A stretch of DNA of 64,000 bases, taken from the NCBI GenBank assembly GCA_001244265.2, contig CDLV01000012.1, forward strand, positions 124,001 to 188,000. The letters run 5' to 3'. Positions 1 through 64,000 of the stretch are shown here, in pieces. Source of the DNA: Microbotryum violaceum. Lineage: Eukaryota. The translations under genes and the position numbers were made by a program. Position 1 is the first letter of the stretch. Each line of letters opens with the position of its first letter. The notes below the pieces were generated by a model. It had not been told where the DNA came from and did not search any database. It worked only from the letters and a program-made list of their open reading frames with translations.

Positions 1-84
1 CCAGGATGAGCGAGTCGAGAAGCAGTCATTTGGAGACAAGACGGTTTCTGGGTGTGACGGTGCGTGTGCGATGGTACCATTCGA

Positions 85-730
85 TCATTGCGAGTGCGCG
101 TGGAGCGTGATCGTCAAGGGAACATTGATGGTTTGGACTTGTTTTTGGAAATTTTGCTCCGAGATCTCCAACTTGTCACACGTTTGCATCGGTATCAATT
201 TAGTTCAGTCATGAGTCGGCCCGTACTCGCCAGTCGAGACCAACTCACCATGGCTTCGATAGAGTCGCCCGTTTTGGCTGTTTTGACCGTGTTGGCATTA
301 AAATATTCCAACGGAGGAAGCCGAAAGTCCACGGAGACAGGCTCCGTTTGAGCGCTGGATAAGTCATTGGCGAACTAAAAGTACTTGTTTCAAACGCATC
401 AGGTAAATGAGACCCTCGAAGCAAGGAAGCGTTTCAAGATTCTCGTCGGGTACTCACATCGAAGGTGGGGAATTGGTCCTTTTCGACGGCTTTCAACGAG
501 AGCTTGGTAATTTGAAAAAAACTATCCTGGCGATCCCCTTCGGCGGGATAATATACAAAACTGAACGCCTCGTCTGTTTTCAAAGCTTTGCCATAGGCTG
601 GTGAAGTGACGGTACTTTTGGTTGAGGAAGGTGACATGGCGCGACCTTCGACCGTATCGTTTGACTGGGAGGCGGACACGCCGAGCGAGACGAGGGTCAA
701 TGCGAGTGTGAAGGTGAGCTTGAGGAGCAT
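85..730 (-). CDS. Small secreted protein, family paralog 1 (about 161 aa; exons 730-458, 374-249, 171-85)
   Basis: Signal peptide MLLKLTFTLALTLVSLGVSA. GTGAGT donors at 457 and 248, TAG and AAG acceptors, both introns phase 0. Exon 2 reads FANDLSS...DFRLP and exon 3 LEISEQ...HSQ*. Confidence 0.8.
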
Positions 731-1988
731 GACGGCAAGAGTGCTTGGAGTGTTGCTTGTGAGGGACGTTGAGATGATTCGTCAAGCTGAGTAACGAACT
801 GATGGAAGAAAGGAAAGAGCAATGGTACAAGACTCAGTTACTCAGGCAAAAGCCCCGGCCGGGGAGGCTACTGCGTGATTGACACCGAGTTCGGCATTCG
901 GATGCGGTAAGGCGATGCTCAGGTGGCACTGTTGCATACACCGCCCGGCTGTGTCACAATTCGGGCTGGATTCCTCTCATCTACCTAGATAGCTGCTTCC
1001 GGCATTTTCCGGTCTGCACAGCAATTTCATTCAAGCGTTGTTCAAGTGCTTCTGCTGTGCAACGCGGTTTAAGTAGCCCGAGTGCTGCCGCTCGGCCTTG
1101 TCTCCTATCTGTTTGTCCCGCCGGCACACTCCAATCGATTGAGACCACACGGATACCTGCCCGTCGAGCACGCGCCGCTACACGGGCGACCCTATGGGCT
1201 GCGGGAACCGCACGGATCCGTTTCTGGTTTCCGTATGTCCGGCCGGCGGGGCGGTTCGTATGGATTCGGTAGTCTAACAGACTAGAATGATCGGAATTAC
1301 AATCCACTTCTCCCCAAATCCCATATTTCGGGTGCATGAGAAACACAACAGACGACCGGTACATGCTCTGAGGTCTTGTATAACCTTTTCATCCATGACA
1401 TTTGCTGGCAAGTTGATGTTGTCATGTTTTACAAACTATATGGAATCCAGCAGGAAAACACCGAGTTTCTAAGATGGTCAACCATGTGGCGCCGTTACGG
1501 TTTGTGGACATAAGAATTCTGCATGATTGAGGGTTGCGCGTGTAAGACGTACTTCCCCAGTGTGACCACCGACCAGCTCTCCTACTACGACGAGCCCATG
1601 ATAAAAGCAGAAACCGGGCCCTTCGGGGCTGAGCCGTCCCAGGTATCGGCTACTACCTAATGTACTCCACTCCCCCTCTCCCCCTCTCCCCCGCCGTCCC
1701 CCCCTCCCCTTCCACCTCAGGCTCTCATATGTTAGGCCTGCAACACGTTTGACTCGAATACCAACCCCTGGTGAAACAACGTTGCAACGGTGATGACTCA
1801 CAGCGAACACAGGAGAACAAGTTGTCAGGAGCGCGGTAGTGAAACAGACACGTCGTTGTGCCTATTCGCATCGACCCGGACAAACTCTTCGGTCGGACCG
1901 AGTCTTTTCTCCCTTTCACCTCGCACCCTGGTCTCTTTGCCTTGCCCCACAAGAGTAATTTCATTTATCGCACCCACGCCTCCACGAC

Positions 1989-2755
1989 ATGCATCTCTTC
2001 TTGCTCCCTCTTCAAGCGCTTGCGTTGGGCTTGCTGTCGACGCTCGTCGTCGCCACGAACGTGCCCTTGGCAGACGACTTGGCCCAGGTACCCAAACGCT
2101 ACGTCTGCAAAAACACGGGTGGGCTTGGAATACTTTACGCCCCCAACGCGGCCAACGACAGGTTTGAGTTTCAAGGCAAGGTTCACCTCAAATACGCCGA
2201 CAACACGCCCCACGGCCCGCAGGGCAAACCATGGTCCGTCAGCGTCGACATTGATAGGACAGACCTTCTCAAGAGCCGAAACGTAGGTACCACATGTCAA
2301 ATTTGAGTTGATGCTGTCTGACGGTTGATGCTGACACGCTGATGGCTGATGCGCTGTTGGACGCGCACAGATCGCCAACTACTTGACTGCCGCCACGGTT
2401 TCAGGGACGACGAACAACTACTTCCGCCTCAACCCATCGGATCTGTTGACCTCCGAGGAGATAGCAAACAGTCAGAAGAGTATACCGCAAAATGTGTCAC
2501 TTACGGTACGCTAAATCACTCACTACACCCGCAGTGGCGAGCCGTTCGACCTGAAACAGGAGACACATCGACGCTTCGAGACTGACCACATCCCACGGCA
2601 CCAATTCTCTTCTGGTGCTTTTGTTTTGGTTCGGACAGTTGCAAATCCGCAAGACTCCGACGATGTCCCAACACCAAAAACCTAAGCTTGGTTTATCAAT
2701 TATCACCGCTAGCTGCACCTTCGTTGCTCATGTTCCGTTCGGGATCGTAGTCTAG
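1989..2755 (+). CDS. Small secreted protein, family paralog 2 (about 181 aa; exons 1989-2282, 2371-2505, 2639-2755)
   Basis: Hydrophobic N-terminal signal and two phase-0 GT-AG introns. Exon 2 reads IANYLT...NYFRL and exon 3 LQIRK...GIVV*. Confidence 0.75.
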
Positions 2756-3952
2756 TCTGCCGCCGCGAGCCCACGATCGGGGTTGGTGGTCGAGAATCCG
2801 GACCCCCCCGCCACAACTTCATCAGATCCAGAGGCTGGGCCTCTTTTTGGTTTTGCTTGACGTCACAATATTCTGTTATGCTTATACCGTTCATCTTTGT
2901 TCATCTTAAGGCTCTTGGCTTACTTGCCAACTAGCACATTGGGAATACCATACGTCGAGACAGCGTTGCCCTCGAGCGCAAATGAATTTCCATTTGAGTT
3001 ATAGGTGCTCTGCTGCTCTCCTGGATGTCTCTTATCATATCTGAGAGTAGAGGGACAGGTCATTGTTCTGGCTGGCCCGTCGGATCGAAAGACTCGTCCG
3101 GCCCTTGTTCAACCTTTCCCACACGCTTCTATTTTGACATGACGGCCGTTCCCGAGCACTCAATTGCGTATTCAGGTTTCAACAGAAAAATTCAACCTGT
3201 AGGATTGCACAGTCTTGAAAAATCTCACTATCTGAATGGTTCAGCTTGGACTCCCTTTTTGGGGACTTGCGGGTCGGAACTGTGCGGGCCGACATACGCA
3301 TGGGCTCGGCCGCTCGGGCTCGACTTCACTCAGGGCTGAGGCCTAAATCGGCGCCGACAGAGTCTCCCCCCCCCCCCCCCAGAATTATTTAAAGTCTACC
3401 TCGGATGCTCATGCTTATGACAAAAGCAGGCGGTGCAGCCTCGTGTGTACTACCAGGTGCTTTGTCTTGTCAGAGCGCCGCGATGTGGCTGCCGGTCCGG
3501 GCCGGGGTTTGTGGCTCGAGAGGCGCTTGGGCAGAAAGGAGGCAAGGCCGACTCCCGCACCTGCCCGCGCACCTGCCGTCGGTAAAGCGGGCTGGGCAAG
3601 GCGGTGCGCACCGGCCGACACCGCAGCCACAAGGGTTGAGCTTGTGCACTGCCGCTGGTCGGAAATCACAAGGCCCAGCCTCATCGACCGTATACCGAAT
3701 CTGCTGTGTAATGGCGCTACTGTCGATCCACAGGACTCGAAATTGCTGTGCACCCCGGGCCAGGACGCCGAACCCAGTGAGTTCGGTCACCACTGCATGC
3801 CGCTCGCAATTCGAGACTAACAACACCCACTCCCCGCTTGAAGCAGCTCTCTCCTCCTTCGTCTTCTCCCTACACTCCCATCCTCACATCTTCGAACAGA
3901 TCCTAACCCTAACCCTACACTTTTATCCCATAACTTACCGTGCCCTACCAAC

Positions 3953-4745
3953 ATGCTCTTCAAAGTTTCCGCCGCGCTCGTGTTGGCTGGGCTCTCACTC
4001 GGTGCTTCGGCTCTCCCCAGCATGAGCACGGAGTCGAGAGCGCAACCAAGCCCAAGTTCGAACAAAAGTCCGTATGGCCGCACTGGTTACATCGATTCAC
4101 CTGCGGACCGCAAAACGACGACTTACAAAGTCGGAGACAAGATCCACTTCGTTTACACTTCGGCTCCTGCAACATACTTCGTCGACGTGAGCTTGATGTT
4201 GGCGAACGGGAGCCAGAGCTTCCAGGTATGTGGGCCGTCGAATGAAGCCCCGAGCTCCAAGTTCCGCTACACGAGCCTGTTCCACTCTGGTAGTTGTAGC
4301 AGAGGAACGCCGAGCTGAAGCATTGGTATATTACTCTTATCTTTTCTTGCCCAATAGCTCGCCAATCGCCTCACTGGATCATCAATGATCAGCAATGACG
4401 CCAACGCCCGCGCGTACTTTCGCATGCCTGAGAACCTTAAGACTATTGCCACCGAGCTCTTAGCGGCTTCGCAAGACGAGCACAGCGGAGCGATGAAAAA
4501 CAACAACTGCATCTTGGCATACGTGAGTCTTTTCCATGCAAGAGAAGCGCCGTTGCATGTACTCTTTCCGGACTGCTCGAGCGATTCGATCCTCTTCGAT
4601 CTTCGATATGGTACCAGGTTCGCTGATGGCTTTCTAATCCCGTTATTTTGGTTGCTGCTAGCTCATTGCCAAGGAAACCCAAAACGGTCAATACGGGCTC
4701 GTGGGTAACTTGGAAACGAAGCAAGCGATCGCTATAAGCATGTAG
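3953..4745 (+). CDS. Small secreted protein, family paralog 3 (about 173 aa; exons 3953-4225, 4358-4522, 4662-4745)
   Basis: Signal peptide MLFKVSAALVLAGLSLGASA and two phase-0 introns. Exon 2 reads LANRLT...AYFRMP and exon 3 LIAKETQNG...AISM*. Confidence 0.85.
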
Positions 4746-5466
4746 ACTCAGTGCTCATCGTCACGAGCGCTCCACGAACGTCGTTTCCGCGGCAGCAACC
4801 TTCGCTCACGTCCTTTTCGCATAATCACTTCGCCGACTTTCTGCTCGTTCTCCGTCCTCTTCCGTCTATCGCAAAGCCACCATATCGTCTTCATGTCACA
4901 TAATTCACCTTTGAGCATCTAATGTCACCATATTTTTACCCCTGGCTGTAGGCCAATTCCTTTGCGCGTCTTGTCTGAAATCTCACCCGCTCAATGTCGA
5001 GCCACATCCGTGCACCTTTTCACCTGCACTCCCGTCGGGTCCGAGTCGCATTTCGACTGGTGACCGGACAATACCTTCAGCAGATAAGCCGGTGGGAAAT
5101 ATCAAATACATAGTGAGCTGCTTGAAAACCGTATGTTACAATTTAGGCAAAGTCACATCGGTGCGATCATCATTTTCGAGGCTGGGACTCCCCCCCCCAT
5201 TTTTCGAAACGAAACCTTCAGCTCTAACGAGCTTCAGGGATTATTGATGAGGCTTCCCCGAAGCTTGAAGTCTAGAAACGCTTGATCATCTCGCTACAAC
5301 GGCTTGAATCAACTGATTCGAAACGAGACGCAGGTTGGCGCGCGGACCAGTTGTAGTCCGGTCCGCGTCGAAGGCTGCATAGATCCAAGTCACTTAAAAG
5401 CCCGGCCGCGCCTCACGCATCCTCTCTCTCCTCCACTCAACATCGCACCTCCCCTCATGATGAGCC

Positions 5467-6387
5467 ATGTCGGTACAAACACCCAGGCCGGTTAGGGGAC
5501 CGCCCCGTCGACATCCATCAATTGAGTTCAGGGCGCCTCCCTTGCGATCAGCTTCAAGGGCCAGTCCTAGTACGACCCCAGCACCGAATTATTCAACCAA
5601 ACCAACAACCGTTCTCGGTCACTGGAGGCCACGTTTGACTCACGAGGACCGACGAGATTCCAGCGAATTACGCAGGAAGACCAAAGTTATTTTGGGCGAA
5701 ATTCTTGGCGAGGACTCTACCCCCCGGCCAGTGCAGATCGAGGCCATTGCTGCACTTTTTGAACTCGATCAATTTGCGAACCGGGATTGGTATGACGCTG
5801 TGTACGTCACAGCGCCAACAGGTTCAGGCCAAAGTGTTATTTTCGAAGCAAAGTTTCTTATTTATGGACGCCGGGCGGTCACCATTGTTTTCAGTCCCTG
5901 AATGCACTGAGCAATCATCAAGTGAGTTTTTCTGCCGACTGGGCTTGCTGGACCGACATCCGTGCTGATTTCCGCAGTCACATGCTTCTTTCAGGCTGCC
6001 AATCTCAATCGAAAGGGAAAGAAAGCGGTTGTGGTATCTGAGGAGACCTGGAGAGATGGCAAGCTGTACATGCAGATGGACGACCCCAATCACACGATCT
6101 CCTTCATTCTGATCGTATGTGTCGGTTGACCTCCTGTTTGAGTGAAGTACACATGTGTTGATTTGCCTTCCTGTTTGCTGCGTGTCAAGTCTCCTGAAAT
6201 GCATATCAACAATGCAGATTGGGCAAAGTTGATCTTTAAGGAGTCGTTTCGAGAGCGCGTCAAGCTGCCCGTCTATGACGAGGACAGGGGGTGGTGTGCA
6301 TTGAGGACCGCGAAGACTGAGGCCAAGATGAGGAACCAGTCGAGTAAGCGCTCGATATATCTGAACTTTGATCCCGGTTGTAAATGA
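5467..6387 (+). pseudogene. RecQ-like SF2 helicase remnant of an AcademH-like transposon
   Basis: PRPVQIEAI (Q motif), degenerate Walker A APTGSGQS, TIVFSP (motif Ia) and SPE...VYDE (motif II). Contains stops and frameshifts and is truncated. Confidence 0.7.
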
Positions 6388-6424
6388 CGAGTTGGATTGG
6401 GGAGTTGGGAGGAGATGCTCGAGA

Positions 6425-7606
6425 TTACTTGCGGTAAAGATGCTTGATGTGCAGAGTAGGCTCGAAGGTTGTAAGCGCCGGCAATATCTCCGTTCTGAAT
6501 GTGGGCGTAACCAAAAGTTCCATGAAGCAGCTCGGTTCGTCGATCCAATTGCTGATCGTTGACGTGATGTGTGCAATGTTGTCGACGGTCACATGGAAGT
6601 ACTTGTTCGAGCCAATCTCCTTCGGTTTCGTCGAATTCGCCTTCGTCAAGCTCGCAGCTGCCTGGAGAGTCGCCCAGCGAGATGTCGTCAAGCCGCAATC
6701 GTGCAGAAATGTTGTCAATCGGTCGTTCGCTCCACATGCGAGAGTCGTGAGACCGTTGCGATGCTGCATGGCATGGCGTTGTGCCTTTGGTTGCAAGCGA
6801 ATGCGATCTGACCCATGACACTGCGGTAAAGCGGCGGCCAGCGTGTTGATTTTTGGTGTCCGTGGCTGCGATACCCAGCCGAGCTAGGGTCAGAAACACT
6901 CACAAACTCGATACGCCTTTTTTAGTGACCAGGCTCTTGCTCTTGCTCTTGATCGGAACCACTCTCCGGGGTGGCTTCTTCCATCTCGACATCAGTGGAA
7001 GCTGTTGGGTCCTTGTCGCAATTGATTGGCTCAGCCGGTGGTGGGTCTCCGCATTGTGATAGCAAGTTACGAATCCGTCTTCTGATGAAAGGGTTGTCTT
7101 CGGCGATTGGATCGAGCCGGGCGTCGATGTAATCGGAGGTGAGGACTTCGGGAGTCAAGTCATGACTAGCGACAAAGGCGGACTTGGTCCGCTTCATCTC
7201 TTTAATGATGATCGAGTCGGCCTGCACGCGGATAAGGCAAGTATTCAGTAGCTTTTTCGAATCCGGAGAATCAATCCGAGAAGTACGAAGTGCTGCCCAC
7301 CTGCTCGGCGATCCAGTCATTGATTCGGCTGCTTGACTCTGCGCCATCCTCACGTGCAAGTCGTAGAATCAGATCAAGCACACGCTTGAGGCTGGACCAG
7401 TTGCTGTTGAACAGCTTTGGTCGGTGTGTTTGAACGCCTTGAAATCGTGTGGATGGGCCGAAGTGCCACGACAGGTATTGACATAGCGAGAGATCGCGGC
7501 TACAAAATTCTGCGAATACGGATCCGCCTCGCGGCGGTTGTTCTGGCAAATTGATGAGGTATGGCGTCTGCTTGTTCGCGTCATTTTTGGTTTCAGATAT
7601 TGTCAC
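6425..7606 (-). pseudogene. Academ/DUF6589-like transposase N-terminal remnant, convergent with the helicase
   Basis: IAFACNQRHNAMQHRNGLTTLACGANDRLTTFLHDCGLTTSR...VTVDNI resembles the conserved block of rust-fungal DUF6589-type transposases (recalled motif). Frameshifted and truncated. Confidence 0.55.
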
Positions 7607-7860
7607 GCTTGACGTGGCCGACTATCCTCGTGAAAAGAGGAGAACAGCGAAGCGTACGCAAGGTGATCAAGCCGAACGGAGCAGGCTCGCCGATGATGAG
7701 AGCGCCAATTACACGATGCGCTCGGACCATCTGAGGCCCGATCGACCGAAATCGCAGACTTCGGATCGCTGTAGCTCCACCCACAGCTCATGAAAGCTCT
7801 CGCCACTTGGGGTATGTCATTTTTAGGGCATAAAGAAAAATAATGTCCTTCACTTTTGCA

Positions 7861-7900
7861 TGGATGCGCCTGGATGCGCCTGGATGCGCCTGGATGCGTC
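7861..7900 (+). repeat. Minisatellite (TGGATGCGCC)x4
   Basis: Four tandem 10-bp units read directly; the last has one mismatch. Confidence 0.9.
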
Positions 7901-8023
7901 TACTTGCCAAGTTATAAAGAACCGCCCCTGAAATTTCGGAGGGCAACTGGGCCAAGCGCGCCGATAACCCGTAAGCCCCTCCCAGTGAGGGAGGCCTTAG
8001 TTGAACGTTGAGCGCTGAGCTTA

Positions 8024-8708
8024 GCGACGCGCAGACATTTGAGCTATTTGAGCCTACCCTTACCGTGGCCCAGTCCGTGAGGGTGCCCGGTGTACAAGAA
8101 GGGCGTCGCGTAGTCTTTGTTGCTGTCGATAGCCATCATCATGGACAAGGGTCCGCATGAGATCAGATCATCGCCAGATCTGATCTGAATTTTTCTGATT
8201 CTGCCTTGATTGATCTGATCTTGATCCGATCTGAGCCGATCAATTTGATCTGCGACATGAAATTGCTTAATTTGGCCCAGAGAGACTTCAACATGTCTAC
8301 ATGCTCCACAACCTCATCATCCTCATCTTCATCATCCTCCAAAGTGATCACCTTGCTCAGCCGCCGCTTTTTGGAGGAGCTCCCCGCTTTTATGACTGGA
8401 TTGTGTCGCATGATCCCTATGAGAAAGTGTTTGCAATGAGTCGGCACATGACACTGCAACGAAGGCCCATCCGAGGAGTACCACACCCTGTAGTATTTCT
8501 GTGGCGCGGGGCTGACACCCAATGCGGCGGCGATGCCAGATGACACATATGCAGATGGGGCGCTCCATTCTCTCTCATGCACTGCAGTGATCAGTTTCAA
8601 ATCACAATGGCAGCATCCAGGTACCGCCTACTTTTGGATTTTTTTCCTCGAGGCTTGATTGATCTGAACTTGATCTGATCTAATGCGGACCCTTAATCAT
8701 GGAGGGCT
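8024..8708 (+). pseudogene. Duplicated fragment of sugar-transporter exon 1 (source about 27587-27697), interrupted by a hAT insertion
   Basis: GCGACGCGCAGACATTTGAGC...CCTTACCGTGGCCCAGTCCGTGAGGGTG...TACAAGAAGGGCGTCGCGT...GCCATCATCATGGA matches 27587-27692. The match resumes as GGGCT after the insertion. Confidence 0.85.
8146..8695 (-). mobile_element. Non-autonomous hAT-like element (550 bp)
   Basis: 25-bp TIRs (C/T)AAGGGTCCGCAT(G/T)AGATCAGATCA and 8-bp TSD ATCATGGA (8138-8145, 8696-8703). GATCT-rich subterminal repeats and a short internal transposase-like remnant with an acidic tail. Confidence 0.85.
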
Positions 8709-9181
8709 CTGCACCCCCGCTATCAAAGCCACTCTTTCACACCCACCCCGTTTTCGTGATATCCGCGACGACACATATACCCCATCTAGAGACTCATGCA
8801 AGACTTATGACTCTCTTCTGATCTTGTTCAATCTCTCCGTCTCTTCGTCTTGTGCATTTCGCCTAGGGCCGACTGCCCGTTTTGCAATCTTGCGCACGCG
8901 CCGCGCATTGGGGTCTTTTTTTCTGATAATTCATTTCATTCTTTCCCAGCACCTCTTTTCGTTTATTCAATAATTCACACAGCGTTGTCTTTCTACGCCC
9001 GATTTCAAAAGATGTGATTTTTTGAAGTAGCGAACTTTAACGCACGACAATGATCGATCGACAATTGAGGGAGACGGGGGATGATGATCGATGAACATTC
9101 ATTCACCCATTTCACACCAACGGTTTCGCGTCAGCTTCAACTTCAGAAATGAACCGAACAGCCAGTGTCTCAAAAAAAAAA

Positions 9182-9645
9182 GGGGAAAAGGACAAAAATG
9201 CCCTCGAAAGATAGCGAAAGGACAAAACTGCCCTCGCTTTTTTTCATGAGGACAGAAACACCTCGGGCAGACATGAAAAGTACGCCTCAACGTTCAACAG
9301 GCGCGCGCGCAGCGCCCTTTCACGCCCCTTCCAAGGCACATTCTTGGCGGGTTGCAACTTTGCTACCCCAGGTAGCAGACTAGGCCCAGGTCAGGTATGC
9401 CCTCCTCTATGTCGAGTTGCCGAGACGTTCACTCCCACTACAACTCCATGGAAAACCTGGAAACAAAGGCGCAGTCGGCGAACAATAATGCATTCGGATT
9501 TTTGGATCTTTTTCGAGAGTTATTGTCGTCCTCTGCAAGCTGAACAGGCACTCTACCTCGAACAAGTGATTCAGCACGGGTCGCGCGGAACAATTGGGGC
9601 CTTGGGGGCCGCCACCCATGATCCAGGGAGTTGTCGGCGAAGCGG

Positions 9646-9680
<35 letters not shown>

Positions 9681-12600
9681 AAAGGAAAGAAACAAGAGCA
9701 GAAAAGATAAAGAGCTATTAAATGGCACGCACGTCGTTAACCCGGTTCGCGTGCGAGTCGGTGTGAGTGAAAGAACGCCCACCTTATAGAAGACACCATC
9801 CCCATTTGCGTACTGATTCCAATCTCGAGTTATCTTGTTCACGCGCTTCTCTTCGCTCCAGTCCGGTGGCACGCGGCTGAGCAACTACTTGAAGAGCGCG
9901 CGCTCTTTTGGAGAGTGCACGTGCAGAATCGCAAATCGAGTTCCTTGGCATTCAGCAAGCCAGTCATGCCGAGGCTTCAGACGTTGTACTGTTAAAGTTG
10001 TCGATGTTGGCCAGCTACGTAGTTTGAACTCGAGAGGTTCCGAGCGTGGGACAGGGGTGAGAGGCACATACGTCTCGAGGTTGAGCCCTGACTGGGAGCT
10101 CTTTTAACAAGTCGACGCGTGCCACACCTAAGCGCTCCGAGGACTCCGCGTATAGCGTCGGATCGATGATCTTGGAGGCCGCGGACTCGCGGACAGGCAA
10201 AAGATGTGCGGTTTTTTGTCGCAGCCGATACAGATCCAGAGTGAGCCATAAGTCGAAATGACCGGTGAATGCCACCCCAGTGCGATTGTATGTGCCAATC
10301 TGCAAGTTTGAATCGTGAATGAGCTTATTGTTGCTTGCAGTCAACACGACCGATAAACGTGCCGACTGACTGTGAGATTGTGTCCTAGTACATAGTCCAG
10401 CAGGCGAGCGTTTGCATGACGCGGAGTGACGCCTGACTGAGCCAAGCGCGCGCGGAGATTTCGGTGAATGCCACCTTCGAGGCCGTTCGTGCCGCGCCGA
10501 CATGAATACAAGCGGACATTATCATCAGCTGTTCCATCAGGTCCACGACAAGGTCCGAGGTCGGTGTAAAGCTCGATGCCCACTGGATCAGAAAGCTGTC
10601 CCTTTCGAACGAGTTCGAGACACCTTTTCGCGGCGAGGAGTGCGGCCTTATTGAAGAGGGGCTGCTGTGTTTTAGCATCGAGCAACGACCCGAACGTCTC
10701 GAAAACTTCCCTGACCAATGGCTCATGAATGCTTGGAGGAATCGTTCGTCGGACACGCTTCCAGAGGTGTTTGGCGTGAGCGGGCGACCGTGTGGCTTCG
10801 TCGAAAGTCATCATCGCTTTGGCGAGTCGTATCGACACTAGGTACTTGTCGTCTAGGTTGACGACATAGATGGCATCGGAGAGAGCGCGAAGGAAAGCTC
10901 TTGTAGCTCCGTGCTTTTTCGATAGATAGATCCTCTGGAAAAAATGGAAGGGATCCATGAGAATTCGGGGTTGGGGATCATCAAGCGACGAGGCTGACCA
11001 GATGAAAGAGATGAAAATCGAATGCGCCTCAAATCGAACTCAACGGAGGAACCGGAGAGGCCAACCTTTGTTTCCTTCGGCGGCGTCTAGGATTGCCGAG
11101 ATCTCAGCCGTAGTCGTCTCGCAACGTTCGAGTAAGAGCGCCTTCTTCGATCTCAGCGGTCGCCGCATCGAGACTGTCGTCGAAGTCCTCCATGTGCTCT
11201 TTCATCTCCGTTTCTCTCGTGCAGGAATTCGCCACGGCGCCAACGTCCAGTGCTTTTGGAGGCGAAGATATTTGAGCCGAGGACAGCGACGGAGGACAGC
11301 GACGGCTTGTGAGCGGACGTGGACGTGTGAGCTGAGCTGTTGACGGAACTCTCGTGGTGACCTCATCGTCCAAGTCGACCACGAGAGCATCGAGCGCAAA
11401 AAAGCAACGGGAATGATCCGTCACCGCTTTGGGAGCGAACGTTGCTGTCAGTGTTCTGTTGAATTGAGAACGCTCGTAAGGCCAAAAGATCGCGCTGTGG
11501 AAATTCGTCGCATTGGTGTTGTATTCGGGAACGAGCGCTCCAGGAATGAGGATTTGTGTGATGGCAACGACAGCGCGGCTCTTGTCCCATTTGAATCCGT
11601 GAAACTCGGGTGGAGGCGTGCACGTTTCGTCGATCGAGGAATCAACTGTCTGGATGACACCACGCGCGATTGAACGATCAGGTTCATATATGATAGCGAC
11701 TTGAGTGCCCACACGTGGAAGTACCAGGGGCGACAATGGTCGCGTGTGACACTTACTGATCGCCTTGTAGACGAGAAGCGACGCGTAGGCATCGAGTGCA
11801 GCGTACATGATGTGGCGTAGGGGCAGCGTCGTCTCAGCCCAAATCCATTGATCGATGTATTGATTCGTCTTTCGGCAGCCGTTTCTTGAGGAAGCGTTTC
11901 GAAAAGTGCGCGAGGCTTCGAGATCCAACTCCTCTCCCGAGCATGTGGCCGTTCAGGTTCGCGTGCTGCGCCAGATCCAATCCACCGCGATGCTTGAAAG
12001 TTTCGGTAGGACTGATGGGATTCTCCTATCGATCGCAAGTTTCCAGCCCTCCGCGTTCGTGATGGCGTGACGATGCGAGTGAGGTCGCCAGCAACGCCGA
12101 CGCCGACTGCCTTCAAGATGTCCGCGCGTTCGAGAAAATGCCGAAAGGGCGGGGGCAAACGCCATTTGAAGCACTTTTGTATGATCTGCGAGAGCTGCAG
12201 ACACGCAACAATTCGGTAAATCTTTTGTTCGAATTTAAATGGAAGAGCACGGGTACGAAAAGCTCACTTGAATCACATGAATGAATAAGTCGCACTCCAG
12301 TGATTCCCAGGCGAATTGGACGGCGTCAACGGCTTTCTTAGAGGCCGCAATGGCCACGTTGCGATACGAGTTTGCGGGAGCGGTTGCCCATTCGGCGTTG
12401 ACACCAACCACAAGTTTTCCATCTTTGGAAATGTTTTCTGTTATCTGCCTCAGCACTTGGGTCAACGCGGAAACGGTGTTCACCTGAACAGGGGTCGTCT
12501 CAGGAGGTAGCATGAGGTCGGCTTGGCGCGGGCCTGCGTTGGTGCCGAGAGTCGGAGCAAGCGAGGGGAGCGTTTCTATCAAGAATGTAGTGTCCTGGCC

Positions 12601-14615
12601 GGGCTGATCCGTGTAGCAGATGGATGGTTGTTCGTGACCATACAATTTCAGATGCTTCGACATGTCCTCGAGTGGTGATTTGAACGACGCGTGGCCTTTG
12701 GTCGCGGTGAGGACGGCGAGTCGAACTTTGCCGTACTCGTTTCCGACCATCAGGAGCGCATGAAAGGGAGGAATGCCATTGATCTTGGCGATTTGCTTCG
12801 GGACCTGAGATGAAGAGAGACTCATTGGGTTAGCACAATTCGAATTGATCAAGAATTTGCTTGCGCCTTTTCCAAGTTCTCACCTTGTAGCTGTGATCGA
12901 GTGACATGATTGTGCAAGGGGCCAATGAAACATGGTGGCGTATGAGCGACTCGTGTCTGAGAATGGGCAAGCAAAAGAGGGTCAGCAGGTGAACTTAGAG
13001 GCAAGTATCCGCAATGCTCGATACTACAATCCGGCCTTACTCTTCTATTTTCGCGTTGAAAACATTCGCAAGAACCTTCGATGTTGGCACATAGCCGCAA
13101 TTGCCCGCCGGGTCATCCCAATCACTGATGTCCTGATAAGGTCCCGGCTTTTGGCGCGCGAGCATGGCCGACCTATAGTCGAGCTCCAGCCTGTCGTGTG
13201 CGGCACGATGAAAGCAGACAAGCATGTCGGAAATTTGCTCAGCTCCCAGACCGTAGTGGAAGGAAGATCGCACTAGATCGAACACCTCCGAGGTAATGGC
13301 GGTGCGATGTGACAAACAGAACGGGAACATCGAGCGCAGCGATGGATCCAGTTGGCCAAGGACCTCTGGCGACCAAGACCGATACGTTTTGGAGCACTTC
13401 TTGTTGTCGCACTTGTAAGAGCGGCCGATGAGATAGACGAACTCGCGGAGACCACACGCTCGGCGCGGCCGATCCAAGAACCCGTTCAGCCTCAACATGC
13501 CTTTAGGACGGCTTCGTTAAGCTCGCACTCCATGCACCGCAGGCCGACGCCCGCTCGCTTGTCATCCGGCTGGCCGATCATTAGGAGGGGATCCCAATAG
13601 AAGAATTGTGGTTCGTAGATGTCCAGATTGGCGTTGGAGATGCAGCCGTCATAGAGCCTAGTCCAAGCCGACTTGACAGGCAGAAAACCGTGAACTAGCT
13701 CATCACCGCCCTTGTGGTGGCGACGATAGTTTCGTTTGTTTCTATAGTGTTTGAGCATTAATCGTACTTAAGAGTTCAATCGGCGAGATCAAGCGAGATC
13801 AAGCGAATCGCGAAGGCATAGCTGCGGGATGTGCACTCACGGTGTACTCTCTATCAGACGGGTTCTATTCGCAGTCATATAGATCACGAATATCGGCACA
13901 GCGAACAGCACGTAGGAATGAATGATCGCCAGGCTTGAGCGGGTTGAACTCATCTGCATACGTGCCTCTTGCCTGAGGACGGCAGCTTGGCGTTCCGTTT
14001 CGGCTTTGGCTTCAAGCCGCTCCTTCTCGGCCTGATCCTTGACCCGCTGTGCCTCTCTCTGCAGATCTCTCTGAGCTTCCTTCGCTTCTCTCAACGCTTG
14101 CTTCTTCTTCTTGTCCATTTCATTTCTTGCAGCCTTCTGTTGCTCCGATAGGGCTGGACGACCTCGCGCCCGCTTCGGTGGTCCTTGGTCACTCAATGAC
14201 TTCAGCGGATCACCGACTCAGTGGTTTAGATTGAAGTCTTTAAATTGTCGAGAGGTGTTATATCCAAGACGCTGCGTCATCTTCGGTCCTCGTCGATCGC
14301 CATCGCGTCTCCATCGTCTTGATCATTCGGCACCGGGCTGGATGAATGACGGTGATCAAATGGCGAGGTTACATGACGCAGCCATGTCGATTCGGTTGGG
14401 AACCCGAGCATTGGGATGGCTCATGTATATGAGTCGAAAGCACGCGAATGAGCCGAGGGAGAGTCTCTCGTACGACCGTCCCGGAGTTAGCACACGCGCC
14501 TTGGCAAACTAGCCAGAACTAGCCGTGGGCCAATACTAACTTCCCCCACCCCACGCCTCTGCTAACTTCGCCGACTTCTTTGCCTAAGCGGGCCTCATGC
14601 GTGCGCGCGCGCCTG
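9182..14615 (-). mobile_element. MULE/IS256-like DDE transposon (DUF6729-type transposase) with inserted DEDDy 3'-5' exonuclease; defective
   Basis: Spliced minus-strand gene (about 14196 to 9400) with a Cys-containing N-terminal domain (LIGRSYKC...C...YRSWSPEVL), SLDHSYK, YTDQ, MDPFHFFQR and RGTNGLEGGIH. Exonuclease motifs VGVNAEW and YAALDAYAS. TIR-like GGGGAAAAGGACAAAAATGCCCTCG at 9182; the right end is only partly recognisable. Frameshifted. Confidence 0.7.
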
Positions 14616-14886
14616 AAGTTACTCCCTGGATACCGCCAGCGCCCCAGATAAATTGCAGTCATGAACCTTGCAGATAATGAGTAGATGTAACGGGAAAGCG
14701 GTATTGAACTATAGGTCATACGAAGAGTAAGATGGGGGGGGGGAAAGGCATGTGCGAAGGCAGGCAAGTCCAAAACGAAGGCATGGGGGGATGTCGAGGT
14801 GTTTCAGGCAACCAAATGGCGAGCTCGAAACGCGTTGCATCACGAAAGGGTGCAGCGTCCTGTGACGAGTCGAAATGGAAAGGTAT

Positions 14887-15829
14887 CTACGAGGTCACTT
14901 TCTTATCCTCGATGTACTTGGCGTTGTTGATCAGGATGAAAGGCGCTTGCGACAGGTAGCGAACCTGGAACTTGACGCTGCCGTCGGGCAAGAACTGCTT
15001 TTCACGCTCGTAGATGTCAAGCTGGTGGGACAACCACCCATTCGACGAGAAAAGTCTTAGCATCGTCTGAAACCGTAGAAGTCTGACGAAGAGTAGACTC
15101 CGGTCGTTGGTGAAAATGAAACTCACATTTGCCAGGAGGGGTTTGCCCATCTCCTGGTGTGTTACGTGGTAAGCCACGGGCAGCCTAAAATTCGCTGCAA
15201 AGAAATTTGATGCATTTATGGCAGACAGATCTTGGGCAAGCTGGTACGATGGTGTGAAGCAGGTTTAGTTCATACTTGGATCTTTGGAGGTAGACAAGAG
15301 TTTTTCTGGAGCTGGCGGGCCAGAGAGAGAGAGGAGAGAGAGGAGAGAGAAAGAGAGAAGAGAGAGAGAGGGGGGGGGGCGTTGTCAAGGGTTGAGGCTC
15401 TTTACCACTCACGACAAGTTTGTTGAGCTTGTTCGCAGTAACCAATACAACGTCAATGGACGCCGTCTCGAGCGAAACGCGCAGGAAACCTTGGTATTGC
15501 ATAAAGAGCCCAGAACCGGCGGTGTAGTTCTGGTTGCCCATGGGCGTGACGGTGACACCGCTCGGGCCGGCGAGTGCCTGCGGGGACGGCATCGTTTGAT
15601 GGTGCGCGGACGGCATCGTTTGATGGTGCGCGGACGGCATCGTTTGATGGTGCGCGGACGGCATCGTTTGATTGTGCGCGGACGGCATGTCCTGGTGCGG
15701 GGACGACATCCCATGATGGTGCGCGGACGGCATCGCATCATGCTCGACGGCTGCCGCCTTCTGGGGCGAGGCCGAAGTGGTGATCGAGAGCAAGGTCAGC
15801 ACGAGGGCCGCAGAAACCTTGAAAAGCAT
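14887..15829 (-). CDS. Small secreted protein, family paralog 4, with His-rich tandem repeats (about 221 aa; exons 15829-15413, 15240-15127, 15021-14887)
   Basis: Signal MLFKVSAALVLTLLSITTSA (first 11 aa identical to paralog 3) and two phase-0 introns. Exon 2 reads LAQDLS...NFRLP and exon 3 LDIYERE...VTS*. Confidence 0.8.
15576..15741 (-). repeat. Coding 21-24 bp tandem repeat encoding about 7 MPSAHHQT-like units
   Basis: Repeated GGTGCGCGGACGGCATCGTTTGAT on the plus strand. Confidence 0.9.
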
Positions 15830-16746
15830 GATGACGGAAACGAGTTTGAGGAAGTGGACTTGAGGGTAAGACTTGGTCCGGAGAGATCGAGACGTTCAAT
15901 GACGTGGTAGGGATGGTGGAGGGAAGGGAGGAAGGGGAGAGAGGTGGACGGGCGTGGTCCTGGCTTTAGTGTCCTTATACTTGGCTAGGTTGGCCCCTGC
16001 CACACCACGGATTTATCGGTACCAGTCTGATTCGGCATCTTCGAGACCGGATGCGCACGAGCATGCGGTCTCTCAACGCCTCATCCATGTTTCAGCTGAG
16101 CCTGTTCGGCCTTGTCTCCTCTCCTTTCGAGAGGTAAAGCGGTGTCGCTAATTACGACTAAGCCCCTGAAGTTTTCCTCTGAATTTCTCGGAAGGCCCGT
16201 AGCTTCGGCCGATGCTGTTCGATCCGCGTGCCGCGGTACATCTATTCTTGTCCTCCATTTGCAAAGGGTCAGTAGCTTTTCTCCAAACCTACGGAGGCTC
16301 CTGAGCTAAAGCGGTGCGAATGTCGTGGGACCAGAGGCAGGTAAAACTAGGGGGCTCAGCCGTTGCACCGCCGAGTGCCGAATGCTGCCTCGCTGGGAAT
16401 CACGAATGAAGTCATCCCCCCAAAAGGCAAAAAAGTTGCTCCATTCTCGGGCCCGAACAAGAGCCGAAACCGAACCGGTGTGCCGAGCCTTGCGCAGTGA
16501 GACATGACATGGTGTGCGCGTCTAAAGGATCGGTTCTGAAATAGGTAGGGCCGAGTTACAAAGCACTGGCTTATCGTTCAAATTCGAAGGCTTCTATATG
16601 AAATGAATGCTGTGATTCAGCAACGGGTCCGCTTCTTGGGTTCGACCAGGTACCCACACGGAAAAACAGAGGCAGTGCCCCTGGTGTGTAGTTGCGTAGC
16701 CAAGAAGGCAGCGAGCCCCGCCGTGTAAGGTATGCCTCTGATGTTA

Positions 16747-19151
16747 CCCTAACTAGTAAAAAAAAAGTGTGAGTTAAGGAATGTACATAAAATCGCTGTT
16801 TTTAACTAGGTTGAGGGCCGCCTGTGGTAAATGTACCAGCATACTGTTGTGTCTGCCGCACCTGCCTGTGGTGTCCATGTTCCGATCAGAAGTCATGTAC
16901 AAGCGCTGTGGTGACTTTTGTATTTTCCGCGCCGTTCCAACGAAGCTACAGCGCTCCCAGTATTTTCCTTCTTTTTTTCGCTCACATAAAACAATGCTTC
17001 CACTCATATTGCATTTAATGAACCGCAAGCGCGTGGCTTTTCATGATATTGCTTCTACAGCAGAGCTCTGCCTGACGTGCGAGGCGAGGGCTGGCGTTTG
17101 TCACGTGATGCGGTGCGCCGGCGGTGGAGTGTCATTCCGGCAGTCGACCAGCGGCATTAGGGGCTGAACAACAAATCAAACCACGTAAATAATCCTGCGC
17201 CACTCCCTCGAACCTTTCCTTTCTCCCTCTCACTCTCATCCAATTTTAGTGACACTCATTCAAGAACAAACCCTCGCTGCTATGTCCCGGTCCCAAGGTC
17301 GCCAGGGACTCAGGGAGGGCCATCGCAACCTCGCCAAGTCTTGGGCGCGAGGGTAGCGCCGTACCATGGGCTGCCATGGGCCTGCTCGAGCGCCCGCTGC
17401 TGGGCGTCCCGCGGCTCGACCCTCCTCTTCGTCCCGCACCGATCAACAGAATCAGCCCCCACGCGTCATGACAACAAGTTAACCGATCTTGGCATTGCGA
17501 CACGTATACGAGCCCGCCGTGCAGCTGTGCAGAACGGACAGCGTGGTCAGCGCGATGGCCAACTCGACGCTGGGCTCGCCCCACCACCACCTCCGCAAAG
17601 GCGAGTGCGCCGGGCTCGAATCGCGCTCAAACCCCTTAAGCCCACGTTTCGATCCGCGACGACCTCGGCCCGCAGACGGCCGTGTGCACCCACTGCAAGG
17701 CTCAGCACTGGGAACTAGGAGCCACCGTGTTTCGCGTGTTTGGTCGCCTCTACCATCGACTCGGCGCCCTGATCCCTGCCGTGAATCAATGCCCAGCCTT
17801 TGCTCAAACATGGCTGATCAACCCGGCCGAGGCCACCGACACTCGACTTGAACCCGACGGCGCAGACAGTCACATGCAACGATCTACTTTGACCAAGCTC
17901 GAGTCCATGTTGCGCACCGGCAATTGCTTTGTGAGGGAGTTCGCTTCGGCCAAAGGCCGTGCGGGTTGGGATACGGCCAAAGAGTGGGTCTTGCGCCTCT
18001 GCCTACCACCAGGCCGAGACCGACGCATCCACAACCTTCCTATGTCAAGCACGGAAATGGCGATGCTTATCTGCGATTCCGACACCAACACGGGAGATCG
18101 TGGACCGCAAGACCTTATTCTCCAGGTGCACGGTGATCGATGTCCCGATGGTCGGCCCAAGTACCAAATCGTTAGCTCGCTCCATCCGTCCGCGATCCCT
18201 CTCCGTTACCCACTACTTTTTCCTGCAGGGGAAGATGGCTTCCACCCCAACATTCCTCTTTGCGGGTTCCACCACCAAGCCAGGCCGCCAATCGCCAGAA
18301 ACTGAGAGCAGATCGACAATGGTGTCCAATTGCGCGAGGTACTTGCCGGTCTTGGTCTGGATGACGAAGACGAACAGGAGGACGAAGACCGCGACAATGA
18401 GGATGAAGACGGCGAGGAAGGGGACGAAGAGGATGGTGATGGCGAACGTACGCGTCTTCGGCTCTTTCTCTGATGTTCCATTCTACCGAAGGCGCAAGCA
18501 CAGACTGACATTGAACTTTTGAACACCTAGGACGAAGGTCAAGTAAAGGGGTCGAGGTGGCGAGTCTCGCGTTCACAATTCTTTGCGCACTACTTGCCAA
18601 ATGCGACGAGCACTTCTCAATCCCGCATTGCACCCAACGTCCCTTCCTGGAGTTCGTGAATTACGGATATACTCCCAAACTCCCAAGTCAAAACCGATTG
18701 ACTCAACACATCCGGTTAAATCAAGAGAACCTACGCCTCACCACGACCCAAGGCATCAACGGCTTGACCCCGAACCAAATCCGACATCACGCAGCGATAC
18801 CACGCAGCGATACCAGGATGCGATGGCGTGCGTTGTCAAACATGGAAAGCCTCCGCTGCTCATCACGATGACGTACGACCCCGACTCACCGGAAACCAAG
18901 GCTGCACTGGGGCCGTTAAAGCATGCAACCGTCCGGATCTCATTGCACGAGTGTTTGAAGCCAAGTCTGGCAACAAGCGACATGCAGGCTGTTTCGGCAA
19001 TGAATGTAAGATGAATGGATTTTGTTTCTTTGCTGTATTTCGTATTGTGTTTTCTTAACCTCTGCGCTGATATCATGTACACTGTTCGATTATCCTGCTA
19101 TTTTTTGAATTTCATCCTCCCGTTAATTTAACGGGTTCCCACTGGTGTGCA
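16747..19151 (+). mobile_element. Truncated, degenerate Helitron (Rep N-terminal region)
   Basis: CTHCKAQHW, FRVFGRLYHRLG, FAQTW, LRYPLLFPAGEDGFH, RYQDAMA...GKPPLLITMT and RPDLIARVF are Helitron Rep motifs. No helicase part. Boundaries inferred from an uninterrupted flank copy at 61718-61783. Confidence 0.8.
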
Positions 19152-20013
19152 TAAAATACAATCTGTCGTTCTTGACCACTAGATTAAAAGCAAGTCGTAA
19201 CTAGAACTCGGCAGTTCTAGCTACTCAGAGGGCTACTTATGGGGCTGTTCTGTGGGGCATCCCCCTACACGACCCCTTGCGGCAAGGTACGCAAGGTTGC
19301 TGGCAGCGAGGCTATAGCGGCGCTAGCTCGCGGCAGCCAGACACAGCCGAAACGCGCCTCCTGACGCACACGTGGCGCCAAAGCGTGGCTGCTCCCTTCC
19401 TCGTCGGTGGGTGGTCTTCACACTGTCAATTTACGGTATGTACGCTGTTCATCGTCTTGAAAAAACGAAACCAGCTTGGGTCCTACCTGAGACCAAGCTT
19501 TTGGTGCTCCCAAACAATCCTCGGATAGTCCAGGACGAACGGCGCGATCGAAAGTGATGCCGAACAGGGATTGCGGTGCTGAGCGACTGAGTCGCGTCAG
19601 AATGGCCGAAATCACTCTGTTCAAAGCCTGAGCGTTCACAGCCACTACCCGCATCGAGATCAGCCAGAAACAGATGACGGCATTGATGTGTCCGCGATTG
19701 GCAAAGTGAAACCAGCCGTTGGACAACCCCCTTGTCTCGGTGGCGCTTCTCCTTGCCCAGCACGCGGTGAATTAGTGAGACCCACCACGCTTCATTGATG
19801 GATACCGAGCTCGGCACCGCCAAAGGGCACCGCCTCAAAAGGGGTACCCTATCACCCAAGCCGAAACTGCTGTCGCCGCTTGGCCATCCAGGAATCAACT
19901 GACTCGGAGCAGCCCGCACCTCGCTTCGCTTCTTTCTTACACCACTCTCTACCCCCGGTCCCCAATCGGCGCCCCAACTGACTTCTCAGCCACCTCACTT
20001 GGCCAAATATACC

Positions 20014-20661
20014 ATGCTTTTCAAGCTCCCTGTCGTCCTCGCCATGGCGCTGCTCACCCTTGGCGCCTCGGCGAGCGAACGCTTCACCGTCACGTCACTG
20101 CGCCGACGGGACAAACCCGGCGATTACCCGCAGGACCGTGGGAGCGTCAAGAGTCCTGCGGAAGGCCAGCAGCTCAAAGTTGGCACGCTGTTCCCGTTCC
20201 GATTTAACCCTATTTCCGTTGGGGACCTAGTCGACACCCTTGACGTCGAAGTTTTTCTCAAGATTAAGAGTTTGAATTATTCGCGCCGAGTAAGCTTCTT
20301 TGGGGCTCGTTTGCGTTGGGGCCTGCGTGAGGTGATCCTACCTCGAGCGCGTCTGCTCACTATCCTCCCGCCTCACAGTTAGTGACGAACCTTATGAGTC
20401 CGGGAGGCAACAAGCCCATTGTGCAAAACTTTATCGTCATGCATCCTAAGGGCAGTATTGTCAAGCGGGGCACAATCATGCCCGGTACCGTAAGTCAACT
20501 CCAGGACCTCCCCCCTTCGCTACCGCCCCTCTTGTGCTGACGAGTTGTCGACTCGTCTTTTGAAAAAGATCGAAGTTTTTGAGCAGCAAAATGGGACGAA
20601 GGCAAACGGCAACGGCAAGTACTTCCTGAACCAGGCGGTAGGCGTCACGTTCCAGTTCTGA
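20014..20661 (+). CDS. Small secreted protein, family paralog 5 (about 159 aa; exons 20014-20289, 20379-20489, 20569-20661)
   Basis: Signal MLFKLPVVLAMALLTLGASA, SVKSPAEGQQLKVG motif and two phase-0 introns. Exon 3 reads IEVFEQQNG...VTFQF*. Confidence 0.8.
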
Positions 20662-21380
20662 GCTCGGAATCACCCCCCCCCGTTCGGCAACGACCTCGTG
20701 ACGCTCGTTACCCACCGGGATCGCCCGGTTGGCCACCCCAGTCTCGTAGCGTTCCCCCGTTCTTATCTACTTTATTCTGCACATCTTCCGAGCTACGTTC
20801 TCCCCCGTTATCGCAACGACCCTACCCCGTTCCGTACATCGCGTCTCCGCACGGACGACCGTTCCTAACACCTCTGTTCATGATACCTTGGCTTTTTTGA
20901 TCTGAAATCTCATCCGCCGATCATCGCGCGTCGTTTACCCCCCTTTTTCAGACCTTGACGACATGCCTTCCAAGACTTGCGTCCAAGCTTCTGTGTTCTG
21001 CCTGAGCTACGCCCGCACCGAGTTTCAGAAGTCTCAAGCGACCGCCCTGCGAACGTGTTCGAGTACCTCCTGTCCGCGGCGCATTCGCTTTGAGGCTCGG
21101 TCTCGCGTGTGGTGAGCTACTTCGGTCAGGGTCCCGAATGATAAGGCGGAGACGAGTTTCTCTCCTGCTTCTGGTTGTCTGTGGGGAAAAATAAAATGAA
21201 ATGAAAAATGAAAAAGGAAAGAAAAGAAAAATCGATCCTGCATGAGTCTAATTAACGCGTTTGCTGAGACGAGTCGTGCTCAGGCGACAAGTGAGTCGGT
21301 TTCCTGATTGTCTGATCCCCTCCCGTGACAAAGCTTTCCAATTGACAAAACGTCTTCGAAACCTGCGCCAATTTCATCAG

Positions 21381-22696
21381 TCACCTGATCAGCCTCATCT
21401 CCTTCAACTCGCGCTCTCTCTCCACCTTTTCTCGCTCCTTCTCAAATCTCTTCCCCAGCAACTCGAGCGCGCGCTTCCCCGCTTCTCCCATCTCCCCACG
21501 CTCCACCCATTCTTGAAGGACCTTGAAGCCATCCGTTCCTTCGATCCAGTCCCCTCTCTGAACCAATTGCTCAACTAACATTTCCATCACATCATCATGC
21601 TCAAGAGGGAGTTCTTCCCACAAGACCTCGAGCTCAAAGCCTGCTTCGATCTGGCTTTTCAACAACTGTAACATCTCGCCCCGCAGGGATTCAAGCTCCA
21701 ACGCCAGCGCGAGACGATACATTCCCGAAACTTTGACGAGCGTGCCCAGTTCCACGTCGAAAACGAGTTTTTCTAAGGTCGAGCTACTCGTACCCATGTG
21801 TTCGACCTGTTCCTGCTCCTCCGTTTCGTAATTGACGAGATGACCCGTGCGCAGCCAAACCAATACGTCGCGGTAGTCCTCCCTCCTCGCTTCTCCCACT
21901 CGAACGATGTGCATAGGATAGTCACAAGTTCGTTCGGTAGAGGAAGGGTCGGTCGTCTTGGCCGACTCGAGAAATTCACCCTGTAGCATGCTTTGCCAGT
22001 AGGGCGAGTTGGCGACGAGGAAATCCGCGTTCTCGAAAAGGGGACGAGGGTCATCTTCGAAGGTGAAGCGTACATCGAAGGGGTGGGGAGTGCTTTGGTG
22101 TCCTGAGTTAAGGGGTAAGCTTGTATGAGCTTTGAGGTGTATCGATTCCTTGACGCCAGGAACTGACCTCTCCAAAGCCTCTCCCGCTCCAACAAGCGTC
22201 GACATATATCCTCGTCCCATACGTCCTTACCCGACCCCTGCTCGCTCACCATCATCGTCTCCATCTGCCTGCTTGGCAAGTTCCCAAAAGTGACCGTGAC
22301 CGTGACCTTACCCCTCAAAGACTTCATCACATCCAAAGCGTCGGAGTCCCCAGCGAAGTCCAAGTCGAATTCGACCGGCAAATTGCCGTCCATGCCTTCC
22401 TCAAAGCCTCGAACCTCTGCCACCAACCTGTCGTCCGCACCCCCACCAACCACCTCGAGCTCGACTCGAATTCCCAACCCACTCCTCTCCTCAAGGGAGA
22501 TGTACCTCCAAACAGGCTCCCTCTTCTCCCTCCTCATCCACCTCAAAGAAGGATCGAACGTCCATGAGCCTCGCAAGATGCCCAATTCCCGGGCGACTGT
22601 CATCCGCAAAGAAGGGTGGAGGGCGTCCGGCGTTTCATCGTCAAGATGGGCGACCCAGCTGTAGGTCGTGTGGAGGCCTTCGGGGGTGAAGGACAT
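21381..22696 (-). CDS. BTB/POZ domain protein (exons 22696-22231, 22102-21381)
   Basis: FDVRFTF...LFENADFLVANSPYWQSMLQGEFLES, YRDVLVWLRTG and MYRLALALELESL. A GTAAGG...CAG intron joins the two ORFs in frame. Confidence 0.8.
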
Positions 22697-23152
22697 GAGT
22701 AAGGGTGTGTATTCAAGGGGAGGGGCTCGTTAAAACGGCGAAGGGCAATATTGAATTGGGAAGAGGGAGGGTAGTATGTTGCAAATGTGCCAGCCAGGGC
22801 AGTGATGAGTTTGGCCCTCGCATCCTCCTGACGAGAAAAACGATTCCGGCAGATTGTCGACGAGCCAAGTTTTGCCCGTCAGTCTACGCACGAGTCGAGC
22901 AGAGCAGACGAAGAAGAAAAAAAACGCAAAAAAAAAAACGCCAAAAAAAAAATACGCAAAAAAGGTGTCCTCAATCCCAAAGTCGTTAGCTACTGAACTC
23001 TTTCACGCAATTCTCAAACCGGGTGGAAAGATCAAGAGGACCAACCCCAAAGCGTTCCATCCCGAAGGCCAAATTCAGCTCACAATCTGCTCTCCGCGCT
23101 GAGCGAGCTCACCCAGCTCTTCCGCCAATACCCAACATCATCTCTTATTACA

Positions 23153-23872
23153 TCATTTCAACACCGGCCTAACCGCATACCCTTCATCCCTCAACCCGCC
23201 CGCCCTCTTGAGCCGATCGACCTCTTTCTGATACTCTGACCGATCTTGTTCGTCCGGGTTGGATGAGGTCTTCGCTTTCTTGGTCGACGAGGTGTCGTGG
23301 GTAGCTGGGTCGGTGGTGGAGTTGGTGGTTGCGGATGTTGGGGTGATTAAGGGTCGTTTGCCTCGGTTCTTACTGTGGGACTCTCAAGAGGGGTCAGGAT
23401 GAGGAAGCCGTTCGGCCGGGCCGGGTGCACTCACAACCTCTCATCCGCGGCTTTCTTCCTATATATCCCCACCAGAATATTTCATCAGTCTGTCCACGAT
23501 ACCCCCATCGTGAAAGGGAGAACAGAACAAATGCGTACCTGAGCAACTGCTGCTGCACGCGCTTCTTCTCCTCGGTCGCGCCCTGTATCGGATCGACCTT
23601 TTTGAAGCGGGTCAGGAACGAGCCGTCGTTTGAGAAGACGTTGTCTTTGGTTACGTGAACCAAGCGCGAAAAGAGTGAGAAAGCGTAGTCAGTCGCAAGC
23701 CAGCGCGAGTCTACGGGGAGGGACAACTTGAAAGTGGGGGAGAGGACCGACTGGGTTTAGTGGTGGTGGTGGTGAGGGTGCTGGTGGTGGTGGCTGGTGA
23801 AGATGTCGAGGCCGCTGGCGAAGGGGAAGGGAAATGCTTGGGTTTGGTGGTTGCGAGTGGTGAAGCCGACAT
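23153..23872 (-). CDS. TRIR/C19orf43-like small nuclear protein (multi-exon)
   Basis: NVFSNDGSFLTRFKK motif and C-terminal YQKEVDRLKRAGGLRDEGYAVRPVLK*. Confidence 0.6.
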
Positions 23873-24183
23873 GTGTGGAAGGGCGAGCTCTGGGCAGTGG
23901 GTGGAAAGGGGCTTCAAAGTAGTCGGCGGGCGGCGGGCAGACCCAGAAGACGATCGGCGGCGACTGCTCGAACAAAAATCAAAAGTTCGCGACAACTCGC
24001 GACAGCTCACAGACAGTCACAACAGACTGAGCAGGACTGAACAGCACTGAGCAGGACAGCGCGCGACCTGCTGACCTCGATCGCGACGGCAACGCGCTCC
24101 TACGCGCTCTAACGCGCTTGAGACACCTACTCTGTGCCACGCTCCCACTGACCCCCCTGTTCGCTCAGGCTTTAGAGAGCAAC

Positions 24184-26477
24184 ATGCTGTCCACAAGGAC
24201 GGCCACCAGTCGGATAGCGACGTGCTGCTCTTCGCGGACCCGACCGTCGACCGTCGCAGCGCTCGCATTCCGAATTCGACCACTTTCCTCCGTCGCACCA
24301 GCCTCAACCCCACCTCGGACACCCTCCGCGGCCTCTCCCTCCTCCACCGACGACGCCTTGCGATCATTGGCAGCTCTGCTCGATCGGTATCCGCTCTTGG
24401 GCGATTCTCGCTGGCCAGAACGGATACGACACGCCTCGCATCGGCTCAATGACCTCTCTCAGAACACACGTGCGACCATAGCCTGTCAGTTCAGCGTACA
24501 CATCCGATTATGCTCCAACCAGGAACTCACACAGCTCATCAACAGTCGCGGGTGGTCATTGGAGCGGGGTCTCCCCCATCGTCACCGCCATGCTGGACGA
24601 ACCGCTCGCGTCGAATGCTCAAGTCAGTTTGGCCCTGGCCGCCCGACATTTGCGGCTCACCGACTCGGAAGTGCTCACTATAAAGTCAGGCCGAGAGTGA
24701 GATCGATCATACACCTTCTCAGAAGAGCTGTCTCTGACCGTGCGCGTCCACCACAGACCTGGCGATGTCCCCCGAGCGATCGCGAGCACGAACGAACTCG
24801 AGCTGCCCTCGGCTTGGCTCGAAGCACATCGCGTTCAAGTGGTCGAGTTGATACACGGTGGTCAGTTGGAAAATGTGTCCAGCAATATGAGCTCGTAACC
24901 AAGCTCACTTACCACATCGTTTTGTCTTGACAGACCTAGCGCCGAAACAAGTTTCGTTCGACTCGCTCTATTCCTCGGACGTTGTCGTGCTCGTCCTTTC
25001 GAGCGATCGAGCTCTCTCCCCAGCTTCGACGCGGTCCTTGCTCAACGAAATCAAGGGCAAGCCCAACCTCATCCTCGCACTCAATACGCTCGATGCGTCC
25101 CCTTCGAGCGCCGCCTCTTCACTCCGATCGCTCTCCCACCAACTGTCGACCGTGTACCCATCCTCCAAAGACGAGTCCGAGATTATCGCCGTCTCGTCCG
25201 AGCAGGCCTCTTCCGCATTGGGCTCATTACAAGCGGCAGAAGCGACATCCCAACCCGACTTGTTCGAACACTTCCAGAGCGCCTTCATCAAATCCGGCGT
25301 TCCGCACCTCAAGGACGAGGTCAAGCGACTCATCTCGTCCGTCGACCGGCCAACACTGCACCGCCAAGCGGCCGAGTTTACGCTCGACAAAGCGATCGAG
25401 GCCAGTGCGGTTGAAGGCGCCAAGATCCAGGATAGCTTGCATAAGGTCGAGACTAATATCGCCGCTCTCGATTTTATTATTGACGAAGCGACCTCGGCCG
25501 TGCTCGCTTCTCTCGGCGTCGGCTCGCAAGGGCTAAAAGTCCCCGAGGAACATATGCAAAACTCGATGAAGGCGCTTCGACAAGTTTTCGACCACCGGCT
25601 GGCATGGTACGTCCTCCCTTGGAAGACGGACGAGCTCGTCGCCGAAATCGTTCTCGTCACAGGCACGACCTACCTTGTCGATTTCGAGCAACACCTGCTC
25701 TATTCGACAGGTCGCATCGATTCACTCGCCAACACCTTGTCCCAAAAGACGAATGAACTCGTGCAAACGCGCGCATTCCTTCCTCCTCAATCATCGACCT
25801 CCGCACCACTCGCTTCATTGCATTCCCCCGTCCTCTTGAACCAGATTCAACAAGCCGAAAAGGAGTCGCATGTTTCAGCTTCGACCACGCTGATTAGCCC
25901 ATTGCACCTTCGACGCAACCAAATCACCTGCCCCGGAGGACCGGCCGAAACGCTGCAAGCCACAGCGCAAAAACTGGTCGTCGAAGCTTCGTCCATGACG
26001 ACCGGCTCGATCCTCGCCGGTGTAGGACTGGAGGTCACCCATTACGCCAATCTGATGACGAGTGCTGCCGTCGGCTTGTTGGGCGTCACTTTGGCGGCTT
26101 GGGGTCTGCAGAGGGGGTGGGAGAAGGCCAAGATGAGGTTCGAAAAAGATATTCAGCAGCGTGTGAGGAGTGGTTTGGAAGAGGACTTAGGGGTGCGTTT
26201 TGAGAGCGGGCCAAGGCGCAGACGCACCTTACCAAATAACCCCTATGCTCGAGGGGCTTTGAGTGAAGAACAGCTGACTCACTTGTGCCTGGCCCATTGA
26301 TTGTACCAGATTGCGGCGAAGAACCTCGTTGACCGAAGTACGTACATGGCTCGCACGGCCGTCGCTTTATCCTTGAGTCTGCTGGAACAGAGGAGAAACG
26401 AGTTCGATGCGTTTCAACATGATTTGAGGGCGATCGACGAGCGGAGGAGGGAATCATCTCGAGAGAAGCGAATGTGA
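24184..26477 (+). CDS. Mmc1-like mitochondrial protein (multi-exon)
   Basis: Arg/Ser-rich mitochondrial presequence and a long ORF at 24927-26192. C-terminal transmembrane segment followed by AWGLQRGWEKAKMRF, typical of fungal Mmc1. Last exon 26310-26477. Confidence 0.65.
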
Positions 26478-27471
26478 AGATGCAATGCAAGAAGTTTGCA
26501 TACCTGCGTGTCTTTGAGAGAACTCGGCGATTCGGTCATAAGGAGGCGAGAGCTGTCTTCGAAGTGGAGTAGTGGGTTGGAATGCTGGGGAGGAGAGGGG
26601 TGCGGGGCATGGGGCATGGTCGATCGAACCACCCAAGTTCACCACGAGTGAGGATCTCGGCAATTCGGATTCGTATCCGGCTTTCGCGTGACTCCGGTCA
26701 ATGGCCCTAGAAGACGAAAGGACGAAACAGGGCTAAAAGGTGGGGAAGACAAAAACAAAGCTCGCTAGATCGGACCAGGATAGGAGGTTCGCCAAGAAAG
26801 ATCATTTTCTTTCATTCCCTCTCGTTCTCTCGGGGTTACCCCCTTTCTAGGATCCCTCGGCCCTTCCACGCCGGTTTGTGGCTGTGGTCCACAAGGTAGT
26901 ACATACCCCTACTCCCTTGTGCGACAACTTTCGTCTTGCCTCTGTTGAACGACTCTTGCTATTTTTCTTACCAAGCCGACTCATTCCACGTGAAGGCTGC
27001 TCCCTCACACCGAAGAAAGGGAGCAGGTGAGCTCACCTGACCGGTGATCTGTTCCGTCCAAGGGAGGGCAAGAAGATTTTCTCCGACCGGCTATTCGTGC
27101 TCGGAGGTGAGCCGGTGAGCCGAGGCAACCTCAGAAATTCCAAGTGCACGGTCAGGTCCGTCACGTCAGGCCCAGGCCCATGCCCACGCCCATGTTCGAC
27201 GTCAAAAGTGTGATGTCCCTGCTGAGAAAGGGGGCCTTTTTTGTTTTTACGCCGGCGCGGCTTTTTTTTCCTGCACGTACCAGCTCTGCACCCACAGGTC
27301 TCTCGCTTCCCCCACACTTGCGCCCCCTCCTTTAGCGCAACCATCCCACACTCAGCACCGGACTTCACCCCAGGATCACGAGGCTTGGGCCAAGCCATCA
27401 TTACACAACGACAAGTCTCAACGATCCATTCCGGACCTGAACACGTTTCTCCGACTCCTCCGACTCGTGCT

Positions 27472-29760
27472 ATGACGTCCACCTCGTCCGAGAAACACAA
27501 GCTGGGCGACGGCGACGTCGATGTCGAGGGCAAAGCCGGGGCGCTCGCGCAGGTCGAGCACTTTGAGCAGATGACGCAGGAGGTGCGCGACGCGCAGACA
27601 TTTGAGCATAACCTTACCGTGGCCCAGTCCGTGAGGGTGTACAAGAAGGGCGTCGCGTGGTCTTTGTTGCTCTCGATGGCCATCATCATGGAGGGCTATG
27701 GTATGTTTGGCTCAAGTGTCCGGGCGGGTTTCCTACGAGGTCCGGTTTGCCACGCCGAGTGAGGCTGACGGAGTGACCCCGCGCGCCCGCTATGACCACC
27801 TTCCATGTCCACTTCGAGCGAGCCGCCTAGACTCGACGCTGTTGCCTTCGTTCTTTGCTTTCCCGCCCTTTGTCGAACAATGTGAGTCACCACAAACAAA
27901 CCTTTACGTATGAACATCTCCCGGGGGTGAATAATGAAGTCCTGAACCCCGAAAACTGAGATCGTTCCACACCTTGGCTCGGAAATCGTGCCCGTTTGCA
28001 GACGGTACTCGCCTACCGGACGGCAGCTTCACCATCTCGGCGTCTTGGCAAACCGGTCTTTCAGTCGGGTGCCAGGTCGGTTCGATCGTCGGCGTGTTCC
28101 TCAACGGCGTTCTGGTCGATCACTACGGGTACAAGCACACGATGCTCGCATCACTCATCTTCATGATCCTCGTCATCTTCATCCCCTTCTTCTCCACCAG
28201 CATCGAGGTCTTGCTCATCGGGTTCCTAGCTCAAGGAATCCCTTGGGGTATCTTCTCGACTTTGGCTTGTTCCTATGCTTCGGAGGTATGTTGCACCAAG
28301 CTTCGACCCATTTTGGCGACATGGATCAACGCGTGCTGGGTCATGGGTCAGCTCGTCGCAAGTGGGACCCTTAGGGGCTTCCTCAGTCGAAGTGATCAAT
28401 GGGTCAGTCAAACCTTGCAGCCTTAGCTAGCATGATAACGTAAACTAAGTGCAGTATGCTTCGACAGGCTTACCGGATCCCTTATGCTTTGCAATGGCTC
28501 TGGCCCGTCAGCATCTTCGCCGCCTGCGTGTTTGCCCCTGAATCCCCTTGGTTCCTCGTTCGCCAAGGTCGGGAAGAAGAAGCCGTCGCCATCGTTAGAC
28601 GCCTCACTTCACCCGGTCAAGGTTCAGGCTTTTCCCCCGAAGCGAATGTCGCTTGGATGTCGTACACCAACAAGATAGAGGAAAACGTGTCGGCCGGTAC
28701 GTCATACCTCGATTGTTTCAGGGGTATCGACCGTCGTCGTACAGAGGTGAGCGCTCATCATCAGCACAAGTGGGTTTCAGAAACACGCTAACTCAGTAAC
28801 TGTGCTTATCAGATCGCCTGCGCGGTGTGGTCCATCCAAAACTTGTGCGGTTCGGCCTTCATGGGTTACTCGACTTACTTCCTCCAGCGTGCCGGTTTCT
28901 CCCCCGCGGACTCGTTCAACCTATCCCTCGGCCAATACGGACTCGGCCTCGTCGGGACCGTGCTCTCGTGGTGCTTGAGTGGGTCACGGCGTTTGGCTAG
29001 AAGTAGATATAGAGCTAGTCCAATGACCAACGAAATCGCAACACGTACCCACAGTGCACACGGCTGGACGTCGAACGATCTACACCTATGGCCTTGCGAT
29101 CCTGTGCTGTATCCTGCTCGTCATCGGAATCATGGGCATCGCGACTAGTCCTGCGGCGGTTCGAGCCGTCGGTGCCATGTTGCGTGAGTTGTCTTCGACT
29201 GCAATCACTTTGACCGTCCCCGTCACGGTCTAACTTATTTAAATTCCTTAGTAATTTACACCTTCATCTACGATGTCTCGGTCGGTCCGGTGTGCTACTC
29301 CCTCGTCGCGGAAATGTCCTCCACCCGTCTCCGCGTCAAGACCGTTGTCCTCGCCCGCAATTTCTACAACCTCTTCGGCATCGTCAACTTCATCATCATG
29401 CCTCGGTTCATCAGTCCCGACGCTCTCAATTGGGGTGCAAAGTCAGGTTTTTTCTGGTCCGCGCTCTGTTTCTTCTGCTTCGTGTATTGTTTCTTCCGAT
29501 TGCCCGAACCCAAGAATCGTACGTTCGGCGAATTGGACCTCTTGTTTTCTCAAGGCGTTCCGGCCCGCAAGTTCTCGTCGATACATGTCGATCCCACCGC
29601 GACGCACCATTCGAATGGGGCCTTGTTGGACGCTTCCAATCTATACAAGGGTCTTGGTGCGGAAGTGAAAGGTGTGGCACATGGTACGATGGCTGCCAAC
29701 ATGGCCAGGAAACCAGTCTCGTCGCCCTCTTCAGCTTCAGCTTCGGTTGGCGTGGTCTGA
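27472..29760 (+). CDS. MFS sugar porter, alpha-glucoside/maltose permease-like (multi-exon)
   Basis: SMAIIMEGY, FAPESPWFLVRQG, YSLVAEMSSTRLRVKTVVLARNFYN and FFRLPEPKNRTFGELDLLF. Confidence 0.9.
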
Positions 29761-30348
29761 ACATCACTTCGCCTTCTCGGAGACAGGACACTTTCTCGCT
29801 CCGTCCTTTTCTGTTGGTCGAACTTTGTAGAACGCTTTACCCACTCAGCTTCGCAAATCTTTCTCGGGCCCCGTCGACCACCCCCGCGCCTCCTGAAGTC
29901 TGCGCCGGTTTCCGCCCAGATTATTCCGCCAGCTCCTTCGCGGTGGCAGTAGTTTCACCACGTCCAATGGTTTTGTCTCAATTGTTCATTTTGCCCTCCT
30001 ACTCACTCCGTACGATGGACCCTCGGCCTTCGTGTGTGCAATATAGGCTGATACTCTGCCCAGTGTGAAAGGAAACAAAAAAGCTGTTCTTGAGAAATCG
30101 GAATAAGTTGGCGCCGACCGACGTTTTTTTTTTTTTGGTATCAAGCCTGATTAGATGTCACATATTCGATTGAGCGAAATCAGTGTTTCTTGATCTGAGT
30201 GGTTCGAGGAAGAGGTCCGTGCGAAATGGGGCTCTTCGCCAGGCGCTAGCAGGTGCTCGTCTAGCCGGCTGCCGGCCGGCTGCCCAAGGTGTAGCTCGCT
30301 CGCCCCTCTCTCGTCATTCCTCCTCCCTAACCTTCAACCCATCACACC

Positions 30349-31038
30349 ATGTCGCGATCCCTGTTCCGGCTCACCACATTACGTACGGTCTTGGTAGCCC
30401 GACCAACATCGGTCTCGGCATTGGGCGCACGTCGTTTCGCCTCGACGCACCACAACGGCCACCATGTCGATCACAACGCGGGTGACGTCTTCCCCGAAGA
30501 GGGTAAGGACGCGGTGTTTTCCACTTGTGCGTAGCTTCCTCACACTGATGAAATCGTCCACGCTGCAGGTTTTAACGCGTCCTTCTACTCCAAGATCGCC
30601 TTCGCCGCCGTCGCCGCTTTCGTCCTGCTCCACTTGTCCCCCGCGACGAACTCCACCACGTCTGAATTCCAAGACGAGAAGCCTTACATCACGCGCTACA
30701 TCGAACACAACCTGACCCCTAGAGCGGGCGCGTTCAAAGAGCACAACCAGCGCCATTTGGAGATGGCCATCGCCGCGGCGGAGGACAAGTTGCTGTTCCA
30801 GGAGGCGGAGCGACCGAGGGTCAGAAGGATGAGGAATACTGGGTGAGTGAATCGAGCGTGTTCTCAAGGTGATCCATTTTGGGGGATCGTACGCAGTGAT
30901 GGTGCTCAACTCCGTCTGATTTCTGACCGCAGCATGTTCGACCAAGCGAGTCCTCACGCGATCCCCGTTGGGTCCCAGGCGGACCTGTCTAACCTCGTCA
31001 TCAAATCCGAACAGGACGACTTTTCAGAGGGCCTCTAG
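30349..31038 (+). CDS. NADH:ubiquinone oxidoreductase 17.8 kDa accessory subunit-like (3 exons)
   Basis: Mitochondrial presequence, His-rich linker, single transmembrane helix, KPYITRYI...HNQRHLEMAIAAAEDKLLFQEA and FDQASPHAIPVG. Confidence 0.75.
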
Positions 31039-33894
31039 AACCTTGACCATAGATTGGCGTAGGACGAATGAGGCGTCCCGGTCCCGGCGTGTTGGGTTGC
31101 TGGAAGGAGACTGAGGACGTGGGAGGGGAAGGCGCATCTCCCTCTTGGCTCGCGACTTGATTTGTAGTGTAGGTGTACGTGAGGAATGCACGGATAATAG
31201 ATACAGGTGAAAGATTCGATCAAGTCCAGGAATCGCCGAGGCAGCCGGAGAGATAGGATTGACGCTCGGACTGCTTCAAGTCCTGAGTTTGAGATCGACC
31301 TCTGGAGTGGGGGCACGCTTGATGCTGTGGCAGCGTACTCTGTCGCTCACCGCCTTCGTCCGGACCTGAGTCCCCAGCCGTTGGAACCACCCTGGATACC
31401 GCTCCATCTGCGACCTACAACGACATCGCTGAACACATCTGGCCCGCTCAATTCATCCCGACTTCAGCCTCCCAGGACTGCTGTGACATCACTGCCATTA
31501 GGTTGGTGACCTACTGGGTCGCACAAATTTTTCGCGGCTAGAAAGGAACTACCACGACGCTACGACTGAGTACTGATTTGGGAGCTCCTCGCTGACGTCA
31601 GATCGCCGATCTTTCCAGCTCCTCGATTTACCTCCTCTCGGCCTGTGCCGCCGCTCTCAACCGGTCAACTTAACCAGCCTCCCCATATGGCGATCGATCG
31701 TGTTCCTCCCAGCACTACCTTGCGTGACTCACCACAAGCCGAAATAAATGTCAAGCATCAATAATTTACCTGTCGAATTGCTGGTCCTCATCTTCCGCAG
31801 CTCCTGATAGAATTATCCTGGGACCAATAGTAGCTCGGGCTGGATCAGGCGCCGGTGCAAATTTAAAGGCAAAGGAGAAGTTGGCGTCATCTCGCCCCCG
31901 GTCGAGCTGTGCCGGGAACTCCTGCCCCGCACGGATACCACAACTCTTTAAGCCACAACAGTTGAGAGTGATTGAGCCACACGTCTCAGCGGCATCAACA
32001 TCGTATTGCAGTTGTTGAGAACTGTGCACGGGGTGAGGTGAGTGAGGCTATGCAGATTGCGGCGAGTGAACTCGTTCGATACGGGCGCCCCCCTACTCGA
32101 AGATAAACTGCAAAAAACCTCTTCGAGGGTGAGTGGAGCACTTTTATTATGAACTGAAAGGAATGCTCCGCATTTCACTTGGACCGCGAAACTTGCCCTA
32201 GCCGACACTAAAGCAAAGGGGACAACGTCTCGGATCATGCGACTCCACAACTTGAAAGCAGAGAAACGACTCCGAGTCCACTGGGACGTAATGTCAGCGC
32301 AACTCCCTCCCTTCTTCCCAGCCCATTTATCCGTTCATTTTTGCGCAAATGGGATAACGTATGGCGAGATCGATCGAGTTGCTGGCGAGTAAAGACACAT
32401 CATGGGTCAAGCGCTGGCTCACTTCGCCATTGCCAACTTGGCGCGCGCTCGGCCAGCCAACTCCCTAAGTGGTGGATCACACCCACATCGCTGATTATAG
32501 TGTATGTTTGGACGGGAAATGACTTGGGATTGTAGTAAACCTGGTGAGCTAATCGACCTATCACAGTCCGCGGCTCTAGGACCAGCAGGAGTGAAAAGAT
32601 TTGTGGTGACTTGTGGCACGCGGCGCGGTCGGAGTCAGCAATCGATACCGCGTGAAAGCGACTAAGATAACGTAATGTGTTGCACAGGATGGATCAGAGT
32701 AGAGTGGGATGGATGGTAAGTGTACTTAAACAGAATTACCCCCGGCCGCTTGGAGTCTTGACGCAACCTGTAGACGAGCTGGTGGATGGTCTTGCAGTGC
32801 CGACTCGGAGATCCTCGCCGAAGTTGGCTGAGAAGAGGGACTCAGCGTCCGAAGTTATTCTCGACCGTCGAGCGCACAACGGAGAGGCCTTCTCCCGAGT
32901 TCCCAGATGGAAAAGAAACGGGTGGATCAATTCACCTTCGGGTATGTTCTTCGCCTCCGATCCCAAGACAGCTGATGTTTCTAGTTTTCTAAGCTATGCT
33001 GCGTTTCCGCGAGTCGGATTAAGTTGAAATCCACCGGAATTGGGCCATGATATGTCCGCAATGCGCACAAGTAGTCGGGAAACTTGGGGTTCATTTCGCA
33101 TCAATTCGGTCAATTCGAGGTGATGTCCATCGAGCTTATCAAGTAAATCTCTCGGCATCCCGTTTCGTCCCCGTCCGAGTGAATCATCGGCCTTGGCGTG
33201 GTCAAGTAAGGCCCGAACAAGGAAAGACCTCCTCTCCCATTTTGGCGACGAGCCAAAGGGGGCCGGCGCGCTCAGACTTGGGTCCCGGAAACGGAAGAAT
33301 GCTTCGAGGGCCTTGTCAAATTCAGCAATACATAATCACGTAGAACGCAAGAATGTAGTCACCCAGGTGATATCGTTGCAGATTGATGCATCGCCAAGCA
33401 CGGGCAGCTGACGGTGAGTTCAAGCTCACCCCTGAGAGATGCGCCGGTCGAGTCGCGTGTGTATGCGCGCCGCGAGTAGACGGTGGTGATGCATCATTTT
33501 CAAATTCAAACTTATCGGGTACTCACTACCCGCCTGAACAGATTGCGACAATACATGCGATCCGCAAGTCGTACGGCGAGCATTGAGTCGCGCGGCGAGT
33601 CTCCAAAGTTCCGGCTTGTGCAGTCGGTGTACGCGATCACCGACATCGGCAGAATCGTTCCTCAATAAGTGTCTGCCTATTTTTTATTTTTTTATTTCCT
33701 CCATGTCCAAGACGTCTAGCGTCTATCCGTGTGTACAACGGACTCGGAAAAGCGCTCCGACTCGATGCAGTTCCACTGGGCAAACCTCTCGGATTGAATC
33801 GACATTAATACTTGGCCGCCACTCTTTATACGTAGTGAGCGCGGTTATAATCGCTGGTCTCCGGCGCGCTTGCTCGCGTTTGAAATTCAGATCG

Positions 33895-36800
33895 GCAGGT
33901 CCATTAAGCCAGCCAAAAAAACTCGTGCGCGCACGCGCGATAAGGCAGCTTTTCTGTTTTTTGGCCCGGGGGGAGCTTGGTAGAGGGATGGTGTACCATT
34001 GCTTTCCCCTCCTCGCCCACCCCGGCACGGTGCACCTCTCTGGCCGTCCCACGAGCCTTGAAGCGAAAGCTTATTAGCTAATCGATGTTAGCGTTAGCTT
34101 TATAGACAATTCCAATCTTCCTATACCAATGTTCCCAAGAGTCGAATTCGGAACCGAAATGCGATATAGCTGTTGTGCCCAATACCGCCTGCTGACCAGA
34201 TAGAGGATACAACCACAGGTAAGACAGCTACTGTATTGACCTTCTGCCCCCCCCCCCCCCCCCTCCCTCCTAATTTTCTGCTTCTCTTCACTCACTACTC
34301 ACTACCCCTGTTTTTTTCTTTAATAGAATTCAACAGCAGTACAATCATAACAACACCTAAAAATCTTGGGAAAGTCGGAGCGAATTCAGTTGAGCACACT
34401 GACTACACATGCAAGCGCGAAACTTACGGCTGCCGTAGGGCACAACTTGCCAAAAAAAGAAAAGTGTGTCTGCAAGGACCAAAGTAACGTTAGCTCCCTT
34501 CTGATTTTCAATCAGCATCGATTGAAATTGTTAGGTTTTTTGCTAGCCCCTCACAGCTGGACTACACAGCCAAAAAAGCGAACATTTTCAATTGATGCGG
34601 AATCAGAAGCGAGCCATACAAGGCGCAAGGGAACTCTGTGTGTAGTCCAGTTGTGAAGGGGCTCGCCTTACACTGGACCAGACAACAAAAAAAGCTACTA
34701 ATTTCAATCAATGCTGATTGAAATCAGAAGGGAGCCAACATTACTTTGGTCCTTGCAGACACACTTCTCTGTTTTGGCAAGTTGAGTCCTACGGCAGCTG
34801 TAAGTTTCGCGCTTGCATGTGTAGAAGGCCAGCTTCGGAGCTTCGGATCTCGAAGATGGTAGTTTCCTTTTGCCGAGTCATCTTGGGCCCTACTGGGTCT
34901 TAAGGTTATTAATGGTGGAGCCAAAAATCTGACTGGTCACTTGCTGTGAAGTGCATTAGATATATATAAAATGTGGCTCACGGTTCGCTCCCGCACTTTG
35001 AAGCTTTGACCTTGGCCCAAGCACGTGCGCATCGACGCGTCGACGCACACTGGGTGACTAAATGCTCCTCAAATTGAGTCGGACCAGGTTAATGATTGGT
35101 CCCACTTCTTGTTTCATGTTCCTGTTCTTGTTCTTCTGCAATGATCGATTGGGAGCGATCTTACACCTTGTCCAAACACGACCTCATCGCTGTCTCTCGC
35201 GCCTCGCATCTTAACCAATGATCATTTTGTGATTGTTCCGCATCTCGATAGTTGACACAAAGCACACAAGGGGACCACACCGGTGACATTTCCGGTAGGA
35301 CGTCTCAGGATTTGGGTATGTAGCTCATCATTCTCTCATCACCTGATTGTGTCCTATTCTCTGAAGTGCGACTTGACTTCTGACAAATCGCACTTTTCAC
35401 AATGCATGCATGACCAGGGACTTCTCGCTTGACCCTCAGCTGCGCACCCAACGCAGCATCGGACAGTGCAGTAGAAGGCTGTGGGCAAATTGATGGGAAG
35501 TGCAATACAGAGGGCGACTGGTAATTCTCAGGTTCTATCTGCCATGTGGAAACCCGAGTATTCAAGACGATTTCGATCGCAATGTTGACCACCGGTGGAT
35601 TTTCCCGCGCCGGGTACCCTGACTCAAAAACCTAGTCACTTTCAGTGCCACAACAGTACGATCTGGTGATGACCCTCGTTCTTACAAAGCTGATTTCAAG
35701 CAAACAAAAACCGAGAGACCGATTGAGATACCACCAGAACTGTCATCTGCAAAGGCTGCGTTGGTCGACAGTAGAAACAGCGGGAGGCCAGCAATAGCTC
35801 GCAGGCCACTCGTGCACTCTGATGCGCGGAGGAATGGTAGAGTACGAAGAACAACATCGTGATCCTGACTCAATGATGTTCGTTTAGGGGTATACACCCT
35901 ACTTTTCTGTCCATAGCTAAATCTGAGCTTCCGCCTTTACGATGTAACAGTAGTACATGTACCGGTGAGAGCACGCAACGGAGCGGGTCACACGGCAGAG
36001 AGCACATGAAAGGCGCAGGTGTGATTGGCATCAAAGTCACCTTTTTCTCAGCACCGGGACAGATATCATTGGTATATTGTCAAACTCATTCCTCGTTATC
36101 AAACTAGAATGAGTTCAATCATACACGAACATCCTGTCAGGTTATTAAGTGCGTCGTCATGTATCTGAAATGTCGAGAGTCCGATAATGTCGACGCAGAC
36201 GTATAGCTGTCTAAGTGGCTGCGTGGCTTAAAGTAGCCAAGACAACACCATTGAAAAGCACCGAAAAACAGATCGAGTATGGGACCAGATTAGCCTTCGT
36301 TCGAGTACAGATTAGAGTGTGGGGGTTAAATGGAGTCTGATAATTAGCAACGTGATCTCTGCTGAGATCTCAGGAAGTATCAACAAAGACCTGGCACGGA
36401 CTTCGGGCATCTGACTGGCCTGACTGCGCACGCTATAAACACCAAACGCAATGGCGGAAATTTGAAAGCGCACTAACTAAGCGCAGTCAAGAAGAATGCC
36501 CGCTTATCTTATCGCCAGCAGCAGAGAGCTTTCCTTCTGGATCTTTAGCTGACCTGTTAGACCTCCCGCTGTCGGCACTACTGCTGGGCAGTAACCTTTT
36601 CAAGCGGGCTAGAGCGCATTTAAACGGTAGCCAACCCCTGTCAGCGTTGGTTGCTTCTCGGTCGTATGGTTGCTACTTTGCATTCCCTGCACTTCCGAGG
36701 GAAGGGAAATATTGTAAGACATGAAGAGACACTAGTCAATGAAAAGGCAAAAGCACGCGAGCGCTCGCATCATCTGTTTGGATTGAGGCTTTTGGAACAA

Positions 36801-38410
36801 GAGCCTTCGATTCCAGACAGCCATTAAAAATTTCCCAAGTTTCGTCATCACTGCCATCATCTTCCGCATTGAACTCCCACTCCTCAAGCACAAATGCACC
36901 GTTGTCTGTGGCGTCGATAGAGTAATGACTCAAATCGTCGCTCGAATGATCACTCATGTCAAAGTCAACCCCTTCGTTCGTGTTGTCGTCCGTCTCATCA
37001 ATCGTGTCACCAGGGCTGCGGGCAAACGAAGTCAAATCCGGCAGGCCATCCACTGTCGTTTGCTCAGCGTCGTCCGTACACCAAAGCCGAAGCGCCACGC
37101 ACCCCTCCATCTGTTGTTCGCCCGTGTCATGGGTGCACTGCCACAGGTAGTAATCAAGGCTCGGGATCGATGGCTCCGATGGAAGGGGCTCCGAGTCGGT
37201 CGACGTGTCGGACGCGGCCTCGTTGGGTTGCCGTGAATACTGTGGTACTCGGGATCCGGTCGCATCCGCTATTTCAATTTCTCGAGGCTAATAGAAGTCG
37301 TAGTGGCAGTAAGTTCTGGACTCGGGCGTCTCGACGACGAGTCATTCCCGGCGGCCACGAGAGGAGGGAGGCTAAAGCCGGCTTACGGGAGGGAGAGGAA
37401 GAGGATGTGATTTCGAGGGGGCCTTCACTTTTGCGCCGCAAAAACTCGGAAAATGACGAGCATTGGTGGGATCGGGAAAGGCAGCATTTGGAAGGAAGAC
37501 TGAGCCCGATATGCGGAGGAAACAGTGAAGGGGAATGAACAGAAAGCAGCCGTTTGAACTGCCGGGACTTTTGAGGGGAGTTTTCTTCTTGTTTTCAGGA
37601 AAACTTCCAGGATCCAATACAAAGTTTTTCTTGTCTCTCCCTTTTTTTGCGTGTTTCAAGTCTCGTTTGGCATCGTCTCCAGCCTCCGACCTCAGCGTTT
37701 CGTTCTCGAACTCGGTCTCGCTTCTCGATTCTACCCCCACTGCAGTCTCTCGTGTCTCTCGCCTTGGCGTTCTAAAAGCTATTAGTCATACCTTAGCCTT
37801 TTATTATCATATCATCTTTGATCGCTATACCATAATGCGAGCAGCGTAGCCGGAAGATTTTACAGACGCCTCGCTCTTCGGGGACAAGACTCGCTCCTTT
37901 TTTCGTTCTCGCACGGGCCATGACCTCATGGCATCTTGTTCTTTTTCTTTTTCTTCTTCGCCCCATCCTCTGGCCCCGTGGTCGCCCCGCTCTCGATGAT
38001 CGCGTCAGCCGCCTTCTTCTTCCTCCGCCTCGTGAATTTCTTACGCTTGGTCTTGGTGTCTTTTTCCTTGTCTTTCTCTACTAGGGACGCTGGATTTGCT
38101 TGTGGTAGTGGCGATGTGTGTCGCAGGGAGCCCATGCTTGAAGCGATGCCGATGAGTGCAAGGCGGTGGGGGAGGGTTGAAGCTTGGAGGTGGGGGTGCC
38201 AGTGCCATGTGTTGAGGCAAAGGGCCGATTAGCGTAGGTGAGTTAGCAAGTGCATTACTTAGCCGCTATTCTGCCTCCGGGCGCGGGCCGTGAGAGGGGG
38301 GGATGGTATACCATGCCTGTACCAACGTTTTCCTGGGCCAAATTTAAAAAAAGCTGCCTTAACCCGTTGAGCGCGACCTAGTTTTTTTGGCAGGCTTAAT
38401 TTGACCCGCA
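33895..38410 (-). mobile_element. Old TIR-bounded relic, possibly CACTA/EnSpm-like
   Basis: Diverged inverted repeats at about 33895-34030 and 38275-38410. Internal minus-strand remnant LRAIAGLPLFLLSTNAAFADDSSGGIS resembles the F-x-DD-x-SG motif of basidiomycete EnSpm-like transposases. Confidence 0.4.
34406..34821. mobile_element. Foldback MITE with about 165-bp TIRs and flanking TA
   Basis: TA-CACATGCAAGCGCGAAACTTAC...GTAAGTTTCGCGCTTGCATGTG-TA. Arms at about 34406-34570 and 34637-34821. Confidence 0.8.
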
Positions 38411-38608
38411 TAAGTGTTGAAATTGCTCGCTGAGCTGGCAGCGGCTGACGAGTCCGGCCCGCGCTTTTTCCGTTCCTCCCGCACACGTGTCTTTCCTGTC
38501 CCACTCACAACAACAAGACGTTCGTCCCATCGTTCTGGCTCCCATAGAAGCATCTTTGAAGGCCACGTACTGACTTATCTTGCTGCTCTCCTCAGTAACT
38601 AGACCAAA

Positions 38609-39521
38609 ATGGGGTGAGTGTAGCATTCTCACTGGACTCTGCTCCGGGGCTTTTGCGACTTCCCGAGGGCCCCCGGAAAGGTTGTCGTCATCAATGCATC
38701 GCTGCGGTGATTACGCCTACTGCGCGGTCTACGTGCGCTGTCCTTGGCATCCTACATGTCACCAGAGACAGGTTTCGACTCAAGCCGTCCTGCACGCACA
38801 TCTTGGGTGTGCAGCAGGCTGCATCGTGCATGACGTCGGAGCACCCAGCCCCGCCTCGCCCCATCCACGGCCACCAACTCGAAGCTGACCACTCCGCACC
38901 CCACGCCCCTTCGCGCAGAGTTACCGTCGAGACCCTGCAAGCCGGAGATGGCCAAAACTTCCCCAAGAAGGGTGACACCGTATCGATGCACTACGTTGGC
39001 ACCTTGCTGAACGGCAACAAGTTCGACTCGTCGCGCGACCGCGGACAACCGTTCCAAACCAAGATCGGCGTCGGGCAGGTCATCAAGGGTTGGGATGAGG
39101 GCGTCCCCCAATTGTCGTTGGGACAAAAGGCCGTGAGTATTTAGATAGTGTGATGGTGGAGTTGGAGTGAGGGCAGAAAGCTGATGCGGGCTCGTTACCT
39201 GTGATTCGAGGTCCGTAGAAGCTCACTTGCACCCCCGACTACGCCTATGGCTCGCGTGCCATGGGTAACATCATCCCCGCCAACAGCACCCTCGTAAGTT
39301 TATGCTCACCAGGTCTAATAACCGTGAGGACGATGATGCGCTTGTTGGAGTGACCGCCGCTGACTTTTGCGGGGCCCATTGAACCGATGACGCTCTCTTT
39401 CCCTGCCCTCAGATCTTCGAGGTCGAGCTGCTCAAGATCAAGTGAGTTCGACCAAGGGCCTATTCCTCCGCTCACTTCGAATGAAGCTGACACATTTTTT
39501 TGTTGCAATCATCGCAGCTAA
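38609..39521 (+). CDS. FPR1: FKBP12 peptidyl-prolyl cis-trans isomerase (5 coding exons)
   Basis: [13 protein letters not shown]...[22 protein letters not shown]...VIKGWDEG...PDYAYG...[17 protein letters not shown]. Confidence 0.95.
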
Positions 39522-40820
39522 ACTTGTTGCACCTTTGACTAGAGGACCTGCCTTGCTCGATCATGTGTTCGCTCTCGGGCGATTACTCGTCTGCGGACGG
39601 GGTCCGAAAAGGGTAGACCTTCCAAGTGGGATCGTGGTCATGAAATTCGATTATCAACACCGATCATGACCGGACATCGCTCTGAACTAGTCTGAACAAT
39701 TCATGTGCCTCTGCGCGCTCAGGTTCGCTCGTGCATGCTTATACTCATGCATGCTCCCCGGCAGGAACAAGCCCCCACAACGAGGAGCTGGGAGTGGGAC
39801 AGAACGCATTGTTCCGCCCCTGCAGCCCGGTGATCCTGCAGAACTCTGCGAATTGCAAGATTACTCGTGTTTCGAGACTCAATGGTGCATCCTGGCAGTA
39901 GTAGTATGCTCGAACGCCCTAGGGGAAAACACTTTCCTGAGCTTACCCCCTGGCAGATTGCTTGAGTGGGAATGAATCAAAGTGTCGGCGAAATCACATC
40001 AGATGTTCGATCGAGAAAAATTTGCATGTCGACAAAGTTACTGGGCCGACGATTAGATAGTAGTCAGGTGTTAGAGCGGACGATAGGATTCGAGGTCGAG
40101 TCAGTGCTGGCCGGACGACTGAGGGATGTCGGCGTTCGGTGGGGGGGGGGGGGGGGGGCGTGCCGCGTGCAGCGTCACTTTAGTGTTTGGCGAGAGCAGT
40201 CACCGATGGGAAACAGTGCAGGCCAGTCGAGGATGGTGGCCGGTGGTGTGTGAGCGAGTCTACGCGAGTACGAAAGAGTAAGAACAGTGGCGACCTACTA
40301 GGGGAAGCTAGGCGAGCACGCATAACTTGACCTTCCTCTGCACCTGTTCTAACCACTTGGCACTCGGCACCTGGCACCTGATACTCTGCTTCGGCTGGAA
40401 ACTTGTCTGCACCGGTCTGGAAGACGCTGAAGAGGGGGGTTTCGCTCATCCGACGCGTGGCTGGCGGTCGACTGCGCCTCGACCTGCTTCGACCCTCTTT
40501 GAGTGACCCACGTTCTCATCACCTCTGGCTATATATATAAGCACGCTAAAAAGTGGCGCGCGCGCGCGCCTCCGACCCTCGCTTCCGCGCGACGTAGCCA
40601 TACATGTTGCCCCCCTGCAACCCGGGTTGCTGGATGGCTCCAGGACTAGGGCAACTTGCTAATGAGATTGACCTATTATTAGGGAGTACTTGTGCAATCG
40701 CCCACAGAACTGTCTATTCTAGCCTCCCCCGCTCAGCGCAAAATCAGACCCGCCTCAGTTCTAAGACGAGTACCAACTATTGTAACACACAGTAATACAT
40801 TCTCGGATTTGCATCGGACA

Positions 40821-43800
40821 ATGGGCAGGCATAAATGGAATCGCTTCAAGTTCTGACCTGACAGGCTACTTCGAGGGACATCCTGACTATAAGCCCCGAC
40901 GCCTTCGTTCGAACCCTCAACTCCGCACCAACATTCCCGGAACCCGGCACATGGTTACGTACACTGCGCGCCAAATTCAGCAAAGAACCTTCGATGAACA
41001 TGCTTGTGGCGAAGCTAGCTCGCCGTCTCCTCGGCCTCCAATGGCCCCTCCGATTCAGGCCGATTTCGACGAAGCCGCCAACCCGAGTGGGATGGATTGG
41101 GATGATGAACGCCACAGCGAGTACGGTGGTGGCTATGAACGCGACTTTGGTCCGGCCCCATACTTTCCGGATCGAACATCCCATATACCAATCGCGCCTG
41201 ACTATAGTGCAAACGCCGAGCGATTATCACTGGCTGATCTGCGCCAAGTCGAAAGCTTCGAACCAGCCACACGTGGTCAGTCGAAGCAAGAAACGTACAA
41301 GCAGTTCGTGTTCAACGACTCTCGTCTTAGGCGCTTGGAACGGCCAGCGCTTCTGCGCCAGTATATCGCGTTTTGCGCTGGGGTCAAAGGTCATCTACGG
41401 CCCTTGATTGACGTGGACGAGGAGCTGTGCCAGGGTTCGGTCGCTAGCGAAGTGCCGCCGCCTTGTTCATGCGAGAGCCCCCTCACATTACTGCTTGACG
41501 TGTACGACCTCATAAGCTGTATGTGAATAAGGCAAGTTGGGTCACTGTGTCGAATAACGCGCTGACAAGGTCGAATCGATGCAGTGGTCGAGGTACCGAT
41601 AGCTTTTTGTCCGAGATCCAGCAGCGATAGCCCATGCCTTACGTACGCCGAGCGCCTTGCTCAGATCGGATTGATCGGATCGACCGCACCTGCTCCTCGC
41701 TCTGCCTTCACCTTTCGACTTGTACAATTCCTCGACTCCTGGTGGAGCACCGCGCCGTTTCCTGTTGATGGAGCAGCTCGCGGGCTCGACATTTTCTATG
41801 AGCAAACTGGATGGGGTCGGCCGGGCCTGTCAGCATAAATTCGTGAGCTCGACCCCCTGTCATGGTTGCTATTGATCATTATCTGATATTTATCATCGTT
41901 CGCGCAGGACAAGGAGCTGCGAAAGCAACTCCAGCGCGCCCTTGACGAATTTCGGGCTCTCACGACATCCGAGCGAGAATTGGGCGACCTCGTCCTCGGT
42001 GTCGCGGGTTCTCTCTCGGATAAGTGTCCAGCATGCTACGGATCGACGCGTCTAAATCAAGCCCACCATAGAGTCGAAGTGCAGCATCTTGTCGCTCTGG
42101 ATGGCAACTTCCAACATTCTCGCGACACCTCAGCCAAATACGATTTTCAGGAGTCGACGCCAGCCCTCTTCATCGGCGAAGGCGAGCTCGAATCGATGAA
42201 GGAGATCTGTGATGGTGGCGACAGCAAGAAGTCAGAAAAGGTTTGCTGATCCGAGCCGCCCCCTGCGATCCTTTCAACGCGCTGACGCCCTTCCTCTCGC
42301 GTCTTGAAGGCCTGTGCCGATTCGTGGAAAGCGGCCAACGGCGGTGCGACACAAATCTCGCGGGCAAGTCCGATACGGGCCTAGTTGCCTGTGTTTGCCG
42401 TCACGATATCGCGTTGAAAATGGCTAATTTGTATCAATCAGGCGAAAAGTTCGTCAGCTCAGCTCCTCTTTCAACCGCTTACAAGGCCTGACGCTCGATT
42501 TTGATGAGGCAGGCGCTACTACGGCTTATCGCTGCTTCAACATATTTCGAACCAACTCCCTTCCAACGATACACTCGGAGTGCTGTATGATGTTGCGTGT
42601 AATTTGGACGGCTACATGCAATCGGTCAGCAAGAGTGGCGGATCCGTCGTTTCTTAGATTTCTGGCCCCGGGGCGCCGCTGACCTGTACTGTACTTCGGT
42701 CGCCTGCAGAGAAGTATCCTTCCCGATCTGTTTCCGAGATTGAAGTTTGCCATGAGCGTGTTTCATGCTTTTGCTCATCAATGGCCCTGCCAGCTTGAGT
42801 ACAACCCGCGCCTGATTCAGCACTTTGGGTTGACGGATGGGGAGGGATGCGAACGCGTTTGGAGTCAGCTCCGATCGCTCATCCCGATCAATCGTCCTGC
42901 GAGCGCTTCTCACCGGCGCGTCAACATCTCGCGTCGCATCGACCTGATGAACAAGAACGGTGTTGACAGCCTCGGTATGCTCTGCCATCCACACTTTCAC
43001 GCCGTGTTCGTTACTTAATTGTGCGGTCCCTTCGAATGCTCAAGATCAGCTTGGAAGGGCACAAACTGATCTGAGTGACGTTTCGGCAATATGGTCCGAG
43101 TCTGACCTTCTCGCGCAATAGGATTTACAACGAGCTGCTCAAGCGGCCACAACGGCGGGTCAACGTCGGGAGAACGAGGACAAGGAGCGATTAGAGCTGT
43201 TTAACATTGTACAGAGGCTACACCACGTGGAAGAAAGGCTGTACGTTCGGCGCGTCAAACCCCATTGGAGGACGAGGGCGTAAAATTGACACTGTGTCTT
43301 GGCATTGTGTGTTCAGATTCGATCCAATGGCTTCCGATGAAGCGAAGGCTCGCTTGCAGCAACATCTAAGAGCTTACCAACAAGAATACGATCGCACGAA
43401 GGAGCTTGCAGCTTCAGGTGCGGCGCGCGTCCTATCTTTATGAGTATCGCCACCTGATGTTTGATGTCCCATGACATACCTAGATTTCCAGCATTTGTGC
43501 AACTGCGTAGTCAAACTTCGCGCATTACACAAAGCGACGGTCCAATTGCAATGCTATCAAGAACGAATTGACTCAATGGGTCGGGGACAAAGCGGCGCGA
43601 CAATCGGTCAAGTCGAAGCCAGCAAGCTTGTCAGCGTCTCACAGACGCACAGCAAGAAAGTAAAAGTGGCAATCGATATGTACAATAAAGCGGTCGGGGA
43701 TTACCGAAATGCTGCGACCGAGCAATCGGCCCAGATTCTGGACAACTTACCGCTCGCTACCACAATTAAGTCGCTTGTGACTCTGTCGCCAACGGACGCT

Positions 43801-44239
43801 TTCTGGCAAGACGGTTTTTTCGTACACGACACTGCGCCTTGGGCGATTGATACCGATGTTCAGAAAGGGATCAGGGCGGTTTTACTCAAAGCCAGGGCGG
43901 AAGAAGAGATTCTCCGGATCGGAGCTGAGGTTCGACAACTACTTGCGTGGCTCGAAGATGAGGACACTCGCTTTGTTAGGGTATCTCAGGCATGGGCAGA
44001 GGACCGAGGTGAGATGGACACACCCTTTCTTTGTGTTGGTGCTGTACCTTACGTCGCCCCTTCTATTAGTTCCCGAAGAAACGCTTCTATTAGTTCCCGA
44101 AGAAACGATCGAAGCGCTATCGGAGCAGGAGGTCGAGGAAGAAGATGATGCTGAGCTCGGGGAGGGCGGCGGAGAGTCAGGCTCGACAAGGGGTGAAGAC
44201 TCGGACGACCTCGAGATTCACGACGAGCCCATGGGCTAG
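40821..44239 (+). pseudogene. KDZ transposase with CxC1-like domain (Kyakuja type), disrupted
   Basis: CSC...FC...CPACYG, ALDGNFQH, DTGLVACVCRHD, SGEK, LYDVACN, VFHAFAHQWPCQ and GLTDGEGCERVWS. Frameshift near 41830 and in-frame TAG at 43119. Confidence 0.9.
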
Positions 44240-44770
44240 CTAGGGATGGCTTGGCGCATTTGTTGACTGTAGATTATTTGTTATTGAAGGACTTTTCTTT
44301 TAGTATGCGGCCCATATCACACATGGTAGAATGTGGACGCCAGTGCACAAAAGTAAAATGGATGTCAGCCTTAATGAGGCGTTGACGCGTTGACGACCAC
44401 GATCCCACGAGCCGGTCGCCACGGCCACACTCCCGAACTGCAGCAGTACGTGACAAGCTCGAAGGTTCTGCTAAGTTGAAAACTAAAAATTGGTGCGCAT
44501 CGGTGCTGACATTTGCAGGTTCAGGTTTGGGAACGTTGCCAGAGGGGGCGGGGGGCGGTGAGGATTGGTGTTGCTGTAGTTGTTCTGTTCCAACAGCACC
44601 CCGAAGTGGGTCCAGCGCGTCCAACGGCGCTCCGTTGTACAGTGCTTGCGATAATATGTCAGCAAAAATCAATGAAATACGTCACCGCATACCTACTCCG
44701 TTGACGTGATAGTTTATGTAGTCGAGTGAGCAGGGATATTGGTCCATCGGCCAAGGACCTTGTAGGGGCT

Positions 44771-45416
44771 GTGTACTCCCGTGGGTACACCTACACAGAG
44801 TCGGCGCGTGACAAGAGTGTAACCCCGGGGGACCCGGCCTGTGCCGTCGACAAAGCTGTGTACTCCCGGGGGTACACAGTCATTCGGCGCGCAGGGTGTG
44901 ATCACTCCCGGGGTATACAAGGCGCAAGCGGGGTCCCCCGGGAGTACACAGGCGCTTTCCCGCTTGCGCCTTGTGTACCCCCGGGGTGCCAAGCCGGTCA
45001 CCGGTGGCAGATCACTGTATAATAACATGTCCGATTCTACAACGGCAGGCGGTTAATCCTTTCGGTAACTTCAGACACATCCTGAGCTTCGATTGGGTGC
45101 GTGGAAGATTGTTCTAGTGCAGTTTCGCTCTGCTCGGTGGTTCGAACGGAGATTCAGTTAGAGAAGTGCATGGGCCTTGCGGGCTTTTCAGAGTGCAAGT
45201 CGGATGTAGCAAACGAATATTTCGTCGGTTTCGTCGCAGGAGGGTGTTCCATTCAGTAACTGCAGACACATCCTGAGCTCTGAACGGGGGCGTGGAAGTT
45301 TGTTGTAGTGCAGTCAGCAAGGCCGTCGGCGGCGACGGACCGCGCCTGAGCCGTGGAACCCCAGGGGTACATAGCTGGAGAGGGCACCGGTCGTGTGTAC
45401 CTCCGGCGGGTACACA
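44771..45416. repeat. Array of imperfect palindromes GTGTACYCCCGGGGGTACAC inside the KDZ element
   Basis: About eight variants at 44771, 44817, 44858, 44897, 44931, 44974, 45356 and 45395, with a further copy at 47223-47241. Confidence 0.8.
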
Positions 45417-45714
45417 TCGCCACGCCGGTTGTACAGTGCTTGTTAAGAGTGTCCTAGAATTGATGAAGCATGTCGTCGTATACCGGTTCCTCGTTTCCGA
45501 AGGCGCAGGACTCTGTTGTAGTGTATCTACGCCCTGCCCTAAGGTTTAAGATTGAACTAGAATTTCCGCCTTCGGAGTGCGTTGTACCTCGGAGTGAATC
45601 ATGATTGCAGAGCAGGATCTCCATTAACACAACATACAAGCTAGACAGCTACACACGCTCACGGAAAACTCGGGATGGTCATCGCCTAACCGGTGAATTG
45701 ACACTCATGGTGCC

Positions 45715-47160
45715 TCATGTCCCAGTATCCAGGCCGCGCTCCAGCTCGCTCAGACTGGTCAGCTCGGAGAGGGTGGAGAGGTTGCTTTCGGCCTCCGAAC
45801 CGGCTGCCGATCCGTGGTCGGAATGTTGGCCGGTCGCCGAACTGTGTTCCGATATCGCGTCCTCCTCTCGTGCCCCCGAGGTCGACGCGGCGCCCTCTCC
45901 GCCGGACCCCTTCTTGCGCATCCAACAATACGCGTCCCTCTGTTTGCTCGACAGCGCCAACCACATGTGGGCACACTCAACAATCCAGGAGTCCCAGATC
46001 TTCTTCCTTTCGGGCTCGAGGTCCGCATCGGTGGGCGGCTTGGGAGGTTTGGGAACGTGGACGAGCACCGTCGTTGCAAATGGTCTGAGCGCTGCTTGCC
46101 AGGTGCGATGTTCGCTTTCTAACTGATCCCGGTAATCGTCCGGGACACGTTTCCCGAGAAAAGGGCGGTACACCTTTCGGATCCATCTTAAAAGGCGGTC
46201 ACTCCCTCTCCTGGTCCTCGTCGGTCCTTGCATCGTCCTCAGGGAGGGGGCGTTGGCACTCTTGGTACAGGAATGAAAGGATTTCACTGAATAGGCGCAA
46301 TTCCTCATGTTCGGCGGCAATGTCGACGGGGACGGTGAAGATGCGCGCGAGGATATCGTCGAAGTCTTGGATGCGGGTCCTATACTCCTTCAAAACTCTC
46401 GCACTCCCTCCACCTCTCTTTCGCTTCTGGTTATCGTATGCATCGAACAACACGTTCCTCCAATGGATGAGCACGGTCAACAGGCTCCGAGGCTGACGTC
46501 CATTCCCTTTGTACCCTGCCCATTCATCCCAAACAGGCCACATGACGTAGTCGATCTCCTCCCGGACCTCATAGTCAAAATTTTCGACGTCCTCGGGATT
46601 GGGTCTTGAGTCATGATGTCTTTGGGTTCCATCACCAGCCGACGCGCCTTTTCCGCCGCCCACTCGTCGTGTCTCGCACGGTCCGCTTTCCCCGGCGCCT
46701 CCAACATGTCAAGCTTGGCCTGCAACTGCCGGCGGTATCTTTTCTTTAGGTGGCCAAAACCCTAATCAGATCAGATAAGTACATCAACAAAGGTTTAGCC
46801 GAACTCCACATAGTTTGTTTCTGATCTCCTGGGAAAGCTGTCTAGCACTCACTGCTTGGACCTCACGGTCGGTACCGATCAGCTCAAACGCCGCCTCGTT
46901 GCATCTGTACCGACTGTCGACCGTAGACGGATTGAACGCGCGCTTGTGTATACGAATGATTTTTCTTTTAGGTTTCGTTTGGCCTCATGTGCATGTTCCG
47001 GTGCTACAGTTGGTCCGTCGAGTGACCTGTACCCTCCAAGCAGCTTGTAGTATTTGTTGCAAAGTTCACAACGGACACGCCATTGGCCGGACTCGTCACG
47101 GATGAGATGCGAGTCGATGTCGAGCCAGGCGCGCTCGCCCTCGGTGGCGCGTGGTGCCAT
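45715..47160 (-). pseudogene. KDZ cargo gene A: CxxC N-terminus, helical region, HMG-box-like C-terminal helix; frameshifted
   Basis: Collinear ORF pieces MAPRATEGE...VRCELCNKYY, FDYEVREEIDY...FLYQECQ and WIVECAHMWLALSSKQRDAY. Confidence 0.55.
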
Positions 47161-47333
47161 GTTGGAACTTGGAGTGGGGGTGAGGGGTGAGATCGGTGAG
47201 AGGGAAAGAGCAGTGTCCCAATGTGTACCCCGGGGGTACACGTCGCGCCTCGCTTCACCTCACGTCACCGAGCGCGCGCGCTCTCCTCTCACAGCATCAC
47301 CGACACCGCGCGCGTCACAGCCGATCCGATCCG

Positions 47334-48056
47334 ATGCCCTCAGCGAACCACGACAAGTTACAATCAGCGATTCTCTCTGCAGGACACAAAGGTCAAGCTC
47401 ATCGAGTATTTGCACGAGACAAGATATACTGGCCACCTGGCACATTGCCTGTCCCAGGCGGGAAGCAACTTGAATACGTAGTCGGCACCGAGCGCGTCGG
47501 ACCTATATGGAAGCTTGCAGTGTATGCAAGCGACTCGGCCAACAACGAGCTTTGCTACTACGAAGTCATTGACGCCTCAGCACCAAGCTGCCACTATATC
47601 GATGCCGAGTTTACGCGCCCTTCCATTGACAATTCAGCAGAAAAGGCATTGATTACGCGTAATGCAGCGTCGTATTTCCCTGGCACATATGGTCAGCTGG
47701 CCAGCTCGGACACCTTGCGATCTTGCGTCTGCAGGTCAGAACTGCCGAACTACCTTGTTCCCTGCTTCTGTTTTATATCTATTGTTCCAGCGTCAACGAA
47801 TAATCTCGGCTTTCATTCTCACTGCGGGCACACCGTTTGGAGAACCCAACGCGAAGCGTGTTATTACGGACATTCTCGACAGCTTGAAGGTTCTGCTCTC
47901 ACTTCGCCGGCGTCTCGGGGGTCCGAAGGGGTAGTCGGAGAAATGTGGGTGCTTTGCTGTTGTCACCCCAAGCTCTGGGGCGAGCTTAACTGCAGTTTGA
48001 CATTGAGTAGGATGCGTGAGTGCTTTATTTGGACATCCATTAAATGCCTGAATTGA
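47334..48056 (+). CDS. KDZ cargo gene B, unknown function (3' end uncertain)
   Basis: Protein-like ORF starting MPSANHDKLQSAIL, divergent from cargo A. Confidence 0.4.
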   Translation: MPSANHDKLQSAILSAGHKGQAHRVFARDKIYWPPGTLPVPGGKQLEYVVGTERVGPIWKLAVYASDSANNELCYYEVIDASAPSCHYIDAEFTRPSIDNSAEKALITRNAASYFPGTYGQLASSDTLRSCVCRSELPNYLVPCFCFISIVPASTNNLGFHSHCGHTVWRTQREACYYGHSRQLEGSALTSPASRGSEGVVGEMWVLCCCHPKLWGELNCSLTLSRMRECFIWTSIKCLN

Positions 48057-48302
48057 ATGTCCGGAGTAAAGTCTGAAACGTTAGGCGTCAGTAAATCTAT
48101 TTGCTTTGCGATCAAAATCGTGTCGCATAATTGATCCACGGACGAATCAGCTAGTCAAGATGCGTGGAAACTTGTTGAATACCTCTTGCCACACACAGGT
48201 CAATATCACCTCAACGACTACAAAAAGTTTGGCCATCTATCTCAACGCGCGATAGGCGCACCAACAATATACTGAACAACAGAAATGTAGTCGGATTCGG
48301 AA

Positions 48303-50163
48303 TCAGGATGTTGCAGCTCCCAAATCAGCATCAGAATCGGAATTAGAATTAGAATCAGAACCAAGATCAGAAGCAGAAGCAGAATCAGATCCAGAGACTT
48401 GGTCTTCTGGCTCCGTTTCCAACTGTCCCGTTGTCACAGTACCTTCGGCACGAGTGCGGTCGAAAGAGCCCTGGCCTATCTCCTCTTTGAGTGAGAAAGT
48501 AAGGCCACCCTGTCGCATCAGAGGGATGATTCTTCTCAAATCCGCAACGGTCGGCTTCTTGCCATTTGTGGGACTGCGGAAATCACGCTCTTGAAGACCA
48601 TTTCCGAACTCGACAATAAGAGCGATTGGATCCTTCGCAAGAGTTGCCTGGTTATAACTCGTAAGCTTGGAAAGCACGTAGGGCTGAGTAGATCTATTTC
48701 TCTGGTGGCGACGACGGAGCGCTTGATCTGCACGGCCACAGATGTTCAGTACTAGGCTGCAAAATGTGGGCGCAGAGCCGTGGAATGGTTGCTCACTATA
48801 GTGATCGTCGATTATGATGCTATACCATGCGCAGAGCACTCGTTGAGACGCCTTGTCAACATCGCCATGATTAGCTGCTCATCAGATTTTGGGATCAGCG
48901 CCAATCCATCACCGAGCACAAAATACGTCCTAAAGCTTGCTTGACAAACCCCGCATCTTATATTGTTCATTTTGCTCCTGATTAAACCGAGTCCCATTAA
49001 CGCAATCCGTGAAGTTGACTAGAATATCTTTTTGCTGGTCAGAATCCCAGCCTTGGCGCCGCATGAAAGCTGCGCCGCCAAGCGTAGAAACGATAAAACG
49101 ATCATTTTTGTTCTCGAGCTTGTTCGAGCTGACGATGACTAACGCGTCGAAGCCGTAGCCCTCAGCATACTGCTCAACCTAATTCGGTGCCGAGCTACGT
49201 AAGTCAGCAGGGGGAATTTGGCCTCTGAGGAGGCGGAAACGGAGAGCCGAGTCTTCACGGACCAGCTCGTTCATCGCATTTTCGTATCTGCGCCGCAGTT
49301 TGGATGGTAGCAGAATCAATTCGCCATCGCTTGAGGGGCCGAGCGGTCTCCTTTCGATCACGCGCTTCACTTGCCCTCGCTTCCTTCCATTGTTCCCAGA
49401 GTTCTGGTGAGTTTTTGACTTGTTCCCAGTAGCGTGATCCAATCGCCTGTAGCGCAGAGAAGTCTTTCGGGACTTTTTAGGGGTCCGAGTGATGGATTTG
49501 TCTGTCAGAGTAGCGTCTTGTAATGGAGAGTGAACGGTTTTGGGATGAGTCAGGAAGGCAGACGCTACACTTACCCCGAGTCCGTTCTTTTCGAGGAGAC
49601 AACGGAAGAAGCGACTGGTCTTGAAGTCATTCCAGTCGTTTCGGTCGTTGCTTCGAGTCGCAGGGGGCGTGTACGAGTCGAGATCGTCGTCCCGAACTCC
49701 ATGCCGCAAACAGTATTGCATCTTTTCGAGGCGACGTTGCAAGTTATAAAGCACGTGGGTCTCCTTTTGCGACGATGACAGGCGCGAAGTCGAAGGCAAC
49801 GCTCGAACGGCATCGTGGAGGGCTCGGATCTCATCCTGAACCTCTTCGATTCTATGACTCATTGAGTTGGACGAGTTGGACGTGGTCGGCCTTGAGGCGA
49901 GCGTCGTGCTTCGTCCATCTTCCGCGATGCTGGAAGCAGAAATGTGGTGCTGTTGTGTCTGAACGGTCGCTGAGGACGACAGTACAGACCCCATTTCGGG
50001 GCTGCTGGTCGATTGCACCGAAGCATCTTCGGCGGTAACAACGAGGAATGAGGAGTAGGGTCAGCAGACAATAACAAAACAATCAAGACACGAGGACGCG
50101 TCTCACGGTCGGGAGCGGCAAACGCTGACGCGTTGCTGGGAGCAGACAGGAGAGGCAACACAT
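48303..50163 (-). pseudogene. KDZ cargo gene C, unknown function, fragmented
   Basis: Collinear minus-strand ORFs of 279, 61 and 178 aa with a basic NLS-like segment, a CGVC motif and a Ser/Asp-rich tail. Confidence 0.45.
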
Positions 50164-50770
50164 CGTATGGTCGGTGGGCTTCGATTCAAGATATACGACA
50201 GCAAGCGTGAGGGAACAGAAAGTAGTAAGACCAGGACCGTGATCGATAGCGGCGCGTCAAGCGGCAATGCTGTTGCTCGCTCGCGCTCAGGCTCGCTACG
50301 GCCGGTCTACCAGCGTGGTGAGACGGCACGTGACTTAACCACGTCCATCAATGCTACCTTATCCCCACCGCTAATGAGGTAATGATGTAATGATGTTCTA
50401 ATCGAGCTTCTTCTCGCTACTAATCTAAAGAAGAAATTGACGATGAGTTTTCCGAATATGCTTTATACGCAATGGCAGCATTTATAAGGTTGGATTACCC
50501 CGATACGAGCTCGCACGTACCTGAGATGAACGTGTTGAAGGCCACACCAGCCTCCGTGTTGCGCTAGTCCTCGGGCCATCCAGCAACCCGGGTTACAGGG
50601 GGGGCAACATGTATGGCTACGTCGCGCGGAAGCGAGGGTCGGAGGCGCGCGGCGCGCGCCACTTTTTAGCGTGCTTATATATATAGCCAGAGGTGGTTCT
50701 CATCGTCTCATTCGATCATCGATCACTGCAGCTCGGATTGATCCCGAGCACGTCATCTCATCGGCCTCGC

Positions 50771-52164
50771 ATGTCGAATGGAGGAGCCGTATCCGGTGTA
50801 TGGCGCAGAGGCGGCGGTGTAAGTGGCTCGTCCACTTCGAATGCACCCACTCGTCATCATCATGCCCCCTCTAATAGCCGTGCAAGTGGACGAACTGGGG
50901 CCGCAACCGCACGAGCAAGCGGAGCAGCACGCGGTGCATACTCCGCGTCGCACCAAGCCATCTCAAATCAGGGGTTCACCACCGCCCGAGCATCGATAGG
51001 GAGGAGGCTCGATCCGATGGAGTTGCTGCAGAGTCCGAGTCGAGGGTTGAATGGGCAGGCCGACGGCGTAGAGAGGTGAGCGATCGTAGTCTGAGGGGAT
51101 ACCGTTTTTATTTGGGGGGCTGACTTCTTTGGCCGATATGTTTGGTGTACTAGTCTTCAAGATTCTTCAACCCAAGAAAACTTTTACGACTGGATCCGAG
51201 CCAAAATTGGCCATTTCGAGACGACCTGGGACGTGGGAACTTCTTTTTCGCGCAACTCGAAGCCGACCCACCTCTCCCAAAGGCGCAACAAGAGCTCGCC
51301 ATCATTCTGCTAGATCTGAGAAAGCTGCGCGAAGGTTTGACGTGTCTGAGGAGGGACGATGCCTTTGCTCTCAAAGGTATGTTCCCGATTGACAAATTCG
51401 ATCAGGAAACCCTTCCCCTAAGATTCAATTTTCGTTGCCTCAGTGTACGAAACCTCGGTCCTCCTCTCCCTTCGAGGATCCAACTGGTCCGTCGTCGGCA
51501 CATGTCTCCCTTCCCTCGTATCGATGCTCTCTCAACCACAACACCAACCCAAACTCACCTCACCCGACTCCCTCCCCTTTCGACCCTCTCGCTCTCCGAA
51601 ACCCCCCCCCCACCCTCCATATCCACCCCATCCCCCTCCTCTCTTCCCGACCCTAAAAGCTACTACACCTCCCTCCATCTCCTCTTCCTCCTCTCCTCCA
51701 CCAAAACCTCCCCTACCAATCCCTCTCTAGCAAGCCAAAGCGTCTCGGACGGTAAAACCGCGCCTGATCTTCCTACTTTCTGGGCGACGTGGGAGGGTTT
51801 AGAACCTCAAGTTCGACGGTCGCCTTGGGTTCAGAGTGTGAGACAACTTTCGAGTCTCTTGTTGCGAGGCGATTATATCCGATTCGAGAGGATCCTCTCC
51901 TCCTCAGTTCAAGCACCGTCAAAATATCCCTCAACGACCGTCTGGGATCCTCTCCAACTCGTCCTCATCGAACGCTTCGTCCCTTTCGTACGAACCAAAG
52001 CTTGGGAGAGGATGAGCAAGAGTTACAAGCTCAAGTCGGATCTGGAGGATTGGGGTTGGTTGAGTAAGGTGTTGTTGTTCGATTTGGAAGGAGGGGAAGG
52101 TAGGCAGGACGGAAAGGAGAGGTGTCGCAAGTGGGTTGAAGAGTTTGTGAGAGGTAGAAGCTGA
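50771..52164 (+). pseudogene. PCI/SAC3-related helical protein with two apparent single-base frameshifts
   Basis: LRKLREG...FALK/VYETS, LLRGDYIRFERI and VPFVRTKAWERMSKSY. Introns 51076-51153 and 51377-51443. Frame changes are needed near 51275 and 51530. Confidence 0.6.
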
Positions 52165-52474
52165 GGTTGCCTTGAAGGAAGGCTCGAAAGCATCGGATAG
52201 ACTGTTTGCTCTTCTGTTGTTGTAATCATCAGTTTAACCTTTGAATTGAGCCACAAGTGTCCGACTTGAGGAATTTACATGCATCTGCACTTCCTGGTCC
52301 ATCCGGTCAGCCAAGAAAGGAAAGCTCATGACATCGACGATGCATGAAGATCAAGCAGACGCAAAACGACATAAAAGACCGAGACACCAAAAATGAAGGT
52401 ACACACACGAGCACAAATGAAAATAGTACCGCCATAAAGAGGATAAAAAGGGTCATATACTATGGTGAGACGAA

Positions 52475-55400
52475 TCACGTATGGGACCATAAGGAGGGGT
52501 GAAGCGCCCCCGAGTTTGATCCACGCATCGTCGTTGTTGTCTGGGCAGTTGAGGATGCCTCGTCGTTCACTGTGGAGGAGGAAGGGGTAGCCTTGAACAA
52601 AAAGAATGGTTGACCCAATGAGGATGAGGTCGCTCGAGCTTCCGCTTCGCCCCCTCTGAAACGTTGCATCGCCAATGTTCGCCCCCCATCCTCACTCGGT
52701 CTTTTCGATCCCCCGACAACGCTGCCGTCACCCCTGTCTGCCATCACCTTGTCAGCAACGATCTCACCCGATCCTTGCCGCTCCATCTTCCGCCGAGTAC
52801 GTATCCCTCGAACGAGTCCGATCAAAATCCACACGAGGTCGACGATCAATAACGCGAACAAGGCGATGACGATGACGGCCTCGACGACGATGATGACGGC
52901 GCCGATGACGACTCGGACGATCTCGTTCAGCCCTATCGAGCGATTGAACGAGATCAACGCGCCGAAGATCGCGCATTTGAAGATTTGGAGCAGGATGCGG
53001 AATGCGTTCGATGACTTGTCCGTCCAGGGCACGGTCACGCACATGAAGATGAGGACGAAGAGCTCGATGACGAGCATGGCAACGGATTGGACCCAGCCGC
53101 GGTTCTGAGGTTGACGTCGAGAAGGATCAGAACGTCAGCACCGATGTGGCATAGGCATACAGCAGAGCCCTTCTATGACTTACCTGAGCAAAGGCGATGA
53201 ATGCCGCATCAGCAAAGGAAGCCACGAGAAGTGGAATGAAGAACCACCACCTCGCAGGCTTGTACGGGTTCCAGAAAGGGGCGTAGGCTGCGCCTCCCGA
53301 GACGAGCAGCTTGTCGGCCGAATGCCAGCGAACATTCCGGATGCAGAGGAATGTGAGGCCGGCGAGAGAAACTGTTGTGGTAACGAAAATAAAGACCGAA
53401 AGAATGATAAGTGCGTAGGACTGAGAAACAAGGAAGGCTGGCTTGGATCAGTAAAAGAGACTCGCTTCCCAGAAGCCGAAGGTGGTAGGCTCACATCGGA
53501 AGAGCCGAGCTTCCATTGGAAGAAGGTAAACAGTGTCAATGGAAACCACGAGATGAGAAGCTGCAGAAGCGACGACGAGGTACAAATCAGTATTGAGATC
53601 TGTATTGTGTATTGCGCAGCTCAGTGGACAACTCACCACTCGTAACGCAGTGGAGAGGAAGAGCGTTGAAGCCACGCCGTGTCGAATGTCGAGGCTATGC
53701 TTTCCACCGTTGCGCTTGGCGGCCTTCCACGACATCAAGCCAAAGGGGATCGCAAGGATGATGGCGACAGCGAGAAGTAACGCGAGAAGGAGTAAGAAGG
53801 AGAGGAAAACGGTCATAAAGGCATTGTAAGGTGAGATGTGCCACTGGAACACGAAGCGAGGAATACCAAAGTCGAGTGACGAGTAGGTATCCTGTTCGGT
53901 CACCTTGGGAACGGCATAATCTGCGGTCGTCGTCGCCAGATCCATTTCATACAAAGCCCTCTTCTTGATCGTCGTAACGGCATGGTCCGCCGCCTCGGCT
54001 AGCCGAGTGTGCAGATTGCTAGTCCACGTTCGGTTGCCTCGTGCGTTCCATGACGTTGATGTGTTGAAGGCAGCAGAGGGAGGTAGGCTAGCCAGCCTGT
54101 CGGAGAGAAAGGTTGAACGCCTAGCCAGTTTTGACGCCTGTCGACTCGAAGTCGCGAACGAGACCTGTCGCGCCTTTTCGGTCCCACCTACGAGGTTCAG
54201 CGACCCCGCAAGACGGGTCAAGTTGCCCCCTGTTCGATCACGTAGGTCGTCGATCGACTGCTGGAAAGGCTGGATATAGACTAGGCCCAAGGCCCATGCA
54301 AAGTTTGTGGTGAAGCTGTTGTAGATGAGCGGGTAGTCGAGGGAAAGCAAACCCGAGACGGCGACAAATTGATACCAGCCAATGATCTCAAGCAGCCTTT
54401 CTTTCGTCCGACCTCGCTGCATCGCTTCGGTGTCGCCTTGCCAAAAGTTCACAAACATCCGTAGCAGTCCAAGCACGATCGCACCGAGCATGAGTCCGGC
54501 CGTTGCCCACGATACGCCTGCCCATCGCACCGACTCGCCATTGCTCAATCGCATCCGCAGGCAAGTCGCTTCCGATCCGTCAGCGACGCTCAGAAGCCTA
54601 ACGGTCGCGACGGCTTCCAAATCGGGTATCCGATAGCCAATCTTAGGGATTTTGACGTCGTCTTGAATGGAGGTAGGGAGCGGTAACGCTAGACAGGAGG
54701 GAAGACAACACACGGCATCAACTTCGAGGTCCAGCTCGATCAGCATCGATTGAGTCGTTGCCGGAAAACTCACTCGCGCTGGCGACGAAGTCGTACTGCG
54801 GCAGGGGACACATGACACCGCCGAGGGTGGTGCACAGGTTGATGCTCACGTTGACGGCTAGAGGTAGGGGTTTTGTCGTTCAGCTTGGGCGTCGCAATGA
54901 AGATAACAAATGTCTGGTGTCCGGCAAAGACGGTGCCACCAGTTACAGCGCCGAAAGATATGATCGGGCTGCCGAACCCGCGAGCGAGCAAGTGAGAACT
55001 TACCTTGGATCCCATAGGCAGTCAACTGCAACGAGATGATGGCTCTAGTGTCGGGCTCAACACTCGCGGCATTGATGTCGAACGATATGGTCTTGTCGAT
55101 ATCTGCGGAGTGTTGATAGAGGGGGTCAGTCTCAGTGTTCACTTTCGCAGGCCGAACCGAGACACGCGAGCTCGTCAACTCCGAGGCCGGGGCGCCGTGG
55201 CGGGCTGGGCCGACCAACTCGACGTAGCTCGACGGCCGAAATCGGGCAATGGACTCACTGTCGTACTGCAGCAAAAACTCTTTAACTTCGATCGCTCGAG
55301 CTGCAGAGCAATACGAGACCGCACTGGCATCTGCACGACCCAGTAGGGATCCAGCAGCGAGATGATGGCGAGGACGATCGAGGGCGATCAGTCGATACGA

Positions 55401-55579
55401 AAACGGAGCATGCAGTGTCAGTCTCAACTCGGTGTGCCACGATGTCGTCGCGGCTCAGCGCTCAGCCGACGCGACCCCAGCGTCAGTGCCAGCTTACAGA
55501 ATACTTCCGACTTGGCGACAACATTGGTAGCGAGCAGTGCAACCCAAACGAATGTGATTGTTGAGGACCGCCAAATCAT
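52475..55579 (-). CDS. FLC/PKD2-type TRP-like membrane protein with ML-like N-terminal domain (multi-exon)
   Basis: Signal MIWRSSTITFVWVALLATNVVA spliced to YASAVSYC. IPDLEAVATVRL...CLRMRLSNGESV, YQFVAVSGLLSLDYPLIYNSFTTNFAWALGL and multiple transmembrane helices. Confidence 0.85.
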
Positions 55580-56090
55580 GATGGCGCAATGCCCCAGCGC
55601 TCGTGAACAGGTGGAGGGTAGAGGTCCAAGCCAAGCTCTCCTCCCTGTCGCGGCTGCCAGCAGAGCCGAAGGGGTCTGCGCGAGCTTGCGGAAATCTGCG
55701 CGAGGCTGCACGCAGCCGAGCCAGTCGATGACATCAACGCGGAATGGTCGTCCAAGGTTGCGCGCGCGTGTCCGCCTGCACATTGATATCGAGTCAAGTA
55801 CCGCGAATATCTGTAATCACGCAGGAATATCATCTAACCCAAAATTGAGTCAGGATTGTGGCCATCATCTCGACCGGCTCAGGACTGCGTCTCGGCCAGG
55901 GTCCTTCCCACGTAACTCTTCACGCGAGCTTGCGCACGTCAAAGCGTTGCCCACGAAGTCATAGGTAACGTATCCAAATTTGAAATGCGAAGTTGGAAAC
56001 AGCGCCATGGGTGTCTTTAGAAGCTGGAAACAAATGTTTTTTTTTTCTAAATTAGATCAATTACAGACGGACTCCATACCCCTCTCCCAC

Positions 56091-57516
56091 TCAAAGGTGA
56101 GCCTCAGGGTGGGTCAAACTAATGACCGAAGGCTGTCCTCCCGCCTTGGACAAGACCCTGCACTCGTCGACGAAGCTGGTGAACATGTTGATCGTGTCGA
56201 GCGGTCCACCGGCCGACTCGGGGTGGAACTGCACGCCCCACACGCGCTTGCCCGAGGCTTCGGTCGATTTGATGCCTTCAACCGACGCATCGTTGGCGTT
56301 GAGGAAAAAGGGTTCCCAGCCTTTGGGGAAGGGGTCCACGAGTTCGAGCGCATATTGGTCTATTGAATTGAAGCAAGTCCAGAGTAGTCAGCATGTGCTC
56401 TACACGTCAGAAGAGCACGTTCTGACAGGAGAACTCACGGTTCTGCGAGGTGACGTAGACGCGACCGGCTTTGATCGCACCGGACGAAGCGAGGGCGAGC
56501 ACGGGCTGATTGTGGCCTCGATTGCCGAAGCGCATCCTGTACGCGTCCAAACCGGCGGCAAGACCGATAATTTGGTGACCCATGCAGATACCGAAGACGG
56601 GCTTGTCCCACTCGTTGATCGTCTTGCGCACGTGCACGGCCGCTTCCATACAATGTTTGGGGTCACCGGGACCGTTGGATAAAAACAGGCCGTCGAACTG
56701 ATCGCGCACGGTGTTGAAGTCAAAGTTCCAGGGGAAGACGGTCACGGAAGCACCACGGCGCGTCAACGAGCGGAGAATATTGGCCTTGGCGCCAAAGTCA
56801 AGCAGCGCGATCTTGACATCGCCCTCGGGGTTCAAAGTGTAGATCTCCTTGGTCGAGACCTGGTCAACAAGGTTCTCAATCGAAGGATCCCAGAAGTCGG
56901 CCGCAGCGGGCACGACTTCGTGGCCCTCACCAGTCGAAAGCTTGGACAGGGTCGAGCCTCTGTTGCGGAGCAGGGTTGTGATCGCACGGGTGTCGACGCC
57001 GGTGATGCCGGGAACCCCGTGGCGATCGCACCACTCGTGCAAGGACTCGACGGCTTGGTAGTGCGAGTACTTTTCGGCGAGGTTGCCGACGATGACCCCG
57101 GCGCATTGCACGCCGTTGGACTCGAGCAAGAGGGGGGGTCCGTTGGGGTCCTGAATCGAGGCGTTGTTGGGAACACCGTAGTTACCAATGAGCGGGGTCG
57201 TGAAAACGATGAACTGGCCTCGGTACGAAGGATCGGTCATGGACTCGGTGTAGGAGGTGATGGAGGTGCTGAAGACGGATTCGCCGTAGCGGGAGATGGG
57301 GGCACCAAAGGCTTTTCCCTCGAAGCGCTCACCGGTCTTGAAGTGCAGCGACGCGGGGCGGTTGGGGTTGAAGAGGTTAGTGCTCTTACCCGTGGTCGGG
57401 GTCATGGTCGCCGAAGCAGGGCGCTGCGCATGGGTCGCCAACGAGCGGAGGGAGAAGCGAGCGGTAGCAGCGTGGCGCCAGAGCGGAGAGGGGCGAGTCG
57501 CTGCGGCGAGCATCAT
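56091..57516 (-). CDS. CPA1: Carbamoyl-phosphate synthase, arginine-specific small chain (exons 57516-56439, 56359-56091)
   Basis: YTESMTDPSYRGQ, PLIGNYGVP, LFLSNGPGDP, FGICMGHQ, SQN/HQYA and VQFHPES; mitochondrial presequence. Confidence 0.95.
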
Positions 57517-57571
57517 GGTCTAAGTGATATGTGGCGGCAGATGGATGATAGAGAGGTCGAGGTAGTCTCGA

Positions 57572-57973
57572 TCAGTCTTGAGACTTGTGGATGATCGAGT
57601 CGAGGTAGTCGTAACGAGTCTGGTTGTGATAATAAAACCGGGGCGACGGGCGTGACGGAGCGGATAAGATAAGGCGGCGAGGCAAGCGAGCTTGTCAGTC
57701 GAGCTCGAGTGCGAGTCCAGTACCAGCCACAATGGCTCACCTCTGAGCCGATATAGCCAGCTAGCCTGTGGTATCGAGAAGGGGCACAGAGTTGCAACTC
57801 GGATGTCAGTCACTGCTGCTATGGGCCGCCATCGACCCGCGACCGAGTCGTGCTGATGCGAAACCGTGACTTGACTAGCTTGACTCGTCGGCCTCGCCGC
57901 GTCGTTCGCAAGCCAGTCAATCGTCGCCGGGTGACGGCGCGAAACCGACAAATTCGTGGATATGTCCTTACAT
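57572..57973 (-). promoter_or_regulatory. Spliced uORF encoding an arginine attenuator peptide-like 24-mer, MLAGYIGSETRYDYLDSIIHKSQD
   Basis: Exons 57973-57972 (AT), 57765-57741 and 57619-57572. Introns GTAAGG...CTGAC...CAG and GTGAGC...CTGAC...CAG. Carries a T-x-x-D-Y-L core and lies directly upstream of CPA1. Confidence 0.8.
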
Positions 57974-59921
57974 GAAACAGTGGGCAGCACGGCGGCGGAT
58001 TCCAGAGTGGTGGGGTTCAAATGAAGAAACGGGGTTTGCGTCGCGAAGTAGCGGATGCAAAGGCGGGCAGGCTTGTTGGGGTGCTCGGCTGCTTGGTGTC
58101 GGTGGGTGATGGAGGGAAAAAGGCATAGGCCGGGTAGCCGCCCCCACCCTCGCGGCGCTCCTTGGCCCAAAAAGGCCCGAGAGCAACCAAAGCCAAGAGC
58201 GCACGAGTCGCTGCTAACCCATGCTACCCATAGCCTCTCAGGGGTCCGCTTTACTCCGCGGGAATTCTGTGGGCTCTTGCGAGCATTTCACGGGAAGAGT
58301 CTTTGTGGGCTTTGTGGCGATTCTTGTCAAAATCAACAGCTCCCACAATTGATTACATCGAGCCGATTGCGCCAATGCGACCATGAAGTGCCAAAGTCGA
58401 GCTCCAGATCGAGCAACGAATTGAACTTGCTTCGAGCGCATCCCCACTTTGTTGAACCAGGACCTTTCGCAAGAGTCGACGTCGAAGATTCCATGATTTG
58501 TTCAGCTTTGTCTACTCATCTAAATCTTCGAAGTCGACATGACGGTGAACCCTGATGGACCTCCTCCTCTCACACGGTGCGGTCCGGGTGAACGCTTCCC
58601 GCCGCCCGGACTGGACCTGATCAGTGCAGTGCCTGCCACCACTCTTAAAGGATACTGTGGGGTCTCGGATGGGGGATCTACAACAATGAGAAGCGTGGCC
58701 CCTGGGGCGTGAGCATATCTGTAATGACAGTGGGGAGTTTGGACTCGAAAAGCTCTACATGGTCGTACTGTATCCAGTCGCTGAGGCGATCGAGCCATTG
58801 CACCCTTATTGTGTCAGGAGCGGTTCCAAGCTTTACCACTAGCCTATGCTGACCCCAAAAAGGTACAATATCCACTCTAAAAGGAGTGGAAAGCTTGGTA
58901 CTATGTATGGCCAACCCCCAGTGAAGCGAGCTAGGAATTTCAGGATTACTGGTTCATGACACATTGCCTGGACCTCACCGATTCACAAGGGTGAATCTAG
59001 ATCATCCTCCGCTCGCGGTCCCCAGTCAAGAGTGTTACTTGGGAAAATCTTGCAGGCAACCATACGAGGACTCGACCTCGCGTCCATCCTCTGGCCCCCA
59101 GGTCGACTATGTTTTCAACTCGATGTTCTTTCATGCGACATGGCCGGCGACTTCAAAACCTACTAGCACGTTTCAGGCGCATCATGCGCATCATGCGTCT
59201 CGGGCGTTCACCGGCCCCCACTTGGGGTGGGTCTGCTCGATATACAGGTGACCGTCACGGGCGAACAGACCAGAAAGATAGGGGCTAGGGGCATCGCTGC
59301 CAAGGTGAGGCGAGCGAGAATATTGACCGCGCGAAGCCGCCTGGAACACTGCACAACATAGCAAACAAAACCGAGATCATCCCATTTCAGGGTTTTCTTT
59401 GTTGTTATGAAAACTGTCCAAGCGTTTAATTCCAAGTCGCTTTGCAGGCCGTCTCGTCTGGCGAGTGTTGGTTTGCGATCCTCGGACCTCGCGGGGCGAC
59501 TTAGGAGTCCAGACCACGCAGCACGGTGTGACGGGCCGAATGGGTGCTTTCGGGCCTGCATAACTACTAAGCGTTCATTGTCGGCGGAATTCGGGCTCGT
59601 TGCTAAAGTCTGTTGCGAGAGACTACTTGGTAAACCTCTCAGTCGTGCCTTTAGTACTCTCCTGAAGGGACAGAGCTTTTTTCCCGGCGGGCTTGAACTG
59701 AAGCTCTCTCGCGAATGCTAGCGGGCTTGACAGTACCCAGGAGAGATCAATCGAGAAGGCATAGGGGAATGGAGAGGGCGCAGCTTGTTAATGAACTGCC
59801 AGGCTAAGGCGGATCAGCGGTAGTGGCAGCGGCGCGTCAAGTAATAGGTTGGGTAATCGGCCTAATGGGACCTTATCCCTCCCCGTGTTGCGCGATCATA
59901 TGCATCCCTTCTTGCGCCGCC

Positions 59922-61016
59922 ATGAGCAACTCCCACCAAACTCTGGCCCACAAGTTGCTACCTCACACAAATGAGGAACCATGCCACCCGTCAGATGAAG
60001 CGGGCAACAGCTCTGGCATGACACAAGCGGTGCGAGAACCAAGGGTGGCATCAGCGCAACTGCCATCAGCACATCCCCTCGGCACCGTGACCGTCGCCTC
60101 ACCGCCATTTCGACCCGCGCTCGCACCGGGTAGCAGCCATAGCAAGCCATAGCAAGCTGATCCGTCCCGCTTCATCAGCAGCTACGACGGTGCCAGCTCG
60201 CTCCCATACCTCCAACAATGCGGGATCACGCACATGTTAACTTCACCTCTGAATACGAGGATTGCTTCCCGTCGCACTTCGTCTACCTCCGCCTTCGGGC
60301 AAGGGTTAAGAGCTCGGAACGACTGGGCCCCTGTTTTGACCAAGTGGCTGATTTCGTCATCAAGGTACAACACGCAGGTGGCCGAGTGCTCGTGCATTGC
60401 CAAGAAGGGATCTCGAGAAGTGCGGCCTTGGTCCTCGCAGTCATGATCATGAACGAGATGCAGACGTTGAATCAAGCTTTCGATGTTCTTCGAAGCGCCA
60501 GACTGGTTATTGAACCCTCTTCAAACTTTTTGAGGGAGTTGAGGGCACTCGAACGTCGCTTGTTTGGCGTTTTAAGCACGAGACGTTTAACACCGGCCGA
60601 AAAGGCGTCCACCGACGACTTGGAAGCGTCGGATGACATCGACGAAGAGCTGACCCGTCACTGACCTCGATGGCCGCCATAAAGGAGACGAGAGAGACCG
60701 TCAACAGAGGACTTCCGGACCGCCATCGCTTTTGGGCGCGGCATGGATACCTCCAGTGCGTTACCCAAAATCATCAGCGATGCGGTGTACAAGACCTTTT
60801 TATGTTTACGCGCGGCGAGAAGAGCGCGACCTCCGAGCACGCGCCGCATTGGCTCGGTTCTTCAATGCCTTCGTCGATGCAGGAGTAATCGACCGCGTCG
60901 AGTTGCGGAAGATCTCGCAGAAGATCTTTGAGAGCGAGGAATGGGACGATTTCGCGATGGAGGACGTGCCCTATGCCGCAGGATATGCTCGCGAGTTACT
61001 AGCGCAGTTGACCTGA
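59922..61016 (+). pseudogene. Dual-specificity protein phosphatase, frameshifted
   Basis: GITH...VNFT, VLVHCQEGISRSAALVLA and PSSNFLREL. Motifs are spread over different frames, with a 10-bp tandem duplication at about 60138-60157. Confidence 0.75.
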
Positions 61017-61717
61017 GTGCAGATTCGCTGCCACCACTAAGGTGGCCCGTCACAAGCCGACGCGAGGCACCACCTTGCCAAAGCAGGACAGCCGAGCCTT
61101 GGCAAGTCGAACATCACATCGTCGACGCTTCTCTCCCTTTTGTCCCTACTCGTCTTCAGTGAACGCGCAACATCATGTTTAAACGGCCGGCCAGGAGCCT
61201 CCCAGTCCTCCCAGTCTTCAACTCACTCGGAGGAGATAGCAAGCAATAGCTGATTCTCCGTTTCAAGGGATTCATGGTTGTGGGAGGATGGAGTGAAGTA
61301 GTGAAGAAGAAAGCAGGAAGAGGAGGAATGCATTGTCGCAGGACGCGTCTCATCGCACCATTAATAATTCTCATCATTTAATCGCTGACGAAGTAGTGCG
61401 ACCGGCTTCGTCATGCGATCGGCTTTGTCTGCGATCGGCTTCTGTGATCGGCTTCGTCAGCAGCCTGAACTGGGGGGCGGACTCCGACGCGGTCCCATCA
61501 TCGGCGACGTGCAGGCTGCGGCAGGCAGGCGAGAAGCCGGGCCTCGGGTCCGGGCGGAGACGTCGCTTACCTAAGCTCAACTAAGCCAGAGTGGACGGTT
61601 TCGAGCTCATCGCTTACCACTTCTGGGTTCGTATAGGTCCGTAAGGTCGTACGGAAGAGCAGCTTGCGAAGCTTTTTTTGAATTGGACTGCTTCGTACAG
61701 AGTCTACAGAACTCGAA

Positions 61718-62765
61718 TGTAAGGTATGCGCCTCTGATGTTAAAATACAATCTGTCATTCTGGACCGCTAGACTAAAGCAAGTTCAAATGAACCTAACCG
61801 ACAGGCGGAACGTTAACGGGGCTTTGTTTATAGGGGTCTGTTCGATCAACTTCGATGATTGACGCAGGCCCCTTTGTACAAGTGCAGTGGAGCACAACCC
61901 CTCCCCACAACAGAAGACAGATCGGTGGAAAACACTACCACTGTACCCACTCGCCGTCGTCGAGACTCGTCAGTCGCGATTGCGGGGGATGAAGACGCGC
62001 CGCGGTGAGCACGAGCAGCCATCGTCTCTCCCACACAGGGGCTCTTCAGCCCGCTCCGCAACCGATGACTTGATTGTTCAGGCTAATCAGAGGTCGCAAT
62101 CGACAGCATCCACAGCGGATTAGCGCGGGAGTGCACATGATTCGAGATCTTGGATTCGAGGTGAGCCCGGGATATTTTCGAATTGGTAACACGGAGGCAG
62201 CTGGGCTGACGTCACCAAAATGGCACCCTTCCAATTTGATCCCCCTAGCCCCCCTAGGTACTTGCTCAGGTAATTGAGTCAGGTACCAGAAGGCCTACAG
62301 GACTGCTACATTGGGTTCAAGATTCAGCCTTTTCGATTTTCATTCCTGATTCTAATTTGAATAAGGCTTTTTGAATAGTGCTTTTAGTAGGGGGTACTCC
62401 CTGCCAAGATAGATCCTGTAAGGCTTTCTGATGTTTTCACTGTACGCTCTCAAAGGGAAGTGGTGCTATAAATGTAGTATATGATAACGCGAGAATGAAA
62501 CCGCAAGCAAAGCCTGGTACCTGCACTCCTAAAGGTCTGCACGGGATTCCTAGGTCGTCACGCGCCTGGTTTACAGACGGGGGACCCTCCCGCCTGAGAC
62601 CCTACTCCCTCAAGGTCCTGGATATCCCGCATTCCGCCTGCGTTCGAGCAAACTCGCGGGAAAATCCCGCGGAAAGGGCTTGCGCGTGTAGAACTCGGCA
62701 GTTCTAGCTACTCAGATCTACTCAGAGGCTACTTATAGGGCTGTTCTGTAAGGCATCCCCTTACA
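61718..62765 (+). repeat. Dispersed repeat segments shared with 16724-16746 and 19152-19269
   Basis: 61718-61783 matches 16724-16746 joined to 19152-19195. 62689-62765 matches 19202-19269. Confidence 0.75.
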
Positions 62766-64000
62766 TCGAAGATGTGATCCCCAGGTGGCCTGGTTTCCAA
62801 GTCTCTGGCACTCTGGATACCTAAATCTGAGAACAGTATGATATGGGGTTGTAATCAGTGGGACCAACTTTTCTGGTAGTGGACGGCGGCAGCACCGGCC
62901 GTTCGGGAGTTCGCCTTGTTGCCGAGCTGAGAGCTCGGACACTGGCACTGATCCGCCACTATGAACAAGATAGTCCCAATTTGAGTTGAGTAGACGAAGA
63001 AGTGAAGCTGGCAAATCTGTTTGATTCGCATGCATTATCGTGAGATTAGCCATCGGAGAAGCATCTGCAGCCGGCGGTGTCCGTCGATTAGTGGCGTGAC
63101 TGGCCCCAATGGGTCCGTGCGCGTGTCTGGGGCTGGGAGGAAGCACACTCGCACCCCTCATGGCCTCAGATCTCAGAGCTCAGAGACGCTCGGCATCCTT
63201 CCTAAACCCCCCACCCAGCTTCCGTCGGACCTATTCAGACCCAGACAATCTACCCACCCCGCCTTCTTTCCTCCCGACACCCTTCTCTTCCAGAACAAGG
63301 AACACACTAGCGCATGTACGCGGCTCCCCAACCAAGTGCCACTCCTGGAGTCAAGCAAGAAAAGCCCAATCTCGTCGGTCAGTCTCTTCAGAGCTCTCCG
63401 CACCTCATCTTCGGAGTGCATGATCCTACCCCATCTAGTCCACTGTGCTAATATCGTTCATGCCGATCTATAGGCGTCCGCAACAAGCAAAGGTTCGTGT
63501 TGATGTCGCCACCGCTGTCGCTCGAGGCACGCCTGATGACGCGACAAAGGCAGCGTCGACGACCGTTTTCGTGCCCATAAGCGTGGCACCAGAGAGCATA
63601 CACTGACTCGCCCTGTTGTCCTTCCTCGGCTACCCATAGGAAAGGCGTTCAAAAGGCCCAGGCCAAGTTTGAACCTCTTGCGTTCCGTGATCAACTCATC
63701 AAGCATCTCGAATCCGTCCCAGAGCGCGACTTTGACGCCGTAGCCTCCAAACTCGATGTTCTAGGCAACCAGGTCAGTACTGCGTGGTCTCTTTACAGCA
63801 TCTCCATTGATATATGCTGATCAGTCTCCACTCCATTCCCCTGTCGCTTGCCGGCCCGCCGCGGTCCCTTCCTCGCTGCCTCGACGCCCTGACTCGACAC
63901 ACGACTTGCGCCGCCACCCGACGCCACCCTATCATTTTCCCCGCACCAGCTCGACTACCGCAAGTATGAGCAACAGCTTTTCGAACTGCTGCTCGTCGGT

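Follow-up and report, generated by a model that had tools for sequence, protein, structure and literature searches.

The inserted element and its ends

The window, that is the whole 64-kb stretch of Microbotryum DNA that was analysed, contains a KDZ element of 10,176 bp (40520-50695), which is bounded by inverted ends and an exact 8-bp target site duplication (TSD) and occupies an intergenic site about 1.4 kb downstream of an FKBP-type gene. Its limits are the following:

40512..40519, no strand: left TSD copy, GTTCTCAT, abutting the left terminus
40520..40655, plus strand: left terminal inverted repeat (TIR), about 136 bp, first letters CACCTCTGG
50558..50695, minus strand: right TIR, pairing with the left TIR at 40520..40655
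50696..50703, no strand: right TSD copy, GTTCTCAT, abutting the right terminus

The termini read CACCTCTGG...CCAGAGGTG. The inverted arms are perfect over 97 nt in total, in two blocks (40520-40563 with 50652-50695, 44 nt; 40563-40615 with 50599-50651, 53 nt) whose register shifts where a GC run differs by 2 nt, and inward of these 46 nt more are matched at 91%; BLASTN joins the pair in one alignment of 138 columns with 95.65% identity. Two TIR patterns (42 and 46 nt, up to 3 mismatches) match only the two element ends in the window, and none of 100 shuffled sequences gave any match. The left TIR also includes the palindrome CAACCCGGGTTG and, at position 40639, a T where every contig from the three DNA runs has C. 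A preliminary description of this DNA had claimed a complete KDZ element with exact ends, near-identical TIRs of about 135 bp and a perfect 8-bp TSD; the TIRs, the TSD directly outside both termini and the KDZ domain described below bear this out, and the empty-site string that it gave, CCCAC-GTTCTCAT-CGTCTC, agrees with the element flanks in the window.

The transposase gene and its family

The left part of the element is occupied by a transposase gene, which is interrupted by nine introns and by several lesions:

40821..44239, plus strand: CxC1+KDZ transposase pseudogene, defined by Pfam, tblastn of P0002-P0005, comparison of P0001-P0007 and X16 RNA contigs
41519-41584, 41843-41907, 42241-42309, 42449-42512, 42625-42709, plus strand: introns 1-5
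about 42974-43031, 43241-43316, 43418-43483, 44009-44092, plus strand: introns 6-9
40854-40856, plus strand: TGA stop at codon 12
40863-40866, plus strand: 4-nt insertion
41829/41830, plus strand: 2 nt lost, producing TAA
near 42363, plus strand: 1 nt lost
before 43032, plus strand: splice acceptor and about 8 codons lost
near 43116-43118, plus strand: tryptophan codon changed to TAG
after 44116, plus strand: in-frame deletion of about 157 codons
44060..44107, plus strand: 24-bp tandem duplication (2.0 copies, 100% match), straddling the last transposase 3' splice site

The KDZ domain (PF18758, cut-off 26.6 bits) is recognised in ORF 42683-43018 with 80.2 bits and in ORF 42213-42491 with 27.6 bits, and P0002, a 98%-identical homologue, reaches 177.4 bits. 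CxC1 (PF18802) stays under its cut-off of 26.9 bits both on ORF 41566-41838 (23.1 bits) and on P0002 (19.4 bits); its precomputed annotation is present in more distant relatives, and the PCxC...CxC pattern is retained in the consensus of a nine-protein alignment (A3). Four acidic residues, D370, D440, E536 and E539 (P0005 numbering), are invariant in all nine of these proteins, and we take them to be the core acids of a DDE-type enzyme, the catalytic ones among them being putative. The window transposase still contains ALDGNF, CRHD and DGEGCER. P0005, a Microbotryum protein, can be aligned over about 630 of its residues with P0021, a CxC1-KDZ protein of Cryptococcus floricola (707 columns, 27% identity, E 1e-58). 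Five GT..AG joints of the transposase gene are present in RNA run X16, and none of them was seen in the three DNA runs. The transposase of the window copy is disrupted, as was originally claimed: it has two stop codons and several small indels, one splice acceptor is gone, and 157 residues are deleted in frame.

The element is one copy of a multi-copy, transcribed KDZ family in Microbotryum. Its nearest proteins (95-99% identity) are from Microbotryum. The KDZ core ORF matches seven proteins at 94-99% identity; they are encoded on various chromosomes of M. saponariae and M. silenes-dioicae and form one clade split by species (quick tree, SH-aLRT only). Summed word depth in the DNA runs, a quantity that is not equal to copy number, was 420-646 (X1), 38-61 (X9) and 149-220 (X10) over the transposase, 358-559, 29-52 and 119-176, respectively, over 46517-50023, where most of the cargo genes lie, and 57-68, 3-6.5 and 17-23 over the flanks; Logan contigs collapse copies, and copy number and per-copy structure are therefore read indirectly.

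Putative accessory genes A, C and B

The roughly 6 kb of additional genes noticed earlier correspond to about 6.3 kb (44240-50557) between the transposase stop and the right TIR, in which three spliced genes were identified, in the order A, C, B:

44764..44990, no strand: cluster of the near-palindromic motif GTGTAC(N)CCCGGGG / CCCCGGG(N)GTACAC, in the interval onto which the transposase gene and gene A converge with their 3' ends
45718..47160, minus strand: accessory gene A (homologue P0034, 436 aa)
near 46243-46195, minus strand: gene A intron 2
46852-46762, minus strand: gene A intron 1, seen in X16 RNA as the 91-nt joint 46762>46854 and not in the three DNA runs
47223..47242, no strand: perfect palindrome GTGTACCCCGGGGGTACAC, with genes A and C starting on either side and read away from it
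47334..48053, plus strand: accessory gene C (homologues P0039-P0045, 180-212 aa)
48539..49994, minus strand: accessory gene B (homologues P0027-P0033, up to 432 aa)
49262-49179 and 48796-48728, minus strand: gene B introns, with canonical ends and seen in RNA

Genes A and B are spliced in X16 at canonical sites; the gene B joints (CT..AC, minus strand) are 48727>48797 and 49176>49261, both absent from the three DNA runs, and the RNA likewise skips 101 nt at 49572-49472. In the window copy, single nucleotides are missing from gene A at two places (near 46962-46969 and near 46598). Gene B lacks one nucleotide at the acceptor near 49472 and two more near 49300, so that the 293-aa ORF at 49179-50060 is partly an out-of-frame read-through. 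The N-terminus of gene A shows a CxxC...HxH pattern. Gene C homologues share the invariant block ...CYYE.ID.S.PSC.YID..F..PSIDN...TRNAASYFPG, whereas gene B offers no functional lead.

Relatives of the three genes were found in Microbotryum only (B and C through shared 5-residue words, A through its C-terminal ORF), and no Cryptococcus protein matched B, C or the part of A that was searched; the gene A search gave five matches, all mapping back onto the element. Genes A, B and C have no match in Pfam, PHROGs or NCBIfam, and none of the 86 six-frame ORFs of at least 45 aa in 44200-50560 matched any family above its curated cut-off (E<=0.05). The neighbourhood recurs in M. saponariae, where by locus tag B (g04307), C (g04309) and KDZ (g04311) lie together on Chr2-1, B (g07956) lies near KDZ (g07961) on Chr5-2, and on the same chromosome another B (g08075) adjoins C (g08076). 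The three genes belong to the KDZ family and are not nested known transposons. The cargo is uncharacterised and family-bound, as the preliminary description had proposed: it travels with KDZ in M. saponariae and at matched depth.

Some or all of this cargo could nevertheless consist of captured host-gene fragments (transduplication) or of what is left of other elements, and would then do nothing for the transposon. Gene C matches only residues 11-168 of P0043 (MVLG_06887; 350 aa, partial) and lacks the C-terminal 180 residues, so that a captured or decayed fragment fits as well as an accessory gene. The X16 gene-A contig, moreover, departs from the window at 47155, beyond which more than 255 letters are unlike it, so that one or more of the expressed gene-A copies must lie in another upstream context. 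Word depth over 44012-46516 is also about 2-3 times that of the other element parts. We consider capture unlikely, since in all three runs 46.5-50.0 kb and the transposase have equal word depth, the B-C-KDZ neighbourhood is repeated in M. saponariae, the family contigs retain reading frames that are broken in the window copy, RNA shows canonical splicing of A and B, and 0 of the 86 ORFs match a reverse transcriptase, an integrase or another transposase. We infer instead that A, C and B are a fixed block of accessory genes of the element, with DNA-binding, regulatory or anti-silencing roles, rather than passengers. DNA-binding accessory proteins are encoded by two-component DNA transposons, such as TnpA of CACTA and the Myb-like ORF of PIF/Harbinger. 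The second encoded protein, the zinc-finger-like N-terminus of gene A and the internal palindrome cluster may be analogous to these systems, but the accessory genes have no homology to TnpA or to the Myb-like proteins.

The absence of a visible TET/JBP gene, part of the original claim, was upheld by profile searches. TET_JBP/2OG-Fe or HMG domains were matched in none of 18 ORFs (Pfam, E<=0.01) and in none of 12 ORFs or homologues (Pfam, E<=5), and P0034, P0030 and P0039-P0045 have no TET_JBP/2OG-Fe Pfam match. That one cargo protein is a highly diverged TET/JBP dioxygenase, and the element an ordinary TET-plus KDZ, seems to us extremely improbable: no positive evidence points to it, although the two structure predictions (pLDDT 34 for P0043, and 32) are too poor to exclude any fold. 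PF12851 and 2OG-Fe profiles are missing from ORFs and full-length homologues at E values up to 5-10, and neither P0043 nor the profile of alignment A1 matched a PDB sequence. Moreover, TET-plus Dileera families are reported only from Puccinia and Melampsora in the Pucciniomycotina genome screen, as described in PMC12730594.

A more specific function for the block can also be envisaged. Archaeo-eukaryotic primases (AEP) carry, in this order, motif I (DxE/DxD), motif II (SxH) and motif III (D). P0043 contains YIDVEF at 92, SFHIVF at 188 and FDLVPY / YRLGGNSK at 257 / 268, which may resemble the motifs of PrimPol-like AEPs; it has no match in Pfam, PHROGs, NCBIfam, PDB sequences or viral contigs. 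A, C and B might then be a co-adapted module that in Microbotryum fills the position of TET/JBP in the KDZ elements of rusts and mushrooms, with C derived from a PrimPol-like gene, whose fuller form would survive as P0043, and with A a zinc-finger protein binding CCCGGG palindromes. We hold this to be improbable. The gene C of the element retains the motif-I block alone, and its motif-II-like stretch is not conserved (a point that also speaks for capture). Were it true, a eukaryotic cut-and-paste transposon with a partner of primase-polymerase origin would be a novelty. CCCGGG-centred palindromes occur in both TIRs, in the cluster at 44.76-44.99 kb and in the A/C promoter, and on this reading would be the gene A targets; two motif regexes gave eight overlapping matches in the window, all within the element, six in 44764..44990 and two on the palindrome at 47223-47242.

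Decay of the copy and comparison with known KDZ elements

All four genes carry frame-breaking lesions, so this copy could be moved only if another copy supplied the proteins. Over 41623-42629 the family contigs of X1 and X10 exceed the window by 3 nt (in X9, over 41337-42422), and they do so again over 49056-50174 (in X9, over 49060-50134); an X1 contig is 1 nt longer over 46368-46959, which indicates that the small deletions are absent from most copies. Seven 1-2-nt deletions, all in short repeats and private to the window copy, might be artefacts of assembly. Neither the two stop codons nor the larger indels hinge on them. Right-junction contigs (50669-51605, starting 27 nt inside the right end) are present in X1 and X10; in the flanks they diverge from the window by 0.35-0.43%, while element and family contigs are 0.45-0.8% apart. 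With a shared insertion and such differences, decay in place suffices to explain the lesions, and the recent mobilisation in trans that had been proposed is not needed.

It is possible, though we lean against it, that the copy was already defective before insertion and owes its move to intact family members acting in trans. Ends that are perfect over 97 nt each and flanked by a perfect 8-bp TSD, yet enclose only broken genes, would suit such a history, as would the intact spliced transposase transcripts of a related genome (X16) and a rearranged derivative, 41383 joined to 46429 on opposite strands, which is found at family-level depth in all three DNA runs (442 in X1, 36 in X9, 169 in X10) and was annotated as chimeric protein P0036; non-autonomous forms of the family do, then, propagate. 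Against this, the expected post-insertion decay is enough (flanks about 0.4%, family 0.45-0.8%), at least one end position (40639) is also privately changed, and private lesions cannot date the damage, since a defective cut-and-paste donor leaves no sibling.

We therefore consider it highly probable that 40520-50695 is a dead copy of a multi-copy, transcribed CxC1+KDZ family, that the A-C-B block is carried by the family and that the lesions are most likely post-insertion. Judging from the family, intact copies would make a DDE-type KDZ transposase that binds the inverted ends of about 136 bp, excises the element and reinserts it through an 8-bp staggered cut; the window copy would most likely have acquired its lesions after such an insertion.

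The transposase had been called Kyakuja-type, an identity that is not supported, because Kyakuja elements have 7-bp TSDs and no TIRs, as described by Kojima 2025 (PMC12730594), against an 8-bp TSD and TIRs of about 136 bp here. The likeness to Kyakuja-1_LB of the same source consists of the PF18758 KDZ domain and of termini that start with CA and end with TG. That source gives 8-bp TSDs for Zisupton and Dileera, and the Cryptococcus CxC1+KDZ elements, with 8-bp TSDs and TIRs of 139-241 bp, are assigned to the Dileera clade in PMC11343200. The Microbotryum element fits a Dileera/Zisupton-like classification as judged by the length of its TSD, its TIRs, its domain architecture and published descriptions. 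It resembles the rust TET-plus Dileera (Zisupton-1_PGr, PMC12730594), compared by description, in that both have a KDZ transposase, an 8-bp TSD and several genes and both reside in Pucciniomycotina; the rust element carries a PU-type TET/JBP, whereas none is detectable here.

The closest layout is that of Cryptococcus neoformans KDZ1-3, which, as described by Huang et al. 2024 (PMC11343200) and by the Gusa lab 2025 (bioRxiv 10.1101/2025.05.19.654958), measure 9.2-11 kb (10.2 kb here), have TIRs of 139-241 bp (about 136 bp here) and 8-bp TSDs (4-8 bp reported for KDZ2/3), and are present in few to several full-length copies per genome. Both they and the Microbotryum element have a single transposase with CxC1 and KDZ domains (CxC1 below the Pfam cut-off in the Microbotryum family) and at least two domain-less extra ORFs, with no TET/JBP. 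The cargo had been described as different and uncharacterised; the second part holds and the first does not, because TET-less KDZ elements with domain-less ORFs are published for Cryptococcus, and this architecture, already known from the giant elements of that genus, is unsurprising to specialists. The extra genes would correspond in layout to CNAG_00127 and CNAG_07313, the transposase is about 27% identical to the nearest Cryptococcus-genus protein found (P0021), and mobility is experimental for Cryptococcus KDZ, whereas the Microbotryum element is known from sequence. The words KDZ, Zisupton and Kyakuja do not occur in two papers on Microbotryum transposable elements that were searched; exact ends, TSD, gene models and RNA-supported introns are now given for this family. 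Its three extra genes, at least two of them spliced and transcribed, are candidates for accessory functions in a poorly understood superfamily, and, with hosts in Pucciniomycotina as against Agaricomycotina, the giant TET-less CxC1-KDZ layout of Cryptococcus extends to a second basidiomycete subphylum.

Ends and extent of the element

The element at window positions 40520-50695 is real and complete, but this copy, one of a multi-copy CxC1-KDZ transposon family of Microbotryum, is dead, and sequence comparison indicates that the family carries three family-specific putative accessory genes. The repeat search found two pairs of perfect inverted arms, one of 44 nt (40520-40563/50652-50695) and one of 53 nt (40563-40615/50599-50651), which a 2-nt difference within a GC run shifts out of register and after which comes a further 46-nt arm at 91% identity; BLASTN merges them into a single alignment of 138 columns at 95.65%. 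The element is 10,176 bp long, starts with CACCTCTGG and ends with CCAGAGGTG, and the 8-bp target-site duplication (TSD) GTTCTCAT abuts both ends (40512-40519 and 50696-50703). Two long patterns of the terminal inverted repeats (TIRs) match only at these two ends in the 64-kb window and gave no match in 100 shuffles. The inverted arms, the BLASTN alignment, the flanking GTTCTCAT and the shuffle control together confirm the exact ends and the perfect 8-bp TSD of the preliminary description. Its assignment of the transposase as "Kyakuja-type" fails on two tested features, the 8-bp TSD and the presence of TIRs, since the relevant sections of Kojima 2025 (PMC12730594) give Kyakuja 7-bp TSDs and no TIRs.

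No second copy or fragment of the element was found in the window. Other repeats lie in the window: a tandem array at 15552-15761, with about seven copies of a 24-nt unit and one spacing of 21, and two segments of about 100 nt (8046-8145 and 27600-27692), 19.5 kb apart and 95% identical, which may belong to a gene or a repeat that has been duplicated.

The transposase gene and its lesions

Pfam assigns plus-strand ORF pieces of the element to KDZ (PF18758; 80.2 and 27.6 bits), and one piece reaches 23.1 bits for CxC1, under the cut-off of 26.9. A search with the protein of the core ORF returned 26 proteins, the top seven of which are 94-99% identical and belong to Microbotryum saponariae and M. 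silenes-dioicae, where they are placed on several chromosomes; next come proteins of M. intermedium at about 63%, with those of Agaricomycetes and Cryptococcus floricola after them. These matches place the window in a Microbotryum genome. P0005, a homologue that looks intact, can be aligned with the CxC1-KDZ protein of C. floricola along some 630 of its residues (707 columns, 27% identity, E 1e-58), and the alignment takes in the helical region behind the KDZ core. In a tree of 22 relatives, made by a quick method with a midpoint root and from relatives without clade labels, three Microbotryum KDZ lineages are seen, and the lineage of the window splits by species.

The gene model was built from tblastn of the homologues P0002-P0005, from the N-termini of P0001-P0007 with local comparison, and from spliced contigs of X16, a sequencing run called RNA by guess only. 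It begins with an ATG at 40821, contains nine introns and ends at the stop 44237-44239; in this copy the following lesions interrupt it, in gene order:

codon 12: TGA
40863-40866: four extra bases
41829/41830: two bases missing, leading to TAA (15 letters in the RNA against 13 in the window)
near 42363: one base missing in a G run
before 43032: loss of the 3' splice site and of some eight codons
near 43116-43118: TAG replacing a conserved W
over the last acceptor of the gene: 24-bp tandem duplication
after 44116: in-frame loss of about 157 residues

Frame arithmetic across a 65-nt intron agrees with the two-base loss at 41829/41830. Before 43032 the X16 RNA has 25 other letters, and P0005-P0007 read GRWL(R/G)RRLSNAQ. 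In all four runs compared (X16 and the DNA runs X1, X9 and X10), loose contig ends at 44083 and 44119 show that the segment of about 157 residues is present in other copies. Over 41623-42629 the family contigs are longer than the window by 3 nt, exactly the missing bases (the interval in X9 is slightly different), so that the small deletions are either private to this copy or assembly errors. The stop codons and the larger indels hold whichever origin the small deletions have. Thus the transposase had rightly been described as disrupted: compared with its homologues and with RNA it shows stops, small indels, a lost splice site and the loss of about 157 residues, and in this copy it is a pseudogene.

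Three putative accessory genes

Matches to Microbotryum proteins placed three further genes in the element:

47160 to 45718, minus strand: gene A, a 97% match to P0034 (436 aa) along the final 157 residues
49994 to about 48539, minus strand: gene B, matching seven Microbotryum proteins, the longest of 432 aa
47334 to about 48053, plus strand: gene C, matching seven Microbotryum proteins of 180-350 aa

For gene A, a search of 1.84 billion proteins gave only five representatives at E<=0.001. In M. saponariae, locus tags link genes B and C to the transposase: g04307 (B), g04309 (C) and g04311 (KDZ) on Chr2-1, g07956 (B) and g07961 (KDZ) on Chr5-2, and, also on Chr5-2, g08075 (B) and g08076 (C). 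In each of the three DNA runs, the transposase and the stretch 46.5-50.0 kb have equal word depth.

Genes A and B of this copy are also frame-broken: in gene A a single base is missing at two separate places, and in gene B one is missing at an acceptor and two more beyond it. Family contigs are 3 nt longer than the window over 49056-50174 (the interval in X9 is slightly different), which corresponds to the bases missing from the window, and the X1 contig is 1 nt longer over 46368-46959. An ab-initio splice search on the window sequence found no introns in gene A, because this copy is frameshifted. The long ORFs of two cargo genes that had been chosen by eye (293 aa and 224 aa) turned out to be out-of-frame read-through in part. 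A spliced gene A contig of X16 departs from the window at 47155, in codon 2, and continues for over 255 letters that resemble nothing in 38000-53000; either there is an expressed gene A copy whose upstream sequence differs, or the contig is a chimera.

A near-palindrome centred on CCCGGG, GTGTAC(N)CCCGGGG(G)TACAC, is clustered at 44764-44990, and a perfect palindrome with the same centre (47223-47242) separates the starts of the divergent genes A and C. In the window the motif occurs inside the element only (eight overlapping pattern matches, six at 44764-44990 and two at 47223-47242), and the related palindrome CAACCCGGGTTG is present in both TIRs. As a speculation, these palindromes might be binding sites.

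No Pfam domain scored above cut-off in 86 six-frame ORFs of at least 45 aa or in the full-length cargo homologues, and in the same set Pfam found no TET_JBP, HMG box or other transposon protein. PHROGs and NCBIfam gave nothing meaningful for the cargo proteins. PDB sequence searches with P0043, the longest gene C homologue, and with a profile of gene C relatives returned no match at E<=10; the same profile gave 66 pattern matches and no relative in viral contigs, and the gene B alignment 308 pattern matches and no relative in metagenomes. AlphaFold2 models of gene C relatives (eight rows, P0043 first) and of gene B (seven rows, P0030 first) reached mean pLDDT of 34.3 and 32.2, respectively, too low to use. 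On these ORFs and homologues, the first impression that the cargo contains no TET/JBP gene appears correct. Nor do nested, unrelated transposable elements absent from other copies seem to make up the cargo, judging from the blank ORF scan, the equal depth and the M. saponariae tags.

Some weaker resemblances were observed. The N-terminus of gene A has a CxxC...HxH pattern, and its nearest ESM Atlas clusters are BED-type zinc fingers (best 0.82, for a cluster in which 38% of members carry zf-BED); in this Atlas a third of shuffled proteins also attain 0.8, and the zinc-finger likeness is a lead only. The three nearest Atlas clusters of gene B, at 0.93, 0.91 and 0.91, are from Basidiomycota, are named "hypothetical protein" and lack Pfam domains, and the top one may be its own cluster. 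P0043 (MVLG_06887, partial, 350 aa) has YIDVEF at 92, SFHIVF at 188 and FDLVPY...YRLGGNSK at 257-275, whose order and spacing recall the DxE, SxH and D motifs I-III of archaeo-eukaryotic primases; computed support for this likeness was found neither in domain profiles, PDB sequences and viral contigs nor in the model (pLDDT 34.3). The gene C of the element itself keeps the first motif block only.

The family in sequencing runs, and related elements

The element was found in part in twenty runs of eight studies, none of them recorded as RNA, with a best share of words of 0.69, and contigs of X1, X9, X10 and X16 were compared with window positions 38000-53000. Summed word depth, which is not a copy number, is 57-68, 3-6.5 and 17-23 in the flanks and 358-1500, 29-117 and 115-560 in the element for X1, X9 and X10, respectively, and this high element depth fits the many paralogues returned by the core-ORF search. 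X9 shows no difference from the window in 1766 nt of flank, and the flanks of X1 and X10 differ by 0.35-0.43%. A 939-nt contig in X1 and X10 (50669-51605) crosses the right junction from 27 nt inside the end into the flank, so the insertion site is occupied in both; no empty-site joint was seen among the 15 joints listed of 24 in the contigs of the four runs. In the left flank, X1 and X10 contigs have 32 extra letters at window 40254. About 1.4 kb upstream of the insertion lies an ORF of an FKBP-type peptidyl-prolyl isomerase, recognized by eye (38599-39144, plus strand), on which X16 word depth is high, and it is not high on 39503-40504 or on the right flank.

Joints present in X16 are absent from all three DNA runs. 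Five in the transposase have GT..AG ends, two have CT..AC ends (48727>48797 and 49176>49261), and a 91-nt joint (46762>46854) becomes canonical after a 1-nt shift; these X16-only joints imply that a related genome expresses spliced transcripts of the transposase and of genes A and B.

A joint of 41383 to 46429 on opposite strands is present in all three DNA runs at family-level depth (442, 36 and 169 in X1, X9 and X10), and the annotated protein P0036 fuses the N-terminus of the transposase (40604-41370) to the C-terminus of gene A (46405-45718). Together they point to an abundant rearranged derivative, presumably non-autonomous, which also fits the depth, 2-3-fold higher at 40.5-41.5, 44.0-46.5 and 50.0-51.0 kb. 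The abundance of a derivative even annotated as a protein is in keeping with the possibility that the present copy was itself mobilised in trans, by a transposase other than its own disrupted one. This is not needed, however: the copy and the family contigs are 0.45-0.8% apart (4-9 letters in 592-1119 nt), the flanks of the copy diverge by about 0.4% from those of two other genomes in which the site is occupied, the time implied by this flank divergence is enough for the lesions seen, and TIR position 40639 has also changed privately in this copy. Decay after insertion is thus a sufficient account.

A transposase profile of nine proteins found 250 relatives in metagenomes, from which 80 loci (543 kb) were kept. 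By tblastn with eight cargo proteins these contain no relatives of A, B or C (nothing below E 0.39), and none holds a usable complete TIR-bounded element. In the 22 loci of at least 10 kb there are 140 ORFs of at least 170 aa, 83 of which were scanned, leaving out those of L015 and L017 (near-duplicates of L016 and L020), those overlapping a longer ORF of the same locus, for the most part on the opposite strand, and the shortest; the domains recognised were KDZ, CxC1/CxC2, one WD40 and one retrotransposon gag, with TET_JBP absent. These two absences suggest that TET-less KDZ relatives with large unknown ORFs are common. In eight loci (L009, L010, L014, L017, L020, L021, L024 and L048) several long ORFs of 350-780 aa, all on the same strand and none with a Pfam match, lie upstream of the KDZ core, and all except L014 have an opposite-strand ORF of 536-601 aa near the contig start (391 aa in L024, truncated by the end of the contig); another KDZ lineage may have a conserved multi-gene layout of this kind.

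The words KDZ, Zisupton and Kyakuja do not occur in the Microbotryum transposable element papers searched, and the papers listed for Microbotryum together with Zisupton or KDZ combine these words only by chance. In the sections of PMC12730594 dealing with these groups, 8-bp TSDs are given for Zisupton and for the Dileera element Zisupton-1_PGr, and TET-plus Dileera families are found in Puccinia and Melampsora. According to the relevant parts of two reports, Huang et al. 2024 (PMC11343200) and a 2025 preprint (10.1101/2025.05.19.654958), Cryptococcus KDZ1-3 are elements of 9.2-11 kb with TIRs of 139-241 bp and 8-bp TSDs, which carry a CxC1+KDZ transposase of the Dileera clade and extra ORFs without predicted domains, and whose mobility has been demonstrated experimentally. 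As far as these parts of the reports describe them, the Microbotryum element has the same layout as KDZ1-3, in a different subphylum.

Follow-up and report, generated by a model that had tools for sequence, protein, structure and literature searches.

A candidate divergent arginine attenuator peptide encoded by a spliced uORF with an intron-split start codon in the CPA1 leader of Microbotryum

CPA1 and the spliced uORF in its leader

The window analysed here is the whole stretch of 64,000 nucleotides of Microbotryum violaceum contig CDLV01000012.1, and the features of the locus under study all lie on its minus strand (Table 1). The gene at this locus has no internal stop and a single 79-nt intron (56438-56360), which was skipped in the contigs of three of the four sequencing runs examined. 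The top match of its product among 3025 database matches was a Microbotryum saponariae protein (97% identity), followed by proteins of other Microbotryomycetes; several of the matches were named arginine-specific or CPA1, and a few were automatically named CAD. One further match was found in the genome (locus L011, contig C8, 1037927-1041853; 44% identical), in which the glutaminase domain is followed, by eye, by large-subunit-like sequence, and which to judge from this arrangement is a URA2/CAD-type paralog. That the window gene itself could be a fused paralog of the URA2 type was rejected, as it codes for a stand-alone protein of 448 amino acids with the domains PF00988 and PF00117. Therefore, these two domains, the 97% match and the URA2-type nature of the sole other match in the genome identify the gene as the CPA1 of a Microbotryum. 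As the first 40 residues of the protein include five Arg or Lys and no Asp or Glu, we infer that this basic, acid-free N-terminus would be a mitochondrial presequence. The CPA1 ATG (57516) has an A at position -3, and the leader upstream of it is single-copy, with one match in the genome. Elsewhere in the window, a frame on the plus strand (60161-60664) carries an HCxxGxSRS motif, which we take to be like that of a dual-specificity protein phosphatase.

Table 1. Coordinates of the features of the CPA1 locus in the window
Feature	Position	Strand	Remarks
Upstream in-frame ATG	58124..58126	minus	C at -3; inside the X12 contig; for a transcript starting above it, 75-codon form with unchanged stop
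Leader exon 1	57972..58166	minus	Upper end is the reach of the X12 contig; closing AT (57973-57972) is part of the uORF start codon
ATG-TAA start-stop, intron 1 retained	57968..57973	minus	Retained form in X11
Leader intron 1	57971-57766	minus	206 nt, GT..AG, donor GTAAGG, ends CAG; spliced out in X12 and X2, kept in X11
GAGTCA (TGACTC on the opposite strand)	57881..57886	minus	Within intron 1
8-codon ORF inside intron 1	57806..57832	minus	Retained form only
Exon 2, microexon	57765-57741	minus	25 nt; G of the ATG and codons 2-9
Leader intron 2	57740-57620	minus	121 nt, GT..AG, donor GTGAGC, ends CAG; skipped in X12, X11 and X2
Exon 3, uORF part	57619-57572	minus	Codons 10-24 and the TGA ending at 57572
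Joined uORF exons	57973-57972, 57765-57741, 57619-57572	minus	24-codon open frame
Spacer, uORF stop to CPA1 ATG	57517..57571	minus	55 nt, without ATG
CPA1, arginine-specific carbamoyl-phosphate synthetase small subunit	56091..57516	minus	448 aa, PF00988 and PF00117

A reading of the letters alone (the sequence-only reading) had proposed that two introns in this leader assemble a uORF for a peptide of 24 amino acids ending 55 nt before the CPA1 ATG, and every one of its coordinates could be verified. Intron 1 interrupts the start codon of the uORF (AT|G) and has a branch motif, CTGAC, at 57809-57805, whereas intron 2 is in phase 0, between codons 9 and 10, with its branch motif at 57698-57694. 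When the region from 58130 to 57500 was searched with the list of donor motifs, the only two donors detected were those of introns 1 and 2. The core residues of the peptide are all encoded in exon 3 (Thr10, Arg11, Asp13, Tyr14, Leu15, Ile19, His20 and Lys21, with His20 in the column of Trp19 of the known peptides), and the split start codon reads with a T at position -3. The same reading had described this start codon as created by splicing, which holds in that the intron splits AT|G, but the letters ATG are already present in the unspliced sequence because the G of the donor follows AT; what splicing opens is the frame behind the ATG.

Other details of the leader introns were also recorded. 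The branch motif of intron 2 lies 78 nt before its acceptor (57698-57620), although an AAG occurs sooner, at 57691; the corresponding distance is about 100 nt in the leader of relative L002 (about 1797-1899), as compared with about 30 nt in the CPA1 coding intron. A second AG is located 5 nt past the acceptor of intron 1 (57766-57761), and its use would delete the uORF ATG; this alternative acceptor appeared in no contig of the four runs examined. Retention of intron 2 alone would produce an 84-codon uORF (57973-57513) overlapping the CPA1 start codon by 4 nt, a form that was not seen as a spliced form in the contigs of the same four runs.

Splice forms in assembled contigs

Splicing was followed in 4 of 14 listed runs, all of which consist of assembled contigs and none of which is recorded as RNA, so joints were used to mark spliced contigs. 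Such contigs show the presence of a form and not its share, and rarer forms drop out. The junction 57972/57765 was present in two of the four runs (X12 and X2) and the junction 57741/57619 in three (X12, X11 and X2). In X12, one contig of 1803 nt, with no letters differing from the window, skips introns 1 and 2 and the coding intron; as it reaches 58166, some transcript form includes 57973 rather than starting below it. In X2, which belongs to another study and is about 94-95% alike, the same three joints were found at a depth of 245.9, with an unspliced piece at a depth of 2.8. None of the 40 differences listed, out of 76, falls inside the uORF in X2, and no insertion or deletion is listed in its uORF exons. 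Both junctions that the sequence-only reading had predicted are thus joined on one contig in X12 and in X2, from two studies.

The two remaining runs gave different results. X1 revealed no joint, and its low-depth unspliced pieces (2.6-4.1) are uninformative on splicing. X11 belongs to the study that also includes X12; its contig lacks intron 2 and the coding intron but is unbroken from 57741 to 58000 and keeps intron 1, for which no joint is listed. Because the 25-nt exon 2 is shorter than the 31-letter index word, each contig path would reflect single molecules carrying that pair of splice states. The CPA1 contig of X11 is 6114 nt long and extends about 4.3 kb beyond 56000, past the 3' end of CPA1; transcripts that overlap between neighbouring genes may have been merged in it.

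Conservation of the peptide and its relationship to fungal attenuators

A scan of metagenomes detected nine CPA1 loci, six of them with usable leaders (L002, L004, L005, L006, L008 and L009). L001, L003 and L007 were left out: their upstream DNA is too short, and they duplicate L009/L001 or L002, with an identity of 100% or 99.97%. No further CPA1 relatives were found in 159 stretches of genome contigs or in 8 of viral contigs. Judged from the best match that carries a name, three of the leaders (L009, L002 and L004) are Microbotryomycete-like and one (L005) is Agaricomycete-like; L006 and L008, from more distant basidiomycetes, had no close match with a name. For each CPA1 gene, the 650 nt upstream of the ATG were taken, and all uORFs in them that have 18-32 codons and at most two GT..AG introns were enumerated and ranked by mutual ungapped similarity, without use of any peptide motif; the donor and branch lists were chosen after the relatives' leaders had been seen, and identical lists were applied to the controls.

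A peptide with Asp-Tyr-Leu/Ile was the top candidate in the seven leaders (the window and its six relatives), a count that is not one of independent cases because the leaders share kinship. In the leader of the window it was the sole candidate of 18-32 codons, with a score of 133. Candidates were also found in 185 of 194 control stretches of the window (2099 in total), where the best scores had a mean of 46, a standard deviation of 17 and a maximum of 100, and none of these 185 stretches reached 133. The introns of the relatives are predictions, and for L004 and L006 other start models exist. The conservation that the sequence-only reading had called for was borne out, with a similar Asp-Tyr-Leu/Ile uORF predicted in all six usable basidiomycete leaders. 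In the seven leaders the uORFs have 21-26 codons; the Asp-to-stop distance is 10-14 residues, and the stop is followed by the CPA1 ATG after 13-64 nt. The uORF ATG has a T at -3 in every one of them, as compared with 459 of 1878 ATGs in the window background, whereas the CPA1 ATG has an A at -3 in six of the seven; these contexts would fit leaky scanning as in yeast CPA1. The sequence TGACTC/GAGTCA, presumably similar to the Gcn4/CPC-1 site of general amino-acid control, occurs within 650 nt before the CPA1 ATG in 7/7 leaders or promoters and in 25/98 control stretches of the window; in the window, L009 and L002 it is part of an intron of the uORF.

The four Microbotryomycete-like peptides, which stand before CPA1 proteins of about 77-79% identity, all have Thr-Arg-x-Asp-Tyr-Leu, and the peptide is retained among the relatives despite differing intron positions. 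The AT|G intron is predicted in three of these four leaders (window, L009 and L002), whereas the predicted intron of L004 (1781-1854) begins one base later, right after the ATG, which makes a one-base shift of the intron possible; a second model for L004 with an upstream ATG scores nearly the same (185 vs 191). L005, L006 and L008 have no start-codon intron and carry an intron at or just past the Asp codon, and intron 2 of the window has no counterpart at the same place in the six relatives' leaders. The three leaders with AT|G have an acidic residue directly after Asp-Tyr-Leu and the other four a Ser, a hint, from three against four related sequences, that this acid may be a lineage trait.

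The relationship of the peptide to the arginine attenuator peptide (AAP) family was examined with the Pfam profile PF08252 (Leader_CPA1). The exon of L004 matches positions 9-23 of this profile with E 0.003 and 17.4 bits, under the cut-off of 18.5, and it gave no match to PDB sequences at E 10. L004, L009 and exon 3 of the window align without gaps over the core, with Thr, Arg, Asp, Tyr, Leu, Ile and Lys in common; L004 is the one intermediate to PF08252, and it is through it that the window peptide is tied to the AAP family. The same alignment sustained the register that had been read for the window peptide, with Asp13, Tyr14, Leu15 and the His at the Trp19 column. Scans of exon 3 of the window (15 codons, with an intron-derived flank) and of the L009 exon gave no match to PF08252, and a search of the genome with the profile found nothing at the uORF and one weak match elsewhere (E 4.63, 12.9 bits). 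The missing match does not reject homology, because the profile is short and the exon has 15 codons.

In papers on yeast and Neurospora, high arginine is described as making ribosomes stall on the uORF's stop codon in a way that needs Asp13 or Asp12, respectively, and the uORF as having a weak start codon that is bypassed by leaky scanning (PMC7969011, PMC7038982, PMC11550727). The CPA1 leader of the window resembles those of Neurospora arg-2 and yeast CPA1 in its single short uORF, of 24 codons, before the gene for the small subunit of the arginine-specific CPS, in the weak context of the uORF start, in the stop located shortly before the main AUG, and in the Asp-Tyr-Leu core, where the Asp at position 13 corresponds to D13 of yeast and D12 of Neurospora as given in PMC7969011 and PMC7038982. 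It differs from them in the His at the Trp19 column, in the acidic residue right after Asp-Tyr-Leu, in the lack of a PF08252 match for the window pieces, and in the intron-split start codon and the 25-nt microexon. The residues described as critical in Neurospora are Asp12, Tyr13, residue 14 and Trp19 (PMC3130931 citing Spevak 2010). The sequence-only reading had noted the change of this Trp to His; His20 does occupy the Trp19 column here, but the loss is not peculiar to the window gene, because Trp is absent at any position from all seven basidiomycete peptides. Seven residues after the Asp, these have His (window), Thr, Val, Tyr, Tyr, Gln and Tyr. To work, the window peptide would have to use His instead of Trp at this place, and it was filed as a divergent variant and not as a canonical AAP because it lacks the Trp19 feature.

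Basidiomycete AAPs are already in print, and the window peptide is a divergent variant of them. The CPA1 uORF of Cryptococcus (CNAG_00976, CND01050) is described as ribosome-occupied and its mRNA, about 5-fold up without Upf1, as a target of nonsense-mediated decay (PMC7049704), and CopciAB_446268 of Coprinopsis cinerea as having a putative AAP uORF (PMC12230235). The uORF described here is likewise in a basidiomycete CPA1 leader, although those two fungi are Agaricomycotina and the window belongs to the Pucciniomycotina (Microbotryomycetes). An AAP-like uORF of Toxoplasma also shares the Asp (PMC8370653). Introns inside start codons are known and relatively rare (Nielsen and Wernersson 2006, PMC1626468); as in the cases given there, the intron of the window is at the very start of the frame, and that of L004 is of the common type, right after the ATG, but in the window the intron lies within the start codon (phase 2, position 1) and in a regulatory uORF instead of a main CDS. 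A literature search that did not include Hood 2007, Spevak 2010 and Dever 2020 found no Microbotryomycete AAP, no split start codon in a CPA1 uORF and no regulated retention in such a leader. Either Hood 2007 or Spevak 2010 may already list the variant without Trp and with a split start. Spevak 2010 is said to compare many predicted fungal AAPs; Hood 2007 reportedly found that AAP coding regions vary in the number and position of their introns, that ascomycete AAP uORFs can contain introns and that a diverged basidiomycete AAP was functional.

Proposed function and alternative explanations

The position before CPA1, the splicing observed, the six relatives and the Pfam bridge through L004 support the proposal of the sequence-only reading that the peptide is a divergent basidiomycete AAP, which would be orthologous to those of the Neurospora arg-2 and yeast CPA1 uORFs. 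By analogy with these, we infer that the uORF would stall ribosomes in an arginine-dependent manner. A working AAP whose introns are constitutively spliced is in our opinion the probable explanation. The pre-mRNA of CPA1 loses two leader introns, which results in the 24-codon uORF, whose AUG takes AU from exon 1 and G from exon 2. When arginine is low, this AUG, being weak with its U at -3, would be bypassed by most scanning subunits, and these would start at the CPA1 AUG, which has an A at -3. At high arginine, the ribosomes translating the uORF would stall at its stop codon via the nascent Asp13-Tyr14-Leu15, and the stalled ribosomes would block scanning and decrease the synthesis of CPA1; stalling would also probably expose the mRNA to nonsense-mediated decay. 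Both leader introns are most likely ordinary and constitutively removed, and some of the Microbotryomycetes most likely share the start-codon intron by inheritance.

The result that does not fit with purely constitutive removal is that of X11, where the sole contig over the site keeps intron 1. If a working AAP were combined with a regulated removal of this intron, retention would leave an AUG-stop together with the 8-codon ORF, and CPA1 would escape from arginine control in certain conditions or life stages, a two-tier regulation that we regard as unlikely. Its only positive sign is the X11 contig, with intron 2 and the coding intron out and intron 1 in, which can be set against X12 from the same study, in which intron 1 is skipped; this contig would stem from molecules that had lost intron 2 but not intron 1, although an unfinished splicing intermediate would explain it equally well and the case comes from contigs of one run. 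In X2, moreover, the depth of the unspliced piece is 2.8 vs 245.9 for the spliced form. At 206 nt, intron 1 is longer than the other two introns of the gene (121 and 79 nt), and an intron at AT|G is also predicted in L002 and L009, with ATG-TGA as the outcome of its retention; but in L004, with its intron one base later, retention would lead to a 37-codon frame. The start-stop on retention that the sequence-only reading had described is real, and X11 has the retained form, but any AT|GTRA donor yields a start-stop, so neither ATG-TAA nor ATG-TGA is evidence of a switch or of selection, and ATG-TAA as a designed element was rejected as a consequence of the GTRA donor consensus. The AAP core is absent from the ATG-TAA, from the 8-codon frame and from the 52-codon ORF that ends at the same TAA in a retained leader starting above 58126, and with three upstream ATGs such a leader may be repressed or degraded instead of freed. 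The wider idea of a Microbotryomycete class of AAPs without Trp and with a split start codon, in which regulated retention would delete the attenuator and so switch the sensor on and off above the arginine signal, is also unlikely.

A decayed or re-purposed AAP, spliced and translated so that it dampens CPA1 with its arginine sensing lost or directed to another ligand, was considered quite unlikely. The absence of Trp19, with a non-aromatic residue at its column in three relatives, the Asp-Ser that replaces Ser-Asp after the core, and the lack of a Pfam match for the pieces of the window and L009 would agree with decay. Against it, Thr-Arg-x-Asp-Tyr-Leu is kept in 4/4 Microbotryomycete-like peptides, and this conservation argues against a peptide-independent uORF, which would not retain the motif; in addition, repression by the AAP of the basidiomycete Cryptococcus has been reported for a cell-free system from Neurospora (PMC7049704 citing Hood 2007). 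Finally, translation could begin mainly at the ATG at 58126, giving a 75-codon uORF that carries the AAP core C-terminally, with the split ATG as a secondary start. The ATG at 58126 is in frame, with no stop, and inside the X12 contig (to 58166), but its context is poor (C at -3), a pyrimidine run directly below it, at 58123, may indicate where transcripts start, the main contig of X11 ends at 58000, and 6/6 relatives have a model of 21-26 codons with T at -3, all of which makes this form highly improbable.

The working AAP therefore remains the preferred explanation. The split start codon and the microexon show why ORF tracks and Pfam miss uORFs of this kind. Were the retention of intron 1 regulated, it would constitute a splicing switch on top of a translational sensor, of which no description was found. 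How the nascent peptide and the ribosome sense arginine is still presented as unresolved in the literature consulted, and the seven peptides without Trp, four of them without even a Tyr at this place, constitute a natural allele series. Stalling by these peptides would mean that the aromatic residue is dispensable or has been replaced, whereas an absence of stalling would mean that a whole lineage has lost or changed the sensor and yet conserved the core.
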